The position numbers were made by a program, and so were the translations under genes. A stretch of 64,000 nucleotides of DNA from IMG/VR virus record IMGVR_UViG_3300042885_001472; one strand, given 5' to 3'. Below the pieces are notes generated by a model. The model did no database searches and had not been told where the DNA came from. It saw only the letters and a list, made by a program, of their open reading frames with translations. The stretch's first letter is position 1. The number at the start of each line of letters is the position of its first letter. Shown one piece after another: positions 1 through 64,000 of the stretch. The DNA is from a virus (taxonomy: Duplodnaviria; Caudoviricetes).

Positions 1-1
1 A

Positions 2-1699
2 TCTAATACAATAGGGAATGAGTATTATTCTAATACAATAGGGAATAACTTTCAATCTAATACAATAGGGAATGAGTATTATTCTAATACAATAGGGAAT
101 TACTTTCAATCTAATACAATAGGGGATAACTTTCAATCTAATACAATAGGGAATAACTATTATTCTAATACAATAGGGGATAACTTTCAATTTAATACAA
201 TAGGGAATTACTTTCAATCTAATACAATCACTAATAATTTTGGCTATAATAAAATTGGTAGTTATTTTAATAACAATACGATTGGTAGTGATTTTGGTTA
301 TGGTGGAAGTCAAGCACTAGGTAATGTTATTGGTGATACTTTTGTAAATAATATAATTGGTCAATATTGTTATAATAACGTTATAGGTAATTATTTTAAT
401 AATAATATAATTGGTATTGAATTTGAAGATAATCAAATACAAAATTATTTCATAGGTAATACAATTGGAACAGGGTTTACTTCAAACCAAATAGGTAATT
501 ACTTCGGTAACAATGGTTCTGGTGGTGGTACTCCACTTCAAAATACTATATCTAATGATTTTAAATATAATAAAATTGGTAACTTCTTTGGTAATGATAC
601 TAATTTCCCATCAATTGGTGTTGGTACAAATGGTGATGGTGGTAATCTTATAAATGATGGGTTCCAATATAATCAAATTGGTGATAATTTTATTTTTAAT
701 GGTATAGATTTATCATTTAATAATAATAAAATAGGTAATGATTTTTGGTTTAATGTTTTTGGTCTTAACACTACTGATAATGTTATTGGTAATCTATTTG
801 TTGGTAATGGTGGTGTTGGAGGTTTTCCAAATCCAATCGGTGACGGATTTAGTTCAAATAAACTTGGTAATTATAGTGGTTTTAATATCATTGGAGCTGA
901 CTTTAAAAATAATGAAATAGGTGATTTCTTTGGTAATGCTGGTACTTCAAATACTATAGTTGATAATTTTAATAATAATAATATTGGTAACTACTTTGGT
1001 AATGATGGTTCAAATGATGGTGGTAATAATATAGGTCAAGATTTTTTTGGTAATTTAATTGGTAATTACTTTTATCTTAATACAATAGGGGATAACTCTT
1101 ATTCTAATACAATAGGGAATTACTTTACTTCTAATACAATAGGGGATTACTATTTTTCTAATACAATAGGGGATGAGTATTATTCTAATACAATAGGGAA
1201 TAACTATTATTCTAATACAATAGGGGATGACTTTTATTCTAATACAATAGGGAATTACTTTGGTTCTAATAAAATTAAAACGCAGATTAATAGTATTGAT
1301 TTCACAGACTTCTATGGTAATATAACTGGATTTACATATTCAGCTACAGGTTCTACGGCTAGTGATAATACATATATAGGTTTTTATCAAGATTCAACGA
1401 CAGGTATTGGTGTTAACGCCACTTTTGATATTGAAGTTTCTGGTGGAACTGTTGTCGGTGTTACTGGAAATACTCAAGGTAAATTATACGTAATTAGTGA
1501 GGAATTAACGATATTAGGTACTCAAATAGGTGGTACTGATGTTGATGATGATGTAGTTATTACAGTAACTGGTATTAGTCAATTACCATCTGTTTATGAA
1601 TCTTATACTTGTGATATTTTTGAAAGACAAGGTGGAACTAAACGATTATCATACTACGATAGTAGTGATATATTAACAATAACAAATATTAACGAATAA
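2..1699 (+). CDS. 5'-partial repeat protein (S-N-T-I-G-N-x-F/Y-x 9-aa repeats), probable beta-solenoid tail fibre/structural protein
   Basis: Frame from base 2 (tct aat aca ata ggg aat gag tat tat) open to TAA 1697-1699; absent from ORF track because the start is outside the window; 27-bp tandem repeats at 1-230 and 1075-1270. Confidence 0.75.
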   Translation, partial: SNTIGNEYYSNTIGNNFQSNTIGNEYYSNTIGNYFQSNTIGDNFQSNTIGNNYYSNTIGDNFQFNTIGNYFQSNTITNNFGYNKIGSYFNNNTIGSDFGYGGSQALGNVIGDTFVNNIIGQYCYNNVIGNYFNNNIIGIEFEDNQIQNYFIGNTIGTGFTSNQIGNYFGNNGSGGGTPLQNTISNDFKYNKIGNFFGNDTNFPSIGVGTNGDGGNLINDGFQYNQIGDNFIFNGIDLSFNNNKIGNDFWFNVFGLNTTDNVIGNLFVGNGGVGGFPNPIGDGFSSNKLGNYSGFNIIGADFKNNEIGDFFGNAGTSNTIVDNFNNNNIGNYFGNDGSNDGGNNIGQDFFGNLIGNYFYLNTIGDNSYSNTIGNYFTSNTIGDYYFSNTIGDEYYSNTIGNNYYSNTIGDDFYSNTIGNYFGSNKIKTQINSIDFTDFYGNITGFTYSATGSTASDNTYIGFYQDSTTGIGVNATFDIEVSGGTVVGVTGNTQGKLYVISEELTILGTQIGGTDVDDDVVITVTGISQLPSVYESYTCDIFERQGGTKRLSYYDSSDILTITNINE

Positions 1700-1703
1700 A
1701 AAT

Positions 1704-2060
1704 ATGACAACAAAATATATAGTAAATAACTTAAGCGGTCAAACAATAACTAATGAACCAATATTACGTCCTTATAAAGTATATACTGCTTTATTAACAC
1801 AAACTGGTATTAATCCTCCTGTGGCTACTGTATTGGAAAATACTTTAGGTTTTATTCCTACTTATTCATATAATGGCACTGGTAATTATTCTATAAATTC
1901 ATCTAGTGGATTTACAAGTGATAAAACCGTTGTTTTTATAACATCAGAATCTACAGATATTATTTATTCCACACAAGTTAGCTCTAGTGAAATTATAATT
2001 GGTGGAGTTTCTGATGATTTAATGAGTAAAACATCAATAGAAATAAGAGTATATTTATGA
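1704..2060 (+). CDS. small virion/tail-associated protein
   Basis: YKVYTALLTQTG..P.ATVLENTLG, beta-rich; directly follows the fibre-like gene. Confidence 0.45.
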   Translation: MTTKYIVNNLSGQTITNEPILRPYKVYTALLTQTGINPPVATVLENTLGFIPTYSYNGTGNYSINSSSGFTSDKTVVFITSESTDIIYSTQVSSSEIIIGGVSDDLMSKTSIEIRVYL

Positions 2061-2554
2061 GTAATAATTGTGTATATTTCCATATTAATCCTGTAAAGCA
2101 AGAGATTTTTTATGTGGGTGTAGGTAATAAAAATAGACCAAATAGTAAACAAAATAGAAATAAATATTGGCATAATTCAGTTAATAAATATGGATATATT
2201 ATTGTAATTATAGAAAAAGATTTAGAATGGGTGAACGCAACAGAAAGAGAGAAATTTTATATTAAATTAATTGGAAGAAAAGATTTAGGATTAGGTACTC
2301 TTTTAAACATGACAGATGGGGGTGAAGGTAATCAAAATATTGTAATGACAAAAGAATCTAATATTAAAAGAAGTTTAGCTTCTAAGGGTGTACCTAAAAC
2401 TAATGCAAGGGTTAAAAGAAGTGGTCACAGTCAAGAAACTAAAGAGAAAATGAGATTATCAAAACTTGGTAAAAAAATTGGACCCCATAGTGAAGAAAGA
2501 AAATTAAACATGAAAAAATCAGCAGCTCTAAGAAAAATTAATAAGAGTATATAA
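2057..2554 (+). CDS. GIY-YIG-like homing endonuclease with NUMOD3 motifs
   Basis: VYFH..FYVGVG N-terminus, LLNMTDGGEG, HSQETKEKMRLSKLG and HSEERKLNM. Confidence 0.8.
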   Translation: MSNNCVYFHINPVKQEIFYVGVGNKNRPNSKQNRNKYWHNSVNKYGYIIVIIEKDLEWVNATEREKFYIKLIGRKDLGLGTLLNMTDGGEGNQNIVMTKESNIKRSLASKGVPKTNARVKRSGHSQETKEKMRLSKLGKKIGPHSEERKLNMKKSAALRKINKSI

Positions 2555-2577
2555 TTAAAAATTAAAATATAAAAAAT

Positions 2578-2985
2578 ATGGCAACAGCAACATTTAATAC
2601 AGCAATAGAAGCACCAATTGGTGAAGATAATATATACGATTTAGATAGTATTATAACTACTGATATAGTATTTGATAAAGGTAAGACTTATAAGTTTGAC
2701 AAAGAACCTAATTTGAATATTAGCTTAAAAGAAAATCTATTAACCTTATCTGAAGGTGCTTATGGTCCAGTAGAAATATTAGTTTCTAGTGATATAACTG
2801 AAACAGCGGTAGCGACTACTAAGGTTTCTGGTTTTCAAGCTGGAAAAAATGAATATATGGATAATGCAACCTTACAAACAAATTTTAGTGACACACAAAA
2901 AAATTGGTCAAGTATTATTTCTCGTACACCTATTAAAGGTGGTGAGGCTGGTCCTAAACCTCCATTTAATAAAAGTGATAAATAA
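2578..2985 (+). CDS. hypothetical protein
   Basis: ORF track. Confidence 0.6.
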   Translation: MATATFNTAIEAPIGEDNIYDLDSIITTDIVFDKGKTYKFDKEPNLNISLKENLLTLSEGAYGPVEILVSSDITETAVATTKVSGFQAGKNEYMDNATLQTNFSDTQKNWSSIISRTPIKGGEAGPKPPFNKSDK

Positions 2986-3022
2986 CAAAAAAATGTTATT
3001 AAATTAAAAAATTTATAAACTA

Positions 3023-3301
3023 TTACACAATCGTAACTGGTTTATATTTATTTAATTCAAATTCAATTGTTGGAATTATTTGACCAATCCATTTTACTAT
3101 TAACACATCTACCTCCTCTATTGTTAAATCAAAGGATATGGATAAAAAATCATAAAGTTCATTTATGTAATATTTGATGTGGTGTTTGGTGAAATATAGT
3201 TTATCAACATAACTTTCATCATCCTTAGAACAAATTATTAGATATAACGTATATTCTTTTTTTATTTGTTTTAAAAAAAAGTTGATCATTTTCTCATCCA
3301 T
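3023..3301 (-). CDS. hypothetical protein
   Basis: ORF track. Confidence 0.55.
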   Translation of the reverse strand: MDEKMINFFLKQIKKEYTLYLIICSKDDESYVDKLYFTKHHIKYYINELYDFLSISFDLTIEEVDVLIVKWIGQIIPTIEFELNKYKPVTIV

Positions 3302-3502
3302 AGTAAAATATAATTAAAAAAAATTTATTAGTCAATTTAATAGACCCATTGATTTGATGAAATTAATTAATTATATTTAATCAATGTTTGAAAAGTGTTT
3401 GGGGTTGTAACATAGGAAGACGATATTGAACTGATTTTAAATTTCTGAATTTTGTCACTCAAAAGGTTCGTAATTAAAAAAAGAATTCCAAAAAAACTTA
3501 TG

Positions 3503-3527
3503 AGGTGAGGTAAAACTCACCTTTTTT
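3503..3527 (+). terminator. rho-independent terminator
   Basis: AGGTGAG/CTCACCT hairpin followed by T-tract. Confidence 0.7.
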
Positions 3528-3558
3528 ATTTTATTGAAATATTTATCATAAAGTTATT

Positions 3559-4311
3559 ATGAAGACTATTTTTATAACATCAGATGGAAAAATGTACCGG
3601 ATGAACTATCTTGGTAGATTAGAACGAGAAGAGATTAAGTCAATTAAACATTATCTTAATTGTATATTACATTTAGAGGAAGGTATCACATTTGAAACTT
3701 TTTTTAACATTATATTGAAAGATAAGGATTTCCTTAATGAAGTGTTCAAAGATACCATGGGTGGGTTTGATTTAAATCAATTCACTAAAGAATGGAAGAA
3801 GAATATTAAAAATAAAGATGTTGAGAATATTCAATACCTAGAAGTTTATAGAGATATTAAGTTAAATGATATCACAGGGGTTATTACGTTAGATATAACG
3901 AATGTTTTTGAGGGTATAACTAAAATGGATAACTCAATAAAAGAAAGTGTCCCATTGGACTTTATCGCGATAAATGATTTAAAGAAGCTCCCGTTAAAAT
4001 TAAATGATGAATTCATTATACCAGGTCACATTATTGAGAATGTAAATTTAATAACATCAACCAAGGGAATGACATTATTTGAGGTTATTGAAACCATTCT
4101 ATATGATATTACATTCTATGGAGATCCCTCCAGTAGAGATAAGATAAAGGAGGATGTTATGAGTGTCAATAATAAGGATAATATGATACAATTATTAACT
4201 ATTGATATGGAAGATATGGTTTCAGATGAAAGGTATGAAGAAGCTATAGAATTATTGAGTCTTATAAAGAAATATAAAAAAACAAGTGTAGATGAAATAG
4301 AATTTGATTAA
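3559..4311 (+). CDS. hypothetical protein
   Basis: 250-aa ORF; C-terminal ERYEEAIEL resembles a UVR-type helix. Confidence 0.65.
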   Translation: MKTIFITSDGKMYRMNYLGRLEREEIKSIKHYLNCILHLEEGITFETFFNIILKDKDFLNEVFKDTMGGFDLNQFTKEWKKNIKNKDVENIQYLEVYRDIKLNDITGVITLDITNVFEGITKMDNSIKESVPLDFIAINDLKKLPLKLNDEFIIPGHIIENVNLITSTKGMTLFEVIETILYDITFYGDPSSRDKIKEDVMSVNNKDNMIQLLTIDMEDMVSDERYEEAIELLSLIKKYKKTSVDEIEFD

Positions 4312-4315
4312 AAAA

Positions 4316-4346
4316 TTTGTTTATATTAAAATAAACCTTACATTTG
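4316..4346 (+). promoter_or_regulatory. Bacteroidetes-type sigma70 promoter
   Basis: TTTG 4316-4319, 19-nt spacer, TACATTTG 4339-4346. Confidence 0.65.
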
Positions 4347-4483
4347 TCTAAAAAAAATATAAAAATGACATTTTTAAACAAAGTTAATAAATTCATTATG
4401 AAATATATTGGATTTATGTTATACCCAACCACTAAGTGTGGGAAAGAAGGTAAAAATTTAGAAATTAATAATAGATATGACAT

Positions 4484-4771
4484 ATGATTTTATTATCCTT
4501 ATTCATTGGTATCATTCTTGGTTATTTTATCAAAAAATATATACCTAAATTAATTAAACATTTTTTAGTAACTAGTAGGTATACTTATAGAGTTAAATTT
4601 AATATCTTTATGGTTGTTCATAAAGAAAACTGTATGGTTAATGAAGTTATCAGTACAAATAGTATTGAAATACTTGTTAAGGGTGAAAATGAAGAAGAAG
4701 TTATTGATTTTATTAATAAAATGGTTGAAAATGAAACCAGAGTTGAAATTGAATCCGTTGAAATCGTATGA
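4484..4771 (+). CDS. hypothetical protein with N-terminal TM helix
   Basis: ORF track; hydrophobic N-terminus. Confidence 0.55.
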   Translation: MILLSLFIGIILGYFIKKYIPKLIKHFLVTSRYTYRVKFNIFMVVHKENCMVNEVISTNSIEILVKGENEEEVIDFINKMVENETRVEIESVEIV

Positions 4772-5187
4772 TAAATAAAAAGGGTAGATATGAGTATGAA
4801 ATTCTTGAGGAATATACCGCTGGAATTGTTTTAACTGGCTCTGAGATAAAAAGTCTTAGGGAAGGTTTATGTGTGATCACCGATTCTTACTGTGTGTTAA
4901 TTAATAATGAATTAATCATCCGGAATATGTATATTGGTCAATATAACCATAACTTTACAACTGAACAAGAAACCAAGAGAGACCGGAAGTTATTAATCAC
5001 CAAAAAAGAAATAAAACGATTAACCACTAAGTTAATTGATAAGGGTATTACAATTATACCTTTAAAAGTTACTGTTGGTAAGTTGGCTAAAATTGAAATC
5101 GCCTTGGCCAAGGGTAAGAATGTTAGGGATAAAAAGATGTCCATAAAACTTCGTGACCTAGATCGGGAGTTTAAACGAAATATTTAA
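4768..5187 (+). CDS. smpB: SsrA-binding protein SmpB
   Basis: NKKGRYEYEILEEYTAGIVLTGSEIKSLREG, RKLL, KIEIALAKGK..DK. Confidence 0.93.
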   Translation: MINKKGRYEYEILEEYTAGIVLTGSEIKSLREGLCVITDSYCVLINNELIIRNMYIGQYNHNFTTEQETKRDRKLLITKKEIKRLTTKLIDKGITIIPLKVTVGKLAKIEIALAKGKNVRDKKMSIKLRDLDREFKRNI

Positions 5188-5374
5188 TAATTACGTAATA
5201 TTTATATAACATAATCAACTGTTAATTTAAATAAAATGAGTAATGAAGAACTATTAGAAGAAATTCATATTAAAGCCCATAAATTGGGTATCCATCAAGA
5301 AGTTTTAGTTATGTGTAATGAATTATCCGGTCAGTATGATATGATCACATCTTGTAGGATGTCAATTGAAAAAC

Positions 5375-5641
5375 TTACTTCTGGTTTGAATGTTTAAAAG
5401 GTTTACCATTCTGTGGTATTTTACCCATTAAACTTGATAACATATTAAGACTATTTTTTAATTGGTCTATATCATTATTTTTAGTTGTAGGTATCTTTTC
5501 ATTTAGTGAAGTTTTCATAGTACCAAGTTTGTCGAACAAACCAAATATTTTTTTACCATACTTTTTCCACCATAAAAATGTAAGTGTACCAAATGTGATG
5601 ATGGTTAATATAAGGATTGATAATAAAATTTGTGTTAACAT
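5375..5641 (-). CDS. small membrane protein
   Basis: N-terminal TM helix. Confidence 0.55.
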   Translation of the reverse strand: MLTQILLSILILTIITFGTLTFLWWKKYGKKIFGLFDKLGTMKTSLNEKIPTTKNNDIDQLKNSLNMLSSLMGKIPQNGKPFKHSNQK

Positions 5642-5702
5642 AATGTATAATTTTAACTAATTATAAACAATAAAAATAAAAAAATCAATATTTATTATAA
5701 GT

Positions 5703-6143
5703 ATGAGTAAATTTAAAGATAAAATAGATAAATCTTACTGGGTTAAAGTAGGATTGGAAAGTGGTTTTGATGACACAGAGACGGCCACATTACATTTAAA
5801 CCATATTTTAAGTATGATATCCTCACTTCCGGAAGAAGTGACATTGTATAGATTAGTTTTTTTAAATTCAAAGGAGGATTTAAATAAATTAAAACCAGGG
5901 TTACATTATGTCCTCAATAAAAAATCTTTAATCAATAATCATTATGATGATTTTATGTATGATCTCATATCAGCTCACGGACAAGGAGAAGAACCATATA
6001 TCATAACTATTAAAGTTGATAAGTCTAAACTTGATATTGAGAACACTATTGATAATAATATGAGATATCCTCACGAGAAAGAGATAACATTAAAAAATCA
6101 TGGTAGAGGTTGTAAAATAGTTAAGGTTGAAAAATTAAAATAA
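5703..6143 (+). CDS. putative ADP-ribosyltransferase-fold protein
   Basis: TLYR and late EKEI motif pattern. Confidence 0.4.
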   Translation: MSKFKDKIDKSYWVKVGLESGFDDTETATLHLNHILSMISSLPEEVTLYRLVFLNSKEDLNKLKPGLHYVLNKKSLINNHYDDFMYDLISAHGQGEEPYIITIKVDKSKLDIENTIDNNMRYPHEKEITLKNHGRGCKIVKVEKLK

Positions 6144-6212
6144 AAAAGAGGGGTAAAACAATATATTTTGTCTTATCCCCCCTCTTACTTTTATTCGGCT
6201 TTAAAAGTATTG

Positions 6213-6587
6213 TTAGTTCACAAATAATGATTTGTACTTATCTCTTCTATCAAAAATCAAATAACCATGAATCAGTGTTAAAACTACACTAATAATTAAA
6301 CCATTTTGATCTAAGGCTAAATGAAATCCTAAGATGTTGAATGTTATTGGTACTAATAAAAGTAAACTAAAGGTAACATATCTGTTTAATAACAGTGAAG
6401 CTCCACATACTACCTCTAAAATACCGATAGTTGGGAACATATAACCACTAGAACCCAGCGACATCATAAAATTATTGGCCACATCATTTAAAGGTGGTAA
6501 AGTAATAAACCCAGTAAATTTATTCATACCAAAAATTAGGAATACAAGTCCTAACAACATTTGTAATACAATTTGTAATTTTCTCAT
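6213..6587 (-). CDS. DoxX family membrane protein
   Basis: LLGLVFLIFGMNKF..GILEVVCGASLL, four TM segments. Confidence 0.8.
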   Translation of the reverse strand: MRKLQIVLQMLLGLVFLIFGMNKFTGFITLPPLNDVANNFMMSLGSSGYMFPTIGILEVVCGASLLLNRYVTFSLLLLVPITFNILGFHLALDQNGLIISVVLTLIHGYLIFDRRDKYKSLFVN

Positions 6588-6682
6588 TTTGTTTTTTTTT
6601 AAGTTATTATTATAATTAATTCAAATCTATGAATAATAATTGATAAAATCAAATTTTTTAAGTTAAAATGATATTTATTATT

Positions 6683-7633
6683 ATGAAGAATTTAAAAAAT
6701 AGGATTAAAAACCAATTATTAGAACATAGTAGGGGTAAATTATTTAAAGTTATTGAGTCTAAATATTATTATTCCATGTATCAAGATGTATTCTTTGTTG
6801 GTACTTATGACGAGTGTGTAGATTTTATCGTAAATGGAAGAAGACATGATCTGGAAATACAACCTTTTGGGGGTGGTAATGATGAAAATGAAATTGTTGA
6901 TGAAGGTGTAAGTAAAATAGATGATAAAATTGAGTTTGATTATGAAACCAATGATCAGGATAGTAATATCAATACCAGGTTAGGTATCACATCTAAGAAT
7001 TTTAAATTTAAACCAAGATTTAAGACTTTACCTAAGAGTGGTGTAAAAGTTTTATCTGTATATCAAAAAACTTCTAATAAAGAAACTACTGAAATAATTA
7101 AAGACCTTAAACGTAGTGAAGAGGAAAGGGGTGTAAGTGAAAATGATTACAATTCATTTTTAACTCGTACAGCGATATTTTATGGTAGGGTATTAAAAGA
7201 TATGGAAATTGATACCATATTCTTAATGGAATCAAAATCATCTTTATCAAAAGATCTTACAGTTAAAATTAAATCAATATTACCAAATACAACGATTAAG
7301 TTATTAGATAACTCAATAGTTAAAGATATTAAGAATATTAAATTAAATAGAGAAGGGGCTAAACTATCTGATTACGAATATGAATTATTAGGTAACATAC
7401 ATAATAATGTAAAAACCAAGGGTGAATTTAGTCTTAAGAAAATCCATCCAAAACATAGAGCTTTATTTACCGATTGGATTAAAATTAATGAAGATTCTAT
7501 TAGAGATGTCACCGATAAGAATATAATTGTTGTTGATGATTATATAACCAGTGGTGTAACATTGGATGAAGTGTGTACACAACTTTTAAAGTTATCACCA
7601 AAATCTATATTATGTTTAACCATTATTAAATAA
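6683..7633 (+). CDS. phosphoribosyltransferase-domain protein
   Basis: PRPP loop IIVVDDYITSGVTL at C-terminus; start placed at ATG 6683 after ATATTTAT. Confidence 0.7.
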   Translation: MKNLKNRIKNQLLEHSRGKLFKVIESKYYYSMYQDVFFVGTYDECVDFIVNGRRHDLEIQPFGGGNDENEIVDEGVSKIDDKIEFDYETNDQDSNINTRLGITSKNFKFKPRFKTLPKSGVKVLSVYQKTSNKETTEIIKDLKRSEEERGVSENDYNSFLTRTAIFYGRVLKDMEIDTIFLMESKSSLSKDLTVKIKSILPNTTIKLLDNSIVKDIKNIKLNREGAKLSDYEYELLGNIHNNVKTKGEFSLKKIHPKHRALFTDWIKINEDSIRDVTDKNIIVVDDYITSGVTLDEVCTQLLKLSPKSILCLTIIK

Positions 7634-7671
7634 TAATTGATTTGTTAATTTAATTTATTTATACTTACACA

Positions 7672-8574
7672 ATGGAAGTGATTATGAATAACATTAAAAA
7701 AGATATTATAAGTTGGTGGAGTGGAGGAATTACCTCACCGGTGGCTTGTAAGTTATCAATAGATATGTTCGGTATTGATCGGGTTAGAATTATAATGATT
7801 GATACTCAGAACGAACATCCGGATACATACCGGTTTAAAACTGATTGTGAGAAATGGTATGGTTTACCAATTGAAATTATTACTGGTATTGGTGAAAAAT
7901 ATGGTAATATTTTTGATGTCTGGAGAAAACATAAGTCATTGAATACAGCCACTGGTGCGATATGTTCTACAAATTTAAAAAGATTAGTTCGTGAAAAATG
8001 GGAGAAAGATAATCCTAATTATACACATCAAGTATTTGGGTTTGAATTTGAAAAGAAAGAATTTAATAGAGCTTTATCAATGTCATTAAATCATGGTGAA
8101 AGGGTTAAAGCGATCTACCCTTTATTAATGTTTGGGTATGATAAAAAACAATGTCTTAAGATTGTTGATGACGCTAAGATTGAAGTTCCAAAAATGTATC
8201 AGTTAGGTTTCCAAAATAATAATTGTTTTTCAACTGGATGTGTTCAGGGTGGGATTGGTTACTGGTAAAAGATGTGTAGAGACTTCCCAGATAAATTTGA
8301 GGTTATGGCTAATTTAGAACATGAATTAACAGAATTAAAGGGTGAACCGGTAACAATGTTAAAAGATCAATCTAATTTAGCTAAAGAATCGTCTAAAATA
8401 GATAAAAAATCAAACTTAGTTTTTCTTAAAAAACATCCATTATATCCAAACCATAAATGTTTAGATGATATGTCCCAAAGGAGTGTTGAACCTCTTTTTG
8501 AGTGTAATGGGATGTGTGGTATAAATGATATGAATGAAAGAACCAGTACTGAAAAAGAGATCAATTACGATTAA
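7672..8574 (+). pseudogene. PAPS-reductase-like (PP-loop) protein interrupted by in-frame TAA at 8266-8268
   Basis: SWWSGGITS, NNNC..GCVQGGIGYW*KMCRDFPDKF; the two track ORFs are in the same frame. Confidence 0.7.
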
Positions 8575-8650
8575 TTTTGGAAAAATATTTTTTTATATGA
8601 AATAAAGTTTATATATTTGTAGAATATTTTAAAACTTAAATTTTATTATT

Positions 8651-8908
8651 ATGACTACAAGAGCCTTACAATTAAGATTAGCTAGATATCAATCTGAACT
8701 TCTTAGTACTAAACACAAATTACTTCGTAGTAACGCTGATAAAAGTGTTATAAAAATTATTGATGACAGAATCTTAAATATTAAGAAAACTAGATTTGAT
8801 TTATCCGTTAATAAAGATAAGGATAAATGTCACCGAGCTAATGTATCTTTTGGTAGTTTTTTTTGGGATAAAAATAAAGAAGAACTTAAAAATATATTTA
8901 CTTATTAA
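8651..8908 (+). CDS. hypothetical protein
   Basis: ORF track; TATATTTG at 8612-8619 upstream. Confidence 0.55.
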   Translation: MTTRALQLRLARYQSELLSTKHKLLRSNADKSVIKIIDDRILNIKKTRFDLSVNKDKDKCHRANVSFGSFFWDKNKEELKNIFTY

Positions 8909-8910
8909 TT

Positions 8911-9060
8911 ATGACAGTAAAACAATTAATTGATAACTTATCAAATATTGATGGTGAAAAGATTAGTCGTAAAAATATTCAAGCACATTCTTTTAAAGAA
9001 ATACGAAAATCTCACAATATTCACAAAATGCTCGTGGTGGGTTCTTTTAATTGGTTATAA
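8911..9060 (+). CDS. 49-aa ORF ending in the first attC core; eroded distal cassette or junction
   Basis: Manual translation MTVKQLIDNLSN..GSFNWL*; stop lies in TTATAAC. Confidence 0.35.
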   Translation: MTVKQLIDNLSNIDGEKISRKNIQAHSFKEIRKSHNIHKMLVVGSFNWL

Positions 9061-9110
9061 CGTTTTGCGGCTAATAGACGTTTCTTAATGTTTATTAGGT
9101 GCGGTTATAA
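9055..9110. repeat. attC-like site 1 (56 bp)
   Basis: TTATAAC gttttgcgg ctaata..tattag gtgcg GTTATAA. Confidence 0.85.
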
Positions 9111-9167
9111 GCTGACGGTTACGAATGTTACTATGAAAAATTAATTTAAAAAAAAACAAATATAAAA

Positions 9168-9446
9168 ATGGAAAATAAGACAGCATTAATTGCAAAAAGA
9201 GATGAGTTACAAAAAGAAATTTATCTTTTAAATACTAAAATAAAAGAGCTTAATAAGATTGAATTATTTGAAAAATACAATGTTAAAATGGGGGACGAAA
9301 TTACTATTGTAGGTAAAAAAGGAGTAATAACAAATAACTGTGGTAGTTATCTTTACTATACCGCTTATAAAAAAGATGGGACTTTAGGCACTAGAGAAAG
9401 TAGGATTTGGAGTTTTGACACGTTTACAAAAACCGTTTCAAAGTAG
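9168..9446 (+). CDS. cassette 1 hypothetical protein
   Basis: ORF between sites 1 and 2. Confidence 0.75.
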   Translation: MENKTALIAKRDELQKEIYLLNTKIKELNKIELFEKYNVKMGDEITIVGKKGVITNNCGSYLYYTAYKKDGTLGTRESRIWSFDTFTKTVSK

Positions 9447-9457
9447 CTACCGTTTGC

Positions 9458-9554
9458 TTATAACGTTTTGCAGCTTTAAGAAGTGGCTGCCTAAAAATTA
9501 CTTCATTTGACAAACAATGCTTATGGCAGACATTTTTTAAAGGTGCTGTTATAA
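9458..9554. repeat. attC-like site 2 (97 bp)
   Basis: TTATAAC gttttgcag ctttaa..ttaaag gtgct GTTATAA. Confidence 0.85.
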
Positions 9555-9574
9555 GCTGATAAAAATTACGGATT

Positions 9575-9772
9575 ATGACCGCAAAAGAATTTGTTTTAGA
9601 AAAATGTCCAAAGGCAAGAGCTGAAAGGCAAGTGTCAGGTAGAATTAAAGGTATGCAGACTGTATATTATTTAATTCGTGAACGAGGGCAAACAATGTAT
9701 ATGGCAGAAGGCAAGAGCGAAAGTAACGCTTGGGTAAATGCTAAAAAGTTTCTATTGGAACGTGAACAGTAG
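9575..9772 (+). CDS. cassette 2 hypothetical protein
   Basis: ORF between sites 2 and 3. Confidence 0.75.
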   Translation: MTAKEFVLEKCPKARAERQVSGRIKGMQTVYYLIRERGQTMYMAEGKSESNAWVNAKKFLLEREQ

Positions 9773-9786
9773 TAATTTTTATTTCC

Positions 9787-9871
9787 CTATAACGGACGGA
9801 GCTTGTGGCTTAAATAAACCAAACAATGCTATTTTAACACTTCCGCTTTTTGCCACAAGGTTGTGTTAGTT
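9787..9871. repeat. attC-like site 3 (85 bp)
   Basis: CTATAAC ggacggag cttgtggc..gccacaag gttgt GTTAGTT; nearly identical to site 10. Confidence 0.85.
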
Positions 9872-9901
9872 TTTAGGCACTTAATTAAACATAAAAAGAA
9901 A

Positions 9902-10276
9902 ATGGAAAAAATAGAAATAGAATTATCAGAAAGCAAATTAAACACATTAAAAAGTGTAGAATATTTAAAAATAAATGATTTAGAGTTTGTTTCAAAAAAT
10001 AAATGCGCTCAATTATGTGCTGATTTTGCAATTGAACATCAAAAAAAGTCACTTAGGAAAACAGCATTAATCGGCTTAATCATAATGTTTTCATCATTTA
10101 TTTTTGCAATAATTGAAACGTTATACTTTGGCTCAAATTGGTATCCACAATCAAAAAATGAAGTAGTGTGTGATTATATAGCTTTATACACTTGCGGATT
10201 AGGCACTTCTTTATTTGGTTTTTGTATCATTAAGCAATTCATAATTGAAGTGTCTGAGAATATTAAGAGTGCTTGA
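9902..10276 (+). CDS. cassette 3 membrane protein (2 TM)
   Basis: ATG 9902 preferred over the track GTG at 9863, which overlaps the attC core. Confidence 0.7.
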   Translation: MEKIEIELSESKLNTLKSVEYLKINDLEFVSKNKCAQLCADFAIEHQKKSLRKTALIGLIIMFSSFIFAIIETLYFGSNWYPQSKNEVVCDYIALYTCGLGTSLFGFCIIKQFIIEVSENIKSA

Positions 10277-10363
10277 AACTAACGGACGAAGCTAACATAC
10301 GTTTGTAAACCACACCTAGCATTTAACCATTATAACTCAAATGTTTGTTAGGTTGTGTTACCA
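10277..10363. repeat. attC-like site 4 (87 bp)
   Basis: AACTAAC ggacgaag ctaaca..tgttag gttgt GTTACCA. Confidence 0.85.
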
Positions 10364-10415
10364 CACGTTTTGAATACTTAAATTAAATATCAATAGAAAA
10401 TTAAAATAAAAAATT

Positions 10416-10670
10416 ATGACACCAAAAGAGAAAGCAACCGAATTATATCAAAAATATTACAATAACTATGGTTACTATGGAATACCAGTAGATGCCGTTA
10501 AACATAGTAAAGAATGTGCTAATATTTGTATTGATGAAATACTGAAATCACAACCAATTGAACCAAATAATAGTAAACCCTTTGGAGTTAAAATACAATC
10601 TGTTAGGCAAAACTTTACTGATGCTGATGAATATTGGAAATTAGTTAAACAAGAACTTGAACTTCTTTAG
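10416..10670 (+). CDS. cassette 4 phage-type hypothetical protein (MTPKEKA.EL)
   Basis: ORF between sites 4 and 5. Confidence 0.75.
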   Translation: MTPKEKATELYQKYYNNYGYYGIPVDAVKHSKECANICIDEILKSQPIEPNNSKPFGVKIQSVRQNFTDADEYWKLVKQELELL

Positions 10671-10690
10671 AATATCCAAAACAAAATGAG

Positions 10691-10821
10691 TGGTAACGTT
10701 TTGCAGCCTTATTTAGTGCGGGCTTAAAAGCACTATGTTAATTTAAAACTGAATATTATGAATAGTAAAAATGTTTCCAACGAAGCCGAAAAACCCGCAT
10801 TGAATAAGGGTGCTGTTAGTG
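10691..10821. repeat. attC-like site 5 (131 bp)
   Basis: TGGTAAC gttttgcag ccttatt..aataagg gtgct GTTAGTG. Confidence 0.85.
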
Positions 10822-10985
10822 GCAGTTATTGTGTGAGAAAACACGATTTGTTTGCTGTAACATATCAAAAAGTAGCTGAAAATTTAAGTAAAGATGAAGC
10901 TGAAAGTATTAAAAACGAAATGCAAACAAAGTCAATAGAGGAGTGTGGTTGCCCTGTACCTGTATTTTTTGTAAGTGAAGTATAA
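10758..10985 (+). CDS. cassette 5 protein starting inside attC 5
   Basis: MNSKNVSNEAEKPALNKGAVS is encoded by the attC. Confidence 0.7.
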   Translation: MNSKNVSNEAEKPALNKGAVSGSYCVRKHDLFAVTYQKVAENLSKDEAESIKNEMQTKSIEECGCPVPVFFVSEV

Positions 10986-10989
10986 TTAC

Positions 10990-11069
10990 CACTAACGGCT
11001 GGATATTTAATCTGTTTGGCTGTCTGAGCAATTATGTAATAGCCAAATTGATTGAATATTTTGTTAGTT
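10990..11069. repeat. attC-like site 6 (80 bp)
   Basis: CACTAAC ggctggatatttaatc..gattgaatatttt GTTAGTT. Confidence 0.8.
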
Positions 11070-11107
11070 TACAGTAAAATAAACCAAATAAATTAAAATA
11101 AAAAAAT

Positions 11108-11497
11108 ATGAACAGAGAAATTAAGTTTAGAGCATGGAATGGTAAGGAAATGCGATGCGATGTTAATATAAATGATGGCAAACCTGTAAGGAAAGGCTAT
11201 CAATGGTTTAATGAATCAAATGATATTCATAACTCAGAGCCTATGCAACTTATAGGGTTAAAGGACAAAAATGGAGTTGAAATTTATGAAGGTGATATTT
11301 TAGAAGATAAAAATAAAAACTTTATGTATAATGTATTTAGGGTTGCAGGAGGTTTTGCAATAAATACGCATCAAAATGACTTTAATAGAAAAACTCCATT
11401 TTACACATCTTTTGATATGCAAACATCTTCATATATTAATGGAAATTGTGAGGTAAAAGGTAATATTTATCAACCTATATTAACATTAGAAAAGTAA
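11108..11497 (+). CDS. cassette 6 YopX family protein
   Basis: REIKFRAW..MQLIGLKDKNGVEIYEGDI..EVKGNIY. Confidence 0.9.
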   Translation: MNREIKFRAWNGKEMRCDVNINDGKPVRKGYQWFNESNDIHNSEPMQLIGLKDKNGVEIYEGDILEDKNKNFMYNVFRVAGGFAINTHQNDFNRKTPFYTSFDMQTSSYINGNCEVKGNIYQPILTLEK

Positions 11498-11520
11498 ACA
11501 TCAATGGTTTATTTTATTGA

Positions 11521-11600
11521 AACTAACGGCATCAAGCTAAAAGCTGACCGCCTTTATAAGCGGTTTGGTGATGGCGGTTTGATTTTAGGTTGGGTTATAA
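11521..11600. repeat. attC-like site 7 (80 bp)
   Basis: AACTAAC ggcatcaag ctaaaa..ttttag gttgg GTTATAA. Confidence 0.85.
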
Positions 11601-11651
11601 GCTGACGGTTACGAATGTTACTATGGAAAATTAATTTAAAAAAACATACAG

Positions 11652-11996
11652 ATGGAAAACAAAGGAGAATATTTGGGTTTATGTAATTTAAGCTCTTGTA
11701 CAACACACAAACCAGCAACTTATTATAATTACGGTACATCAAAATACTATTGTAAAGAATGTGCTGAAAGATTAAATTCTGATGAATATAATCAACGTGA
11801 TGCAATGCGTATGTTTGGACATGATTTATGTATTGAGGAATCAGTAAGACCTAAACCATTAAATGAAATTATTGAAAAACAAAATTACCTTCAATTTACT
11901 GAACCTTACATTATGGAATTAGCTTCTGATTTTAGACCAACAGTTAGACATAGCCCTTATATTAAATCTGAACCAAGTCAACAAAATATAATTTAG
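11652..11996 (+). CDS. cassette 7 Cys-containing hypothetical protein
   Basis: CNLSSC..YCKEC..HDLC. Confidence 0.7.
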   Translation: MENKGEYLGLCNLSSCTTHKPATYYNYGTSKYYCKECAERLNSDEYNQRDAMRMFGHDLCIEESVRPKPLNEIIEKQNYLQFTEPYIMELASDFRPTVRHSPYIKSEPSQQNII

Positions 11997-12087
11997 CTAA
12001 TCCAGACGAAGGATATGCTGATTTTGATAATGCACAAAAAGAGTGTAATAAGCTAAACAAAAATGTTTCAAAGTAGCTACCGTTTGC

Positions 12088-12141
12088 TTATAACGTCTGA
12101 TGATAAACAATCGTTTTAATGTTGTTTATCATTTGTTATAT
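12088..12141. repeat. attC-like site 8 (54 bp)
   Basis: TTATAAC gtctg atgataaacaa..ttgtttatcat tt GTTATAT. Confidence 0.8.
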
Positions 12142-12164
12142 TTAGTAAAAAATAATTTATACAT

Positions 12165-12344
12165 ATGAAATACCAAGCACTTAAAAAAGAATATTTTGCA
12201 GTTTATGAAAAAGAACCAAGACATCAGAATGAAAAAAATGGTGTAATACTTTCACCATATAATACGAAAGAAGATGCTGAAAAAGCGAGAGTTAAATATG
12301 GTTATGGTGATGATAATTATTATGTAGATAAACTCATAAATTAA
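12165..12344 (+). CDS. cassette 8 hypothetical protein (59 aa)
   Basis: Manual translation MKYQALKKEYFAVYEKE..YVDKLIN*. Confidence 0.65.
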   Translation: MKYQALKKEYFAVYEKEPRHQNEKNGVILSPYNTKEDAEKARVKYGYGDDNYYVDKLIN

Positions 12345-12354
12345 TTTTTATTGA

Positions 12355-12410
12355 ATATAACGTTTTGCAGCTAATAGCCGTTTCTTAATGGATATTAGGT
12401 GCGGTTATAT
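12355..12410. repeat. attC-like site 9 (56 bp)
   Basis: ATATAAC gttttgcag ctaata..tattag gtgcg GTTATAT; near copy of site 1. Confidence 0.85.
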
Positions 12411-12466
12411 TTAGTTGCCTAGAATAGCAATGCGGAGTGATAATTTAATAATTAAAAATAAAACAA

Positions 12467-12868
12467 ATGAAAACATTAACCATAAAACAACCGTGGGCTA
12501 GTTTGATTGCAAACGGAATAAAGGACATTGAAAATAGAACTTGGAAAACAAATCATAGAGGTAAAATTTATATTCATGCTGCTCAAATAAATTCAAAGGA
12601 TTGGGAGGACTTAATAAATTTACCCGATAATCAAAGAAATGAATTTTTTGAATTTGTTAAACACAAAATACTTAACACAAAATCGAATAGTAGCATTATT
12701 GGCGAAGTTGAAATAGTAGATTGTGTTCAAGATAGTAAATCAATTTGGGCTTTACCAAACCATTATCATTGGGTTTTAAAAAATGCTATAATTTACGATG
12801 AGCCTATTTTAAACGTAAAAGGTAAATTATCATTGTGGGAGTACACAGGTGCGGTGGGAGGCAATTGA
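12467..12868 (+). CDS. cassette 9 ASCH domain protein
   Basis: LTIKQPWASLIANGIKDIENRTW..RGKIYIHAA..VKGKLSLW. Confidence 0.9.
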   Translation: MKTLTIKQPWASLIANGIKDIENRTWKTNHRGKIYIHAAQINSKDWEDLINLPDNQRNEFFEFVKHKILNTKSNSSIIGEVEIVDCVQDSKSIWALPNHYHWVLKNAIIYDEPILNVKGKLSLWEYTGAVGGN

Positions 12869-12953
12869 ATATAACGGACGGAGCTTGTGGCTGAAATAAA
12901 CCTAACAATGCTATTTTAACACTTCCGCTTTTTGCCACAAGGTTGTGTTAGTT
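12869..12953. repeat. attC-like site 10 (85 bp)
   Basis: ATATAAC ggacggag cttgtggc..gccacaag gttgt GTTAGTT. Confidence 0.85.
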
Positions 12954-12987
12954 TACAGTAAAATAAACCAAATTAAAATAAAAAAAT

Positions 12988-13377
12988 ATGAATAGAAAAA
13001 TTAAATTTAGAGCTTGGGATAGTTTTTATAAAATGATGATACATTCATCTTATAAAGATTTTTCGGTATTATCAGAATTTTTTAAAGAATTAGAAGATAG
13101 AAAAGACAATGATTGCAAAATAATGCAATTTACAGGATTAAAGGATAAAAATGGAGTTGATATTTATGAGGGCGACATTATTAAATGCTCATTAGCTACT
13201 GAACCCGAAGATAAAGGATTTATTTGTTTATGGCGAAATTTTAAATGGGAATTTTGTAATGTTAGATTTAAAGATGACGAATCATTTAATTTAACCGACT
13301 TTGATTATTTAACTGTAAAAACAGAAGTAATTGGAAACATATATGAGAATGCGGATATGTTAACATCAGAAAAGTAA
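12988..13377 (+). CDS. cassette 10 YopX family protein
   Basis: RKIKFRAWD..MQFTGLKDKNGVDIYEGDI..EVIGNIYEN. Confidence 0.9.
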   Translation: MNRKIKFRAWDSFYKMMIHSSYKDFSVLSEFFKELEDRKDNDCKIMQFTGLKDKNGVDIYEGDIIKCSLATEPEDKGFICLWRNFKWEFCNVRFKDDESFNLTDFDYLTVKTEVIGNIYENADMLTSEK

Positions 13378-13400
13378 ACATCAATGGTTTATTTTATTGA

Positions 13401-13479
13401 AACTAACGGTTGGATATTGGCTTAGTTTGGCTTTCTAACCACTTATATAATGCCAAATTGAGCCAATATTTTGTTAGTA
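13401..13479. repeat. attC-like site 11 (79 bp)
   Basis: AACTAAC ggttggatattggct..agccaatatttt GTTAGTA. Confidence 0.85.
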
Positions 13480-13561
13480 TTTCGTTTACTTTTACTTTTT
13501 TAGGGTAGCATTAGAAAATTAAACTATCTGATTTATAGCACTTTACAAAAATAATGTAAAA

Positions 13562-13597
13562 TATATTTGTGTCCATCAAATACATTATGTACATTTA
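13562..13597 (+). promoter_or_regulatory. cassette 11 internal promoter
   Basis: TTTG 13566-13569, 20 nt, TACATTTA 13590-13597; TATATTTG at 13562 also fits. Confidence 0.5.
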
Positions 13598-13629
13598 CAC
13601 TCAGATAACAACAACTAAAAAATAAGATT

Positions 13630-13785
13630 ATGAAATTATTAAATTTAACAGTAAGAAACATTAAAGGAGAATTAGCAACTGGATGTTATAGCCACACTAA
13701 AAATAAGGTTAAATTTTACGTTGTTGTTTGGAATAATACTCAATTTTTTGGTACTGATTTAGAAACAATTTTTAACACTTTATAA
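13630..13785 (+). CDS. cassette 11 ORF a (51 aa)
   Basis: Manual translation MKLLNLTVRNIKGELATG..TIFNTL*. Confidence 0.55.
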   Translation: MKLLNLTVRNIKGELATGCYSHTKNKVKFYVVVWNNTQFFGTDLETIFNTL

Positions 13786-13786
13786 T

Positions 13787-14011
13787 ATGAAGATTAAACA
13801 AGAAAAAATAGAAATAAAAGTAAATATATTTTTTTTAGAAGAAAATGAAGATGTTTTATCTGAGATAAATAAAGCAATTAATAAAAAAACATTTACAGTA
13901 ATTGTAAAAAATAAAGTTTATCATGTTGCTGGACATGGAATGTTAAAAGATTTAGATAATTTAAAAGATGCTTTATTAGATATTAAGTTTTTAACAAATG
14001 CCTTATTATGA
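13787..14011 (+). CDS. cassette 11 ORF b, hypothetical
   Basis: ORF track. Confidence 0.65.
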   Translation: MKIKQEKIEIKVNIFFLEENEDVLSEINKAINKKTFTVIVKNKVYHVAGHGMLKDLDNLKDALLDIKFLTNALL

Positions 14012-14250
14012 AAACTCCAATATCACAAACAACAGCTAAAACAAACGCTAAAAAATACAATGATTATTTCACAGCTAATGAACAAACTTATAAAACAATG
14101 AAAAGAAGTAAACGCATAGAATTAACGGAAAGCACTATTAAGTATTTAGCAAAAAAAGCTATTGACGAAGGGACAAGTTTTAAACCTTATGTCGAACAAA
14201 TTTTGGAAAGTTTAGCCAATACACAGGTGGGCAGGAAAAAAGAAAAGTAA
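14008..14250 (+). CDS. cassette 11 ORF c, ribbon-helix-helix-like regulator
   Basis: KRIELTESTIKYLAKKAIDEGTSFKPYVEQILE. Confidence 0.55.
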   Translation: MKTPISQTTAKTNAKKYNDYFTANEQTYKTMKRSKRIELTESTIKYLAKKAIDEGTSFKPYVEQILESLANTQVGRKKEK

Positions 14251-14255
14251 ATGGA

Positions 14256-14349
14256 TACTAACAGTCGGCAATATGAAACGGTTGCCTTATAAGACGTTTC
14301 AAAATATAACTCAGTTTTCTGGCAACTGTTTTTATATTGCTTGTTATAG
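14256..14349. repeat. attC-like site 12 (94 bp)
   Basis: TACTAAC agtcg gcaatat..atattgc tt GTTATAG with inner gttgcc/ggcaac stem. Confidence 0.85.
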
Positions 14350-14367
14350 CCAGTTAATTTTAACGAT

Positions 14368-14598
14368 ATGTACAAAATAGTAAAAGAAATTCACACTTAT
14401 AAACAAGGTAGGATAAAATTTAGAATACACGAAAGATTTTTATGGAGATGGATACCAAGTGAAAGTTTTTCTGAATATGAAACCTATGAATTGGCAGAAA
14501 AAGCAATTATAGAAAAACTGAACGGCAAACATGGTGGTATTGTTGAATTGAAAAATGATGTTTATAAATTTTATCCGTATTCATTACCGATGCCTTAA
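14368..14598 (+). CDS. cassette 12 hypothetical protein
   Basis: ORF between sites. Confidence 0.75.
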   Translation: MYKIVKEIHTYKQGRIKFRIHERFLWRWIPSESFSEYETYELAEKAIIEKLNGKHGGIVELKNDVYKFYPYSLPMP

Positions 14599-14602
14599 TT
14601 GG

Positions 14603-14678
14603 CTATAACGGTTTGCAGCTAATAGACGGGCGGTTGAAACATAGTAGATGTCCGCCTGTTTATTAGGTGCTGTTATAG
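14603..14678. repeat. attC-like site 13 (76 bp)
   Basis: CTATAAC ggtttgcag ctaata..tattag gtgct GTTATAG. Confidence 0.85.
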
Positions 14679-14731
14679 GTAGGTTGTAACGAATGTTTAA
14701 TTAATACACAATATAAAAAAATAATAATAAT

Positions 14732-14914
14732 ATGATAGAAATAATAATTTGGCTAATTTTTTTCCCATTAGCAACAACAATAAATAGATACTTTTTAGAT
14801 AGAAATAAAAAGGATAGAAATGAGGAAGTAACATCTAAAGAAGTAAAAGACAAATTAGATTTTTTTGAGCTTGCCGTTTTTGTGATAGTGCTTATAATTT
14901 TAATCAAACGCTAA
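14732..14914 (+). CDS. cassette 13 small membrane protein
   Basis: two hydrophobic segments. Confidence 0.65.
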   Translation: MIEIIIWLIFFPLATTINRYFLDRNKKDRNEEVTSKEVKDKLDFFELAVFVIVLIILIKR

Positions 14915-14942
14915 AATGTTTCTAAATGATACCACAACTTAC

Positions 14943-15023
14943 CTATAACGTTAAGAAGCCTTGCTTAGTTTGGCTTTTTAACACACATAGCACTTGCCAA
15001 ATTGAGCAAGGGTTGTGTTAGTA
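14943..15023. repeat. attC-like site 14 (81 bp)
   Basis: CTATAAC gttaagaag ccttgct..agcaagg gttgt GTTAGTA. Confidence 0.85.
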
Positions 15024-15068
15024 TTAGGTGGCTTAAAAGTGAATATTAATTTTAAATAAAAATAAAAA

Positions 15069-15278
15069 ATGGAATACGGAATATTAAAAGTAGGTTGCAA
15101 AGTAAAATATACTGATGAAGCTAAAAAAGAATTGCCAACAGTTTTTAAAGATATAACAAAGGATAAAGTAAAAACTGTAAAATGGATTAGTAAAAATCAA
15201 GAGAACTGTGATTTTGTGGATGGTGACAGTTGTGATATTTACTGGTTAGAACTCGTAGAAGATTCTAAAGCCACTTGA
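15069..15278 (+). CDS. cassette 14 hypothetical protein
   Basis: ORF between sites; stop lies in the terminal inverted repeat. Confidence 0.75.
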   Translation: MEYGILKVGCKVKYTDEAKKELPTVFKDITKDKVKTVKWISKNQENCDFVDGDSCDIYWLELVEDSKAT

Positions 15279-15367
15279 TACTAACGGTATCAAGCTAAAA
15301 GCAGTTGCTAAACCAACCTAATATATTTGAGCGTTAACTCGCAAATTGATTTTAGGTTGTGTTAGGA
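15279..15367. repeat. attC-like site 15 (89 bp)
   Basis: TACTAAC ggtatcaag ctaaaa..ttttag gttgt GTTAGGA. Confidence 0.85.
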
Positions 15368-15394
15368 TTAGTTAAATTTTAAAAATAAAAAATT

Positions 15395-15589
15395 ATGTAT
15401 ATAACAAAAAGCGGTAAAGTTGTAATGTATAATAATGATGGTTACGATTATACTGAAGTTTTTAATAGTGATAGAAATTGGGAAGATAAATCAGGTATGT
15501 ACTTAAACTACTGTAAAAATTGCGAAAAACATTTTTTTGGTAATAAGTATAGAATAATATGCAAAAAATGTAGTAACGGTAAAATTTAA
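15395..15589 (+). CDS. cassette 15 zinc-ribbon protein
   Basis: CKNC..CKKC. Confidence 0.7.
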   Translation: MYITKSGKVVMYNNDGYDYTEVFNSDRNWEDKSGMYLNYCKNCEKHFFGNKYRIICKKCSNGKI

Positions 15590-15593
15590 TTGA

Positions 15594-15653
15594 ACCTAAC
15601 GGTTTGCAGCTAATAGACGTTTTTCTTAAAATGGATATTAGGTGCTGTTATAG
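15594..15653. repeat. attC-like site 16 (60 bp)
   Basis: ACCTAAC ggtttgcag ctaata..tattag gtgct GTTATAG. Confidence 0.85.
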
Positions 15654-15696
15654 GTAGGTTGTAACGAATGTTTAATTAATACACAATATAAAAAAT

Positions 15697-16044
15697 ATGG
15701 AAATAAGCGAATTAAGATTAGGTAATTATGTAATGTATATTGATAATTATATATTGCCAGTTACTACCGATACATTTTATTGGATATCCGAATGTGTTAG
15801 AACTGAAGATGATTACAAACCAATAGAATTAACAGAAGATATACTTTTTAAATGCGGGTTTAAATTGGCTATTGATGAAAATGTTTATACGTTAGATGAT
15901 ACAATTGAATTAACGCAAACTGATTATGGAAATAGTTTTTATTTTATGGGCAATTTTATAAAATCAGATATAAAATATTTACACCAATTACAGAACTTGT
16001 ATTTTGCAATAACTGATATTGAGTTAAATGTATCAAAAATATAA
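15697..16044 (+). CDS. cassette 16 'ELRxGN' phage family protein
   Basis: ELRLGNY..KPIELTE..HQLQNLYF; paralogue of 55436-56606 genes. Confidence 0.8.
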   Translation: MEISELRLGNYVMYIDNYILPVTTDTFYWISECVRTEDDYKPIELTEDILFKCGFKLAIDENVYTLDDTIELTQTDYGNSFYFMGNFIKSDIKYLHQLQNLYFAITDIELNVSKI

Positions 16045-16064
16045 ATAACAAAGCACCAACTTAC

Positions 16065-16140
16065 TTATAACGTTTTGCAGCTAATGGCTGGCGGCTCTAA
16101 GCGGTTATATAATGCCGCTTGACATTAGGTGCTGTTATGT
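16065..16140. repeat. attC-like site 17 (76 bp)
   Basis: TTATAAC gttttgcag ctaatg..cattag gtgct GTTATGT. Confidence 0.85.
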
Positions 16141-16201
16141 TGGTGTGTCGGAATGTGTGTGAGGCAGTTTTATTTTATTAATTTTTAAAAAAGCGAAGGA
16201 A

Positions 16202-16384
16202 ATGAATATACCAAATAGTTACGCAAAAGCAATAGTAGCCGACATGAAGGCTAAAATAAAAAAACATGAAAAGACTTGTTATTACAATGATAATTTATGT
16301 GAAGGTAAAGTTAGTAGAGTAAATTCACATCATGTTTTTTTATGTGAAAAATGCTTGAATGAATACAATAATATAAAAGATTAA
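16202..16384 (+). CDS. cassette 17 ORF a, Cys-rich
   Basis: ORF track. Confidence 0.65.
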   Translation: MNIPNSYAKAIVADMKAKIKKHEKTCYYNDNLCEGKVSRVNSHHVFLCEKCLNEYNNIKD

Positions 16385-16387
16385 ACT

Positions 16388-16660
16388 ATGAAAAAAGCAG
16401 AAGAAATACTAAAACAAAACTGCATAAAGCAACAATGGGACAAACAAATACTAACAGATGACTTTACATTGGAAGTTACTATACCATCAATGGAAGAATA
16501 CGCTAATCAATTCAAAGTAAAAATGTGGGGTTGCTATGCTTGTGGTAAATTACTTAGAATTTATGCTACACAAAAAGAAGCGGATGAAGCAAGAACAAGA
16601 TGGAGTACCGAATGTATTGTTATAGTAAAGGAAGTAGTTGTTGGTGACGGGGGTGCGTAG
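16388..16660 (+). CDS. cassette 17 ORF b, hypothetical
   Basis: ORF track. Confidence 0.7.
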   Translation: MKKAEEILKQNCIKQQWDKQILTDDFTLEVTIPSMEEYANQFKVKMWGCYACGKLLRIYATQKEADEARTRWSTECIVIVKEVVVGDGGA

Positions 16661-16689
16661 GCTTTTAAAAATTAATAAAATAAAATTGA

Positions 16690-17008
16690 ACATAACGGTT
16701 GCGGATATATGAATGTAAAAAATTAATAATCAGAACGATGATAACAACACAAAATTTAACAGAATTAGGTTTTAGTGAGATACTTAATGTATTCACTGGA
16801 AAACAAGTTTGGGTTTTAGGTGAAGAAGATAGAGAGATATGTGGAAACCCTTGTAGATTACCAATACTTTATTACAACATAGAAACCCAAACTTGTAAAG
16901 TAGTTAGGGGTGAATTTTGTGTTGTTCAACGAGAATGTAAATCAGAAGAAGAAATTAGAAAGTTTGTAGAATCTATTAATTTTTTATTTCATATATCCGT
17001 TGTTATAA
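16690..17008. repeat. attC-like site 18 (319 bp, mostly coding)
   Basis: ACATAAC ggtt gcggatatatgaa..ttcatatatccgt t GTTATAA. Confidence 0.75.
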
Positions 17009-17097
17009 ATAGTAAAAAACCTATCGAACAAGTATTATCCGAAGCGATTAAAGAATCTTATGATAAGATAAAAGACAATTTAGAACCACCACTTTAA
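16738..17097 (+). CDS. cassette 18 protein encoded mainly inside attC 18
   Basis: ATG 16738; reads through GTTATAA 17002 as HISVVINSKK. Confidence 0.7.
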   Translation: MITTQNLTELGFSEILNVFTGKQVWVLGEEDREICGNPCRLPILYYNIETQTCKVVRGEFCVVQRECKSEEEIRKFVESINFLFHISVVINSKKPIEQVLSEAIKESYDKIKDNLEPPL

Positions 17098-17110
17098 GGT
17101 TTTTTATTGT

Positions 17111-17187
17111 TTATAACGGTTTGCAGCTAATAAATCGGGCGATGGAAATATATGTAATTTCCGCCTGTTTATTAGCTGCTGTTATAG
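17111..17187. repeat. attC-like site 19 (77 bp)
   Basis: TTATAAC ggtttgcagctaata..tattagctgct GTTATAG. Confidence 0.85.
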
Positions 17188-17231
17188 GTAGGTTGTAACG
17201 AATGTTTAATTGAAACTTTAATATAAAAAAT

Positions 17232-17510
17232 ATGGAAAATATAAGTTTAAAAGATAAAGTAAGCGATATACTTGAATATTGGGAAAATGATTATGATGAA
17301 ACTTGTGATGCTACCGCTATTTCAAAAATAGAAGCATTGATAAAAGAGGAAAATCAAAAATTGAAAAAAGAAAATGATATTTATAAATCTTTTATATGTC
17401 ATGTAAAAAATAGTTTTAAAATGATTAATGATGATATAAGTGAAATAGATGTTTATAGAAGTTTAAGGACAAGAGCTGATGATATTTTAAATAACAATTT
17501 TCCTTTTTAA
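17232..17510 (+). CDS. cassette 19 hypothetical coiled-coil protein
   Basis: ORF between sites. Confidence 0.75.
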   Translation: MENISLKDKVSDILEYWENDYDETCDATAISKIEALIKEENQKLKKENDIYKSFICHVKNSFKMINDDISEIDVYRSLRTRADDILNNNFPF

Positions 17511-17548
17511 TTAACACAAAAAATGTTTCTAAATGATACACAACTTAC

Positions 17549-17657
17549 CTATAACGCTTTGCAGCTTTGAGCCGTTTACCAAATATTAATAACAAAAAAA
17601 TAAATAACGAATATGAATAACAGAAAAATAAAAAATGGCTTAAAGGTGTTGTTAGTG
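17549..17657. repeat. attC-like site 20 (109 bp)
   Basis: CTATAAC gctttgcag ctttgagcc..ggcttaaag gtgtt GTTAGTG. Confidence 0.85.
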
Positions 17658-17843
17658 GCTGTTTTATTTGTAAAATGTACTACAAATAAATTGATTATTA
17701 CTGAATGTCAAAGAGCTAATTTAACAAGCCTTTTTATTCAAAAAATGGAAATTGGAAAAGTTTATAAAATCAATTTATGTGATGAGTATTTTAACTACTC
17801 ATTTGATGGCGAAAAATATACTTTGGAACGATATAAAAAATAG
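17613..17843 (+). CDS. cassette 20 putative lipoprotein starting inside attC 20
   Basis: MNNRKIKNGLKVLLVAVLFVKC signal-peptide-like N-terminus. Confidence 0.6.
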   Translation: MNNRKIKNGLKVLLVAVLFVKCTTNKLIITECQRANLTSLFIQKMEIGKVYKINLCDEYFNYSFDGEKYTLERYKK

Positions 17844-17844
17844 C

Positions 17845-17929
17845 CACTAACGTTCCTCAAATATGAGTAGTAAATTTTTCTATTGAGATTTGGAAAATCA
17901 AAATTTATTTCTTATATTTGTTGTTATAT
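17845..17929. repeat. attC-like site 21 (85 bp)
   Basis: CACTAAC gttcct caaatatgag..cttatatttg tt GTTATAT. Confidence 0.8.
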
Positions 17930-17968
17930 TTAGTTTTCAGTTTGTTTTACCTTAAAAAAATATAAATT

Positions 17969-18214
17969 ATGATTAAAAAGAATGAAGAACAATTTGATAG
18001 TGGTGGTATAATACTTAAACACACTTTTCTTTTAGGTTTCGATGAACTAAGAATACCAACCGAAGATATTACAGAAGATATGATAGATACATATGTAAAA
18101 GAAAAATCATCAGAATTTGAATGGGAATTTAAGTTTTTTCTGATGATGAAATTAGGTTATATTGGGAAAGAAGGTGATATTTGGATAAAAGAACCAAAAC
18201 AAACTGAAAATTGA
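17969..18214 (+). CDS. cassette 21 hypothetical protein
   Basis: C-terminal KQTEN* is encoded by the cassette terminal inverted repeat. Confidence 0.75.
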   Translation: MIKKNEEQFDSGGIILKHTFLLGFDELRIPTEDITEDMIDTYVKEKSSEFEWEFKFFLMMKLGYIGKEGDIWIKEPKQTEN

Positions 18215-18344
18215 ATATAACGTTTTGTATTGGCGAAGAAGCGGAATTTTACCACTGAAGTTGATACGAAGCACCAATGCTTATTTACCTACAAATGTTC
18301 ATACGAAGCACTAAAACCGCTTTTTTGCCAATACTTTGTTAGTG
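18215..18344. repeat. attC-like site 22 (130 bp)
   Basis: ATATAAC gtttt gtattggc gaagaagcgg..ccgcttttttgccaatac ttt GTTAGTG. Confidence 0.85.
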
Positions 18345-18412
18345 GCTGATGCGGATTTTTAGCACTCATTTTCAGTAAGTTAGAAAATATTTTCAAAATA
18401 AAAGAAAATAAA

Positions 18413-18444
18413 TTTGGTTTGTATTGTTTTTGTATATACATTTG
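18413..18444 (+). promoter_or_regulatory. cassette 22 promoter facing the integrase
   Basis: TTTG 18413-18416, 20 nt, TACATTTG 18437-18444 (Bacteroidetes consensus). Confidence 0.7.
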
Positions 18445-18470
18445 CGTTACAATAATTAAATAAAAACAAA

Positions 18471-18749
18471 ATGACAAACGAACAATTAAACGCTATGAGC
18501 GTATCAGATTTAAGAGAATTAAATTCAAGAGTAATAGCTTATATTAAGTTTAAAAACTCAATGGCTAGTGGTGAAAACAAATCCAAAATATCAGTAGGTA
18601 TGACGGTAACGATTAAAACCAATAATCCTCTATTATTAGATTCTGTTTTTACTTTGGAAAAGATAAATAAAAAAAATGCTGTTTGTAGAGATATTAAAAC
18701 TCAACAAACTTGGAATGTTTTAATTTGTAACGTTATAGAAAAACCATAA
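18471..18749 (+). CDS. cassette 22 ORF a, hypothetical
   Basis: ORF track. Confidence 0.75.
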   Translation: MTNEQLNAMSVSDLRELNSRVIAYIKFKNSMASGENKSKISVGMTVTIKTNNPLLLDSVFTLEKINKKNAVCRDIKTQQTWNVLICNVIEKP

Positions 18750-18916
18750 TGGAAAAGAAAAAACGAGATGTAAGCCTTCCAAAAAGGTTTAATTCAGAAG
18801 ATGTAAATAAATGGCAAGAACAAGCTAATTTAACAACTGGTGGTAATCTTACCTTATGGATGGAAAACACATTGAATAACGCTGTAAAGAAGCAAAATGT
18901 CAAATCGAAGCAGTAA
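18749..18916 (+). CDS. cassette 22 ORF b (55 aa), RHH/CopG-like
   Basis: Manual translation MEKKKRDVSLPKRFNSEDVNKWQEQAN..GNLTLWMENTLN; TAATG coupling. Confidence 0.55.
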   Translation: MEKKKRDVSLPKRFNSEDVNKWQEQANLTTGGNLTLWMENTLNNAVKKQNVKSKQ

Positions 18917-18928
18917 CGTAGCATTTGC

Positions 18929-18960
18929 CACTAACTATTATATATAAACAAGTATAGTCT
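18929..18960 (-). other. attI-like site
   Basis: Lone CACTAAC core with no partner arm, about 46 bp upstream of the integrase; bottom strand GTTTATATATAATA-GTTAGTG. Confidence 0.6.
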
Positions 18961-18981
18961 AAACCCTTTAATAACAATACT

Positions 18982-19782
18982 TTGAACCAAAAAATTATAA
19001 AGATTTGTGAAGAAAAGTTTATATATTTAAACTATTCTCCAAGAACAAAGGATAACTATTTAATCCACATAAAATACTTTCTAAAATCTTTAGGGGATAA
19101 ACAAATCATCCATTGTAACTCTAAAGACTTCCAGTCTTATTTGGATAATTATAACTTCACATCTGTTTCACAACAAAACCAGATTATTAACTCAATCAGA
19201 TTCTTATATAAATTTGGGTTAAATAAAAAATACGATAAAGTTTCATTCAAACGACCAAAATCTGAAAAGAAGTTACCCCAGGTAATTGATCATTATCATA
19301 TAAAAGAGTCGTTATCTAAAATTAATAATCTTAAACACAAAACAATCTTATCTATAACATATTCAGTTGGGTTAAGAGTTTCTGAGGTTATAAATCTAAA
19401 AATAGAAGATATTGATTCAAGGAGAATGATCATCCATATTAAAAACGCTAAAGGTAGGAAAGATAGGATAGTTCCACTTTCTCAAAACATATTAGATTTA
19501 TTGAGGGTTTACTATAAAGAATATAGACCGGTGGAATACTTATTTAATGGTCAAAATAATCTACAATATACTTCTACTAGTTGTAATCAAATTGTTAAAA
19601 AACATTTAGGTGAAAAATATCATATCCACCAGTTAAGACATAGTTGTGCGACAAATCTCCTTGAAAATGGTACTGATTTAAAATTAATACAAAAAATATT
19701 AGGTCATTCTTCAGTAAAAACGACAGAAATTTATACACACGTTTCAAATCAAATGTTGAGTAAAATAAATCTACCAATTTAG
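18982..19782 (+). CDS. tyrosine recombinase (integron-integrase-like, no IntI insertion)
   Basis: TTG start; YSPRTKDNY SAM-like N-terminus; GLRVSE (R), AKGRKDR (K), HQLRH, LGHSS, TEIYT catalytic set. Confidence 0.92.
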   Translation: MNQKIIKICEEKFIYLNYSPRTKDNYLIHIKYFLKSLGDKQIIHCNSKDFQSYLDNYNFTSVSQQNQIINSIRFLYKFGLNKKYDKVSFKRPKSEKKLPQVIDHYHIKESLSKINNLKHKTILSITYSVGLRVSEVINLKIEDIDSRRMIIHIKNAKGRKDRIVPLSQNILDLLRVYYKEYRPVEYLFNGQNNLQYTSTSCNQIVKKHLGEKYHIHQLRHSCATNLLENGTDLKLIQKILGHSSVKTTEIYTHVSNQMLSKINLPI

Positions 19783-19784
19783 AA

Positions 19785-19816
19785 TTTGTTTTTTTAAATA
19801 AAATATATTATATTTG
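19785..19816 (+). promoter_or_regulatory. Bacteroidetes-type promoter after the element
   Basis: TTTG 19785-19788, 20 nt, TATATTTG 19809-19816. Confidence 0.65.
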
Positions 19817-19820
19817 TTGG

Positions 19821-20231
19821 ATGAAAATAGAAATACCATTATACGATATTAAAATTAAGTTTTACTTTGACTATGATTTAGGTAAACCCATTAAAAAGAT
19901 AAAGAAAAAACATAATAAGAAAAAACTTTATAATGTAAGAAGTAAAATTGATTTTTATGGAATTGTTATTGGTGAGTTTATACCAAAGAATAAGTTAATT
20001 TATGTTTTAATAGAAAAAACTAAAAATGGTATTAATGTGGATACATTAACTCACGAAATATATCATTTAACAACCAAAATAATGGAACACAATAACTTCA
20101 AATTTAATAAAACAGATGAACCTTTTGCGAATTTAAATGGGAAGTTAAATTCAATTATTATGTGTGAATTAATTAAACGAAAGGTGAAATTATATTACCC
20201 AATTGAAACTAAAAAAATAAAAATAAAATAA
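19821..20231 (+). CDS. HExxH-motif protein
   Basis: TLTHEIYH. Confidence 0.55.
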   Translation: MKIEIPLYDIKIKFYFDYDLGKPIKKIKKKHNKKKLYNVRSKIDFYGIVIGEFIPKNKLIYVLIEKTKNGINVDTLTHEIYHLTTKIMEHNNFKFNKTDEPFANLNGKLNSIIMCELIKRKVKLYYPIETKKIKIK

Positions 20232-20234
20232 ATT

Positions 20235-20441
20235 ATGAAAAAATCAGAACAAATTGAAGAAATTGGGACTGCGATTAGTGAATGTTTGAATAAGTTGTAT
20301 GAAACTAAAGAACATTTATCATTTAACCCATTCCCTAAGATGTATCACCCAACAGAGGATTCTTTAAACATACCATTGATTGTTGATGGTAACAAAATTA
20401 TTATTGAAGTAAAATCAGTTTTAGATTATAATATGGTGTGA
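20235..20441 (+). CDS. hypothetical protein
   Basis: ORF track. Confidence 0.6.
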   Translation: MKKSEQIEEIGTAISECLNKLYETKEHLSFNPFPKMYHPTEDSLNIPLIVDGNKIIIEVKSVLDYNMV

Positions 20442-20626
20442 AAAAAACTTGTAAGGAATGTCCTTGGGTTATTAGGAATAAACATAATGATGTGATCATT
20501 AAATTTTCTGAACAAACCGGTAAGAACCATAATTGTCATATGAGTAATGAGGGTAAAATTAACTTATGGTTGGTTAAAAAAAATAGTGAATGTATTGGTA
20601 GAAAACAATTTAATAATTTAAAATAA
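20438..20626 (+). CDS. Cys-rich hypothetical protein
   Basis: CKECPW..CHM..CIG. Confidence 0.6.
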   Translation: MKKTCKECPWVIRNKHNDVIIKFSEQTGKNHNCHMSNEGKINLWLVKKNSECIGRKQFNNLK

Positions 20627-20632
20627 ATAAAC

Positions 20633-20962
20633 ATGAGCGGTGGTCACTGGGACTACATCCAGTATAGATTTACTGATGTAGTGGAAGACATTAAAAGTCT
20701 TATTGAAAAAAATGGTAGAGAGAAAACCAAAGAAGAGATGAAAGATGAAGGGTGGGGAGATCCTAACTGGTATGAAAAGTATCCAGAAGATAAGTTCCAC
20801 ACCAAATATCCGGATGAAGTGATTGAAGAGTTTAAAAATGGGGTTGAAGTTATTGGGAAAGCTCAAGTTTACTTACAGAGAATGGATTGGTTATTGAGTG
20901 GTGATGATGGTGAAGAATCATTTATAAGACGATTAAAAAAAGATTTAGATAACTTAAAATAA
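20633..20962 (+). CDS. conserved phage hypothetical protein (MSGGHWDY)
   Basis: ORF track. Confidence 0.7.
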   Translation: MSGGHWDYIQYRFTDVVEDIKSLIEKNGREKTKEEMKDEGWGDPNWYEKYPEDKFHTKYPDEVIEEFKNGVEVIGKAQVYLQRMDWLLSGDDGEESFIRRLKKDLDNLK

Positions 20963-20968
20963 ATAATA

Positions 20969-21286
20969 ATGTCTAATACATATTACAATCCCTGGTACTA
21001 TTATATTGATAAAACTTTAATTAAAAAGAAAAAACCTTGTGTACCTGGGAATCAAATACATTTACACAATCTTAATGGTTGTTATACCGTACACCATGTG
21101 GAAGTTGGTGGGTTCTATATTCTTAAGGATAGAGTTTATATTAAAAAACCTTGGAGTGAATTTAAATGTCTTAAGGGTTATGGTGAGAGTGTTGAATCAA
21201 AAATGAAAAAAAATATTAAATCATTATTACGTTATAATGATGAGATAAGAACTAATCTTAATTGTATGTTAAATTTAATAAGATAA
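20969..21286 (+). CDS. hypothetical protein
   Basis: ORF track. Confidence 0.6.
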   Translation: MSNTYYNPWYYYIDKTLIKKKKPCVPGNQIHLHNLNGCYTVHHVEVGGFYILKDRVYIKKPWSEFKCLKGYGESVESKMKKNIKSLLRYNDEIRTNLNCMLNLIR

Positions 21287-21978
21287 ATATGATAAATATG
21301 ATAAATATGATAAAAAACAAAACACCCTATGTGGGTAAAATAAAGTTAAAATTTGAGAAATATCCTCACTACACTGGTAGAAGTGTCTTGAATAAAGTAC
21401 ATATCAATTTGGGGTTTACTAAACTGGTTTCAAGGATGTATCCCAAAAGAACAAAATATGGTTGGGTTGTTGACACCTATAAACTTAGATTAATTGAGAA
21501 TTTTACCGGTGGTATTGTTGATGAACATTGGGTTGATAAACGTCAACCTAAAGAGGAATTTACACTCCACAACTCATTTTTAAGTAAAGATGGTAATTAT
21601 ATAGGTGACATTGAAAAGGGTTGGTGGTATTATGAAAATAATTTTAAAGTTTGTGATGATTATCCTCACGGTGTGGCTGAAGTCTGGGGTTCTGGAGAAC
21701 TAAAGAGTTATTATGGTTACACCCATAGAGGTGGTAGTTATTTCACCATTAATGATAGATTGTTTGATGAAAACTGGTTACCACAGGTTTTTGAAATTAG
21801 AACCAAATGGGTTGATGATTATGAAGAATTCAGTAATACTAAATTAGAAGGATTTGATCAGGAAACTATAGGTAAATTGATTAGCTACGTACCATTTAAA
21901 GAACGTGGTGATAAGGTTATAGAAACTATGGAAGAAGCTAAACAAGCTGCTAAAAATCTTTCTAAATATTTATCATAA
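21262..21978 (+). CDS. hypothetical protein
   Basis: ORF track; start uncertain because ATAAATATG is repeated three times at 21283-21309. Confidence 0.65.
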   Translation: MYVKFNKINMINMINMIKNKTPYVGKIKLKFEKYPHYTGRSVLNKVHINLGFTKLVSRMYPKRTKYGWVVDTYKLRLIENFTGGIVDEHWVDKRQPKEEFTLHNSFLSKDGNYIGDIEKGWWYYENNFKVCDDYPHGVAEVWGSGELKSYYGYTHRGGSYFTINDRLFDENWLPQVFEIRTKWVDDYEEFSNTKLEGFDQETIGKLISYVPFKERGDKVIETMEEAKQAAKNLSKYLS

Positions 21979-21985
21979 AGTTACT

Positions 21986-22312
21986 ATGGATAAATTAAAA
22001 GATGTATTTTACCGAATTCAATATTTGGATAATAAAAACGAAAGGGAGTTTCAAAAGAAAATTATTAAAACAATGGAAGAACTTGGTGAACTGGCCGCGG
22101 TTTACCTTGAGGAAGATGGTTATAAATTGGTTGAGGAAAAACGTACACCGGAAGAAATTGATAAACATAAATTGGAAGAGGGTTGTGATGTATTGATCCA
22201 GGCCTTTTCATTATTAGCTCATATGGGTTATAGTCTTAGTCAGATTACTGAAATGTGTGATCATAAATGTGATGTTTGGGAACAAAAACTAAAAAAAATC
22301 AAAAAGGTGTGA
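21986..22312 (+). CDS. MazG-like nucleotide pyrophosphohydrolase
   Basis: KTMEELGELA..EEGCDVL. Confidence 0.75.
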   Translation: MDKLKDVFYRIQYLDNKNEREFQKKIIKTMEELGELAAVYLEEDGYKLVEEKRTPEEIDKHKLEEGCDVLIQAFSLLAHMGYSLSQITEMCDHKCDVWEQKLKKIKKV

Positions 22313-22370
22313 ATAACTCATAGTTGATCATATTTATATTTAAAATAATTAAACTTTAACAAATATTATA

Positions 22371-22883
22371 ATGGAGCCAATTAAAATTTTAACACCTATA
22401 AAATTAAACGAATCTATCATTACATTACTAACAGAAAGACTTAAAGATGAGTATACAGCTCATTATTTCTATAGAAACGCAGCTAATTGGTGTAGAGACG
22501 CTAATTATGTTAAAGCAACAGCTTTTTTTGAAGGTGAGGCTAATAACGAACTTGAACACGCTAAAATGTTACAAGATTATATTACCAGTTGGAATGTAGT
22601 TCCTATGATACCACCGGTAACACCTGATACAACTAAATTTGATAATTTAATTCAAATCGTTAATGGTGGTTATAAATTAGAATATAATTTATTAGTTGAT
22701 TACAATGAAACATCAAGTAAATTATTTACTATTGATTTAACAACATTTGATTTTTTACAACAATTTAGAAAAATTCAGAATGATTCTGTCGCTGAATATA
22801 GTGATTTATTAAACGCGGCTAACTTAGTTAATGTTAATAATAAATTTGAAGTACTTTATTTTGAAGGTAAATATTTTAAATAA
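22371..22883 (+). CDS. ferritin-like protein
   Basis: EYTAHYFY..FFEGEANNELEHAKML..FLQQFRKIQ. Confidence 0.8.
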   Translation: MEPIKILTPIKLNESIITLLTERLKDEYTAHYFYRNAANWCRDANYVKATAFFEGEANNELEHAKMLQDYITSWNVVPMIPPVTPDTTKFDNLIQIVNGGYKLEYNLLVDYNETSSKLFTIDLTTFDFLQQFRKIQNDSVAEYSDLLNAANLVNVNNKFEVLYFEGKYFK

Positions 22884-22900
22884 TCTTTATAATATTTAAT

Positions 22901-23311
22901 ATGAAATTTTTAATTAAAAAGCTATTAAAAGAAAGTGTTGATAATAGAGGTTATCAAGTAATTAAAAAATTGTTTACAATTAATGATGATATAGAATTCC
23001 ACATTCAAATTTTTATTGATAACTGGGCTTCTGGTATGGAAATGTCCAATTTATATGGAGAAGAAATTACTTCAGTACAAATGTGTAAAGATGATAATGA
23101 ATGTATCTGTGAATTCTATAGAGATATGGTTGACTGGTGTAAAATAATGTTACAAAAAGATGATTTTTTAAAAAAATTAGTATTTGATGAAGATGACACT
23201 TTATTTTATTTAAGGCCTTATAGTTATATGGAATTAGGTTTTTCTGGGGAAGAAGTGATGAATTACTATCGTAGATTGTTTATTGAATTAAGTGAAAAAA
23301 ATGATTGTTAA
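22901..23311 (+). CDS. leader-family hypothetical protein (MKFLIKKLLKES)
   Basis: ORF track; shared N-terminal leader. Confidence 0.65.
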   Translation: MKFLIKKLLKESVDNRGYQVIKKLFTINDDIEFHIQIFIDNWASGMEMSNLYGEEITSVQMCKDDNECICEFYRDMVDWCKIMLQKDDFLKKLVFDEDDTLFYLRPYSYMELGFSGEEVMNYYRRLFIELSEKNDC

Positions 23312-23377
23312 AAATAATAATTAAAATTTGTTTATATTAAAAATATTTCATACCTTTACGTCCTAAAGATATAAAAT

Positions 23378-24079
23378 ATGATAAATACACCCTTACAAAA
23401 AATTCTATTCATTGACATTGAGACAGTTGGTATTGAAGCTAACTGGAGTTCATTCACACAATACCATAAAGAATTATCCCTAAAATTTGAGGGTTATATG
23501 GATTGGTTTAAGAAAAGATTTCCTGAATGTAACGACATGCGTCCCGCTGAAATGTTTACAAGTAAAGCCGCTTTAGTACCGGAATTCGCTAAAATTGTTT
23601 GTGTCAGTGTTTGTTTTGTGACACCAGAAGGTGAACCAAAAGTTCAATCTTTCCATAATGATGATGAATCTAAAATGTTAGTTGAAGTTAGAGATCTATT
23701 GAATAAAGTTCATAAATTAGATTTCCAATTATGTGGTCATAACCTTAAAAACTTTGACATACCTATGATGACAAAACGTATGGTTATCCATGGTATTTTA
23801 CCACCAAAAATATTCCCATCGTATGATACTAAACCATGGGATGTTAAAGTGATTGACACTAAAGATATTTGGCAGTTTGGTAGTTTCGCAGCCCTTTCAT
23901 CACTTGAATTAGCTTGTGTTAGTTTGGGTATTAGTTCTTCAAAAAATACTGGTGTATCTGGTGATCAGGTTCATAATGTTTATTGGAATGAAAAGGGTAT
24001 TGATCGTATTGTTACTTATTGTGAGGAAGATGTTAAAGTTTTAATAGAGTTAATACAAAAATTAAAAGATTTGAAGTAA
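23378..24079 (+). CDS. DnaQ/PolB-like 3'-5' exonuclease
   Basis: FIDIET, GHNLKNFDIP, YCEEDV; promoter TTTG-N20-TACCTTTA at 23327-23358. Confidence 0.85.
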   Translation: MINTPLQKILFIDIETVGIEANWSSFTQYHKELSLKFEGYMDWFKKRFPECNDMRPAEMFTSKAALVPEFAKIVCVSVCFVTPEGEPKVQSFHNDDESKMLVEVRDLLNKVHKLDFQLCGHNLKNFDIPMMTKRMVIHGILPPKIFPSYDTKPWDVKVIDTKDIWQFGSFAALSSLELACVSLGISSSKNTGVSGDQVHNVYWNEKGIDRIVTYCEEDVKVLIELIQKLKDLK

Positions 24080-24366
24080 TGGGTAGAGTAGCTGCTAAAT
24101 TAAATTATAATCCAGAGACGATGGAATGTTGTTTAACATTACCAACTTACCACCCCAATAAAGAAGGTTTAATGACTAATTACATACCTTCTAATAACCT
24201 TGGTCTAATAAAAGATGATCAACATATGGATTTACCTATTATGTATTATAATTTAACACCTTATTTCGTTAAAAATAATAAAAATAAGGGTAATAAATGT
24301 TACATTGATTTAGATGAGGTTGGTAGGATAAAAGAAATTGAAGGTAAAGTTATAATAACATTTTAA
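24079..24366 (+). CDS. hypothetical protein
   Basis: ORF track. Confidence 0.6.
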   Translation: MGRVAAKLNYNPETMECCLTLPTYHPNKEGLMTNYIPSNNLGLIKDDQHMDLPIMYYNLTPYFVKNNKNKGNKCYIDLDEVGRIKEIEGKVIITF

Positions 24367-24414
24367 AATATATGTTTTTTATTAATCTAACTATATTTAT
24401 AATAAAAACGAAAT

Positions 24415-24771
24415 ATGAAAAAAGTAATTAAATTAAAAGAAAGTGATTTGGCCAGAATGGTTAAACAAATTATGAAAGAATCTAAATATGATTTTGATTA
24501 TGAACCACAAATCATGGAACCAGATACTGATACCGATACACAAGTTGATGTTCCGGATAGAGGTAGAGAAACTAGAAAAAATCCTTTCATTATGCCAAGA
24601 AGAAATGATGAAGAAGATCCATTACCAGATTTAGAACCACAAGGTCGTTTTAAAAATAGAGAAAGAATGAAACCAAGTTTCAAAAGTGAAAGTATGAAAA
24701 AATTAAGAGGAGAGTCTAAAGATCTTGAATCTATTATGTCTAAATACCTTAAAAATAAAAGAGAAAAATAA
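24415..24771 (+). CDS. leader-family protein (MKKVIKLKESDLARMVKQIMKES)
   Basis: ORF track; shared leader. Confidence 0.7.
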   Translation: MKKVIKLKESDLARMVKQIMKESKYDFDYEPQIMEPDTDTDTQVDVPDRGRETRKNPFIMPRRNDEEDPLPDLEPQGRFKNRERMKPSFKSESMKKLRGESKDLESIMSKYLKNKREK

Positions 24772-25748
24772 TGAAAAGAAGTTTAATTGAAAGAGCTTTA
24801 TCTGATTTCTTACCTGACGAATTTAAAAAAAAATCTAAGGAAAGTGCGTTAGAAAGAGTTAGGGAGAAAGGTGCGTCTAGTAGTAAATTTGTTAATTCTA
24901 TGTTTACCGCACCACAACTTGAAGGTGCTGATAAACAAAAATTAGTTAGTTTAGCTAAAAAAGCTTTATTCAGAATTTATCCTGATCTTAAAGAAGCTGT
25001 TAAAGGTGGTCATGTTATAATTGACGCTGATTTATCCGGTGGTAGTGGTGGTAGAACAACCCCACAAAAAATCAGTCCTTCAGAAGTAGAAAGAGTTTCT
25101 ACTAAGTATCCTCAGTTCGCTGAATTAAAAAAGAAAAGAGAATATACTAACGCTATGACACAAGGTAAATCTTGGGATACTGGTTTTAATTATATCTACG
25201 CTCTTAGAGACGAATTGGAGAATATTAATCCAGAGTTATATGATACCTATGTAGATTTCATTGAAGGTGCGTCTGAGTACTACTTTAATAATACTGAACA
25301 ATTAGAAAGGATGGCTTCTCAGACATCTGGTAGGGTAGCTTATGTTGATGTTAGTAGAGATGAAGATGGTACTGTTAGAATTGAAGCTAGAGCCCCATTA
25401 TTTCCATTATTATTACATGAACTAGTTAAGGGGGCTGAATACTTTAGAAGTAGTCATTCTTTACCTAAAGAAAAAGAATTACGTCAAACTTTATTAAAAA
25501 CTACTGATACACATAAAGGTGAGATTCAAAGTATGAATTATGGTAGATTTATCGTAAGAAAAATGAGAGAATTTTTAGGTGATAACGTATCTGAGTATCA
25601 ACCAAGTATGGAGGTTAATATTGTTAATGAATTAGAATCTCTACCTGAACGTGAGTTTAATGAATTGATGGATGGATTTTTAAATAATGAACAAGCCGCG
25701 TATAATAAACTTAAACGTTTGGCTGAAGATGTCATTAAAGACTTATAA
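24771..25748 (+). CDS. hypothetical protein with HELVKG motif
   Basis: 325-aa ORF. Confidence 0.7.
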   Translation: MKRSLIERALSDFLPDEFKKKSKESALERVREKGASSSKFVNSMFTAPQLEGADKQKLVSLAKKALFRIYPDLKEAVKGGHVIIDADLSGGSGGRTTPQKISPSEVERVSTKYPQFAELKKKREYTNAMTQGKSWDTGFNYIYALRDELENINPELYDTYVDFIEGASEYYFNNTEQLERMASQTSGRVAYVDVSRDEDGTVRIEARAPLFPLLLHELVKGAEYFRSSHSLPKEKELRQTLLKTTDTHKGEIQSMNYGRFIVRKMREFLGDNVSEYQPSMEVNIVNELESLPEREFNELMDGFLNNEQAAYNKLKRLAEDVIKDL

Positions 25749-25751
25749 ATT

Positions 25752-25778
25752 AAAAACCCTCTAAATGAGGGTTTTTTT
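25752..25778. terminator. bidirectional terminator
   Basis: AAAAACCCTC..GAGGGTTTTTTT between convergent genes. Confidence 0.75.
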
Positions 25779-25785
25779 ATGTCTT

Positions 25786-26154
25786 TTAATTTAAGAATAC
25801 ATCTGATATTTCATCATAATAAAGTTTTGAGACATCACTATCATCCATATCTTTAACTTCATCAAAACCTAACGCGTAAAGTAAATCCCTCATTTCATCA
25901 TAATAATATGGAATGTCTAACCAACTAGGTAAACCTTGGATATACTCAATAAAAGCTTTCTTTAAACCATATCGTTTTATAATAAAACCATATTCACTTT
26001 CAAAAGTTTCTAAACCAACATTTATTTTATCTTTGTCACTAACATCTTTATCTTCAAATTCAATTGAGTCTAATACAAAATTCTTTAATTCTTTATACTT
26101 GTCTGAATAGTTTTCTTTTAATAGAGTTTTAATTATTTTTTTAAGTTCTTTCAT
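25786..26154 (-). CDS. leader-family hypothetical protein (MKELKKIIKTLLKEN)
   Basis: ORF track. Confidence 0.7.
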   Translation of the reverse strand: MKELKKIIKTLLKENYSDKYKELKNFVLDSIEFEDKDVSDKDKINVGLETFESEYGFIIKRYGLKKAFIEYIQGLPSWLDIPYYYDEMRDLLYALGFDEVKDMDDSDVSKLYYDEISDVFLN

Positions 26155-26174
26155 ATTAGTAAATATTTATAGTT

Positions 26175-27077
26175 ATGAAAAAATCAAACATTAATGAGAT
26201 AATCACAAAAGAATTGAATAAATTATATGTGATTAAGGAAGATACTTTTCTTCAAAAAATATTATCCACTATCAAATCTAAATTATCTGATGATGATGAA
26301 ACTAATGATGACGATGATAGTTTTTTTGGTGAGTTAGGGGATAAAATTAAGAAAACTATTAAAAATTTTATTGGTGATGAAGATAAACCTAATGATGAAG
26401 AAAATGATGTTGATTTAAGTAAAGTGAATGTTGTTGGTGAGATTGATTTATCTGGTGGTGGATTTGATTCTAAACAAAAACAAATTATCAAGTACTTGAT
26501 AGAATCAATGGAAGAAAAGGGTATTACTAACCCATATACACAAATAGGTATACTTTCAGTTATCTCTAAAGAAACTGGGTTTAAATTAGTTCCAGAGTAT
26601 GGTTATAGTCATACATCTAATAATCATATTAGAGAAATTTTTGGTAGAAGAGCTAATAGGTATAGTGATGATGAATTAAATCAATTGAAAAAAAGTGATT
26701 ATGACTTTTTTGAAGCGATGTATGGGATGAATTCTGGTATTAAATTGGGTAATGATGAACCTGGTGATGGGTACAAATATTTGGGGCGGGGTTTAAATGG
26801 TTTAACAGGAAAGGGTAATTATAGAAAATATGGTCAAAAAATTGGGGTTGATTTGGTAGGGAATCCAGATCTATTAAATGATCCTAAAATAGCGACTAAA
26901 GTGGCCTTAACGTTTTTAACTAAAGGTAAGAGTGGTTCATCACTACCTGAATTTACTGATAAAGAAGAGGCGGCATCTTATTTCGCGGATATCAACGCTG
27001 GTGGTGATAGTGATTCACATAGAGGTAAAGCTATCGCTGCGTCAAATAGATTTGACGTTAATTTTAATGTAACTTAA
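26175..27077 (+). CDS. GH19 chitinase/lysozyme-like muramidase with N-terminal extension
   Basis: GDGYKYLGRGLNGLTGKGNYRKYG..DLVGNPDLLNDP. Confidence 0.8.
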   Translation: MKKSNINEIITKELNKLYVIKEDTFLQKILSTIKSKLSDDDETNDDDDSFFGELGDKIKKTIKNFIGDEDKPNDEENDVDLSKVNVVGEIDLSGGGFDSKQKQIIKYLIESMEEKGITNPYTQIGILSVISKETGFKLVPEYGYSHTSNNHIREIFGRRANRYSDDELNQLKKSDYDFFEAMYGMNSGIKLGNDEPGDGYKYLGRGLNGLTGKGNYRKYGQKIGVDLVGNPDLLNDPKIATKVALTFLTKGKSGSSLPEFTDKEEAASYFADINAGGDSDSHRGKAIAASNRFDVNFNVT

Positions 27078-27274
27078 TGGTTAAAAAAAAATATAAAAAA
27101 AATGGTTTAAGGATGGTAGAATCTTTACTCACATTTTTATGTCATACAATATCCCCGGATATGAGTCAATGTCCCTTCACGATTGATTATCTAATGAGTT
27201 ATGTTAAAATAACTAATGTTAGTATTAAAAATATAAGGCAAAGAATATACAAAAATAAAATAAAAAGTAAATGA
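27077..27274 (+). CDS. hypothetical protein
   Basis: ORF track. Confidence 0.4.
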   Translation: MVKKKYKKNGLRMVESLLTFLCHTISPDMSQCPFTIDYLMSYVKITNVSIKNIRQRIYKNKIKSK

Positions 27275-27308
27275 TTTCAATATATTAATATATTTATTAT
27301 TAAAAAAA

Positions 27309-28379
27309 TTGGACCCAACATTGACAAATTATTTTAATCTTGAAGAATTCATAAATGAGGCTGTTATTGTTTCCAAAACAGATAGTAATGGTAAAATAAT
27401 TTACGCTAATAAAAAATTTGTTGACATATCTGGTTACCCATTAGAAGAGATTTTAGGTAAAGATCATAACATAGTTAATTCTGGGGAGCATTCAAATGAA
27501 ATTTGGTCTGGAATGTATGAAAAAACGATCAAACAAAAAGGGATTTGGAATATGATTGTGACTAATCGTTCTAAAAATGGTGAACTATATTATGTTGACA
27601 CATTCATTAAGGCTATGTTTGATACAGATGGTAAGTTATCCGGTTTTATGTCAATCAGACAAGATGTTACAGATATTATTAAAAGTTCTGTTGAGATAGA
27701 AAAGAAAAATTCATACCTTGAACACGCGGCTAAAATTCTTCGTCACGATATGCACAGTGGCATTAACACATACATACCTAGAGGTATAAGTTCTTTAGAG
27801 AGAAGGTTAAGTGAAGAGCAAATTAAAACATTAAAAATAGAATCTCCTTTAAAAATGTTGAAGGATGGTTTAAAACACACTCAAAAAGTTTATAAAGGTG
27901 TTTATGAATTTACAAATTTAGTTAAAAAAGATGTTTTTTTACATAAAGAAATTTGTGATGTTGAATCAATCCTCAATAATTATTTATTACTTACAGCTTA
28001 TAAAAGTCAAGTAACTATAGAACCACTATTAAATTTAGAGGTTAATGAACCTTTATTTTGTACAGCTATTGATAATTTAATTCGTAATGGTTTAAAATAT
28101 AATGACTCATTAACAAAATTTGTTAGAATATATTTTGAAAAAGAAAGGAAACAATTTGGTTTATCAAAAAAATATATAGTTATACAAGATAATGGTAGGG
28201 GTATGTCGCAAGAAGAATTTAATTACCTTTCAAAACCATATGTAAGAAAAGATGGTCAAAAAGAGGGTGGTACTGGTCTTGGATTAAACATATGCGTAGC
28301 CATTTTAAATGAACATAAATTTTCAATGACTTGTGAAAAAAATAGTATTGGAACTAAAATAAAAATAAAAATTAAATAA
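27309..28379 (+). CDS. PAS-domain sensor histidine kinase
   Basis: VSKTDSNGKIIYAN..NRSKNGELYYV PAS/PAC; H-box LRHD; NLIRNGLKYN, DNGRG, GTGLGL. Confidence 0.88.
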   Translation: MDPTLTNYFNLEEFINEAVIVSKTDSNGKIIYANKKFVDISGYPLEEILGKDHNIVNSGEHSNEIWSGMYEKTIKQKGIWNMIVTNRSKNGELYYVDTFIKAMFDTDGKLSGFMSIRQDVTDIIKSSVEIEKKNSYLEHAAKILRHDMHSGINTYIPRGISSLERRLSEEQIKTLKIESPLKMLKDGLKHTQKVYKGVYEFTNLVKKDVFLHKEICDVESILNNYLLLTAYKSQVTIEPLLNLEVNEPLFCTAIDNLIRNGLKYNDSLTKFVRIYFEKERKQFGLSKKYIVIQDNGRGMSQEEFNYLSKPYVRKDGQKEGGTGLGLNICVAILNEHKFSMTCEKNSIGTKIKIKIK

Positions 28380-28380
28380 A

Positions 28381-28824
28381 ATGAAAAATGTAATAGAATC
28401 TATTTTGTTAGTTGATGACGAAAATTTATTTCACCTAATTTTTGAAGACGCTTGTTCTTTACTAGATATTAGTTTATCACTTAAATCATTAAATAGCTCT
28501 GATGAGGCTGCTAAAATGTTTAAAAAATGGTTTGAAGATGGTGGTAATGGTAAACCTGAATGTGTGTTTGTTGATTTAAACATTGTGGGATCTTCATTTG
28601 ATGGGATTGAATTGATACGTAAAATAAATTTTGAATATGGTAACCATGTTGTAATTGGTATTATTTCTTCATCTAATGAACCAACTGAACAATCTAAAGC
28701 TATACAAGCCGGTGCTCAATTTTGGATCATCAAATCAGATGAAATTGAACCCAGATTAGAAGAATTTGTTAAAGATTATAAAGGTTATAAAAATAAAACC
28801 TTACCATTTAAAATTTATAAGTGA
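28381..28824 (+). CDS. single-domain response regulator (REC)
   Basis: ILLVDDE, FVDLN, IISSS, AGAQFWIIK. Confidence 0.88.
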   Translation: MKNVIESILLVDDENLFHLIFEDACSLLDISLSLKSLNSSDEAAKMFKKWFEDGGNGKPECVFVDLNIVGSSFDGIELIRKINFEYGNHVVIGIISSSNEPTEQSKAIQAGAQFWIIKSDEIEPRLEEFVKDYKGYKNKTLPFKIYK

Positions 28825-29498
28825 TGATTAAAATAGATAGTGTTACTAAGAATCAACTAAAAGAAGTATATAAAACAAAAAATGTGGGTATAGAAGGTAA
28901 TATACTTAAATTGATTGATACTGAAGATGATATTGAATTTAAAAAGTATATTAAAGATTGTTCGGAAAAAGATAAAGATAATAGAAGGAAACGTTTAGAG
29001 GTGACTAAACAAGTTCAGAATCAAAATAATGAACTTGTTAAATTAAATTCAGAAAATAAAAATATCTTATTAGAATTACAAACCACTTTAACTAATGTTG
29101 AATTATCTAAACAACAAATTGAAATTCAAAATCAAGAATTAATTGACTGGAAAGAAGATAATCAACGATTGACCACTCAGTTACAAGAAGAGATGGTTAA
29201 ATCTGAAGTCGCTAGAGTTGAAGCTGAAAAGTCAAAAGAAAGTGCTTTAAATGATTTGGATATATTACAGAAAAAAACACAAACAGAATTAATTGGAACA
29301 GTTGTTAAAGTCGCCTTAATTGTGATATTAAGTGTGGGTATAATAACAACCGGTATGTATTGTGTTGCTTTATATAATGGGAAAGATACTCAAATAATAG
29401 GATCTACTTGGTCAAATATGTTTGGAATACTTTTAACTAACGCCTTTAGTATTATAGGTACTATAATGGGTGTTAAGTACGCTTCTGAAAAAAAATAA
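28821..29498 (+). CDS. coiled-coil protein with two C-terminal TM helices
   Basis: Q/E/N-rich heptads followed by two hydrophobic segments. Confidence 0.7.
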   Translation: MMIKIDSVTKNQLKEVYKTKNVGIEGNILKLIDTEDDIEFKKYIKDCSEKDKDNRRKRLEVTKQVQNQNNELVKLNSENKNILLELQTTLTNVELSKQQIEIQNQELIDWKEDNQRLTTQLQEEMVKSEVARVEAEKSKESALNDLDILQKKTQTELIGTVVKVALIVILSVGIITTGMYCVALYNGKDTQIIGSTWSNMFGILLTNAFSIIGTIMGVKYASEKK

Positions 29499-29527
29499 CT
29501 CCCCTAATAGAAAGAGAGTTATTATAA

Positions 29528-29773
29528 TTACACTTCAGTAGTTGTAGTAGATTCAGGTTTATTAGTTAAGAATTTCTCTACTACATTACCACCTATACAA
29601 ACTAATACTATCACTTTAACCGCGTCAACTAAATCTTCAGAAGGTTTAATTGATTCATGTTGGTAAGAATTAAGTAACATTGTTACTGATAAGAATAGGA
29701 ATCCTAAAAAAGCGATTACTCTTTTAATTGATACGTCACCACCACCAAACATATTTTTTATAAATTTTTTCAT
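29528..29773 (-). CDS. small 2-TM protein, holin-like
   Basis: SIKRVIAFLGFLFL and VKVIVLVCIG; divergent from the amidase. Confidence 0.45.
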   Translation of the reverse strand: MKKFIKNMFGGGDVSIKRVIAFLGFLFLSVTMLLNSYQHESIKPSEDLVDAVKVIVLVCIGGNVVEKFLTNKPESTTTTEV

Positions 29774-29831
29774 ATTGTTTTTAATATAAATATTTGTAAT
29801 TATACATTTTTCCCAATATTTATTAAAAGAT

Positions 29832-30494
29832 ATGAAATTAACTCAAACAGATTTCTCCACTAGTCAATACTTTAGTGAAGAACATAAAAAAACTCAAATT
29901 TACTTACACCACACCGCTGGTAACCCTGATCCTTTTGGGACATTTGGTTGGTGGTCAAATAATCCGGAAAGAATCGCCACATGTGTAAGTGTTGGTGGTA
30001 AACCAAAAACTGGTTCTAGATGGGAAGATGGTGAAGTCGTACAAGGTTTCTCTAGTAAACATTGGGCTTACCATTTAGGTTTAAAACAAGATATATTCAC
30101 TTATAATGGTGTACCATATAAATCATTAGATAAAATATCTATTGGTGTTGAAATATGTAATTGGGGACAATTATCGTATAAAGATGGTAAATATTATAAC
30201 TATGTGGGTGGTACTGTTCCAGCGGATGAAGTATGTGAATTACAGACACCATTTAAAAAATATAAATTCTACCATAACTATACAGACGCTCAAATCAGTG
30301 CGGTTAAAGAATTGTTAGTGTTATGGAACACTAAATATGGTATTCCATTAACATATAATGAAGATATTTGGGATATCAGTAAAAGAGCTTTAAAGGGTGA
30401 TCCTGGTGTTTATACACATAATAGTGTACGTAAAGATAAAGTTGATATTTACCCTCATCCTAAGATGGTTGAGATGTTAAAATCATTCAAATAA
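29832..30494 (+). CDS. N-acetylmuramoyl-L-alanine amidase (endolysin)
   Basis: IYLHHTAG, SIGVEICNWG, YTDAQI, VYTHNSVRKDKVD. Confidence 0.85.
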   Translation: MKLTQTDFSTSQYFSEEHKKTQIYLHHTAGNPDPFGTFGWWSNNPERIATCVSVGGKPKTGSRWEDGEVVQGFSSKHWAYHLGLKQDIFTYNGVPYKSLDKISIGVEICNWGQLSYKDGKYYNYVGGTVPADEVCELQTPFKKYKFYHNYTDAQISAVKELLVLWNTKYGIPLTYNEDIWDISKRALKGDPGVYTHNSVRKDKVDIYPHPKMVEMLKSFK

Positions 30495-30530
30495 CCTTTA
30501 ATTTTAAGGGATTTATATTAAATTAAAAAG

Positions 30531-31811
30531 ATGAAAAAGAAAATAATTATAACTGAAGAACAATTAAAATATATTGTAAATTTTATCGGTAAAGAATCTG
30601 ATATTAATGAACAAGTTAAGGTTGATCTTGAAGGACCAAAAAAAAGTCTTAACGTAAAAACACCTGTAGGTGGTTTAAGTATAAGTCATACTGCGGGTCA
30701 TGATAAAAGTGGAAGTATTAAAAAACCAAATACTTTTGTAAATAGGATTGAAAAAGCTAAAGAAACTAATAATAAAGCTGGTTTGAATGTTATAAATAAA
30801 ACGGTTAATGAGGATATATTACCAAAGGCGAATATTGTTAGAAAAACATTATCCGATGAAAATCAGATTAAACTTTGGGATGAAATATTAAAAACTGAAG
30901 TATATTTCGCCGCAGATATTATTGATTATGTGATGAAACGTAGTTGGGTTAAACAAACAGTTTTAGGTAAAAATGATGATAAAGGTGAAGAAGTAGATCC
31001 AGGTGTACCTGGTGAAAAAGAACCAAAGTTTCCGGGATTAAATATAACAACACCAATTGAAACTAATACTAGTGATTATTACCCAGATAATAGTTGGACA
31101 TTAACACCCGCTGGTGTTAAAGACATTGAAGAGTCATTTGTTCAACCAATTTTAGAACAGAAAAAAAACTCTAAAAAATCTTGTGTTAACTATATTAAAA
31201 TTGATACTAGTGCTAGTAGATTTAGAAATACAAAGGGAGCTTCTGATTTGACATTTGAGGAATTATCTAAAAAGAGAAATGAATCTACATACCAATATTT
31301 AATGGGTAGACTTAAAGAAATCGGTATCACTGAATGGTGTAGTACACAAAAAGTTGTGTTAAATTATGATGGTGAAAATGGTGATGGTACGTCTGGACCA
31401 AATCCTCCAAGTGGTAATTATTACGTACCTAAAGGTGGTGTTTCTTCACAAGCTGTATTAGATAATAAAAATAGAAATGAATTTGGTGCTCCACATAACT
31501 CTAAAGTGGAATATGATGTTCATAAGTATAATAGAGTAAATATAGGGTTAGCCTTTGACTTTTCAACACCACCAGTGGATGGTACTGAAATACCACCTGA
31601 ACCTGAAGAACCAACTCCTACGGGTAGTAAAAAATATAATGTTAAATTTTATGGTAAAACTAAAGGTAAGTGGGATATTGATTGGAATAAAATTTTTTAT
31701 AAACCAAGTGGTGGTAGACCTAGAAAGGCTTCAAAAAGTGTGGTCGCCTGTCCTAAATGGAGTGGTGGTAATGTACAAAATTGGATTGATAGAGGATTAA
31801 AACAAAAGTAA
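30531..31811 (+). CDS. leader-family protein (MKKKIIITEEQL), possible virion protein
   Basis: 426-aa ORF. Confidence 0.6.
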   Translation: MKKKIIITEEQLKYIVNFIGKESDINEQVKVDLEGPKKSLNVKTPVGGLSISHTAGHDKSGSIKKPNTFVNRIEKAKETNNKAGLNVINKTVNEDILPKANIVRKTLSDENQIKLWDEILKTEVYFAADIIDYVMKRSWVKQTVLGKNDDKGEEVDPGVPGEKEPKFPGLNITTPIETNTSDYYPDNSWTLTPAGVKDIEESFVQPILEQKKNSKKSCVNYIKIDTSASRFRNTKGASDLTFEELSKKRNESTYQYLMGRLKEIGITEWCSTQKVVLNYDGENGDGTSGPNPPSGNYYVPKGGVSSQAVLDNKNRNEFGAPHNSKVEYDVHKYNRVNIGLAFDFSTPPVDGTEIPPEPEEPTPTGSKKYNVKFYGKTKGKWDIDWNKIFYKPSGGRPRKASKSVVACPKWSGGNVQNWIDRGLKQK

Positions 31812-31814
31812 ATT

Positions 31815-31839
31815 AAAAAACCACCTATTGGTGGTTTTT
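31815..31839. terminator. bidirectional terminator
   Basis: AAAAAACCACC/GGTGGTTTTT. Confidence 0.75.
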
Positions 31840-31841
31840 AT

Positions 31842-32519
31842 TTATTTTAACATTTCTCTGTATTTGGAAAAAACACCTATACCAATCATAGAACCAAATT
31901 TATTATACCCAAACTTAAAATTATAAAACTTTAATCTTTTGTCATCAATAATTTTTCTATGACCTTTTGATTTTAACCAACGATCAAAAAAGTTTTTAGC
32001 TACTTCACATTCATCAGACCCTTGACGAGTTAAAATTAATATTTCCCCTATATTAAATTGTGTTACATATTCTGTAAAGTATTTAAACCTATCAAGTGAA
32101 GTTTTAAATTTATCATTATCTTGTATGTGTGATATACTATCATATTTAAAATTAAGTAAGTAATTTAATTGACAATTACTCGCACTATCTAAAAAATCAC
32201 CATATTCTTTTTTCAAATGAAAAACACTATCTTGGTAATTAAGGTAAAGTTTATTAAACTCACGTTCTATAACTTTTAAATCTAAGTCTTTAGATAATGG
32301 TGTGTATTTTTTAACTACTGGAGTTCTTTTACGTAAAACTTCCATCGCTTCTTCTATGGTATTAGTATAAAACACACTATCAGGTCTACCAGGAAGGGTT
32401 AGGGTAGCTCTATGTTTACCAACTTTAACTTGTGATAATCCCACTAAAGAAACCATCAACATCAGATATACAAATAATTTTTTCATAGTAATTGTTTTTA
32501 TTAAGACAAAGATAAACAT
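31842..32519 (-). CDS. secreted CAP/SCP-domain-like protein
   Basis: signal peptide; NIGEI..FFDRWLKSKGHRKII. Confidence 0.6.
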   Translation of the reverse strand: MFIFVLIKTITMKKLFVYLMLMVSLVGLSQVKVGKHRATLTLPGRPDSVFYTNTIEEAMEVLRKRTPVVKKYTPLSKDLDLKVIEREFNKLYLNYQDSVFHLKKEYGDFLDSASNCQLNYLLNFKYDSISHIQDNDKFKTSLDRFKYFTEYVTQFNIGEILILTRQGSDECEVAKNFFDRWLKSKGHRKIIDDKRLKFYNFKFGYNKFGSMIGIGVFSKYREMLK

Positions 32520-32627
32520 TTATTTTTAATTACCAAACAAAAAGTCAAGTGTTTTAACATTTTTTAACAAATAATTATTTTTCATCAAGTTATTGAATTA
32601 ATGATTCTTTTTAACTATATTTAATGT

Positions 32628-32864
32628 ATGGAGTATAAAACACTAAAAGAACAGTACTATGATTTAGTTCTGGATAAGATTATTGTTAGTCTTGAAGATC
32701 TTAATGAGACTGAAAAAACGATAATTGATACTGGATATTATTTGATGATTGAAAAACTTGAAGATATTAAACTATTAACCGAAGAAAATTATAGACTTAA
32801 GATTGAAATAGCCAACTTAAAATCGTATCAAGATGATAATGATTATAATGAAGAAGAAGATTAA
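32628..32864 (+). CDS. hypothetical protein
   Basis: ORF track. Confidence 0.6.
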   Translation: MEYKTLKEQYYDLVLDKIIVSLEDLNETEKTIIDTGYYLMIEKLEDIKLLTEENYRLKIEIANLKSYQDDNDYNEEED

Positions 32865-32874
32865 ATAAAAAAAT

Positions 32875-33189
32875 ATGAAAATGAAAAGTAAAGAAGAACG
32901 TATTTTATGGAAATGTTACGTTGAATTGTTTAAACATTCAACACCATCCGTAGATTTTGATTGGTTAGTGGAGACAGCTCCTACCAATGAGTTCGGTCAA
33001 AAAGAAATTGATTTTATGTCTTATGAGATTGACCCCAAAAAATTTGATGAAATCGTTGATTCAATTCTAACTGAACATAAAGTTAATAAAATGAAGAAAA
33101 AAATGTTTAAAACGACAATTTTATTGGGTTGTTCACCAAAGTACTCAAGTAATGTGGTGAATAGTATTACCACTGAAATTAAAAAATAA
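32875..33189 (+). CDS. hypothetical protein
   Basis: ORF track. Confidence 0.65.
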   Translation: MKMKSKEERILWKCYVELFKHSTPSVDFDWLVETAPTNEFGQKEIDFMSYEIDPKKFDEIVDSILTEHKVNKMKKKMFKTTILLGCSPKYSSNVVNSITTEIKK

Positions 33190-33318
33190 TATGGAATTTT
33201 TACACATAATTGGTATTTGTCCGGATAGTATATCACATATTGATATTTTGGACATAATTATGGTGAATTATAATGAAATTCAAATAATGATTAGTAAATT
33301 AAAAAACAAATTTAATAA

Positions 33319-33621
33319 ATGATAAATGAAGTTATATTCATCAATGATGATGATCGTAAAAGTGTTACTAAAGTACAACCAAAAACTATTGAAGAGTGGT
33401 GTGACGATTCCTTAAAGAAAGAAGACATTGAAGAGTACGTTAAATACCGTGTCAACTTTGAATTAAGTATTGATAAGGTTAAATTGACATCTAACAGAAC
33501 TACCAAAGAATTTGGTAAAATAGTTTATTTGGGTAAGACTAATAATTATGATACGTTTGTTTGTTATAATGGTATTACCTGGGAATTAATCTATGGTGAA
33601 CTAAATAGTGGTACTTATTAG
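33319..33621 (+). CDS. hypothetical protein
   Basis: ORF track. Confidence 0.6.
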   Translation: MINEVIFINDDDRKSVTKVQPKTIEEWCDDSLKKEDIEEYVKYRVNFELSIDKVKLTSNRTTKEFGKIVYLGKTNNYDTFVCYNGITWELIYGELNSGTY

Positions 33622-33666
33622 ATTTAATCTTTAGAATTTTTTTACTTAGTCTTTATATTTATTGTT

Positions 33667-33855
33667 ATGAGTAAAAACATTAAAAATTTGGTGAGTAGAG
33701 TTCTTAATGAGAGTATTGACGAAAGAATATACGATATGTTAAGAAAAAAAGAATTTAATACATTTAATCGATATTCTATAACAAAGTGGTTAGTTGATAT
33801 TGGTTTTACTGATCAGGAAGCTTACCATCAAAAACAATTATTAAAAAATTTCTGA
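33667..33855 (+). pseudogene. 5' half of a leader-family phage gene interrupted at GCTTA 33820-33824
   Basis: After DQEAY the DNA matches the end of the T9SS gene at about 35770-35820. Confidence 0.6.
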
Positions 33856-36043
33856 TTCTAAACTAATCAACACTTTTTATACACAATAAATAGTATAATA
33901 CATTATAAATGAAAAAATTAATACCCTATAAATTTTTAGTTATTACAATTTTGTTTTTGCAAAATGTGTTGCATTGCCAAACTACTATCTTAGGTAGTGC
34001 GGTAAATTTTGTTGTTTTTACAGGAGATGGTGATATCGCAAATACAGGAAGTTCACTTATAGCTGGTGATATTGGTACCAATTTAGGTGGTGTTAGCGGT
34101 TTAGCACCAGCAACATCAACCGTTACAGGAAATACTCATATTGCAAATTCTACTACAAATCAAGCAAAAATAGATTTGATTGCGGGCTTTACACTTTTAA
34201 TTTCTGTCCATGCAACTAACTCAATTCACCCACCTGCTTTTGGTATTGGAGAAACGGTATTACCAGGTATTTATGCCATTAGTGGTGCTGGTTCAGTTGG
34301 GGGTAACTTAACTTTAGATGCTCAAAATGATACAAATGCCGTATTTGTTTTTAGGTTTACGGGCGCATTTAATATTGGTGCAGCGGCAAATATTATATTA
34401 GCTAATAAGGCAAAAATATGCAATGTTTATTGGGTTTCTTATGGAGCAATCGGCATTGGCGCAGCAGCCTTTGTAAAAGGTAATTTTATAAGTAATTCGG
34501 CGGCTGTTTTTGTTGGAGCTACAACCTTGGTTGAAGGTAGATTGTTTAGTATTAGTGGTGCCATTACTTTTGGCCCATCACAATTAAAAATACCCCAATT
34601 ATGTGTTCCATCTTATTTTAGCAATTTTAATGCAACTTATAATTGTTTAGTGAGTGCAAAACCCAAATTTATGTTGTTTACATCAAGTGGTGCTGTTACA
34701 TTTCTTGGTAGTTCAAATTTAACAGGTGATATTGGTACAAATGCAGGAGGTATTACAGGTTATGGAACATCAACGGTTGTAGGAACTTATCATGCCTCAG
34801 ATTCTGTAACAAATCAAGCAAAATCAGATTTACAAACAACTTATGGTTATCTTACAGCTTTACCTGTTACAAACGCATTCCATACACCTGCATTGGTAGT
34901 TCTGAAGTTCTTAACCCTGGAGTATATTCCGTTGCTGGCGCTGGCTCTGTTAATGGTACCCTTACCTTAAATGCACAATGTGATACAAATGCCGTATTTG
35001 TTTTTAAGTTTGGTGGCGCATTTTCAGCTGCTGCCTCAAGCAAAGTAATTTTAATAAATAGTGCAAGAGCTTGTTCCGTTTATTGGATTGCAGAAGGTGC
35101 CATAACTTTTGCAGCCTCAACTACTTTTATAGGTAGTTTAATTTCGCATAACGGGGCTGTTAACATCGATAATTTTTGCAGTCTTGATGGCAGATTGCTT
35201 GCAATGAATGGCGCTATTTCAATTACTACTTCAACTGGGACATCAGTAGGAAATTGTGAAATTAATGAATGCAGTTTTTTGTCAATACAGTTGGTTTCGT
35301 TTAAAGCCAAATGTGAAAATAAAACTATAAAATTAGACTGGAGTACAGCCTCAGAAACTAATAATAATTATTTTTTAATTGAACGAAGTATAGATGCTAT
35401 TACCTGGCAAGTAGCTGCTAAAGTTGAAGGAGCGCTTAACTCATTACGTAATACGTATTATACTTATAATGATTTAAATAATAGTGCGGCACTTTTATAT
35501 TACCGTTTAAAACAGACAGATGTTGATGGGCAATTTAACTATTCACCAATCATTGATGTAAAAAATTGTGCAGAAGATGACACTGAAATATCTGTTTATC
35601 CAAACCCTGCCTACGAAATTTTAAACATAATTGTTAACCAGCCTGATGTAAAAATAGTTTCAGTAGCCATTTATAATATATTGGGAGAAGTAGTTTATTA
35701 TACTGAAAAATATCAATCACAAATTGTATTCGAAAATAAAGTATCAGGCGTTTATTTTCTGCATGTAAACTTACCATCAAAAACAATTATCAAAAAATTT
35801 TTAACCCTAAACTAACCAACACTTGTAATACATAATTATTTGAACAAAAAAATTATAAATGAAAAAATTAATACCCTATAAATTTTTAATTATTGCCATT
35901 TTGCTTTGGCAAAATGCGGTGTACGGTCAAGTAATTAACTTAGGTTCGGCGGCAAATTTTGCGCTCTTTACTGGTAGCGGAGCTGTTGCAAATACAGGTT
36001 CATCTACTATTACTGGCGATATTGGTTCTAATTTAGGCGCTTA
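33820..36043 (+). other. host-derived insertion (tandem ice-binding protein genes) flanked by GCTTA
   Basis: Different codon usage; internal duplication of gene end, spacer and MKKLIPYKFL start at 33821-33960 and 35770-35910. Confidence 0.7.
33909..35815 (+). pseudogene. ice-binding-like protein (2x DUF3494) with T9SS type-A sorting domain, frameshifted near 34892
   Basis: LGSAVNFVVFTG..GDIGTN, PGIYAISGAGSVGGNLTLDAQ..VYWV; 'cct gca ttg gta' lacks one T of PAFGSSE; C-terminal ISVYPNPA..YNILGE..GVYFL. Confidence 0.8.
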
Positions 36044-36296
36044 TGAGGGATATTCCGGTTATGGTGGTAAACCAGAGATTACTATAACACCAAGTGGTAA
36101 AAATAGGTATGATGTTGAATACACAATTCAGTTTGGAGATACTTTAATCAAACTTAATGGTGAATTAATACCATTTAATGATGGTAGACATATTGATTAT
36201 GAATTTGAGATAGGTTGGTCCCAGGATAAAGAATCTGAAGAATTTTATGATTTTAACTGGGAAATGGTTGAATATCAAATTAAAAGTGAATTATAA
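35859..36296 (+). CDS. chimeric ORF: IBP signal/N-terminus fused to phage gene 3' half
   Basis: IBP-like to GDIGSNLGA, then unrelated YEGYSGYGGKPEI. Confidence 0.65.
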   Translation: MKKLIPYKFLIIAILLWQNAVYGQVINLGSAANFALFTGSGAVANTGSSTITGDIGSNLGAYEGYSGYGGKPEITITPSGKNRYDVEYTIQFGDTLIKLNGELIPFNDGRHIDYEFEIGWSQDKESEEFYDFNWEMVEYQIKSEL

Positions 36297-36310
36297 TATA
36301 TTTATATTAT

Positions 36311-36877
36311 ATGAAATCATTAATTAAAAAGATATTACAAGAAGTTAGAGTTCCCAGAGAAGAAAGGGTAGAACTATATAAAGATGATAACATTATTGTT
36401 GTTGTTCCTTTAACACATAGAGCTTTACAAAAGTACGCGAGTTTCTGTCAGTGGTGTATTAATGATGATAAACATGAATGGGAAGATTATCATAAAGGAT
36501 TACACGCGATCATCATTCAAAGAAAACCTAAAAAAGAGAGGATAGGTATAAGTGGTCACCCAACTGCGAGTGAAATTGTAACGTTTGAAAGATGGAGTGA
36601 AGGTGGTTACACTTTTAATGATTTTCAAGATATTTTAGGTTACGAATTTGATGGTGAAAATAAGGGACAAGCGATTAAAGAAGCTGAAAAATATTTTTTA
36701 CCATTGATTAAGGATATTGATAATTTCGCCACTAATATAACTTATTATTCACCCACAAATGGTATATATGATATGGAAGATAATAATTTATGGGGTTTTG
36801 ATTTTAAAATATCTGATATACCAAATGTAACCGATGAAGTTATAAATATAATGGATGATTATTTAACTGAAGGATAA
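36311..36877 (+). CDS. leader-family hypothetical protein (MKSLIKKILQE)
   Basis: ORF track. Confidence 0.7.
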   Translation: MKSLIKKILQEVRVPREERVELYKDDNIIVVVPLTHRALQKYASFCQWCINDDKHEWEDYHKGLHAIIIQRKPKKERIGISGHPTASEIVTFERWSEGGYTFNDFQDILGYEFDGENKGQAIKEAEKYFLPLIKDIDNFATNITYYSPTNGIYDMEDNNLWGFDFKISDIPNVTDEVINIMDDYLTEG

Positions 36878-36878
36878 T

Positions 36879-37241
36879 ATGAACCTAAAAGAATCTATAA
36901 GAAGAATATTGAAAGAAGAAACTGAAGATTTATCATCATTCATAGAAAATATGTTAACTAAAACATTAGTTAATGACAATAAAGATATTTTATGTGGTGT
37001 TAAGGTCATTCACCCCAATCATAGGGAAAGTTTACCAGACGCTTTTGGAAATAATATTAAATTCACTAGTTATAAAGTGACATTCATATTTATTGGGGGG
37101 TATGGGACAAAAAATTGGCCTAAAACACAAAGTGTTGTGGGTAAATACGAGACTATTATGAATAAAGGTTGGGAATTGATTTACGATTATACAGACTTGG
37201 CTGTTGATGTATATTCAACGGAAGTTAAAAAATGTGATTAG
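36879..37241 (+). CDS. leader-family hypothetical protein (MNLKESIRRILKE)
   Basis: ORF track. Confidence 0.7.
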   Translation: MNLKESIRRILKEETEDLSSFIENMLTKTLVNDNKDILCGVKVIHPNHRESLPDAFGNNIKFTSYKVTFIFIGGYGTKNWPKTQSVVGKYETIMNKGWELIYDYTDLAVDVYSTEVKKCD

Positions 37242-37245
37242 TTTT

Positions 37246-37704
37246 ATGAACCTACAAGAATCCATAAGAAGAATATTAAGAGAATCCAGATTTGAAAAAA
37301 TGGGTGAAGAAAGGTATAAATCTTGTTCTATGTCTGATATAACCAGAATGGAAATTATTGATAATTTTTTTAAAAAAATAGAAGAAAATCCAAATTATAG
37401 TATTGAAAAACCTAATTATGAAATGTTAATTGATGATTGGGATGGTTATGATGATCAAGTTTATATTCAAAACTTATTAGATGATAATAAAATTGTTTTT
37501 TATGAAGGATGGGTTGATTCTTGTTGGGAAGCGGTTTATAATAAACCCCAATACAAAGGTATGGGTAAGGAAGAGGTTATTGAAGACATTGTATTAAAAA
37601 GATTCCCAAGAATTGGTGAAGAATTTAATATGGGTTTATTGGATTATGGGTATTTTAATGACGGTGATGGATATATAATGTATGTGATATTTAAGAAATT
37701 ATGA
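37246..37704 (+). CDS. leader-family hypothetical protein (MNLQESIRRILRE)
   Basis: Start moved to ATG 37246 by analogy with neighbours. Confidence 0.7.
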   Translation: MNLQESIRRILRESRFEKMGEERYKSCSMSDITRMEIIDNFFKKIEENPNYSIEKPNYEMLIDDWDGYDDQVYIQNLLDDNKIVFYEGWVDSCWEAVYNKPQYKGMGKEEVIEDIVLKRFPRIGEEFNMGLLDYGYFNDGDGYIMYVIFKKL

Positions 37705-38108
37705 ACCTACGAGAATCCATAAAAAGAATATTAAAAGAAGATTATAGTCCAGCCGGTAAAGAAGTTACACCAAACAAAATTGTTATCCACAAATCAACCC
37801 CAATTTTTAGGGAAAGTATTCTAAAAAATGGTTTACAAGTAAAGACTGGTGAATGTTATAAAATATACGTTGGTTGGGGAACCAAGTGTGAACCCGCCAT
37901 TTTCGCTACCAACTCAATAAATAAAAGGGCTTGGTTTGATTCAACATATGATGATGATATTTGGGAAATAAATACAGAAATGATTCCTAACGTTAAGTGG
38001 TACAAAGATAGACATTATGATTCAAAATCAAAACATATTGTAACATTTCAAGATATACCAAAAGAAGCTATAAGATTAATTTATAAAGGTACAGGTGAAG
38101 ATGATTAA
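37701..38108 (+). CDS. leader-family protein, KptA/Tpt1-like ART fold
   Basis: IHKST..SILKNGL..IFATN..IPKEAI. Confidence 0.5.
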   Translation: MNLRESIKRILKEDYSPAGKEVTPNKIVIHKSTPIFRESILKNGLQVKTGECYKIYVGWGTKCEPAIFATNSINKRAWFDSTYDDDIWEINTEMIPNVKWYKDRHYDSKSKHIVTFQDIPKEAIRLIYKGTGEDD

Positions 38109-38171
38109 AATACTTTTAACTAATAGTAGGGTTTTACGTTTAGTAAGATATTTATCTTTAAACTTTTTAAT

Positions 38172-38654
38172 ATGAAATACAAGATAACCGAAAGTCAATA
38201 TAGAAGATTAATTAAAGAAAATGTTGATGACATTTTAGATAGAATGTCAGCTGGTGAAAATTTAAGACCTTCCGATAAAAGAAAGATGGACGCTTATAGT
38301 AAATATTTAAATACTGGTGGTAGAGAAAGTGATTTTGAGTACTCAGATCACCCAGAGTATGTTGAAAAAGAGGGTGAAGTTATTAAATCTACTTTAGCTG
38401 ATCAACCCATAGAATTTATATTTTCTGAAGAGAATGAATTGGAAGATGGTATCATTGAGTACTCTGGTAAAATATGGTTTGGTGGTAATCAATATATTGG
38501 TGTGATAGCGACAGATAAAAGTGGTTATTTAATTGATTACGATTTTTATGATGTAGATACTCCGGATGAAAGGTTACGTTATGTGATTGAAGGTTTGGAA
38601 CACGAACTTGATAATTTTTTTCAAACAGAGGTAATACCTACCCTACAGAAGTAG
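38172..38654 (+). CDS. leader-family hypothetical protein (MKYKITESQY)
   Basis: ORF track. Confidence 0.7.
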   Translation: MKYKITESQYRRLIKENVDDILDRMSAGENLRPSDKRKMDAYSKYLNTGGRESDFEYSDHPEYVEKEGEVIKSTLADQPIEFIFSEENELEDGIIEYSGKIWFGGNQYIGVIATDKSGYLIDYDFYDVDTPDERLRYVIEGLEHELDNFFQTEVIPTLQK

Positions 38655-38655
38655 T

Positions 38656-39282
38656 ATGAAATATTTAATAACAGAATCACAATATAATTTATTACTAGAA
38701 CAAATTTCTGGTTTGGATGGTTTAATTGATAAAATATCTCAAACCTATAAGGAAATTGGTGAAAGTGATAAAAAACAAGAATATATTGATATGATTGATA
38801 AATTCATATCTGATTCTGGTGTTAAGAATATATTGGTTGAAGAAATCAAAATGGGTCTTGGTTTATCATTATCTGATAGGGTTATTATAAATACTAAAGC
38901 TTTCTCATTAACGTTACCAATGTTAACGTATGTGATTTTTCACGAAATAGCTCACCAATATCAATTTAAAAAATATGGTGCGGAAAAAATGTATGACTGT
39001 TATACTGGTGAAATAACTACAACACAAGGGGCTGAATTAATGAAATATATTGAAGAAGTGGCCGATGATTTCGCTTTAAGAAAGATTAGACAATTAGTTA
39101 AAATGGGATTTCCTATTAACCCTTCAGAACTTAGTGGTATTAAACCTATGTATAAAAATGTACCTTTATATCATTTTGTTTCATTAGTAGAAAATGTTAG
39201 GGGTATGATTGAGAATAAAAATATAACTACACCGGATAAGATTAGTGAATTCTTTTACAACTGGGTGAAAATTAATTTGTAA
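38656..39282 (+). CDS. leader-family protein with HExxH metallopeptidase motif
   Basis: YVIFHEIAHQYQ..E.VADDFA. Confidence 0.6.
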   Translation: MKYLITESQYNLLLEQISGLDGLIDKISQTYKEIGESDKKQEYIDMIDKFISDSGVKNILVEEIKMGLGLSLSDRVIINTKAFSLTLPMLTYVIFHEIAHQYQFKKYGAEKMYDCYTGEITTTQGAELMKYIEEVADDFALRKIRQLVKMGFPINPSELSGIKPMYKNVPLYHFVSLVENVRGMIENKNITTPDKISEFFYNWVKINL

Positions 39283-39286
39283 GATA

Positions 39287-39351
39287 AACGGTTTAGGACC
39301 GTTGTAGTTTCGGCTACAAGAAAGGTGTCAGCTCGCTACTAGACACCTTTC
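39287..39351 (+). terminator. triple-hairpin element ending in a terminator
   Basis: AACGG/CCGTT, TGTAG-TTTCGG-CTACA, AAGGTGTC/GACACCTT. Confidence 0.55.
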
Positions 39352-39601
39352 ATATTAATACATCTAACCAATATCTTTTAAAGGTTATCCACAAACCAAA
39401 TATTTTTACTTGTAATTTACATCTATAACTTTCATAACTCTTAGGTCCAATGTCATTTACTGACCAAGACAATGTCACATAATTAGTATTTTTATGGATT
39501 CTTCTAAACAACATATTTTTTTTATTTAAATATAGTAAATATTTTTCAAATAAAAATTGTTTTATAGAAAAAAAATGTTTATTTTTGTAAAAAAATTATA
39601 T

Positions 39602-39943
39602 ATGAAAAAATTTTTATTATTAACATTAATGATAATACCTTTATTATCAACCTCACAAAATGAATTAAGAAATTTTGAAACACTTAAAGTAACCTTTGAT
39701 GATACCATTACCAATAAATATTTTCTTTACAAAATATCATTTGATAACATAACGACACTAGAGTTATCAAAAACGATTATACCAGAGTTAATGGATATTT
39801 TTAAATCCAAACCCCATTTTTTTGTGGAACTAAGTGAATACAATATAATATCTAATATTGATGTAGGTGATTTTGAATTGTATCAAATGTTTAATGGTAA
39901 ACATTATAAACCCACTTACTTTAGAAAAGAAAATATAAATTAA
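39602..39943 (+). CDS. secreted hypothetical protein
   Basis: MKKFLLLTLMIIPLLSTS signal peptide; ATG 39602. Confidence 0.6.
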   Translation: MKKFLLLTLMIIPLLSTSQNELRNFETLKVTFDDTITNKYFLYKISFDNITTLELSKTIIPELMDIFKSKPHFFVELSEYNIISNIDVGDFELYQMFNGKHYKPTYFRKENIN

Positions 39944-39967
39944 TAATAACCCATAAAACCAAATCTA

Positions 39968-40267
39968 ATGAGTAAATCAAAAGGAATTAAACAACAGATT
40001 GAATTAAACCCTAGAGGGTTGACTAAAAGAGTTTATAACAGAATTCTTAAAATGAATAAATTAAAGGGATTATCTGATATCAAGACAACTTCAGGTAAAG
40101 TCATCAATGTTGGTGATAATTTATTGTTTGGTGTTCTTTTAGAACCGGAAAATGTTTCTAGGGTAGTTTCCTTTTTACCGGAAGAATATGGTACAATTTA
40201 CAAGTATGGTGGTAGAACATCCAAAACAAGATATCCATTCTTAAAATTAAAAACTCCCTCAATTTAG
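39968..40267 (+). CDS. hypothetical protein
   Basis: ORF track. Confidence 0.6.
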   Translation: MSKSKGIKQQIELNPRGLTKRVYNRILKMNKLKGLSDIKTTSGKVINVGDNLLFGVLLEPENVSRVVSFLPEEYGTIYKYGGRTSKTRYPFLKLKTPSI

Positions 40268-40298
40268 AGGTTTTTTTTATTGTAAGATATTTATACTT

Positions 40299-40970
40299 AT
40301 GGAAGGTTTAATTAAAAAAATTTTAAAGGAAAACATTGAGGAGAAGTTATACAATATAACCTTAAAAGATCTTAAAATTAAGGGTCTTAGTTTTGAATTT
40401 GAAACAAGTTCTTTTGATACTGGTGGTGAGATGTATGACGAATATACTGAATTATTTGATGATTATATAAACGATAATTGGGAAAATTATTTTACAAATG
40501 TAAGTTTAGATGACGATGATGAACCATCATCATTCACCAAAGTAGATGATCCGGATGGACCTGAATACGATTATGATGAAATGAACCACGAAATGATTTA
40601 TATATTCATTGATGAGATGAAAAAAAAGGGTTTTATTACTGAAACTAGTTTAAGTAAATATGAATCAACTTATACTATAATAACCGATACTTTAAAAGTT
40701 AACTTACCCAATAAGGGTTCATATACCTTACATATTAATGAAAAACCAGATGGTACTGTAGGGTTAAATATTAGAGATCTTGACGCACAATTATTATTCA
40801 CAGATTTAATACAAATTACAATGGATTATGGTTATGAATATCTTACAGAAATGAATGATTTTAAAAAAAGATTTTATAACGATATTATGAATAAATTAAA
40901 TGAATATAAGATTGAATTTTCTGATTCATTTATAAAATTAACACCAAATGTATTGAAATTTACGATATGA
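40299..40970 (+). CDS. leader-family acidic protein (MEGLIKKILKE)
   Basis: ORF track. Confidence 0.7.
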   Translation: MEGLIKKILKENIEEKLYNITLKDLKIKGLSFEFETSSFDTGGEMYDEYTELFDDYINDNWENYFTNVSLDDDDEPSSFTKVDDPDGPEYDYDEMNHEMIYIFIDEMKKKGFITETSLSKYESTYTIITDTLKVNLPNKGSYTLHINEKPDGTVGLNIRDLDAQLLFTDLIQITMDYGYEYLTEMNDFKKRFYNDIMNKLNEYKIEFSDSFIKLTPNVLKFTI

Positions 40971-41206
40971 AAAAAATAATTAAATTAACGGAATCGGATT
41001 TAAATAGAATAGTTAAAAAGATAATTAACGAATCTTATGATCCAGATAGGTTATATGACCGAGGTAAGGTTGTTAGTTCATTAAAGAATGGACCACCAAT
41101 GGTTAGAAAATTCATTAAGAATTTACCCATCATTGAATGTGATAATAAAATATGTACAAAAATACCAGAATTTTTATATGTTTATTTAAGTGGTAAACTC
41201 TATTAA
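40967..41206 (+). CDS. leader-family protein (MKKIIKLTESDLNRIVKKIINE)
   Basis: ORF track. Confidence 0.7.
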   Translation: MKKIIKLTESDLNRIVKKIINESYDPDRLYDRGKVVSSLKNGPPMVRKFIKNLPIIECDNKICTKIPEFLYVYLSGKLY

Positions 41207-41209
41207 GAA

Positions 41210-41755
41210 ATGAAAATATTGATAAAAAAGATATTATTAGAACAGAATGAATCTGTTGATAATAAGGTTAAAGAACTTATGTTTAACTCAGATGATTGGG
41301 ATGGATTCATTGAAGCCTTAAAAGTTAAGTATGGTAATATAATTTCACTTTATCACGCCACAACCATTAAAAATTCTAATATAATTGATCAAGAAGGTTT
41401 TAGATTAACATTTGGTAAAAATAAAAAGTCCTGGGCACATGAACCATTAATCTATTTTCAAATAGGTAAATCTGATTATATTGATGATGATAGAAGTGTT
41501 CTTTATCGTTTAGATGTACCAGTAGAATTTATAGAACAATATGGTTATATTGATATGGATAATGTTATCATTAGTGATGAAGAATTGATGTCCTCCGGTG
41601 TTGAATTTGAAGGTATGAGTTCTGATATGAAAGAGGCTGTAGAGTATTTTATATGGAATGATATGAGTTTAGATGGTATGGAAATAATGATCCAGGATAG
41701 GGATGGTGAGGGTAATATTTTCAAGGGGTTAATACCAACCAAAATAAGTGGTTAA
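41210..41755 (+). CDS. leader-family protein, ART-like
   Basis: LYHATT..IDQEGF..IYF. Confidence 0.5.
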   Translation: MKILIKKILLEQNESVDNKVKELMFNSDDWDGFIEALKVKYGNIISLYHATTIKNSNIIDQEGFRLTFGKNKKSWAHEPLIYFQIGKSDYIDDDRSVLYRLDVPVEFIEQYGYIDMDNVIISDEELMSSGVEFEGMSSDMKEAVEYFIWNDMSLDGMEIMIQDRDGEGNIFKGLIPTKISG

Positions 41756-42270
41756 CGTTTAAGATTTAATATTACTTTAGGTATTAAACTAGTTTCCTCT
41801 GGATATTTTTCAATATAACTACTAAGATCTCCATCTTTAGTGTAACCCATTTCTTTTGTGTTCCATACTCTACAAGTATCTGAAATACTATTCGCGATTA
41901 AAACCATAGTGTCATCATCAAGTAGTGTTTTATATCTACCACCCCAAGATGATCCACCATCACCCCCACCCCAACAATTAATTTTATGATGTCTTCCAAC
42001 TTCAATATGAACATTTCGGTTAATACCCATACTATTATAACCTCTCTGTGATTTACCACATTCAACAAAAGATTCGTGGATGGTCAATAAACCTATCTCA
42101 CCTTTTTCAAGATAATTTTCATCAATAATTTTTGAGTAGGGTATATATAGTTCTGGTAATGATAAACTATCACCTTGTACAAATGGCATCATATTACATT
42201 TGATACCGGTCAATTTTGGGAATTTAATTTTATTTACTATCATTTTATTATATTTAAAGTTTCTATACAT
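41752..42270 (-). CDS. conserved phage hypothetical protein
   Basis: ORF track. Confidence 0.6.
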   Translation of the reverse strand: MYRNFKYNKMIVNKIKFPKLTGIKCNMMPFVQGDSLSLPELYIPYSKIIDENYLEKGEIGLLTIHESFVECGKSQRGYNSMGINRNVHIEVGRHHKINCWGGGDGGSSWGGRYKTLLDDDTMVLIANSISDTCRVWNTKEMGYTKDGDLSSYIEKYPEETSLIPKVILNLKR

Positions 42271-42878
42271 TCTTCAAAGGCACAATTAAAAACATATTCA
42301 CCAACAAATGGATCAACACAATTACGGATAACCTGGTCTTTTCTATGTTTCATTTTAAATGGTCGTAAGTCAAAATATCCTTTATCAGAAGTACCTCTTT
42401 CATTGTGTGTTAAACCATCTTTCATATCAATTTGAGGTATGTTAAAGTTTGACCAGAATAAATGTCTACCAAGTTTTGTTGTTGGTTTTACAAGTGGATC
42501 ATAGTATGGTTTTACATTTTCAATAACAAATTTTATATCAGTATTCTTGGTAAAGTTTTGTAAAAATATTATTTCAGACCATAATTTCATATCCGGCATC
42601 ACCGCATCATAACTACCACCCTTACTGGCCATCATCCTCACTTTACTATGACTTTGACACGGAGGACTAGACCATATAAAGTCAAATTCTCTCCAATGTT
42701 TAGCTAAATATTCGTGTGCGTCAGTAACTATAACAGTATCATTTGGGTGTAATTGGTTATAAACATTCGCAATCTCTTCATTGTATTCTATGGCAGTAAC
42801 TTCAACATCTTCCCAGTGTTTTCTATTACCACCAATTCCAGCGTATAAATTTAATACTTTTTTCATTATTTTATTCAA
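42240..42878 (-). CDS. C5 cytosine DNA methyltransferase (short type)
   Basis: LNLYAGIGG, WSSPPCQ, FVIENV, RHLFWSN, RNCV. Confidence 0.85.
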   Translation of the reverse strand: MNKIMKKVLNLYAGIGGNRKHWEDVEVTAIEYNEEIANVYNQLHPNDTVIVTDAHEYLAKHWREFDFIWSSPPCQSHSKVRMMASKGGSYDAVMPDMKLWSEIIFLQNFTKNTDIKFVIENVKPYYDPLVKPTTKLGRHLFWSNFNIPQIDMKDGLTHNERGTSDKGYFDLRPFKMKHRKDQVIRNCVDPFVGEYVFNCAFEECIETLNIIK

Positions 42879-43884
42879 TAGTTAAAGGGACATAATTTTC
42901 TAAATTACTTGTTGTTTCAACAATCTTATATTCACTAAAGAATTGTTCAAATAAAGCCATCATTACCGGTACACAAATTGAGTTACCAGCTAAGGCGATA
43001 TGTTGAATAGTTGAAATTTTCACTGTTAATAAATTATCAATGTCATCATCTTTAACACCCATAAAACGATAACCCTCACGAGCCGTTAAAGTTCTAATTC
43101 TACCATCAACCATAATTTGTGGCGATCCAGAAGTTGTAAGACAAGGAGAACAACCACTAGTACCATATATTCTTCTAGACTGATCGTATTTAATATCTGT
43201 TCGTTTGGCTACTAAGTTACAAACTGATTTCTTTTTAACTTCATTTAATTCATATGGTGGTGTGATGTATAAAGATTCATCAACATCTTTTTCAATAAAA
43301 TTATCCATAGGAACTCTATCTTGTTTTAATGAAATAACATTTAACATTTTACTTTTTACACTCTCACTATCTTCACCCAATACAGAAAACATAAAAACTC
43401 GTTCTCTATTTTGGGGACAACCATAATCCGCACCATTAATGACCATCCACGAATTACCATAACCCAAAGATTCTAGTTTAGTAATATATTCCTTAAACGG
43501 TTGGATGTGGTTATTAGAAACTAAGTTTTTCACATTTTCCATTAAAAGAAATTTGGGTTTATTATACTCAACAATCCTTTCAACTTCATATAGTAAACCT
43601 GATCTAGTACCCACTTTAATACCCTTCTGAAGTCCAGCTATAGACAGATCCTGGCAAGGATACGAATAAAATAATAAATCACATTCCGGAAATGTTTTCT
43701 CATCAATTTTTTTAATATCACCCAAGTTACCAAGAATTGTTTTATGTAATGTATTATACGCTAAATTCGCTGAGTTTAGAATATCACAATGGGCGATAAC
43801 TTTATAGTTAATACCAGAATATTTTAAAGCTAATTCTTGAGTTCCATAACCGGAAAAAAGTGATATGATTTTTAATTCTTTCAT
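42871..43884 (-). CDS. C5 cytosine DNA methyltransferase
   Basis: LFSGYG, YPCQDLS, ENVKNL, QNRERVF, AGNSICV. Confidence 0.92.
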   Translation of the reverse strand: MKELKIISLFSGYGTQELALKYSGINYKVIAHCDILNSANLAYNTLHKTILGNLGDIKKIDEKTFPECDLLFYSYPCQDLSIAGLQKGIKVGTRSGLLYEVERIVEYNKPKFLLMENVKNLVSNNHIQPFKEYITKLESLGYGNSWMVINGADYGCPQNRERVFMFSVLGEDSESVKSKMLNVISLKQDRVPMDNFIEKDVDESLYITPPYELNEVKKKSVCNLVAKRTDIKYDQSRRIYGTSGCSPCLTTSGSPQIMVDGRIRTLTAREGYRFMGVKDDDIDNLLTVKISTIQHIALAGNSICVPVMMALFEQFFSEYKIVETTSNLENYVPLTIE

Positions 43885-43904
43885 TTGTTTAAGATTGATT
43901 GTTA

Positions 43905-44252
43905 TTAATTGATTTTTTTATTTGATTCATATGTTGTTAGGAAGAGAGCCATAAAACCGAAATTATCTAAATCAGGATTAGCTTCTTCCCATAAGATACC
44001 TTCACCATCATACCACCCTTTAAAGTTGTTGTAAACCTTTTCATAATCAGTCTCACCATACTCTAAATACAATTTCCTTATTAATGGGATAAATAATATC
44101 CCAAAGTCACATTTACCCCAAGTTAATGATGATTCCAATGGTAATAAAAAACGAGTAAAATCTTCATATAATTGACTTAGGGGTAACTTATCTTTTTCTT
44201 CAACATTAACTAAGAATTGTAACTTTTCGTACTTGGTAATTAATTCATTCAT
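43905..44252 (-). CDS. hypothetical protein
   Basis: ORF track. Confidence 0.6.
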   Translation of the reverse strand: MNELITKYEKLQFLVNVEEKDKLPLSQLYEDFTRFLLPLESSLTWGKCDFGILFIPLIRKLYLEYGETDYEKVYNNFKGWYDGEGILWEEANPDLDNFGFMALFLTTYESNKKIN

Positions 44253-44299
44253 TTATTTAATTTTTACAAATTTAAAATAATATTTTTAAATAAACAAAT

Positions 44300-44653
44300 T
44301 TATTTTACATCAATTAAAAATAATTCATCCAGTTCTTCAGTAAGTAAATCTAACTTACCCTTATATTTTATTTTTTGAGTTTCAGTTAGGGGTTCAGAAA
44401 TCCTATACCCACCTTCAATTTTAATCCTTTCAGTCTTCGTTTGTTTTAATTTATAGGTTGTATGATCTATTTTCTCAATTAAGGATTTAATATTCATATC
44501 AATACACCATCTAACTTCCATAATGTTTGTTTTTGAAATGTCTTCAACAACACCATTCCATTTGGTAATCTTTTTATTAACTAAATCTACCTTTAACCCA
44601 CGTTGACCACCTTGGACACCATTTTCTTCAAACCATTCAATTTCATTTTTCAT
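44300..44653 (-). CDS. hypothetical protein
   Basis: ORF track. Confidence 0.6.
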   Translation of the reverse strand: MKNEIEWFEENGVQGGQRGLKVDLVNKKITKWNGVVEDISKTNIMEVRWCIDMNIKSLIEKIDHTTYKLKQTKTERIKIEGGYRISEPLTETQKIKYKGKLDLLTEELDELFLIDVK

Positions 44654-44675
44654 ATTATATTGTTTTTTTTATTAT

Positions 44676-44897
44676 TTAAATTGAGTTAATATAGAATTCA
44701 ATTCTATCCACAATCCTTTTTAATCTGTTATGGTCTTCATCCTGGTGATATTTTTCCTCATTTACCTTGTAAATGTCATAATTCCTACCAAGTTCTCGAT
44801 CAACGTCTGATTTCTTATTTCTTAACCTATTTTCAATCATTAATTTCAATTCTTTTAAATCAATTAATGATAACGATTCTATCTTTATTTTCTCCAT
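44676..44897 (-). CDS. hypothetical protein
   Basis: ORF track. Confidence 0.6.
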   Translation of the reverse strand: MEKIKIESLSLIDLKELKLMIENRLRNKKSDVDRELGRNYDIYKVNEEKYHQDEDHNRLKRIVDRIEFYINSI

Positions 44898-44946
44898 TTA
44901 CCAATTATAAACATAATTTTTTAATAAATCAAATATATTTATGGTT

Positions 44947-46548
44947 ATGAAAAGTTTAATTAAGGAACATTTAAAAAGATTGATATTAGAAGTATCAAAA
45001 AAAGATATTTTAATTAATAAAGTGGGTTTATCAATAGATAACGCTACATTAATAGATCAGTTATGTGGATCATTATCAATCTGGATGGCCAATAAATTAA
45101 TTGACTATCAATTGGTAATTAGTAAAGGTCACAACCCTAATGTTGATTTAACTAAACAGGATTTAATAACAAAAATGAATGGTAATAATCTTCCAACTGT
45201 ACAAAGAACTAAAATTACTAGTATAATGGATTTTATTAGAATTGGTTTAAATGGTAATATCTCATTAATTAAAGATTTACCATTTAAGGAATTATATGAC
45301 CAATCTCAAGAATGGCACGATTCCTTAGAACTTGGTACTGGTCAAATTAATTATACTGAAGAAAACCCCATAGTATTAGATTTTAGAAATGAAGATGGTA
45401 TTGGCTTTTATTGGGTAAACTTAGAAACTAAAAATTCAACAGAAGAGTGTAAAAGAATGGGTCATTGTGGAACATCTCATTATGGTATACTTTATTCATT
45501 AAGAGAGACTAAAAAGTTACCCGGAACTAAGTATACCATTAATAATAGTATTTCAACAGCCGCGATTGGTGAAGATAATATATTATATCAATTGAAGGGT
45601 CCTAGGAATTCAAAACCTAAAGAAGAATACCACCAGTATATATTACCATTATTTTATGTGGAAGAAGATGGTGAGTATTTAATCCAAGGTTTTGGTAGTG
45701 AGTACCGGTCAGATCAGGATTTTAAACTATCAGATCTACCCAATAATGTCCTTATTAATTTATATAAGAATAGACCAGAATTATTTGATACAAGAAGGTT
45801 ACAAAAAAAATTAGTTGATTTGGGTATTATTGAAAAACCGGAAATTAATTATATGATTACTCTTGAGATAAGTCCAGATGATGTTGGTAGATATGTAGAT
45901 GGTGATTATTTAGTTAGTAGAAGAAGAAAAAACAAAGAAGGTAATTATGTGGGTAGAGACATTGGTTTATTTGAAACAATTTTATCCGGTGATGTTTGGG
46001 ATTTATGGGAACGTTATAGTGATAATGATAGTTGGAAATATGATATAGATTATTGTGATAAGGAGAATGATGTTAAAATTGAGGAACTTATTAAAAAAAT
46101 GGCGATGGAAGAAATGGGTGAAGATTTTGATGAAGAAGAGTTTGATTTCTTGAGTATTGAGGATAAATTAAAGGAATATGATAGTAATTGGGATATAAGG
46201 AGTGCGATAAGTAGTGCCAGTAATGACGCCCAAGCCGATGATTATGTTAGTCACTTATTGAAAGAATTGAGAAGTGCTTTAAATGAGTTGGGTACTGTTG
46301 AAAAAATGGATGATACTGGAGTTACATTACATGTTGATGTGAGAAATTATCTTGATAGTGTTAGTGAAGAATATCTTGATGAATATATGGATAATTGTAA
46401 TGATGATTTAAAATGTGTATTCAATGAAATTATAAGTCAAGAATTTGATCTACTACCCAAATTTAGTATTGATGATAGATGGACACCGGATATTGAGGAG
46501 AGACTTTTTAATGAAATGTTAAGTGATAGATTATCTGAAATAGGATAA
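44947..46548 (+). CDS. large leader-family protein (MKSLIKEHLKRLILE) with RMGHCG motif
   Basis: ATG 44947 after ATATTTAT; lone + gene in a - block. Confidence 0.7.
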   Translation: MKSLIKEHLKRLILEVSKKDILINKVGLSIDNATLIDQLCGSLSIWMANKLIDYQLVISKGHNPNVDLTKQDLITKMNGNNLPTVQRTKITSIMDFIRIGLNGNISLIKDLPFKELYDQSQEWHDSLELGTGQINYTEENPIVLDFRNEDGIGFYWVNLETKNSTEECKRMGHCGTSHYGILYSLRETKKLPGTKYTINNSISTAAIGEDNILYQLKGPRNSKPKEEYHQYILPLFYVEEDGEYLIQGFGSEYRSDQDFKLSDLPNNVLINLYKNRPELFDTRRLQKKLVDLGIIEKPEINYMITLEISPDDVGRYVDGDYLVSRRRKNKEGNYVGRDIGLFETILSGDVWDLWERYSDNDSWKYDIDYCDKENDVKIEELIKKMAMEEMGEDFDEEEFDFLSIEDKLKEYDSNWDIRSAISSASNDAQADDYVSHLLKELRSALNELGTVEKMDDTGVTLHVDVRNYLDSVSEEYLDEYMDNCNDDLKCVFNEIISQEFDLLPKFSIDDRWTPDIEERLFNEMLSDRLSEIG

Positions 46549-46550
46549 AA

Positions 46551-46901
46551 TTATTTCCAAAATAATTGTACCATCAATATTAGGAACGCTAAAAATAAAC
46601 ATATAAATGTCTTCAATGTTATTGGTTCATTAAATATTAACCAACTTAAACATATAAATACAATAGAACCAACACTGAAACCTATTAACCTAGAAGGCCA
46701 TAGTTGTCCGTTAAAAGCTATTACCATATTTTTAACAGAATACATAAATAACATTGATATGGGTATGCCAATTAAAACTACAACCCAATAGTTATTCTTG
46801 AACCATTCCCATTTCAATTGACCTTGTAGTTGTAGGAAAGTTAATATTTGAGCCATAGCTCCAAACAATATTCCAACTAATAATAGTTTTATATTTATCA
46901 T
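46551..46901 (-). CDS. 4-TM membrane protein (DMT-like)
   Basis: four hydrophobic helices. Confidence 0.6.
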   Translation of the reverse strand: MINIKLLLVGILFGAMAQILTFLQLQGQLKWEWFKNNYWVVVLIGIPISMLFMYSVKNMVIAFNGQLWPSRLIGFSVGSIVFICLSWLIFNEPITLKTFICLFLAFLILMVQLFWK

Positions 46902-47101
46902 TTTTTAAACATTATTTTATCACATACTATAAAATAGTATGTCTGGTTAGATTCTATTAAATAGTAATCTATAATTTGTGGGGAATGGTCTTGAGACCTT
47001 CTTATCTTATCTCTGATGATCCCAGTCTTACGTACCCAATCTTCATTATATGTCAGTGGATTCGTAACTTTTACATCAAATAATACTTCTGTTCCTATCA
47101 T
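46898..47101 (-). CDS. hypothetical protein
   Basis: ORF track. Confidence 0.55.
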   Translation of the reverse strand: MIGTEVLFDVKVTNPLTYNEDWVRKTGIIRDKIRRSQDHSPQIIDYYLIESNQTYYFIVCDKIMFKK

Positions 47102-47107
47102 ATTGTT

Positions 47108-47494
47108 TTAGTTTAAGTCCCAATAAATATCTGTTAAGTATTTATCAGTTCCATTTACTTTAGAGATTTCATTTTTATGTAATATAGATGATTCCAACAT
47201 TTTTTGTTTATCTTCATCTGTTCGTGGTATCCATAAATTAGGTTGATCAAAGTGATTTATTTTAGCTAGTCTAATAAATTCATTATAATGTTTATCATCT
47301 ATCTTCCCTTTTAAAGGTACAATACCCCCAACACAAGTATTCCACTTAGTTTCTCTACCATTATAAGTTATATAGTAATAATCATCATCATCCGATCCAA
47401 TACCAATAAACCTTTCAACTACATTGTGATTGATTACAAATTGACCTTTTAGTTCTTCAAACTCTTGAAGTATTAATTTTAAGTTACTATCCAT
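47108..47494 (-). CDS. hypothetical protein, paralogue of 50447-50812
   Basis: MDSNL.LIL.EFEELKGQFVINHNVVERFI. Confidence 0.7.
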   Translation of the reverse strand: MDSNLKLILQEFEELKGQFVINHNVVERFIGIGSDDDDYYYITYNGRETKWNTCVGGIVPLKGKIDDKHYNEFIRLAKINHFDQPNLWIPRTDEDKQKMLESSILHKNEISKVNGTDKYLTDIYWDLN

Positions 47495-47513
47495 TTATTT
47501 TTAATTATATCTA

Positions 47514-47726
47514 TTACTTTATATCATCATTTTGTTTATTACCAGTCCCAGTAATTGTATATGGATTAATGGTTGATGGTGGAAATATTCCAAACCAGGG
47601 ATTTGGGTGATATGTTGGGTATGTCTTTTCAAGTTCCAAATTAATCCCTGATAATAATACCACAGCTTCTTCCGCAGTGATTTGTTGTTTATCTAATAAT
47701 CTTTGTACTATATCCGCTTTTGTCAT
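47514..47726 (-). CDS. hypothetical protein
   Basis: ORF track. Confidence 0.6.
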   Translation of the reverse strand: MTKADIVQRLLDKQQITAEEAVVLLSGINLELEKTYPTYHPNPWFGIFPPSTINPYTITGTGNKQNDDIK

Positions 47727-47727
47727 A

Positions 47728-47958
47728 TTAGTCTTGTTTGTTTAGTGAGTTAATAAATACTTTTAAAGTTCTGTCATCGTCTTGGTATGATAGTTCTACT
47801 TTACAATCTTTTTGAGTATATACCCTACCATTTTCATCAATTACTTCAAACCTTGTTACTTTTGAAGTATCAACCATATCTTCTTGAGATTGAGTGTACC
47901 CTTTTTTATAAGCAACTCCGTATGTGGTTAACGCTATTTCTAATTCTTTAGTTTTCAT
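47728..47958 (-). CDS. hypothetical protein
   Basis: VTRFEVIDENGRVY. Confidence 0.65.
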   Translation of the reverse strand: MKTKELEIALTTYGVAYKKGYTQSQEDMVDTSKVTRFEVIDENGRVYTQKDCKVELSYQDDDRTLKVFINSLNKQD

Positions 47959-47973
47959 AGTATTATTTTTTTA

Positions 47974-48174
47974 CTAATCCCATTTATATTTACTTGATTG
48001 TGTTAATTTGGTTAATTCATTTTTCAAATCTAAAGCACCTCTTTTACAACTAGCAAAGTCTTTACGTGAATAAGTTTTTTCATCTGATTGTTCTTTAATC
48101 GCTTTATTTAGTTTTTTATCAAATCTATTTAATTCAATTTTTACTTCTTTTAATATTTCAATATTTGTTTTCAT
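47974..48174 (-). CDS. hypothetical protein
   Basis: ORF track. Confidence 0.6.
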   Translation of the reverse strand: MKTNIEILKEVKIELNRFDKKLNKAIKEQSDEKTYSRKDFASCKRGALDLKNELTKLTQSSKYKWD

Positions 48175-48175
48175 A

Positions 48176-48829
48176 TTACTTGTTTTCTACTTTAACATTT
48201 GTATATCCTAATTTAGTTAGCACTGCTGTAAGTAATTGGTGAGAACTAGTTCCGTCTTCATCTTCAATCTGTTCTCCATTAATGTATATATTTACACCAT
48301 AAGTATGACAACAACCATCATTACAAGTATGATCCCATTCCTCTAACTCTATTAATAGTTCCTCATCTTTATTAACCTCTAATGAGTTTCCACCCCTATT
48401 TTCAAAATCCTCATCCACATAATCTTCATCTATAAAGTCTTCTGGGTCATGAGCTTCAAATAGTTCATCCAATGTTTCTTTACTTACTGTATGTTTATAG
48501 AACAAATAATCTTTAAAGATATAGTCAGCGACAAACCCAATAGTACCTGGTGATTGGTTTTGATATTTATTATATAACTCTCTAATCTCTTTCTTTTCAA
48601 CAATATCTGTAATGTCTATTGGTGGAGCATCGTGAGCACAATTATCAAAATTATAAACTTTATTTTTAACTACTTCTAATTCATCTTCATTTATATCAAC
48701 TTCAACTAAATGTCTCTCCCAATACATCATATCCTCATAGTAAAAATTACTAAATGTAGCGTATGATGACTTATTAGGTATTTCCTCTTTACTCTCGTAA
48801 CATTTTCCTTTTATTAAGTAGTATTTCAT
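48176..48829 (-). CDS. hypothetical protein
   Basis: ORF track; C-terminal HTCNDGCC. Confidence 0.6.
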   Translation of the reverse strand: MKYYLIKGKCYESKEEIPNKSSYATFSNFYYEDMMYWERHLVEVDINEDELEVVKNKVYNFDNCAHDAPPIDITDIVEKKEIRELYNKYQNQSPGTIGFVADYIFKDYLFYKHTVSKETLDELFEAHDPEDFIDEDYVDEDFENRGGNSLEVNKDEELLIELEEWDHTCNDGCCHTYGVNIYINGEQIEDEDGTSSHQLLTAVLTKLGYTNVKVENK

Positions 48830-49086
48830 ATTTTGTGTATTAATTTAGCGTATTTAATCATTTTAGTACTATGTGGATCAGTGGCAACCATATCTACTAT
48901 TTCAAACTCTACTTCCGGATTACTATTGATCCTACCTTCAATATTATCAAACACCATTGACCATTCAGTAATTTCTTTTATATTATATGGATGTAGTGGT
49001 ATAGATTGTAATAATGGACCATTTAAAGTGGCTTGAACGTGTATGACTTCCCACCCACTTTCTATTTTTAACATAGTTCCTTTCAT
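48826..49086 (-). CDS. hypothetical protein
   Basis: ORF track; similar to N-terminus of 54789-55244. Confidence 0.6.
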   Translation of the reverse strand: MKGTMLKIESGWEVIHVQATLNGPLLQSIPLHPYNIKEITEWSMVFDNIEGRINSNPEVEFEIVDMVATDPHSTKMIKYAKLIHKI

Positions 49087-49087
49087 A

Positions 49088-49480
49088 TTATTTTACCTTA
49101 TCTTTATATCTAACTGAGAACTTTGGGAAGTCAACCCTTAACATATTGTAGTAACCATCTTTAGTGTAATTTAGATAGATATCTTCTTTTGTTATTTCAT
49201 TCCTTGATTTATATTTCCAGTTAAATACTTTATTTTGTGTTTCATAAATCTTATAAAAAACAAAATCACTACTATCACTAAGGTTTTGTATTACAAAGAT
49301 ATTTTGTTCATAGTTCATAAGAAACTCATAACATGTATCAGGTGATAGTTTAATCCAACCACCTTCATTCCAATCAAATATTTCTAATTCACAAAATGTT
49401 TCATAATGGAAATATCGTTCTGGTTGTGAGTAAGTGGAAGTACTAAATAGTATTACCAATATAATTAATAAATGTTTCAT
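49088..49480 (-). CDS. secreted hypothetical protein
   Basis: signal peptide MKHLLIILVILFSTS. Confidence 0.6.
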   Translation of the reverse strand: MKHLLIILVILFSTSTYSQPERYFHYETFCELEIFDWNEGGWIKLSPDTCYEFLMNYEQNIFVIQNLSDSSDFVFYKIYETQNKVFNWKYKSRNEITKEDIYLNYTKDGYYNMLRVDFPKFSVRYKDKVK

Positions 49481-49740
49481 ACTTTCACCCCTTTATTTAA
49501 TATTTTTAATATTTTACCGATTAAATTAGATTTATAGATGTTATCTCGTCTTAATCTAAGTTCAACACAATTATCACATTTACAATATTCTTTAACATTG
49601 TGAGAACCAAAACCCTCAACAGTCAACTCTCTATTATGAGTCCAAGTTTTTGGTATTATACTTTTCATTGTTTTAACGATTTGATAAATATATGTACGCT
49701 CTATGGTATTTTTCAATCCTATCCAGATCCTTTTTACCAA
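49477..49740 (-). CDS. hypothetical protein
   Basis: ORF track; start uncertain. Confidence 0.45.
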   Translation of the reverse strand: MVKRIWIGLKNTIERTYIYQIVKTMKSIIPKTWTHNRELTVEGFGSHNVKEYCKCDNCVELRLRRDNIYKSNLIGKILKILNKGVKV

Positions 49741-50098
49741 GTCCTTTAAGTCTAGTGATATCTGAATTATCTCGTAAGTCAGCTAATTTAATTTCAGTGG
49801 CTTCATTACTTACCGCAATAGCTTTAATGTACTCATCGTATGGGGTATTCTTTTGATGTGTAACTAAATGTAATAAACCAATTGTTTTATCTGAGAACCC
49901 AAGTTTAGTTAGTTGTTCAAATGTATAATCTGTATCCTCAACCAAATCGTGCATAATTGCGGCACATTTCACACATTCATCCCCTTTTGTCCCCATCATA
50001 ACTCTTATACAATGTAAAATGTATGGTTCTCCAGCCTTATCTAGTTTATTTTCAAAAGCTTTTGATGTAATTGATATCGCCAACGCTAATTTATTCAT
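49673..50098 (-). CDS. HD-domain hydrolase, (p)ppGpp hydrolase/Mesh1-like
   Basis: DKAGEPYILH..AAIMHDLVEDT..IKLADLRDNSD. Confidence 0.8.
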   Translation of the reverse strand: MNKLALAISITSKAFENKLDKAGEPYILHCIRVMMGTKGDECVKCAAIMHDLVEDTDYTFEQLTKLGFSDKTIGLLHLVTHQKNTPYDEYIKAIAVSNEATEIKLADLRDNSDITRLKGLGKKDLDRIEKYHRAYIYLSNR

Positions 50099-50125
50099 AT
50101 TTTTAAGTATTAGATTGTAAAGGTA

Positions 50126-50440
50126 TTAATTATTTTCCACACCACCAAAATTTAACCCATTTTTTAATTTATTAATTAAAAATTGTTCTCGTTCAATCAT
50201 CGTTTCTAATTCCACGATTACCATATTTTTTAGTTTGGTATTTGTGATAAGTTTACCACCGTTAATTTTAAACCCATTAAACCATTCACCCTGGGTATCA
50301 GAACCTATGGAGTAATCAATTGTGATTAAAGGGTTAGTCCATTCAAGACTAAACTCTTCCATTTCTGATTTACTTAAATAACTATCTATAGTTATTGTCC
50401 CACCATCTCGGATGGAATCTATTTTTCTTATTACTATCAT
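50126..50440 (-). CDS. hypothetical protein
   Basis: ORF track. Confidence 0.6.
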   Translation of the reverse strand: MIVIRKIDSIRDGGTITIDSYLSKSEMEEFSLEWTNPLITIDYSIGSDTQGEWFNGFKINGGKLITNTKLKNMVIVELETMIEREQFLINKLKNGLNFGGVENN

Positions 50441-50446
50441 CTTATT

Positions 50447-50812
50447 TTAGTTTAAGTCCCAACAAATGTCTGTTAGGTATTTGTCATTATTCTCACCTAG
50501 TTCAGTTATCTCTAGTTTATGATTAGTCGCCCATTCATCATCACGTCCCCAAGTACCAGCTTGATCATAGTGATTTAGTTTAGCTAATCTAATAAACTCC
50601 TTATAATGTTTTTCGTCAATCTTTCCTTTAAGTGGTATGATTCTACCTACACAAGTATTCCACTTTGTTTCCCTACCATTATATGTTACGTAATAGTAAT
50701 CTTGGTCATCTGTCCCAATCGCAATAAACCTTTCAACTACATTGTGATTGATTACAAATTGGCCTTTTAGTTCCTCAAATTCCTTGAGTATTAATGTTAA
50801 GTTACTGTCCAT
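50447..50812 (-). CDS. hypothetical protein, paralogue of 47108-47494
   Basis: near-identical N-terminal DNA. Confidence 0.7.
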   Translation of the reverse strand: MDSNLTLILKEFEELKGQFVINHNVVERFIAIGTDDQDYYYVTYNGRETKWNTCVGRIIPLKGKIDEKHYKEFIRLAKLNHYDQAGTWGRDDEWATNHKLEITELGENNDKYLTDICWDLN

Positions 50813-50813
50813 T

Positions 50814-51221
50814 TTATTTGTATTCTATTTGTTTTAATATTCTTTTTAGTTCCGATATATTTTTACAATTACCAAAAAATCCGGTGTCATACTCATCCCT
50901 ACCTATTTCAACGAGAGGGGTAGAACTATTGTACCAGAAGTTTAAAAACCAGTCATTATGTTTAAAATTAAGTACGTGTGTACCATCACCAGCATACTGA
51001 TCATGAATCCAATCTAATGATTCAATATCTGATTGATCTAGGTATTTAACTCTAACTAATGGGTATTCATCAAAAGCTTCCCACAATTCATTCTTATCAC
51101 TAATAACCCATTTATAATATTCTTTAGTATCAGGATCTAATACCTCATATTCAAATCCTACATAAAACTCTTCTATTGTTGGTGTGTAATATTTACCACC
51201 TTCCACCTTCTGATTCTCCAT
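50814..51221 (-). CDS. phage hypothetical protein (YYTPTIEEFYVGFEYE)
   Basis: ORF track. Confidence 0.65.
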   Translation of the reverse strand: MENQKVEGGKYYTPTIEEFYVGFEYEVLDPDTKEYYKWVISDKNELWEAFDEYPLVRVKYLDQSDIESLDWIHDQYAGDGTHVLNFKHNDWFLNFWYNSSTPLVEIGRDEYDTGFFGNCKNISELKRILKQIEYK

Positions 51222-51402
51222 CTTTTTTATATATCTTGTTTAAGTCGTAGTGTTTAAAAAAATCATTAATACCATTACGTTCATCTTCTGATAAAGTAAC
51301 TTTTACCGACTCTTTAGGGTTTTGTTTTAGATATTCCACCGCGTCATTTAATGACATTTCTTTTAAAAATCTTTGTTGTTCATATTCGTTATTTGATCCC
51401 AT
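51193..51402 (-). CDS. hypothetical protein (MGSNNEYEQQ)
   Basis: Start moved to 51402; the track's upstream extension overlaps a tRNA-like RNA. Confidence 0.5.
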   Translation of the reverse strand: MGSNNEYEQQRFLKEMSLNDAVEYLKQNPKESVKVTLSEDERNGINDFFKHYDLNKIYKKDGESEGGRW

Positions 51403-51420
51403 ATTTATATTTTTTAATTC

Positions 51421-51510
51421 TGTAGTCAGGACAAGATTCGAACTTGTATGGATAAGCGTACCGCGCCAGCAGTTATCCTCTGTAGCGTCTACCAATTCCG
51501 CCACCTGACT
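51421..51510 (-). tRNA. tRNA-like RNA, anticodon undetermined (degenerate)
   Basis: AGTCAGG/CCTGACT acceptor, GCGGAATTGGTAGACGC D-arm, ACAAG-TTCGAAT-CTTGT T-arm; no canonical anticodon loop. Confidence 0.55.
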
Positions 51511-51519
51511 ATTTTAAAA

Positions 51520-51640
51520 ATTAACCTACCGAAATGTAATCTATTCACGCTTGAATTACATCTCCCAATCTCCATAGTGATACTTCGTAACAATCTCACC
51601 CCTTACAGCTTACTACTACTTCAGCGCCTCGGTTAATTTA
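51520..51640 (-). ncRNA. possible structured RNA between the two tRNA-like elements
   Basis: TTAACCGA..TCGGTAGGTTAA end pairing and ATGTAAT/ATTACAT stem. Confidence 0.3.
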
Positions 51641-51642
51641 GT

Positions 51643-51714
51643 ATTCAGGGTGAGATTCGAACTCACATCTTGCTTTGACTCACAAAGCGTATTCTACCAT
51701 TGAACTAGCTGATT
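51643..51714 (-). tRNA. tRNA-like RNA with non-canonical anticodon loop
   Basis: TCAG/CTGA acceptor, GTTCAATGGTAGAAT D-arm, GCTTT/AAAGC stem with GTGAGTC loop, GTGAG-TTCGAAT-CTCAC T-arm. Confidence 0.55.
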
Positions 51715-51734
51715 ATTTGAAATAAAAAAATAAA

Positions 51735-52142
51735 TTATAAAATTGTTATTAACTCATAAGTTGAATTTTGTGTTTTAAATTTAATATAATCTTCTCTTTG
51801 TTCTACTATCTCAGTAATACTGGTTGTTAACCAAGTGTATTGCATCCTCGGTTCAAGTATTAATGAACGACCTATTTTTATATCATCATGTGACGATTTA
51901 CCACCCTTATTCTCATCCCATTCAATATACTGGACTATGTAACCAGTTTTAGTTAAACCATCATTTAATCTTTTAAGACTATACTTTGATTTTGGTTCTT
52001 CATTAGGGATTATGTTTCCAGCGTCATATTTATGTTTCTCACAAAATAATTCGTTACTATATCCGGTATTGATAATTACACTACATTTATGACAAAGTGT
52101 AGCCCCATTTCCATTATTAAATTTATGTATTGGTTTTCTCAT
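51735..52142 (-). CDS. hypothetical protein with N-terminal Zn-finger
   Basis: HKFNNGNGATLCHKC..LFCEKH. Confidence 0.65.
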   Translation of the reverse strand: MRKPIHKFNNGNGATLCHKCSVIINTGYSNELFCEKHKYDAGNIIPNEEPKSKYSLKRLNDGLTKTGYIVQYIEWDENKGGKSSHDDIKIGRSLILEPRMQYTWLTTSITEIVEQREDYIKFKTQNSTYELITIL

Positions 52143-52159
52143 ATTATTTTATTAAAAAT

Positions 52160-52354
52160 TTAATCCGGTAATTCACCAGGTTGTTTGATTCGTACTTCAT
52201 TAATGTGTTCAAAATCGGAATCTTGTAAAAGAGTTGGGTCACAACATACAAACCAATGAGATTTAATAGTTTCATATAATTTGAAAATAGAATATTTAGC
52301 TATTTTAAATTCTCCTTTATACTTAACCCAATAATACCCCTCTTGTCTATTCAT
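52160..52354 (-). CDS. hypothetical protein (MNRQEGYYWVKY)
   Basis: Internal ATG of track ORF 52160-52510. Confidence 0.55.
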   Translation of the reverse strand: MNRQEGYYWVKYKGEFKIAKYSIFKLYETIKSHWFVCCDPTLLQDSDFEHINEVRIKQPGELPD

Positions 52355-52549
52355 ATTATTTGTTTTTTGTTTTTTTATAAAATTCCCAATACCCTTTAAA
52401 TAATTTGGTCTTATCCTCAACCCATCTAATATCAATACCATCGTCTCTAAGTCTTTTAGAAACATAAGGTTTTTCATTTGGTCCAATACCACCTCTTGGG
52501 ATACCATCACCTGGTGAATAAATATTCATTTTCTATTGTCTTTAGTTTA

Positions 52550-53248
52550 TTAATAAATGTATTCTCCAACCCATAAAACCATCCCATCCATAGTTAAAGT
52601 TTCATAGTGTATGTGAGTTTGTAACCCAGGAGGTTGTGATTCATCCCCAGTTCTTAAACCACCAGATATAACAAATCCACCCTCTTTTCTTCTAAACCCA
52701 GTAGGAATATTTGGTTTTTTTAGAAACTTTTCATTTTTAATTCTTTGAACTATTTGTCCCTTATATTTGATATCATGATCACATTCTCTTAAATAACATT
52801 TTTCTACACGCCATAAATCTTTATCCGTAAATTGATAGATATCATCACCAGAGTAAAATCCTAACCCAACTACTTCTTCCCATAATTGAATCATAGTAGT
52901 TCTAATGTGATCTTGTTGTTCTTTACTTAATAACCCAAAATCGTGTCTATATCTCATACCCATTGAATCTATAAGTTTAGGGTTGGGATTAATATTTTCT
53001 GTAGGGAGTAAATCGGGTAATAAATCCACACCTTCAAGTATTGGTGAGTTGTTGAGTGGTAAGTGAGCTAATATAATTTTGTCTTTGTAACCATTTCTAT
53101 TACAATCCCAATCACCTGATATTTCACTTATGGTATTTGGGTTTGTATAGTTATGTGTTTCTAATACCCATTGACCTTTTGTTGCCATTATTGAGTTATC
53201 ATCAACTATTAACAGATAATCACCTATGTTTATAATTTTATGTTCCAT
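52550..53248 (-). CDS. phage hypothetical protein
   Basis: IILAHLPLNNSPILEGVDLLP. Confidence 0.65.
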   Translation of the reverse strand: MEHKIINIGDYLLIVDDNSIMATKGQWVLETHNYTNPNTISEISGDWDCNRNGYKDKIILAHLPLNNSPILEGVDLLPDLLPTENINPNPKLIDSMGMRYRHDFGLLSKEQQDHIRTTMIQLWEEVVGLGFYSGDDIYQFTDKDLWRVEKCYLRECDHDIKYKGQIVQRIKNEKFLKKPNIPTGFRRKEGGFVISGGLRTGDESQPPGLQTHIHYETLTMDGMVLWVGEYIY

Positions 53249-53249
53249 A

Positions 53250-53555
53250 TTACTTTATATTATTTTTAATATAATCATTCCAGTCTTTATTCATTTTATC
53301 TAATTCCTCACTTATTAATCTAAGTGAATATGAATTCCAATAACCATCATTATCCTTTGAGAACCAAAAATTGTAATATCCACTTTCATCTTGTTCAGCG
53401 TCACCTAAAAAGATGTCATTATAATAGACATGAAATGATGGAGTATTTGATGTTGTTTTTTCAGTTCTAATCATTAATAATTTTTTTAAAATCGTTAAAC
53501 ATATCTTCCACATATTTTTTGGCCTCTTCAATGGTATCAAATTTTTCATACCCAA
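53250..53555 (-). CDS. hypothetical protein
   Basis: ORF track; true start probably at MIRTEK. Confidence 0.55.
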   Translation of the reverse strand: MGMKNLIPLKRPKNMWKICLTILKKLLMIRTEKTTSNTPSFHVYYNDIFLGDAEQDESGYYNFWFSKDNDGYWNSYSLRLISEELDKMNKDWNDYIKNNIK

Positions 53556-53808
53556 CTATACCTTGTGAGCTGGTGGGGAAATAAGGACTAACATGGAATG
53601 AATTACATACACCAGTCCTTCTATTATCCAAAATCGGCATTTCATCCTGTTTCACAAAACCGGTTATCCAAGCGATCTGTAAACCATTATAATAACCTAT
53701 TCTCGCCCAACGACCAATGTCATCGGTATTTTCATTATCTGAATACCTTATACTCCAAGAAAAACCTTTTTTATCAAGAAGGAGTTTTTTATTTATCTTG
53801 TGTTTCAT
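53467..53808 (-). CDS. hypothetical protein
   Basis: ORF track. Confidence 0.6.
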   Translation of the reverse strand: MKHKINKKLLLDKKGFSWSIRYSDNENTDDIGRWARIGYYNGLQIAWITGFVKQDEMPILDNRRTGVCNSFHVSPYFPTSSQGIVGYEKFDTIEEAKKYVEDMFNDFKKIIND

Positions 53809-53827
53809 TGTCTGGTTTGTTTAGTTT

Positions 53828-54037
53828 TTATATAAATTTACCACATAAAGTACATTCAAAATTAACATCTGACTTTGCTAATCTATAAGGTAATGGATGA
53901 TAACACATATCTTTTTGGTATTGAGTAGCATATTCTTCCATAGCATTTAATATTCCTTGATGAGTAACATTATATTTTACACTACACTTTGCAATTGCTT
54001 CAACATTTCTTTTTAATATTTCTTCTTTAGTTTTCAT
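53828..54037 (-). CDS. hypothetical protein (MKTKEEIL..AMEEYA)
   Basis: N-terminus resembles cassette ORF 16388-16660. Confidence 0.6.
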   Translation of the reverse strand: MKTKEEILKRNVEAIAKCSVKYNVTHQGILNAMEEYATQYQKDMCYHPLPYRLAKSDVNFECTLCGKFI

Positions 54038-54320
54038 TGTTTGGTTTGTTTAGTGATTTTAATATTACCCTAATACTTTCTTCAACTTGTTGGTATAATA
54101 TATCATCAGCTTCATCTCTACCATGTCCATACGCTTCTTGTATCGCCCATATAATATCCTTTTCACTATATTTTTTATCCTTATTATCTTCTTGACATTG
54201 AGTGTAACCATTTATAAATACTATGTTTTCTAAAGTATGTTCTTTAAATGTTAAACCAGCTTCTTTTCCAATTTCTGAATATTCATCAGCTAACTTTTCT
54301 ATTTCTTGTTTAGTTTTCAT
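54027..54320 (-). CDS. phage hypothetical protein
   Basis: GYTQCQED..KKYSEKD. Confidence 0.65.
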   Translation of the reverse strand: MKTKQEIEKLADEYSEIGKEAGLTFKEHTLENIVFINGYTQCQEDNKDKKYSEKDIIWAIQEAYGHGRDEADDILYQQVEESIRVILKSLNKPNNEN

Positions 54321-54386
54321 ACCTCAAAAGTAAATAATTAATTCTTTATAACCAAATATTTCATCATTTATTTTACACACATAACA

Positions 54387-54584
54387 TTATTTGTTAGGTG
54401 TACCATTATAATTAACTTCAATATCTTTCATATTATTTAGAGCATTCTTCGCATATTCTAACGCTGATCGTACTTGTCGATCATGGGATGTTAATCCTTT
54501 ACTACTATTATGGATATTACTGGTAATCCTTAACGCTTCAATTATATTTTCTAATTGGAACTTGTAAATTGTAATTTCTTCCAT
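54387..54584 (-). CDS. hypothetical protein
   Basis: ORF track. Confidence 0.6.
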   Translation of the reverse strand: MEEITIYKFQLENIIEALRITSNIHNSSKGLTSHDRQVRSALEYAKNALNNMKDIEVNYNGTPNK

Positions 54585-54787
54585 TATATATTTTTGGTTA
54601 CTTTATTATTATAAATCCATTCACGATGGAATCGATCTTGTACATTAATTATACTTTTTTCTATCTCTTTAAAATACTCAACATATTCCGGTCTTTCGGA
54701 AATATCAAGTGTACACATTTCTAATTCAACACAATCTTTCAAATTAGATAACGCTTTTTGTGTGTTAATAACTGTTTTTATTTTCAT
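54584..54787 (-). CDS. hypothetical protein
   Basis: ORF track. Confidence 0.55.
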   Translation of the reverse strand: MKIKTVINTQKALSNLKDCVELEMCTLDISERPEYVEYFKEIEKSIINVQDRFHREWIYNNKVTKNI

Positions 54788-54788
54788 T

Positions 54789-55244
54789 TTATTTGTTTAG
54801 TAAATATTTAAAAAATTCATCCATATCCATACTATATTCAACATCACCTTCTTTAAATGTATCCCATCTAGTGGCCATAGACATTAATTTAATAACTTCA
54901 TGTTCAGTGTACATTCTTTTAATGTTGTTTTCAGACATTACATTAGTGTATTTCTTTTGTTTACTATGTTTTGTATTTTTTTCTTCGTTAATTAGTTTAG
55001 CAAACCAAGTAACTTTATAATCGTTATATACACCACTTTCTTCTTGTACTTTTTCAAAATCTATAGTAGTAAACTCATCACCATCTTTAATGTAATGTAG
55101 TATATGGTCTGGATGCATAGGAATATAGTTTGATTCAGGTATTCTACTATGACTACCCATTACTCCTTTTATACCTGGTATTGTTTTGTAGGTGGTGTAT
55201 TTAACCAACCACTTACCTTCTGATTTATGTAATATTCCTTTCAT
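54789..55244 (-). CDS. hypothetical protein
   Basis: ORF track. Confidence 0.6.
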   Translation of the reverse strand: MKGILHKSEGKWLVKYTTYKTIPGIKGVMGSHSRIPESNYIPMHPDHILHYIKDGDEFTTIDFEKVQEESGVYNDYKVTWFAKLINEEKNTKHSKQKKYTNVMSENNIKRMYTEHEVIKLMSMATRWDTFKEGDVEYSMDMDEFFKYLLNK

Positions 55245-55245
55245 A

Positions 55246-55434
55246 TTAGTCTGTTAGTATTTTATTGTAGTAGTCCTCTGCTAAATGTTCAAAACTATTC
55301 ATTCCGTAATTCATTGATTTCTGTCCTTCAATGTGTGTTTTAATTATTAACTCTTTTTCTTTTAAAAGCATTTGATTTCTAAGTGGATTTTGTACTTGAA
55401 GCATATCCATTAATTCATGCATTGGTGTTTTCAT
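55246..55434 (-). CDS. phage hypothetical protein (MKTPMHEL)
   Basis: ORF track. Confidence 0.65.
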   Translation of the reverse strand: MKTPMHELMDMLQVQNPLRNQMLLKEKELIIKTHIEGQKSMNYGMNSFEHLAEDYYNKILTD

Positions 55435-55435
55435 A

Positions 55436-55849
55436 TTAATCTTCTTTATCTGTTATTTCTTTATGTAGTAATCCAAACCATAAGTTCTGTATCTGATGAA
55501 CAAACTCAATATCAAATGATACAACGTAATACATTCCATCATCATGTTCAAAAGCACTATCAGTATATTCTTGATAGAAAGCCCAATTTTTAGCCCAGTC
55601 TCTATACTTAAAACAATAGTTATTATCTTCTATACCCCTACACCAGTAATCATCTTTTTTAAAGAATCCCCATTCAATGAAGTGATCGTCTGTTAGAACA
55701 ATACCTTTGGTTCTTTCATAACTTTCCAATGTGTCTTGAGTTTCCTCTAAGTCAACGACAGTACATGAATTATGTCCTATATCTATTACCTTAGTGATTC
55801 TATTACCTAAATCTACTAAATTTCCTATTCTAAGTTCTTGTGGTTTCAT
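55436..55849 (-). CDS. 'ELRxGN' family protein, copy 1
   Basis: ELRIGN..VHQIQNLWF. Confidence 0.75.
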   Translation of the reverse strand: MKPQELRIGNLVDLGNRITKVIDIGHNSCTVVDLEETQDTLESYERTKGIVLTDDHFIEWGFFKKDDYWCRGIEDNNYCFKYRDWAKNWAFYQEYTDSAFEHDDGMYYVVSFDIEFVHQIQNLWFGLLHKEITDKED

Positions 55850-55851
55850 AT

Positions 55852-56190
55852 CTATTTTAATTTAAGTTCTTCTCCTGTTAATACAAAGTATAAGTTCTGT
55901 AATTGATGGACATATTCAATTTTAATGTTAAGTAAATCTCCAAGGTCAAATGTTTTATTATCTTTATCATAAACTAAAGAACTATCTAATACTTGTTTTC
56001 TAAGAGTTGAGTGAACATCCCAATCTGATGTCCAAAATTCAAATTTCAACAACCATTCCTCAGTTAATGGAATTGGTTTACACCAACTCCTTTCAGCCTC
56101 AAATACTTCTTGTATAGTCCATGGGGTAACAATACAAGGTTCTCCATTATTATCATAAAAATTTCCTACCCTTAATTCTTGTACTTTCAT
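55852..56190 (-). CDS. 'ELRxGN' family protein, copy 2
   Basis: ELRVGN..PIPLTEEWLLKF..VHQLQNLYF. Confidence 0.75.
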   Translation of the reverse strand: MKVQELRVGNFYDNNGEPCIVTPWTIQEVFEAERSWCKPIPLTEEWLLKFEFWTSDWDVHSTLRKQVLDSSLVYDKDNKTFDLGDLLNIKIEYVHQLQNLYFVLTGEELKLK

Positions 56191-56192
56191 AT

Positions 56193-56606
56193 CTATTTTA
56201 ATTTAAGTTCTTTCTTTAAAACATAAAACAAGTTCTGAAGTTCATGTACATAATCTATATCATTATCTCCTAATGTAAAAGTAATACCATTTCCATTTTG
56301 TCTAAATGGAAATCCATTTATATTCCAGGATTTCCATTCATTATCCCCATAACCATAAGACTTATAAGTACCACCAAACTTCAATAACCATTCTTCTGTT
56401 AATGGGATTGGTTCATACTGACTAATAACATCCATGTATGGATTTTCTACTTGAGTACCACTAACATCTTTAGCTTCGTATTCAATTACTGGTTCTCCAT
56501 CTTTTACCCACCATGAATATATGTTGTTACCCATTATTCCACTTATGATATGAGTGGTGTGTTCATAATAAACATAGTTTCCTATTCTAAGATCTGTCGG
56601 TGTCAT
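56193..56606 (-). CDS. 'ELRxGN' family protein, copy 3
   Basis: DLRIGN..PIPLTEEWLLKF..VHELQNLFY. Confidence 0.75.
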   Translation of the reverse strand: MTPTDLRIGNYVYYEHTTHIISGIMGNNIYSWWVKDGEPVIEYEAKDVSGTQVENPYMDVISQYEPIPLTEEWLLKFGGTYKSYGYGDNEWKSWNINGFPFRQNGNGITFTLGDNDIDYVHELQNLFYVLKKELKLK

Positions 56607-57349
56607 ACGTTAATTATTTTATTTATTTTTCTAACTTTGAATGGGTGAAATATTTGAAGCCATAATTTTGTAAATCTCACATAAAATCTATTATCAACCT
56701 GATCACAAATATCTAAACCCATAACTCTTTGTTTAAGTTTTTTTAATTGTCTTTGATTACCATTGATTATACAATTTTTATATTCTTTTTTAAATTCTTT
56801 AACAGAGAATTTAACCATTCTCCAGAAGGGGATAATATGTACGTATGAGTATTCTCCGGATAACTTCCAAAATTCTAATTTCCACTTCCACCAAGAAGGT
56901 TGATATTCTTTTTCAATTGGGAATTTATGACCAAGTTCTTTAGGTATTAAATTAATTTTGTATTTTAATAGTTTTATCGTAATGGTTCTTTCTTTAATTT
57001 TATCTTTACCTAATTGGTAATGATAATTCCATGAATTAATGGCGAATGAATGACCGGTAGTTTGTTCTAAAGATTTAACTAGATCAGTATACGTTATACT
57101 ATCTGGTCGTTCACCGAAAAAACAATCACCATCTTCAATCCAGGAAACATCACATTGATTGGCGACACATTCTTCATTAGGACATTGATACCCATCTTTA
57201 AGTGAGGGAATTCCATTTGGATTTGAAACATGTTCACTCAAATCTTGATAATGATCTTTATGAGTAATACTTAATTTACTTCCACAAGAAGGACAATATA
57301 ATTCTCTTTTCATTAGTTTTATTTTTCTGGGTTTCCAAACATTATCCAC
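56603..57349 (-). CDS. hypothetical protein with CPSC motif
   Basis: ORF track; start probably at MKRELYCP. Confidence 0.65.
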   Translation of the reverse strand: MDNVWKPRKIKLMKRELYCPSCGSKLSITHKDHYQDLSEHVSNPNGIPSLKDGYQCPNEECVANQCDVSWIEDGDCFFGERPDSITYTDLVKSLEQTTGHSFAINSWNYHYQLGKDKIKERTITIKLLKYKINLIPKELGHKFPIEKEYQPSWWKWKLEFWKLSGEYSYVHIIPFWRMVKFSVKEFKKEYKNCIINGNQRQLKKLKQRVMGLDICDQVDNRFYVRFTKLWLQIFHPFKVRKINKIINV

Positions 57350-57504
57350 GCAAATACACTTAATCCTTCAATTACTATTGTAAGCATCCACCAACCAACA
57401 GTTTCTCCTTTAGGATCGTACATACAAGCAATACACGGCCATATTAATAATGTTGTTACTATTACGAACAATAGTACTCTAAATAATATTTTTAAACCTT
57501 TCAT
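57319..57504 (-). CDS. small membrane protein
   Basis: 2 TM. Confidence 0.6.
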   Translation of the reverse strand: MKGLKILFRVLLFVIVTTLLIWPCIACMYDPKGETVGWWMLTIVIEGLSVFAWIMFGNPEK

Positions 57505-57507
57505 AAA

Positions 57508-57753
57508 TTAGTTATTATAGTTAATAATGTAACAAGTGTATATAATTGTGTACGTAAAGTAAAGAAAGAATACTACCCCCACAACAAATGTTGTAATAAA
57601 CAATCCAAATCCCCAAGTTTCACCAGGAGTCTCATCTTGATCACCTATAAAAATATTAGTCACTTTACCTATTAACCACGGGAGAAAAACTATACCTAAT
57701 AATGTTAGTATTGTTAGTACATGTACTTGTAATGTCGTAAATTCTGTTGTCAT
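57508..57753 (-). CDS. small membrane protein
   Basis: 2 TM. Confidence 0.6.
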   Translation of the reverse strand: MTTEFTTLQVHVLTILTLLGIVFLPWLIGKVTNIFIGDQDETPGETWGFGLFITTFVVGVVFFLYFTYTIIYTCYIINYNN

Positions 57754-57754
57754 A

Positions 57755-58444
57755 TTATTTATTTAATTCGTTATAGGTATTAATGATTTGTTCTATTTCA
57801 CTTATTTCAAAATCAGAACAGCCAATTCTAACTCCTTTAGGAAATGATACGGTGTAGCTTGTTCCAGAACCAGTTATCTTAGTGTTATTATCTGTCATAA
57901 TTCTATATACATTAAGTAGGTCTTTGTATACAATTACATTCTCACCATCAACAACAACACCATTACCAATCACAACCTTGATTCTACCAGTACCTAACAC
58001 TAATGTTTTGGTTTGGTCTTCTTTATAGATAGGCTCCCATGTTTCAACTATTTCTTTAGGTACTGAATAAGTGTTTTTGATTGTGTTGTTGGGTATATAT
58101 AAATCATTATTTCCACTATATTTGATATATAATGTTCCTTTTGGATGGTCACCCATAGTTATTGGTGATTTGTAACCGATTATTTCTTTTTTCATATTTG
58201 TTTTATTCTTTAAGATATATTTTTCAAATTGTTCAAATGTGATTAATGTTCCTACACTATTACCATACACATTACCTGGTGATACGCCACCATAGACATC
58301 TAGGTCACCTTCTGTTTCATAAAAATTAGGTGTCTGGGAACAAGCAAATTCACTCTGGTCAAACCATCTTCCTACTATCTTGGCTTGTTCTTTGGTGGTG
58401 ACATTAATATACCATTGTTTAGGTATTACAAATTCTTTATTCAT
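57755..58444 (-). CDS. hypothetical protein
   Basis: ORF track. Confidence 0.65.
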   Translation of the reverse strand: MNKEFVIPKQWYINVTTKEQAKIVGRWFDQSEFACSQTPNFYETEGDLDVYGGVSPGNVYGNSVGTLITFEQFEKYILKNKTNMKKEIIGYKSPITMGDHPKGTLYIKYSGNNDLYIPNNTIKNTYSVPKEIVETWEPIYKEDQTKTLVLGTGRIKVVIGNGVVVDGENVIVYKDLLNVYRIMTDNNTKITGSGTSYTVSFPKGVRIGCSDFEISEIEQIINTYNELNK

Positions 58445-58627
58445 CTTATTTATTTATATTAGTTTATTTATTATATTCCCAACCAACCCAAAACATTAAA
58501 CAAAGACAAGTTAATTGTATCCCAAGTAAAACTATATTGATTGGGAATATTGGAATTATCGCGGCCGTTGGGATAAAGGATATTAACCTGACCAACTCTT
58601 TTCGTTTTTTAATTTCTTCTTTCATCA

Positions 58628-58918
58628 TTATCTATATTTTCTAATTAATTTAAAGATCTCTCCAATGTCGGTAAACCTTAATTCTTCACCAAGTTTAACC
58701 GGTAAGAACGCGATGGTGAATCCGTGATTGGCCATAAATTGTTCAGTGACACGAACACCATTAATAGTGTGAATATATATCCAAGGATAGTTACCACTTA
58801 ACTTAACCTCAATACCAAGTTTTTTCATCCGGTCAACGAATACTGTTAAAATATCTTTTCCCATAACTTTAGAATAATACCACAGTGACATTAAGTTTAT
58901 TGGTATGACCCAAATCAA
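58628..58918 (-). CDS. hypothetical protein
   Basis: GNYPWIYI..HGFTIAF; start probably at MGKDIL. Confidence 0.6.
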   Translation of the reverse strand: MIWVIPINLMSLWYYSKVMGKDILTVFVDRMKKLGIEVKLSGNYPWIYIHTINGVRVTEQFMANHGFTIAFLPVKLGEELRFTDIGEIFKLIRKYR

Positions 58919-59210
58919 TCATATGTTTAGTACCCTTAGATTTTCCGTCCCAGAACACAATTAATGTGTCAGCGTATTCGGCCATCTCCTTGTTTCTAAG
59001 AAACCCAGCGGACTTACCGAACTTAGCCCAATTAGGTAAAAACTTTTTAATGGGGATATTATTCTCAATAGCGTAACGTTCACCTAATAGATCAGCTCCC
59101 TTAGCTGTACCACTAACTATTTCAGTGATGGTATCAAGATTAGTAACATTAGTTTTAAGGAGGTCGTAGTCATTAAATGTTCTACTTCCAGCGATGATAA
59201 GTTTAGACAT
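58869..59210 (-). CDS. SLOG family (YspA/DUF2493-like) protein
   Basis: LIIAGSRTFNDY, IVSGTAKGADLLG, AGFLRN..FWDGKSKGTKHMI. Confidence 0.85.
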   Translation of the reverse strand: MSKLIIAGSRTFNDYDLLKTNVTNLDTITEIVSGTAKGADLLGERYAIENNIPIKKFLPNWAKFGKSAGFLRNKEMAEYADTLIVFWDGKSKGTKHMIDLGHTNKLNVTVVLF

Positions 59211-59264
59211 ATTTTTATTTTTTACGAAGATATGGAATATATTTTAAATAAACAAATTTATTAA

Positions 59265-59384
59265 GTGTGAGTTAGTAGCCAAACCCGGCCCATGACAACC
59301 AAACTACTAACCCAACACCTAATAACACTGGATGTGTTAATGTGGAAAACTATCAAATAAACCTCAATAACGTTTTACATCCAG
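59265..59384 (-). ncRNA. putative two-hairpin small RNA
   Basis: Stems 59265-59318 and 59328-59384; TACATTTG on - strand at 59403-59410; no ORF. Confidence 0.4.
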
Positions 59385-59506
59385 AGACAACAAACAATGT
59401 GACAAATGTAAGGATAATATTTTATAAAACAAAATAAAATATGTTAAAATTTAAAATATTTTTTATATTTAGCCGTAAGTGTAGTAATTGGTAGGGTTAT
59501 GGCCAA

Positions 59507-60145
59507 TTATAAGGCTTTTTTCATCAATAGTGAGGCTGTATACCCCTTTAAATTGAAAGTATCTTCTACCCAGGAACTTAGAACCACCTCTTTTTGATGA
59601 TATTTCATACCAAAAACAAATTCAAAAAATAACCAAATTTCATCATAATCAAACAAAAATTGTTTAGTTTTTTTATCCTGTTCTATAACAACTTTTCCAT
59701 CTTTTTTAAAAAAAATTGACTTAGGATAATATTCAGATTTAACAATTTCCAATTGATCAGGACTAAAGTAAAAGTTCATCCAGTTAGAGGGAGTTAATTT
59801 TAATCCACTAATGGATTTAAAGTAATTTGAATAGATTTCTTTAGTATAATGTTTAAATATTTTACTAATCTCATCATCACTAAAACCAATACCTTTTAAA
59901 TAAAGTACACTACCAAAAAGGTCTTCCATAGGGTTGGGATATTTTTTTTGTAATATACCTATCACTTTATTTAAATGAGGTTCTCTGATGGTTTTAAAAA
60001 TTTCTTTAATTTCATTTTCATCATAACCAGCTTCCTCTAAAAAGTTCTTAATATCTTTGTAAGAAGTTAAATTCATTTTAATCAACACATCAACAATTCT
60101 ATTATCAACGGTTTCTTTTAATATTTGTTTAATTAGTTTTTTCAT
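59507..60145 (-). CDS. leader-family tandem paralogue 1 (MKKLIKQILKE)
   Basis: VDNRIVDVLIK..LTPSNWMNFYF. Confidence 0.75.
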   Translation of the reverse strand: MKKLIKQILKETVDNRIVDVLIKMNLTSYKDIKNFLEEAGYDENEIKEIFKTIREPHLNKVIGILQKKYPNPMEDLFGSVLYLKGIGFSDDEISKIFKHYTKEIYSNYFKSISGLKLTPSNWMNFYFSPDQLEIVKSEYYPKSIFFKKDGKVVIEQDKKTKQFLFDYDEIWLFFEFVFGMKYHQKEVVLSSWVEDTFNLKGYTASLLMKKAL

Positions 60146-60179
60146 TTAATATAAATAGTTGATAACTACATTAACTTTA

Positions 60180-60665
60180 TTAATACCATCCACCGGTAAG
60201 GGGATTAATTTTACTATTTTCTATACCCATATAATTTTTTAACCACCTATCTAAATGAGATCTCATTTCATGTAGATCTAAATCAAATATTATTTGAATC
60301 GGTGACCATATACTACTTTTATCAACCCAAAAACCATTATTTGGTGGATGATATTCCATAACAATTTTACCATCTTTTGAATAATAAATGGAATCCATAT
60401 CAAGAACTGGTACAACATCATTATCAATAATATCAAGTTGATCAGGATTAAAATAAAAATTCATCCAATTGGATGGTGTCAAATCCATACCACTAATGGT
60501 TTTAAAGTAACTATTATAAATCTCATCAATTTCTTTAGAATCATATCCAACTTTTTTTAAAAACTCTTCAATTTCTTTAGTATTGGTCAAATTTAATTTA
60601 ATTAATACATCAATAATTCTATTATCAAAGGATTCTTTTAATATTTTCTTAATTAGTTGTTTCAT
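60180..60665 (-). CDS. leader-family tandem paralogue 2 (MKQLIKKILKE)
   Basis: same domain. Confidence 0.75.
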   Translation of the reverse strand: MKQLIKKILKESFDNRIIDVLIKLNLTNTKEIEEFLKKVGYDSKEIDEIYNSYFKTISGMDLTPSNWMNFYFNPDQLDIIDNDVVPVLDMDSIYYSKDGKIVMEYHPPNNGFWVDKSSIWSPIQIIFDLDLHEMRSHLDRWLKNYMGIENSKINPLTGGWY

Positions 60666-60713
60666 TTAATATAAATATCTTTTTTAATTTAAAACTTCAC
60701 ACAAAATGTGTGA

Positions 60714-60812
60714 TGTATAACCCTTTAATTTGAGAGTCTCCTCCAACGTTACCAGCGATAGCCGTTGGTTGATTTGGGTGTATAACCCTTTAATTTGAGA
60801 GTCTCCTCCAAC
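60714..60812. repeat. 34-bp direct repeat (60714-60747 and 60779-60812)
   Basis: TGTATAACCCTTTAATTTGAGAGTCTCCTCCAAC occurs twice. Confidence 0.85.
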
Positions 60813-61222
60813 CAGTATCTCAAAACTTCCCGCATTTGTTCGTATTCCATACCAAAAAACGATTCAAAAAATGACCAAATTTCTTTATAACTAAACCAAA
60901 AATACCTACTTTTTTTATTCTCTTCCATCACAACTTTCCCATCTTTCTTAAAGAAAATAGAATTTTTATATTCATCATCTTTAACAACTTCTAGTTTATC
61001 TGGACTAAAATAATAATTCATCCAGTTCATAGGTGTCAATTCTAATCCACTGATGGATTTAAAGTAACTATAATAAATTTCATTAATTTCTTTAGAATCA
61101 TATCCAGCTTCCTCTAAAAATTCTTTAATTTTCTTATAATCATTTAAATTTAATTTAATTAGGACATCAACGATTCTATTGTCAACGGTTTCTTTTAATA
61201 TGGTTCTAATAAGGTTTTTCAT
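60749..61222 (-). CDS. leader-family tandem paralogue 3 (MKNLIRTILKE)
   Basis: same domain. Confidence 0.75.
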   Translation of the reverse strand: MKNLIRTILKETVDNRIVDVLIKLNLNDYKKIKEFLEEAGYDSKEINEIYYSYFKSISGLELTPMNWMNYYFSPDKLEVVKDDEYKNSIFFKKDGKVVMEENKKSRYFWFSYKEIWSFFESFFGMEYEQMREVLRYWLEETLKLKGYTPKSTNGYRW

Positions 61223-61378
61223 CTATATTATAAATATGTTGGATTTTATATTAATTAACGGGGGTATAAATAAAAGAACCACAACCGGGGGAAATAATAC
61301 TAATAGTAATAATATAATACTATACCAATATAGTATAAATAATAAAGAAAGAGATAAAAGTATACAGAACTAGTATAA

Positions 61379-61813
61379 TTAAAAATAACCCATAGAGTAA
61401 TTATCCAATATGGAATCATCAAAAAAAGAATTATCCTTTATCCATATATGTAAAACAAAATTAACATCCTTAACAAAATACTCCAATGATGAAACAATGG
61501 AATGGTTAAACCATATTGTATGAACCCATGTATGATAATTTAAACTTAGGTCATAGGTAATAATAGTTAAATCATCATTTCTAATCATCATATCAAAATC
61601 ACTCTCAGAAGAAATGGTGGGAGAATCATAAACATAATTTAACCAGGTTACAGGAGTAAAATCTATACCGGTAATAAATTTAAAATACCCAAACCATATG
61701 GAAGTAATTTCAGATTCAGAATAACCACAATCAGATAGGAAGGTAAAAACTAATTTAACATCAGATACATTAAGTTTCATCTTAATCAGTATATCAAATA
61801 TTCGTATATCCAT
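61379..61813 (-). CDS. divergent paralogue 4 without leader
   Basis: IRIFDILIKM..DFTPVTWLNY. Confidence 0.55.
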   Translation of the reverse strand: MDIRIFDILIKMKLNVSDVKLVFTFLSDCGYSESEITSIWFGYFKFITGIDFTPVTWLNYVYDSPTISSESDFDMMIRNDDLTIITYDLSLNYHTWVHTIWFNHSIVSSLEYFVKDVNFVLHIWIKDNSFFDDSILDNYSMGYF

Positions 61814-62606
61814 ATATTAAATCTAAGAGAGGTAAAAGAAATATGAGGGGGTATAATGTGTATAAAAAGATAATGTCACTAAGAAAGAATCTGATATGTT
61901 AAATGTCATTTAAATGTACTTAATCGTCTGATAACCGCCTCTACCCCTAAAATGGGGGTATTGTGAGAATATCATAAAATGATAAAGATTACCGATAAAA
62001 ATAGGGGTAATTGATGGTACAATAGGGGGGTTATAGTTTACAGTAGTGGGTTTACCATTTACTGAAGGGGTATTACTTCTACAACTGGGGTATAAATACT
62101 CAATCCATATCGCCCCTTCCACAAACTCACGATAATTCCCCCCCGGAAAGTTTCAAAAAGTTATTAACAAATCCCCCTTTTTTGAGATGAGTTACCCCCT
62201 TTCCTCTATTTTGACTATGTACTATTCCTTATTTTATCATACTGTAAATGTACTAAATTAATTTTATATATCCTAATTTTATTTGTTAAATTATTATATT
62301 ATAATCGGAACTATTCCGGCCGTCCCCCTTTAATCTTACATTCCCTGATCGGGGGGGATTTTAATATTTCATTAATTATCCAAGTGGATTGATCCGGATA
62401 TGGATTATCTACACTCAATGTTTCTAAGTATTGGGGTATTATTTTCCATGACGCTTTTTCTCTTGACTTAACTTCTGTTACCATTCTTAATTGGGGGGGA
62501 TTTTAATACCATATTAACCATATAATCTCCACCCCACCTCACCTTAACGTTTTTAACAATTGTTCCGGTATCTAAGATCATATCAATCTTTGATATTTGA
62601 TCCAGA

Positions 62607-62813
62607 CTATGGGTTAATGTTGTAGTTATCATTTTCTATATGGATTGAGGTTTCTAATATTTTATTCACCACATTATTATATTGAAAATTATACTGGGGG
62701 TGACTACATCTAACTTCGTTAATTTTTATACCCCTATATAATACTTCTTGTTCAATGGTGAATATTTGTTTTAATTTACTATAACGTACTTTTTTAATAA
62801 ATCCTTTTTCCAT
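62607..62813 (-). CDS. hypothetical protein
   Basis: ORF track. Confidence 0.45.
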   Translation of the reverse strand: MEKGFIKKVRYSKLKQIFTIEQEVLYRGIKINEVRCSHPQYNFQYNNVVNKILETSIHIENDNYNINP

Positions 62814-62982
62814 TTCTTAATACTTCTAATAGTTTATACTTCTGGAATAGACCGGTATTGAAATCTGGTAATAGTCTCTTCACTTTTGATATCTGGGTTA
62901 TAATATGAGTTTCATTTACCCCTGACATCATTATGTCTGAAGATACTATTGATTTTACATTCTTTATCATATCTTTTCCCAT
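62794..62982 (-). CDS. hypothetical protein
   Basis: ORF track. Confidence 0.4.
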   Translation of the reverse strand: MGKDMIKNVKSIVSSDIMMSGVNETHIITQISKVKRLLPDFNTGLFQKYKLLEVLRNGKRIY

Positions 62983-63097
62983 TTTTTATTATTTCTTCCG
63001 TGGTTTGACATTTTATTATACCTGTGGTGGGGTTAATTATACATTGTTCTTTACCCCTATGTGTCCACTTTACAATTTTTATCAAATCTCTTTCCAT
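62912..63097 (-). CDS. hypothetical protein
   Basis: ORF track. Confidence 0.4.
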   Translation of the reverse strand: MERDLIKIVKWTHRGKEQCIINPTTGIIKCQTTEEIIKNGKRYDKECKINSIFRHNDVRGK

Positions 63098-63189
63098 TTT
63101 CTATTATACCTTCTATACTTTGACCTACTGTACCAGTTGATTTAAATTTTATTTTAAATGTAACTACTATGGACGATGATTTTACCTCT

Positions 63190-63573
63190 TTAACCATTAC
63201 TATCTTCTAATATTTTTTCTACATCCCCCTCCGGTTGAGTATCCAGTTTCGCTGTGACTGTGTGTTTAACATTGGTAATGATGTTGGTAACATATTCTTT
63301 GATTAGGTCTACAAACTCTGGTTCATCCGACCCGGTTAAACTCATAAAGGATGTCCCCCAGTTATAAGACCACCACAATGTTCCGGACACCTCAAACTCC
63401 AATCTCCATTCCTTTGTCGTGGGGTTAATCCACCACCAAGATTCCAAAAGTTCACTATAATAAAGTTCATAAGATGATAGATCTTTATGTAATCGATCCA
63501 ACATAAATTCTTGATATCTTTCTTCCTGTGTCATATTAATTAATTTACCACTAAGGTATGGATTATATTCCAT
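63190..63573 (-). CDS. hypothetical protein
   Basis: ORF track. Confidence 0.6.
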   Translation of the reverse strand: MEYNPYLSGKLINMTQEERYQEFMLDRLHKDLSSYELYYSELLESWWWINPTTKEWRLEFEVSGTLWWSYNWGTSFMSLTGSDEPEFVDLIKEYVTNIITNVKHTVTAKLDTQPEGDVEKILEDSNG

Positions 63574-63759
63574 ATAAACAAATTATTTATGTTAATTTTT
63601 CGGTGGGGGGTGAAATCCCTTATTTTTTAAAAAAAGGTAGGGTGGAGTCCACACTCCAAGAACCCCCTTGGTTTCCAGCCCGTCTCAATTTACATTACCG
63701 ACAGTACGAAATTACGGAAATTAATTGGATTATCCTAATATTTATTGTATATTTATATC

Positions 63760-64000
63760 ATGAAAGATTTTAGAATTATAATTTGGAAAGAAAAATCAAT
63801 GAACAGTCAACGAGAAATAGAGATGGATCAGGCCGTGGATAAGGTTTTTAAAATAAAAGATAACTTATACGACCTATTTAATGGTTTACATGACTCAGAT
63901 TACGATTTACCCACAGATGATAAAGATTATGATGATATGTGGAACTTAATGAAAAGAATGGCTCATTTAGTTGTTAATAAACATTTTGGTTTTGATGAGG
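63760..64000 (+). CDS. 3'-partial hypothetical protein
   Basis: ATG 63760 after ATATTTAT; open to the window end. Confidence 0.55.
   Translation, partial: MKDFRIIIWKEKSMNSQREIEMDQAVDKVFKIKDNLYDLFNGLHDSDYDLPTDDKDYDDMWNLMKRMAHLVVNKHFGFDE

Follow-up and report, generated by a model that had tools for sequence, protein, structure and literature searches.

Integrons are defined by the integrase IntI and by cassettes that enter promoterless, in one orientation, right behind the promoter Pc. Reverse (inverted) integrons, as found in Treponema and its relatives, encode a true IntI; the intI gene precedes the array and is transcribed into it, in the same direction as the cassettes, and each cassette is ordered ORF, then attC. 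XerCD, in systems of the CTX phage type, can recombine a hairpin of folded single-stranded DNA with a double-stranded site by exchanging a single strand; the arms of dif end in ..TAA before the cleaved bond, as does the arm of the phage platform described here before its inferred crossover. Gene units bounded by Xer sites are known as pdif modules (PMC7399989), and virulent phages, including a Polaribacter phage, carry clusters of attC sites (CALINs), some recombined by IntI1 (Qi et al. 2023, PMC9892861). The PeSL cassettes of T4-type phages are small orphan genes in hyperplastic regions, bounded by stem-loops and shuffled as modules through homologous recombination between long conserved motifs, without a dedicated recombinase (PMC2839356, PMC4122927). 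Cassettes facing Pc have never been observed (PMC5027507). Our literature search found no paper describing an Xer-like recombinase platform with reversed cassettes.

The locus studied here belongs to a lytic-type giant phage of about 300 kb from lake water, of which a stretch of 64,000 nucleotides (the window) was analysed. On the + strand between 9055 and 18935, 22 hairpin sites (xxxTAAC...GTTAyyy) alternate with 22 ORF-bearing segments, the left cores of the hairpins running from 9058 to 18218. The gene at 18982-19782 (+) encodes a 266-aa Xer-like tyrosine recombinase (Pfam Phage_integrase and SAM_4), with a TTG start in the window and an ATG at the same position in relatives. We consider it probable that positions 18929-18951 are the attI-like junction of a phage-borne, integron-like capture platform run by this short recombinase. 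The observations behind this reading are the anatomy of the locus, a conserved half-site, hybrid hairpins, linkage between hairpins and downstream ORFs, turnover at the integrase end, and gene orientation.

The junction consists of a cassette-derived half, the terminal left core CACTAAC (18929-18935, +), and an integrase-side half, the conserved block TATTATATATAAACAA (18936-18951, +), which was delimited by comparing 35 distinct loci. An earlier note on this DNA had proposed that CACTAAC closes cassette 22 by matching the sequence GTTAGTGGCTGATGC (18338-18352), and that it is followed by TATTATATATAAAC and the integrase start. The coordinates proved exact, CACTAAC being the precise complement of GTTAGTG at 18338, and the order is borne out, with TATTATATATAAAC at 18936-18949 and the TTG at 18982. 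The same note held that CACTAAC has neither a stem nor a partner core, and the region 18915-19050 does fold like its shuffles (z = -0.04, as against about -6.8 for array hairpins on the + strand). A hidden stem was sought between the attI block and GTTTATATAT (19028, inside the integrase ORF), and this fold, too, was no better than shuffles. The window and 21 of 29 loci show complementarity between the three nucleotides before the terminal TAAC and the three after the GTTA of the last hairpin, where 8.5% is expected for random pairs.

Related integrases (51-87% identical) were found in 35 distinct IMG/VR loci, and in all of these TAAC/TA..ATATAT precedes the integrase (here and below, a slash within a site marks a junction). 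The block has the consensus TA[T/G][T/A]ATATAT[A/C]aaCA and is nearly invariant from +1 to +10, whereas to the left of TAAC the sequences are unrelated among the 35 loci and the left arm is variable except for aTTR...MTAA. The distance from block to start codon ranges from 37 to 107 nt across relatives, but the block always adjoins TAAC. To the right of TAAC we found no dyad symmetry of the dif/lox type and no inverted copy of the left arm. The only exact match to TAACTANNATATAT lies at 18932; with up to one mismatch there are 4 matches against 3.3 expected, not beyond chance in DNA of 27% G+C. The 7-mer CACTAAC by itself does not exceed chance either; its significance derives from the comparison with relatives. 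A prophage attL/attR junction was rejected as an explanation of the conserved block, since phage genes lie on both sides in contigs of 100-318 kb. The locus thus meets the integron criterion of a non-hairpin, attI-type site beside the integrase gene, its insertion activity being itself inferred. The crossover within TAAC at 18929-18935 is likewise inferred, and its placement at AA/C would follow by analogy.

Close relatives diverge exactly at this point, which, together with the conserved integrase side and the variable cassette side, upholds the interpretation of the site as an attI-like half-site. To the right of TAAC, loci L012 and L013 agree at 99.84% over 10.85 kb and L024 and L025 at 100% over 1229 nt, but both pairs differ to its left. 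Three different cassettes sit on one attI in L045, L046 and L049, and two in L043 and L047, while in L009 and L010 the distal units are common and the proximal ones differ. The cultured Polaribacter phages Freya_1 to Freya_10, whose integrase is 38% identical, are laid out in the same way. Freya_10 is Freya_9 with an additional 304-nt unit at AAC/ACCCC; Freya_6 equals Freya_5 plus one unit, also at AAC/ACCCC; Freya_8 equals Freya_10 minus one internal unit of 902 nt, with CAAC/ on both sides; and Freya_1 has an empty site. All five differences among the Freya phages are bounded by left cores or by the attI-like site.

Such turnover is hard to reconcile with a classical orientation, in which each cassette would be an ORF plus its downstream hairpin, exchanged at the right core, with attI at the 9055 end and CACTAAC as the truncated stump of a last attC. 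On that account, the integrase-side block should not be retained in 35 relatives with near-identical phages varying exactly there, the distal units of L009 and L010 should not be the common ones, and the Freya isolates should not gain and lose units at the integrase side. The distal end (9055-9110, +) is, moreover, a complete hairpin starting with the left core TTATAAC and not a half-site; in L031, homology to the left flank ends at 9062, the end of the left core of this hairpin. If the Freya comparisons and those of the L012/L013 type stand, a classical orientation is already refuted. The anatomy does lend it some support: the stop codons of ORFs lie right at the left core, with the hairpin behind it, as in classical cassettes, and the 5' arm of the + strand has extra bases, like the classical top strand. 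We regard this reading as very unlikely.

The hairpins fulfil the criterion for attC-type sites, in that the 22 of the window and about 150 in relatives all present xxxTAAC...GTTAyyy around varied bodies; the sites measure 50-310 nt. They were identified by a scan based on arm alignment, which replaced an energy-only finder that was too permissive; the scan misses some sites, and three window hairpins were added by hand. In the better-folding strand, the 5' arm has a 4-nt bulge (GKTT-type) immediately after TAAC, and a G.G mismatch recurs 4 bp into the stem. These hairpins did not meet the further criterion of extrahelical bases near L'' on the recombined strand together with an unpaired, roughly symmetric central spacer: the bulge is on the arm presumed to be cleaved, whereas the classical extrahelical bases are on the other. 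As the earlier note had observed, the cassettes it called chassis C have a common left attC start, the hairpins at 14606, 15597 and 17114 sharing the left arm GGTTTGCAGCTAATA.

Of 152 sites, 147 fold better on the + strand, which also has more G.T pairs (420 vs 81). In classical attC sites, better folding also marks the recombined strand (PMC5027507). This bias could, however, reflect mRNA selection or base skew; it is ambiguous because the folded strand is here the sense strand.

Core complementarity spans the ORFs and not the hairpins. Across ORFs it is perfect in 20 of 22 cases in the window and in 82 of 102 in the other loci, while within hairpins it is at the random level (16 of 151 perfect, as against 8.5% expected). 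Cassette 22 illustrates this: its ORFs (18471-18749 and 18749-18916, +) are flanked by the perfectly complementary GTTAGTG (18338) and CACTAAC (18929), but hairpin 22 (ATATAAC...GTTAGTG; 18215-18344, +), the last complete attC-like site, has a left core, ATATAAC (18215), that is not complementary to GTTAGTG. Since a right core finds its complement in the left core beyond the ORF instead of in that of its own hairpin, the array hairpins must be recombinant hybrids. Static hairpins and MITE insertion were rejected on the same grounds. This complementarity cannot, on the other hand, distinguish left-core from right-core crossover, because both models, including the classical orientation, predict it equally.

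What bears on the crossover point is the way segments are shared between phages. In 11 cases a hairpin is shared together with the leader or ORF that follows it, and in one with the ORF that precedes it; of nine shared segments that include an ORF, eight end at the next left core. The best matches, which begin and end at left cores, are between window 16691-17119 and L015 (96.7%), L005 and L023 (99.4%), and L015 and L024 (100%). Because the upstream hairpin is carried and not the downstream one, the cassette corresponds to C-hairpin-ORF-..TAA, with crossover at the left core. By this definition cassette 22 occupies 18221-18934 (+) and comprises C, the hairpin body, GTTAGTG, a promoter-like leader, two ORFs and ..CACTAA. 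A classical orientation would require the opposite linkage, and only one shared match, that of L024 and L039, includes an ORF with its downstream hairpin. It would also sever three ORFs from their start codons, namely those at 10758, 16738 and 17613, which, in line with the earlier suggestion that ORFs begin in the attC to their left, start inside the loop.

The earlier note had placed the crossover at the left core (AA/C on +), and this is supported, with a qualification. The 11:1 linkage, the ends of eight of the nine ORF-bearing segments and the AAC/ units of the Freya phages all favor it; breakpoints at the right core occur too, about 10 shared-segment ends falling at GTTA. A single crossover point cannot explain these breakpoints or the exceptions in segment sharing.

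Accordingly, both cores might be used, for example the left core of the + hairpin and, less often, the right core of the - hairpin, with the attI-like site still setting orientation. Hairpin bodies and ORF segments would then assort separately, and no single definition of the cassette would apply. Besides the GTTA ends, sharing of hairpins alone and of ORFs alone are both seen: some hairpin bodies are common to phages that lack their ORFs, and the ORF segment at 12133-12362 of the window matches L016 without either flanking hairpin. L009 and L010 contain a chimeric ORF joined at TTGTTTAG, some classical attC sites recombine on the top strand at low rate (PMC5027507), and the insert to which IntI owes its strand choice is missing from the window enzyme. 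Yet the linkage of hairpins to what lies downstream remains 11:1, none of the five Freya differences is bounded by a right core, and 29 arrays contain no inverted cassette, although recombination of attI with a - strand hairpin would yield them. We therefore treat the use of two points as possible but doubtful, and retain the left core as the crossover point in what follows.

The recombinase does not fit a named family. Its best NCBIfam match is XerA_Arch (180.9 bits, cut-off 220), followed by XerD (156 bits, cut-off 330) and XerC (153, cut-off 335), whereas the IntI model TIGR02249 scores 150.6 bits (cut-off 265), its match being split in two. Among solved structures the closest is XerA-type (4a8e, 1e-33). 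In the alignment to VchIntIA (2a3v), residues 174-213 of the query cover residues 177-264, so that about 48 residues are absent. As the Xer cut-offs are not reached, we call the enzyme Xer-like and place it outside any named Xer family; as the IntI insert is missing, the locus is not a canonical integron, and 'integron' is used by analogy and not to denote membership. This placement rests on HMM scores.

The I2-helix region is held to be necessary for hairpin recombination (PMC7790495). The window recombinase is without this region, which counts against the hairpin-recombination reading, as does the frameshift in the integrase of L036 and L037.

One could dispense with a recombinase platform altogether. 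The hairpins would then be regulatory RNA or DNA elements (terminators, PeSL-like or MITE-like) shuffled by homologous or illegitimate recombination, the integrase would serve lysogeny or dimer resolution, and the block would be an attP, a dif-like site or a promoter. The hairpins lie on the sense strand, with pairs that are G.U-compatible, and phages often have a hairpin and leader in common as far as the ATG, with unrelated ORFs behind it, a 'chassis' arrangement recalling PeSLs (PMC2839356). The Freya integrase has been published as a lysogeny marker (PMC8776804), and the genes flanking the module are not conserved. Nevertheless, junctions between unrelated hairpins have only TAAC(G) in common, too little for homologous recombination, and neither static hairpins nor inserted MITEs would produce core triplets that pair across ORFs. 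In 29 of 29 cases the array is directly adjacent to the integrase, and the position of the block is fixed relative to TAAC and variable relative to the start codon. Phage DNA on both sides of the junction in contigs of >100 kb leaves no prophage end, and the block has no dyad symmetry of the dif/lox type. An explanation without a platform thus appears very unlikely. The PeSL criterion in particular is not met: unlike PeSL borders, the junctions have only 4-5 nt in common, covariation of the cores extends across ORFs, and the array is always next to a recombinase gene with its docking site.

The mechanism that we propose for the capture platform is as follows. A cassette would consist of C, hairpin body, GTTAyyy, leader, ORF(s) and xxxTAA, and recombination would join TAA/C of two sites, either two hairpins or one hairpin and the non-hairpin site by the integrase, where the joint would fall at TAA/C beside TATTATAT. 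If so, cassettes enter and leave at the integrase-proximal end, and internal excision is possible. We infer that the recombinase encoded at 18982-19782 is the catalyst, that cleavage would occur between A and C, and that the enzyme may act on single-stranded DNA, namely the folded + strand, with replication resolving the product. For single-strand exchange the evidence is only indirect (the folding bias of 147 in 152 and the confinement of junctions to TAAC). The exchanged strand at the attI-like site would be the + strand and the ORFs are on + as well, so every cassette gene faces the attI-like site and the integrase.

The platform resembles classical integrons (class 1, Vibrio) in its mostly single-gene units, imperfect and variable hairpins with fixed AAC and GTT cores, complementary cores around ORFs, turnover at a non-hairpin site by the recombinase gene, mostly orphan cassette genes, and recombination (here inferred) of the G.T-rich, better-folding strand. 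It differs in being carried by a lytic-type giant phage and in having a recombinase without the IntI insert. Within each cassette the hairpin comes before its ORF and the folded strand is the sense strand, and the ORFs face the attI-like site and integrase, whereas classical genes read away from Pc. With the reverse integrons of Treponema it shares a non-classical, co-directional orientation of integrase and cassettes, but here the array precedes the integrase and the reversal affects the cassette itself. In contrast to Xer/dif, its sites have no 28-30 bp dyad of two inverted 11-bp arms around a 6-8 bp center, and, in contrast to both Xer/dif and pdif, a dedicated array has a dedicated enzyme. 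The paper on CALINs (PMC9892861) describes no cognate phage integrase, attI, Xer-like enzyme or reversed cassettes. On balance, we lean towards a separate lineage of platforms in phages of Bacteroidota-type hosts, with a minimal Xer-like recombinase lacking the I2 helix, sense-strand hairpins, TAA/C and a reversed logic. The hairpin would precede the gene, the genes would face the recombinase, and the newest cassette would come last in the transcription unit, before the recombinase gene.

In 29 of 29 arrays the integrase follows the ORFs, all of which are oriented towards it, confirming the earlier claim that all cassette genes are inverted relative to classical integrons. Over these arrays 176 ORFs are on + and 36, regarded as shadow ORFs, on -; Pfam and PHROG hits show that coding on + is genuine. 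With the integrase co-directional with the cassettes and downstream of the array, the criterion of a Pc-type layout is not met, and no leftward promoter-like motif was found near 18900-19800. Promoter-like motifs precede only a few cassettes; in cassette 22, a match to the Bacteroidota-type motif TTTG..N..TAnnTTTG (18413-18444, +; a motif match only) sits 34 nt before the ORF at 18471. From this geometry and the few such motifs, without RNA data, we infer that expression depends on read-through and occasional cassette-borne promoters. In the array of some 22 genes in this giant phage, capture seems to be integron-like and expression necessarily different.

The platform keeps several hallmarks of integrons (hairpins with AAC and GTT cores, hybrid array sites, a docking site beside the recombinase, turnover there) and breaks two of their rules, namely the enzyme and the orientation. 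If such a separate lineage exists, the IntI innovation is unnecessary for hairpin-based cassette capture, and integron finders that require IntI miss a whole class of phage and Bacteroidota platforms. The need for the I2 helix, the determinant of strand choice, and expression with the newest gene furthest from an upstream promoter all become testable, in a system made tractable by cultured Freya phages that differ unit by unit. Reading flavobacterial phage integrases as lysogeny markers (PMC8776804) may be wrong for this recombinase family.

A DNA search of the phage collection with 17000-21000 returned no close relative. The phage is present in lake metagenomes of 24 runs dated 2016-2024. Population data for 8000-21000 come from Logan contigs only, with several joints flagged 'between: not known'. 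Two joints in the lake metagenome lie at left cores (17118 to 17854, and 12087 to 18932 at the attI TAAC), each being weak evidence from a single short contig. A third joint, 9821 to 12904, falls inside two hairpins that are 87% identical and could therefore reflect homologous recombination or an assembly artefact.

The content of the array is mostly orphan genes, with Pfam and PHROG hits including two YopX, one ASCH and several PHROG families. As regards phage plasticity, the array would be a 10-kb store of small accessory genes that site-specific recombination can reshuffle.

The array, between 9055 and 18935 on the + strand, consists of 22 imperfect palindromes (50-313 nt), each of the form xxxTAAC...GTTAyyy (left and right cores), alternating with 22 segments that carry 1-3 + strand ORFs each. 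These ORFs are real + strand genes, including two YopX paralogues, an ASCH protein and members of several PHROG families. The hairpins, which fold at z about -6.8 on the + strand, present in + strand order an R box (xxxTAAC + G), a 4-nt bulge of the GTTT type in the 5' arm, a stem in which a G.G mismatch recurs, a loop that varies, and a 3' arm with a single base ahead of GTTA. The last left core, CACTAAC (18929-18935, +), is directly followed by TATTATATATAAAC (18936-18949, +), and its complement GTTAGTG starts GTTAGTGGCTGATGC at 18338 (+). The coordinates given in an earlier note proved exact, and the absence of a stem at this half-site, also remarked there, was borne out, since the fold of 18915-19050 is at shuffle level (z -0.04). 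The half-site motif has its only exact match in the window at 18932; taken alone, it is not significant in DNA of 27% G+C (4 matches with at most one mismatch vs 3.3 expected), so that the case depends on comparison with relatives. Within the attI block, ATATATAAAC (18941-18950) has a perfect inverted copy, GTTTATATAT, at 19028-19037 inside the integrase ORF (codons EKFIYLN); pairing of the two folds at chance level, not better, and the copy may be no more than coding sequence under conservation.

Integrase relatives (51-87% identity) are encoded by 42 IMG/VR loci, and a metagenome pattern scan added 8 further loci. The array lies upstream of, and co-oriented with, the integrase in every locus having enough sequence. 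Across 29 arrays, 176 ORFs of at least 50 aa (50.6 kb) are on the + strand vs 36 shadow ORFs on the - strand, confirming that all cassette genes point toward the integrase, reversed with respect to classical integrons. The backbone genes flanking array and integrase are not conserved from locus to locus, and each 276-318 kb phage checked has one integrase copy. When 35 distinct loci were aligned on the last TAAC ahead of the integrase, the consensus was aTTRnnnM-TAAC | TA(T/G)(T/A)ATATAT(A/C)aaCA, with hardly any variation at positions +1 to +10 to the right of TAAC and unrelated sequence leftward. The block keeps its place beside TAAC but lies 37-107 nt from the start codon, a variability which speaks for a putative recombination site and against a promoter or a feature for ribosome binding.

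Pairs of near-identical relatives attest to turnover at this point. Loci L012 and L013 are 99.84% identical over 10.85 kb to the right of TAAC and have nothing in common leftward; L024 and L025 are 100% identical over 1229 nt and diverge exactly at the attI-like site, as do L029/L030 and L009/L010. One attI with the integrase 5' end is joined to three different terminal cassettes in L045, L046 and L049, and two terminal cassettes distinguish L043/L044 from L047. L009 and L010 share their backbone-side units and differ in those on the integrase side, the pattern expected from turnover at the integrase end. For the lake population, in which 24 metagenome runs (2016-2024) contain the window array, only contigs were available, and the joints found are hints from single short contigs: 17118 to 17854 (joining left cores 19 and 21), 12087 to 18932 (left core to the attI TAAC) and 9821 to 12904 (inside two 87%-identical hairpins).

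At the protein level, a search of the phage collection recovered this arrangement of array and integrase in North Sea flavobacterial phages, among them ten cultured Polaribacter isolates, Freya_1 to Freya_10 (MT732463-MT732472). The Freya integrase is 37.6% identical to that of the window over 96% of its length, and the isolates are mutually 99-100% identical except upstream of the integrase, where the array accounts for the spread in genome size (44.0-48.9 kb). Freya_10 differs from Freya_9 by one extra unit of 304 nt, made up of a mini-hairpin (CAAC..GTTG) and ORF Freya10_10 and sitting precisely at AAC|ACCCCTATAAC; Freya_6 is Freya_5 with one unit added, also at AAC|ACCCCTATAAC. In Freya_5 and Freya_1 the stretch between a left core and the AAC|ACCCCTATAAC site is deleted, while Freya_8 is Freya_10 minus an internal 902-nt unit (hairpin and three ORFs), with CAAC| at both ends. 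The paper describing the Freya phages takes their integrase as a marker of lysogeny, and the words integron, cassette and hairpin do not occur in it (PMC8776804). Related short integrases also occur in other cultured North Sea phages, namely Cellulophaga phage Ingeline and Polaribacter phages Danklef and Leef.

The match between CACTAAC and GTTAGTG at 18338, pointed out in the earlier note, proved to be an instance of a general rule. In the window, the three nucleotides that follow each GTTA are complementary to the three that precede the next TAAC on the far side of the ORF; the fit is perfect in 20 of 22 cases and holds at 2 of 3 positions in the other two, whereas complementarity within a hairpin is absent (mean 1.4 of 3). 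Among relatives, cross-ORF pairs are perfect in 82/102 cases and within-hairpin pairs in 16/151, vs a random expectation of 8.5%; the attI-side core is matched by the last right core in 21/29 loci. This pattern rules out static hairpins or MITE-like insertions. It implies a crossover position between a hairpin's two triplets and assigns the terminal xxxTAA to the last cassette.

Cross-ORF complementarity alone does not discriminate a left-core from a right-core crossover, and we judged this from stretches that different phages have in common at an identity of 85% or above. All matches containing a hairpin left arm start at the left core. The hairpin continues into the downstream leader or ORF in 11 instances and keeps its upstream ORF in one (L024/L039), where it is of the commonest type; ORF-bearing matches end at the next left core in 8/9. 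The three best matches each extend from one left core to the next: window 16691-17119 with L015 5307-5735 (96.7%), L005/L023 (495 nt, 99.4%) and L015/L024 (315 nt, 100%). Moreover, the ORF starts at 10758, 16738 and 17613 fall within the loop of the left-hand hairpin, so a right-core crossover would separate them from their start codons. Because shared segments run from left core to left core and hairpins go with the downstream sequence, we regard the left-core crossover, predicted in the earlier note, as settled at the level of sequence comparison. The inferred cassette runs in the order C, hairpin, GTTAyyy, leader, ORF, xxxTAA, and its crossover is at TAA|C on +.

Right-core breakpoints are nevertheless real among shared segments. 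Some shared segments comprise a hairpin body but not its ORF; window 12133-12362 shares an ORF segment with L016, neither flanking hairpin included; and L009/L010 contain a chimeric ORF joined at TTGTTTAG. A hairpin plus 40-70 nt of leader up to the ATG often forms a shared 'chassis' ahead of unrelated ORFs, homology often ending at the start codon (e.g. 14627-14733, 15602-15708 and 17136-17242, and 9095-9168 and 11585-11658, within 9047-18345 of the window; L002/L016, L008/L014, L015/L030 and L019/L024/L033 among relatives). Such sharing may bear on cassette genesis or on a conserved translation/promoter module. The L049 attI cassette (reverse complement, 238-511) and window cassette 12133-12362 have in common only their first 38 nt (right core and leader) and last 32 nt (the final four codons, KLIN, then stop and left core), the ORF bodies between being unrelated. 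All these cases could stem from events at secondary sites, from - strand recombination now and then, or from a route by which cassettes originate.

Of 152 sites, 147 fold better on the + strand, which forms 420 G.T pairs vs 81 on -. The recombined bottom strand of classical attC bears the same signature (G:T pairs 1.24 vs 0.39; PMC5027507). Since the better-folding strand is also the sense strand, mRNA structure or base skew could account for part of this bias, which we weighed below the junction data. Cumulative GC skew turns at about 42 kb in the window, the + strand being G-rich before that point, where gene orientation flips. Should this skew stem from replication, the array's folded + strand would serve as template for the lagging strand, as is reported for classical chromosomal integrons. 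Motifs resembling Bacteroidota-type promoters (TTTG..TAnnTTTG) stand ahead of just a few cassettes (13562, 17889, 18413), and no leftward promoter-like motif was found from the integrase region. Geometry thus forces the reading that expression would come from read-through plus occasional internal promoters, an inference from sequence alone.

The recombinase is a 266-codon tyrosine recombinase ORF starting with TTG at 18982 (this codon is ATG in relatives), with Pfam matches to Phage_integrase and SAM_4. NCBIfam models scored 181 (XerA_Arch), 156 (XerD), 153 (XerC) and 151 bits (integron integrase), none reaching its cut-off. The IntI match falls in two pieces; in the alignment to VchIntIA (2a3v), residues 29-173 correspond to 37-176 and 214-262 to 265-313, so that the IntI-specific region is short by about 48 residues. 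Catalytic contexts RVSE, KGRKDR, HQLRHS, GHSS and IYTH were recognized in the alignments. The enzyme is Xer-like, not IntI. Acquisition of the I2 helix, in the IntI-specific region, is credited with the shift to single-strand recombination (PMC7790495). In a 318-kb phage (L036/L037), the 87%-identical integrase (10001-10799; G001:C1:61298-62096) is split near residue 134 into two overlapping frames, whether through a frameshift in the gene or through an error in sequencing.

Although it works in the manner of an integron, the platform does not pass three of the membership tests: its recombinase lacks the IntI insert, its hairpins lack the extrahelical-base architecture of attC, and its ORFs are not oriented away from Pc. 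According to PMC5027507, cassettes that face Pc have never been observed. Neither is it a member of the dif-type Xer or PeSL systems. The sole paper found on integrons in phages (PMC9892861) describes IntI-type elements and attC clusters without cognate enzyme; literature searches yielded no published description of such a platform.

Some minor features of the array deserve mention. The loop of the 313-nt 'hairpin' at 16690-17008 contains the greater part of an ORF of 119 aa, which is conserved in both L015 and L023, the L023 version differing at its C-terminus from just past the right core. Hairpins 5 and 20 have right arms (10758-10830, 17613-17665) that are translated as the N-terminal part of cassette proteins (..PALNKGAVSG.. 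and ..GLKVLLVAVLFVKC.., respectively); the latter resembles a lipoprotein-type signal peptide, so that part of the recombination site doubles as coding sequence. Contig depth in bin 11906-12339 is 4-10x that of its neighbours in 4/4 lake metagenomes. Hairpin 8 (GATGATAAACAATCG.. type) is the commonest type among related phages, and is therefore probably common to many co-occurring phages. Far upstream of the array, self-BLAST of the window revealed two blocks of tandem repeats about 1 kb apart (1-256 and 1051-1276), with a 27-nt period and copies 82-91% identical.

Follow-up and report, generated by a model that had tools for sequence, protein, structure and literature searches.

The I2 insertion of integron integrases is held to let an otherwise Xer-like enzyme recombine attC sites folded from single strands, and search tools define integrons by this insertion. 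In the published account (PMC7790495, PMC8138268), the recombination of single-strand attC sites is attributed to the I2 helix, and IntI captures the extrahelical bases of the folded site by means of I2 (PMC7790495). Smyshlyaev et al. (2021, PMC8138268) called the insertion essential for integron function and also reported that it "is not fully conserved" in an "integron-like" subgroup of simple tyrosine recombinases; that paper draws no link from the insertion-less members to cassette arrays. Attachment sites of the attC type have been described between small phage genes, including those of marine Flavobacteriia phages (Qi et al. 2023, PMC9892861), as clusters without an integrase or as fragments of bacterial integrons, with no insertion-less clade attached to the arrays. 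A full-text search, with most subscription journals beyond its reach, found no report that links a recombinase without the insertion to arrays of hairpin-bounded cassettes.

We analyzed a stretch of 64,000 nucleotides (hereafter the window) from the IMG/VR virus record IMGVR_UViG_3300042885_001472. It contains a tyrosine recombinase gene whose product is, with a probability of roughly two in three, a site-specific recombinase dedicated to an integron-like cassette platform in large (180-566 kb) freshwater and environmental phages, probably of Bacteroidota. The features of the window discussed below, all on the + strand, are the following.

9055..18935: cassette array; small co-oriented ORFs between imperfect palindromes bounded by NNNTAAC..GTTANNN
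12088..12141: recurrent hairpin site of 54 nt, z = -5.0
about 12135..12362: cassette in common with locus L017 (7982-8211), 93.5% identity, from GTTATAT to ATATAACG
about 16690..17119: unit in common with locus L016 (5307-5735), 96.7% identity, from one TAAC core to the next TAAC core
18929..18981: attI-like junction; CAC-TAAC, then TATTATATATAAAC and the integrase leader
18982..19782: integrase ORF; TTG start, 266 aa, tyrosine recombinase made up of a SAM-like core-binding domain (N-terminal) and a catalytic domain
19450..19629: lysine-to-HxxR interval of the integrase (codons K157 to H216); 59 residues versus 106 in IntI1

The locus resembles classical integrons (IntI1 with attI1 and attC; Vibrio cholerae IntIA with its VCR sites, structure 2a3v) in that the gene of a tyrosine recombinase adjoins a conserved primary site and a cassette array. 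Counted from the integrase, the primary site comes first and the cassettes follow, each with a hairpin after it. The sites are imperfect palindromes of about 50-140 nt with AAC and GTT cores, R- and L-type boxes and unpaired features, and the folding strand carries AAC at its 5' end, as does the attC bottom strand. Cassette ends are complementary, turnover is highest beside the integrase, and the closest structural match of the enzyme is VchIntIA. The differences concern the enzyme, the sites, the cassettes and the carrier. The phage enzyme has 266 aa without the I2 region and falls below both IntI cut-offs, whereas IntI enzymes have about 320-340 aa; the bulge is asymmetric and lies in the 5' arm, in contrast to the symmetric unpaired spacer and extrahelical bases of attC; and the carrier is a large phage. 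The cassette ORFs all lie on the integrase strand and read towards the integrase, so that a Pc promoter on the attI side cannot drive them.

The recombinase and the IntI insertion

Several homologues have ATG at the codon aligned with the TTG start of the window gene, and we therefore regard this start as sound. Pfam assigned a Phage_integrase domain (127 bits) and an N-terminal Phage_int_SAM_4 domain to the 266-aa protein; beyond these SAM-like and catalytic domains, no arm-binding domain was found. The full R-K-H-R-H-Y set is present (R132, K157, H216, R219, H242 and Y251). Among 53 homologues, H216 is nearly invariant and the other five residues are invariant, and judged from these conserved residues the enzyme looks active.

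The AlphaFold2 model of the enzyme has a high-confidence fold (mean pLDDT 91.3, pTM 0.82). Its top structural match was VchIntIA bound to attC (2a3v; E 1.2e-14, TMq 0.82), with XerA next, whereas the best PDB match by sequence was P. abyssi XerA (4a8e, E 1e-33). The mismatch between the best match by fold and the best match by sequence can be traced in part to the closed, DNA-bound-like arrangement of the domains in the model.

A preliminary description of this DNA had counted about 55 residues between the catalytic lysine and HQLRH, and had concluded that the IntI-specific insertion was absent from an integrase belonging to a distinct clade. Residue 156 opens the motif AKGRKDR and residue 216 the motif HQLRH; the interval amounts to 59 residues from K157 and to 56 from K160, in agreement with the number first given. 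To place this interval, MAFFT was used to align the window protein with IntI1 (taken from E. coli plasmid p23), seven Bacteroidota IntIs (proteins with full-length matches to the integron-integrase model), E. coli XerC and XerD, and three insertion-less relatives. The interval measures 103-106 residues in IntI1 and the seven Bacteroidota IntIs, 65-72 in XerC and XerD, and 56-62 in the window protein and the insertion-less relatives.

The absence of the insertion was borne out in three ways. Two IntI-specific blocks are empty in the row of the window protein: one of about 30 aa that contains ALPDALERKYP and corresponds to the I2 region, and a second of about 11 aa. These inserts would sit after about residue 183 and about residue 192, respectively. 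The HMMER matches to TIGR02249 and to VchIntIA (2a3v) were each broken into two stretches that flank the gap. In the AlphaFold model, there is only a loop (residues 182-197) at the position of the extra helix region of IntI.

The protein did not score as a canonical IntI, nor did it pass the cut-off of any Xer model:

XerA_Arch (best NCBIfam model): 180.9 bits; cut-off 220; not passed
XerD model: 156.2 bits; cut-off 329.6; not passed
XerC model: 153.2 bits; cut-off 335.15; not passed
IntI TIGR02249: 150.6 bits; cut-off 265; not passed, match in two stretches
IntI NF011946: 92.7 bits; cut-off 435; not passed, match in two stretches

In a phylogeny of 90 rows calculated with IQ-TREE, from which archaeal XerA and VchIntIA sequences were left out, the close homologues formed one clade (SH-aLRT 99; 96 with five more distant representatives added). 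IntI1 and the Bacteroidota IntIs formed a clade of 11 rows (SH-aLRT 100) that excludes the window enzyme, and the XerC/D-like proteins from E. coli and Sunxiuqinia formed a third (SH-aLRT 100), also apart from it. The distinct clade of the preliminary description was thus recovered. IntI and the insertion-less radiation branch from a shared, poorly resolved base that is separate from XerC/D, and a tree with IntI as the sister of the phage clade was not rejected in the AU-test (p=0.229). This shared base, together with the incomplete conservation of the insertion, recalls the "integron-like" subgroup of Smyshlyaev et al.

XerC/XerD, archaeal XerA and other simple Xer types share with the window enzyme the size class, the two domains and the missing arm-binding domain, and XerA_Arch is its best model. 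The window enzyme differs from them in being phage-borne, in having no paired partner gene, in scoring below the Xer cut-offs, and in being tied to cassette arrays, not to a single dif site, its setting being a phage array and no replication terminus. Lysogeny integrases of the lambda and P4 types differ from it too; the window enzyme has no arm-binding domain, and in two large records classed as proviruses the gene is not at the edge but 35-80 kb from the record ends.

Hairpin sites and their association with the recombinase

The plain pattern TAAC-N(20-50)-GTTA occurs barely above chance in the window (95 matches versus 74 expected), and a folding criterion was therefore added to the scanner. 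Sites were required to pair TAAC to GTTA in a single hairpin with at least 14 pairs and a dG of -7 kcal/mol or lower. This strict scanner found 16 sites inside the array, where a first reading of the sequence had given 22, and one site in the other approximately 55 kb of the window.

We applied the scanner to 43 loci that contain homologues of the integrase. Within the 256.6 kb on the upstream side of the integrase it located 107 sites, and within the 375 kb on the downstream side 9, corresponding to densities of 4.17 and 0.24 per 10 kb, a 17-fold difference (binomial p=1e-31). In 33 of the homologue loci the DNA extends at least 1 kb upstream of the integrase, and 31 of these contain one or more co-oriented TAAC..GTTA hairpins there. 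Sites built to the same plan also precede relatives with 61% (L086), 50% (L090) and 47% (L089) identity to the window enzyme. Two scanners detected no hairpin array near the integrases of phages Ingeline and Freya (38% identity). One check suggested in the preliminary description was whether homologues always flank TAAC..GTTA arrays; the association is real and extends to relatives of about 47-50% identity, and Ingeline and Freya show that it is not general to insertion-less relatives.

A relative on a plasmid of Chryseobacterium sp. SNU WT5 (L051, 43.6% identity) has no TAAC/GTTA site. This protein of 347 aa is insertion-less and is annotated as "site-specific tyrosine recombinase/integron integrase". 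Downstream of its gene are three identical 77-nt AAC..GTT hairpins (6989-7065, 9084-9160 and 11465-11541 of L051), which on the - strand read AACGG, a 5-nt bulge, a stem and then TGTT. The plasmid may harbor a related platform with a different layout.

The hairpins fall into 41 sequence families that keep one architecture. On the 5' side, TAAC-G is followed by an unpaired K-T-T(K), by a stem that opens approximately as G-S-R-R-T-A-T-A, and by a variable distal stem and loop; the 3' side returns with T-A-T-A-Y-Y-S-C, a T and GTTA. TAAC and GTTA correspond to the R box, which is followed by the asymmetric bulge in the 5' arm; the L box is degenerate (G-TATA) and resembles an inverted R box. The sequence of the attI-like site, TAAC-TATTA-TATATAA, can be taken as a duplex version of this design.

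Thirteen of the 15 correctly delimited window sites folded with z values of -3 to -7.8 relative to shuffled controls; the stretch 18255-18347, for which the bounds of the last hairpin had been guessed, folded poorly. Copies of the 54-nt hairpin at 12088-12141, often several per locus, are present with 91-100% identity in more than 20 further phage loci. For 101 of 103 unique sites, the + strand folds into a more stable hairpin than the - strand does, with means of -12.7 and -9.2 kcal/mol, respectively (p=1e-18), and 317 G.T pairs were counted on the + strand versus 51 on the - strand. Recognition of the duplex only would not generate such an asymmetry, which favors selection on the folded single strand. 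The mRNA of the ORFs has the sequence of this same + strand, and a role at the RNA level fits the enrichment of G.T pairs equally well.

The attI-like junction and the exchange of cassettes

A conserved TAAC-TATNATATAT junction (NNNTAAC-TAT(T/C/A)ATATAT) is located approximately 50 bp before every full-length homologue. Between phages, the DNA is conserved rightwards from the TAAC of this junction and unrelated leftwards. The phage pairs L025/L026 (100% over 1229 nt), L004/L016, L004/L023, L010/L011 and L030/L031 show 92-100% identity across the integrase gene and the adjoining downstream DNA, and in each pair all similarity ends exactly at this TAAC. Because near-identical phages diverge at this very point, the TAAC is a hot spot for the replacement of cassettes, as is attI in integrons, and we infer that the junction acts as the primary, attI-like site. 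The integrase is the sole conserved feature adjoining the arrays, in loci that otherwise share almost no DNA.

Units with 93-100% identity are common to phages whose integrase genes share only about 70% DNA identity. On both sides of the cassette at about 12135-12362, which the window shares with L017, the interiors of the hairpins differ. Of the unit shared with L016, a third locus, L024, has only the part that corresponds to 16681-17016 of the window. Within this part, a 319-nt TAAC..GTTA unit (16690-17008) contains the start and most of a 132-aa ORF (16699-17097); the copy in L024 lacks the 110-nt tail that completes the ORF in the window. Exchange at the core may therefore also swap the C-termini of proteins.

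Twenty shared segments have a length of at least 150 nt. Of the 19 whose left end could be scored, 13 have it at a TAAC, versus about 9% expected; the right end was at a TAAC in 6 and at a GTTA in 3. These boundaries suggest that whole cassettes are transferred through exchange at the core. The unit exchanged would usually consist of a hairpin interior, GTTANNN, the ORF and NNNTAA, with an occasional exchange at GTTA. Since some units also end at GTTA, a single cleavage point on one strand cannot explain all of the boundaries.

In contigs from four lake metagenomes, the depth of the 400-nt bins at 11708-12509 was about 5-60 times that of the surrounding array. The summed contig depth at hairpin 12088-12141 and its neighboring cassette was 15-320, versus about 2-15 for most of the array. 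In three of the four lake runs, depth was also raised at the attI-like site and the 5' end of the integrase gene (18926-19326). From these depths, we conclude that the hairpin with its cassette and the pieces of the junction are shared with far more common lake phages. The same lake contigs (Logan) were considered as evidence for excision and rejected: breaks occur at hairpins, joints at cores are few (three runs, for example, join 12087 to 18932) and are flanked by only 21-64 nt, and the sequences used were contigs.

Modules flanked by PeSLs have been described in T4-type phages, and the hairpins of the window could similarly be regulatory cassettes, or mainly RNA elements that act in termination, processing or stabilization. 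The mosaicism would then stem from homologous or illegitimate recombination between repeated hairpins, with no site-specific enzyme involved. The enrichment of G.T (G.U) pairs on the sense strand agrees with this explanation, as do the hairpin families that are repeated at more than 90% identity within and between phages and could serve as substrates for homologous recombination. However, the 4-5-nt core is where the breakpoints lie, even next to hairpin interiors that bear no relation to each other, and the sharpest breakpoint is at the attI-like junction, which is no hairpin. In addition, no T run follows the hairpins of the window sites, and a recombinase is always attached to the arrays. 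We consider this explanation to be improbable.

Carriers, host integrases and a possible mechanism

Metagenomes yielded more than 100 clusters of 266-267-aa proteins with 74-91% identity, and the contigs that carry them reach 566 kb. Relatives are present on 42 IMG/VR viral contigs, with records that include one of 464.6 kb (98% complete), one of 318 kb (96%) and one of 281 kb (94%). The clade of the window enzyme occurs mostly on phage contigs, and DNA of the window was detected in lake and freshwater metagenomes sampled between 2016 and 2024. The window itself encodes an endolysin, a DNA methyltransferase and mostly small genes of no assigned function. Among the GenBank phages searched, no relative exceeded 39% identity; the nearest named relatives are the annotated integrases of Ingeline and Freya, two temperate-looking flavobacterial phages. 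Only four relatives were found among 185,579 species genomes (one genome per species), none in a clear prophage context; three are from Bacteroidota (Fermentimonas, Sunxiuqinia and Chitinophagaceae) and one is from a Gammaproteobacteria MAG. The carrier is a large uncultured phage, and its host probably belongs to the Bacteroidota.

Two of the loci carry a broken integrase gene. In L040 (10489-11274) and L042 (4300-5088), an antisense gene for a GIY-YIG homing endonuclease of 261-262 aa splits the integrase gene and takes the place of part of it; the integrase residues missing are approximately 173-231 and 139-235, respectively. Hairpin sites are still present upstream in both loci, which indicates that arrays outlive the enzyme, a point against its proposed role.

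Could the enzyme be an ordinary housekeeping recombinase of the phage that functions in lysogeny, or in the resolution of genome or plasmid dimers at TAAC-TATTATATAT, and that sits beside a variable region incidentally? Its match to phrog_1 ("integrase") points in this direction, as do its nearest named relatives, which have no hairpin array, and the classification of two large records as proviruses by IMG/VR. In those two records, however, the gene is 35-80 kb from the record ends, the enzyme has no arm-binding domain, and the relatives in species genomes are few and without clear prophage context. An incidental position is also at odds with the conservation of the integrase alone beside arrays in loci that have almost no other DNA in common, with the boundary between variable and conserved DNA exactly at the integrase TAAC in every pair compared, and with the identical TAAC core that bounds the cassettes. 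We give this possibility little weight.

Integrases of the host offer another explanation, in which the hairpins are true attC sites served in trans by a canonical, I2-bearing IntI, and the phage enzyme is otherwise employed. Full-length matches to TIGR02249 above the cut-off (about 300-497 bits) were present in 90 of 301 sampled Bacteroidota genomes (G008-G296; loci L062-L081), and all seven of the Bacteroidota IntIs that were aligned contain the insertion; this frequency of canonical IntI-type genes in the phylum was unexpected. The AAC/GTT cores are those of attC, and IntI1 recombines attC sites of virulent phages, including a Polaribacter phage (PMC9892861). Service in trans leaves unexplained why the array ends approximately 50 bp before the integrase at a conserved site in 31 of 33 loci, and the hairpins have conserved features of their own (TAACG, the KTT bulge and the TATA L box) that covary with the integrase clade; we therefore think it unlikely. 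None of the three alternatives accounts for the exact and universal TAAC breakpoint beside the integrase, and all are given a low probability.

Several observations make the window enzyme the probable catalyst of the exchanges, an assignment by adjacency: the linkage to the arrays is constant, the window-type integrase is the sole PF00589 gene in four of five large records, and the 464.6-kb, 98% complete record (G001) contains no canonical IntI. The enzyme would be a simple two-domain tyrosine recombinase of the Xer/IntI type that either never had the IntI insertion (I2 region) or lost it. It would bind a core of two boxes, namely the R box (NNNTAAC with GTTANNN) and the degenerate, inverted L box (about G-TATA/TATA-C), separated in the 5' arm by the conserved bulge of 3-5 nt (G-K-T-T). 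At the attI-like site, this core would be ordinary duplex DNA; at cassette joints, it would be rebuilt by folding of the + strand. The substrate at these joints is presumably folded single-stranded DNA, not a cruciform or duplex.

Strand exchange would take place in or beside TAAC, where the exact phosphodiester bond cut in the core presumably lies. A hairpin recombining with the attI-like site would lead to insertion next to the integrase, and recombination between two hairpins to excision and shuffling. As both boxes are conserved in sequence, sequence-specific recognition similar to that of Xer or Cre is possible, and it would take over the part that I2 plays in IntI by capturing extrahelical bases.

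We propose, tentatively, that insertion-less IntI/Xer-like recombinases run true hairpin-cassette platforms in Bacteroidota phages and, judging from small samples, in Bacteroidota plasmids. If this were the case, the I2 helix would not be a general requirement for recombination of folded single-strand sites, and the phage clade, natural, widespread and tied to attC-like arrays, would provide a direct test of the need for I2. The clade is a candidate for an ancestral or a parallel form of the integron; the platforms would represent the ancestral state of classical integrons or an independent second invention. Very large phages would trade small accessory genes by such platforms. They would escape integron surveys based on an IntI-specific profile, their arrays might at best be called CALINs, as the preliminary description supposed, and a large pool of cassettes would be missed by current integron finders.

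Two further regions of the window contain repeats. An open-ended ORF at the left edge (2-1699) consists of 27-nt (9-residue) tandem repeats, at least 13 copies in two blocks, and from its sequence looks like a repetitive fiber or surface protein. On the - strand, diverged runs of tandem paralogues are located at 59500-61250 and 55430-56630. These consist of blocks with 76-79% identity at a spacing of 520-1240 nt and include three genes of about 112-137 aa with common 5' ends.
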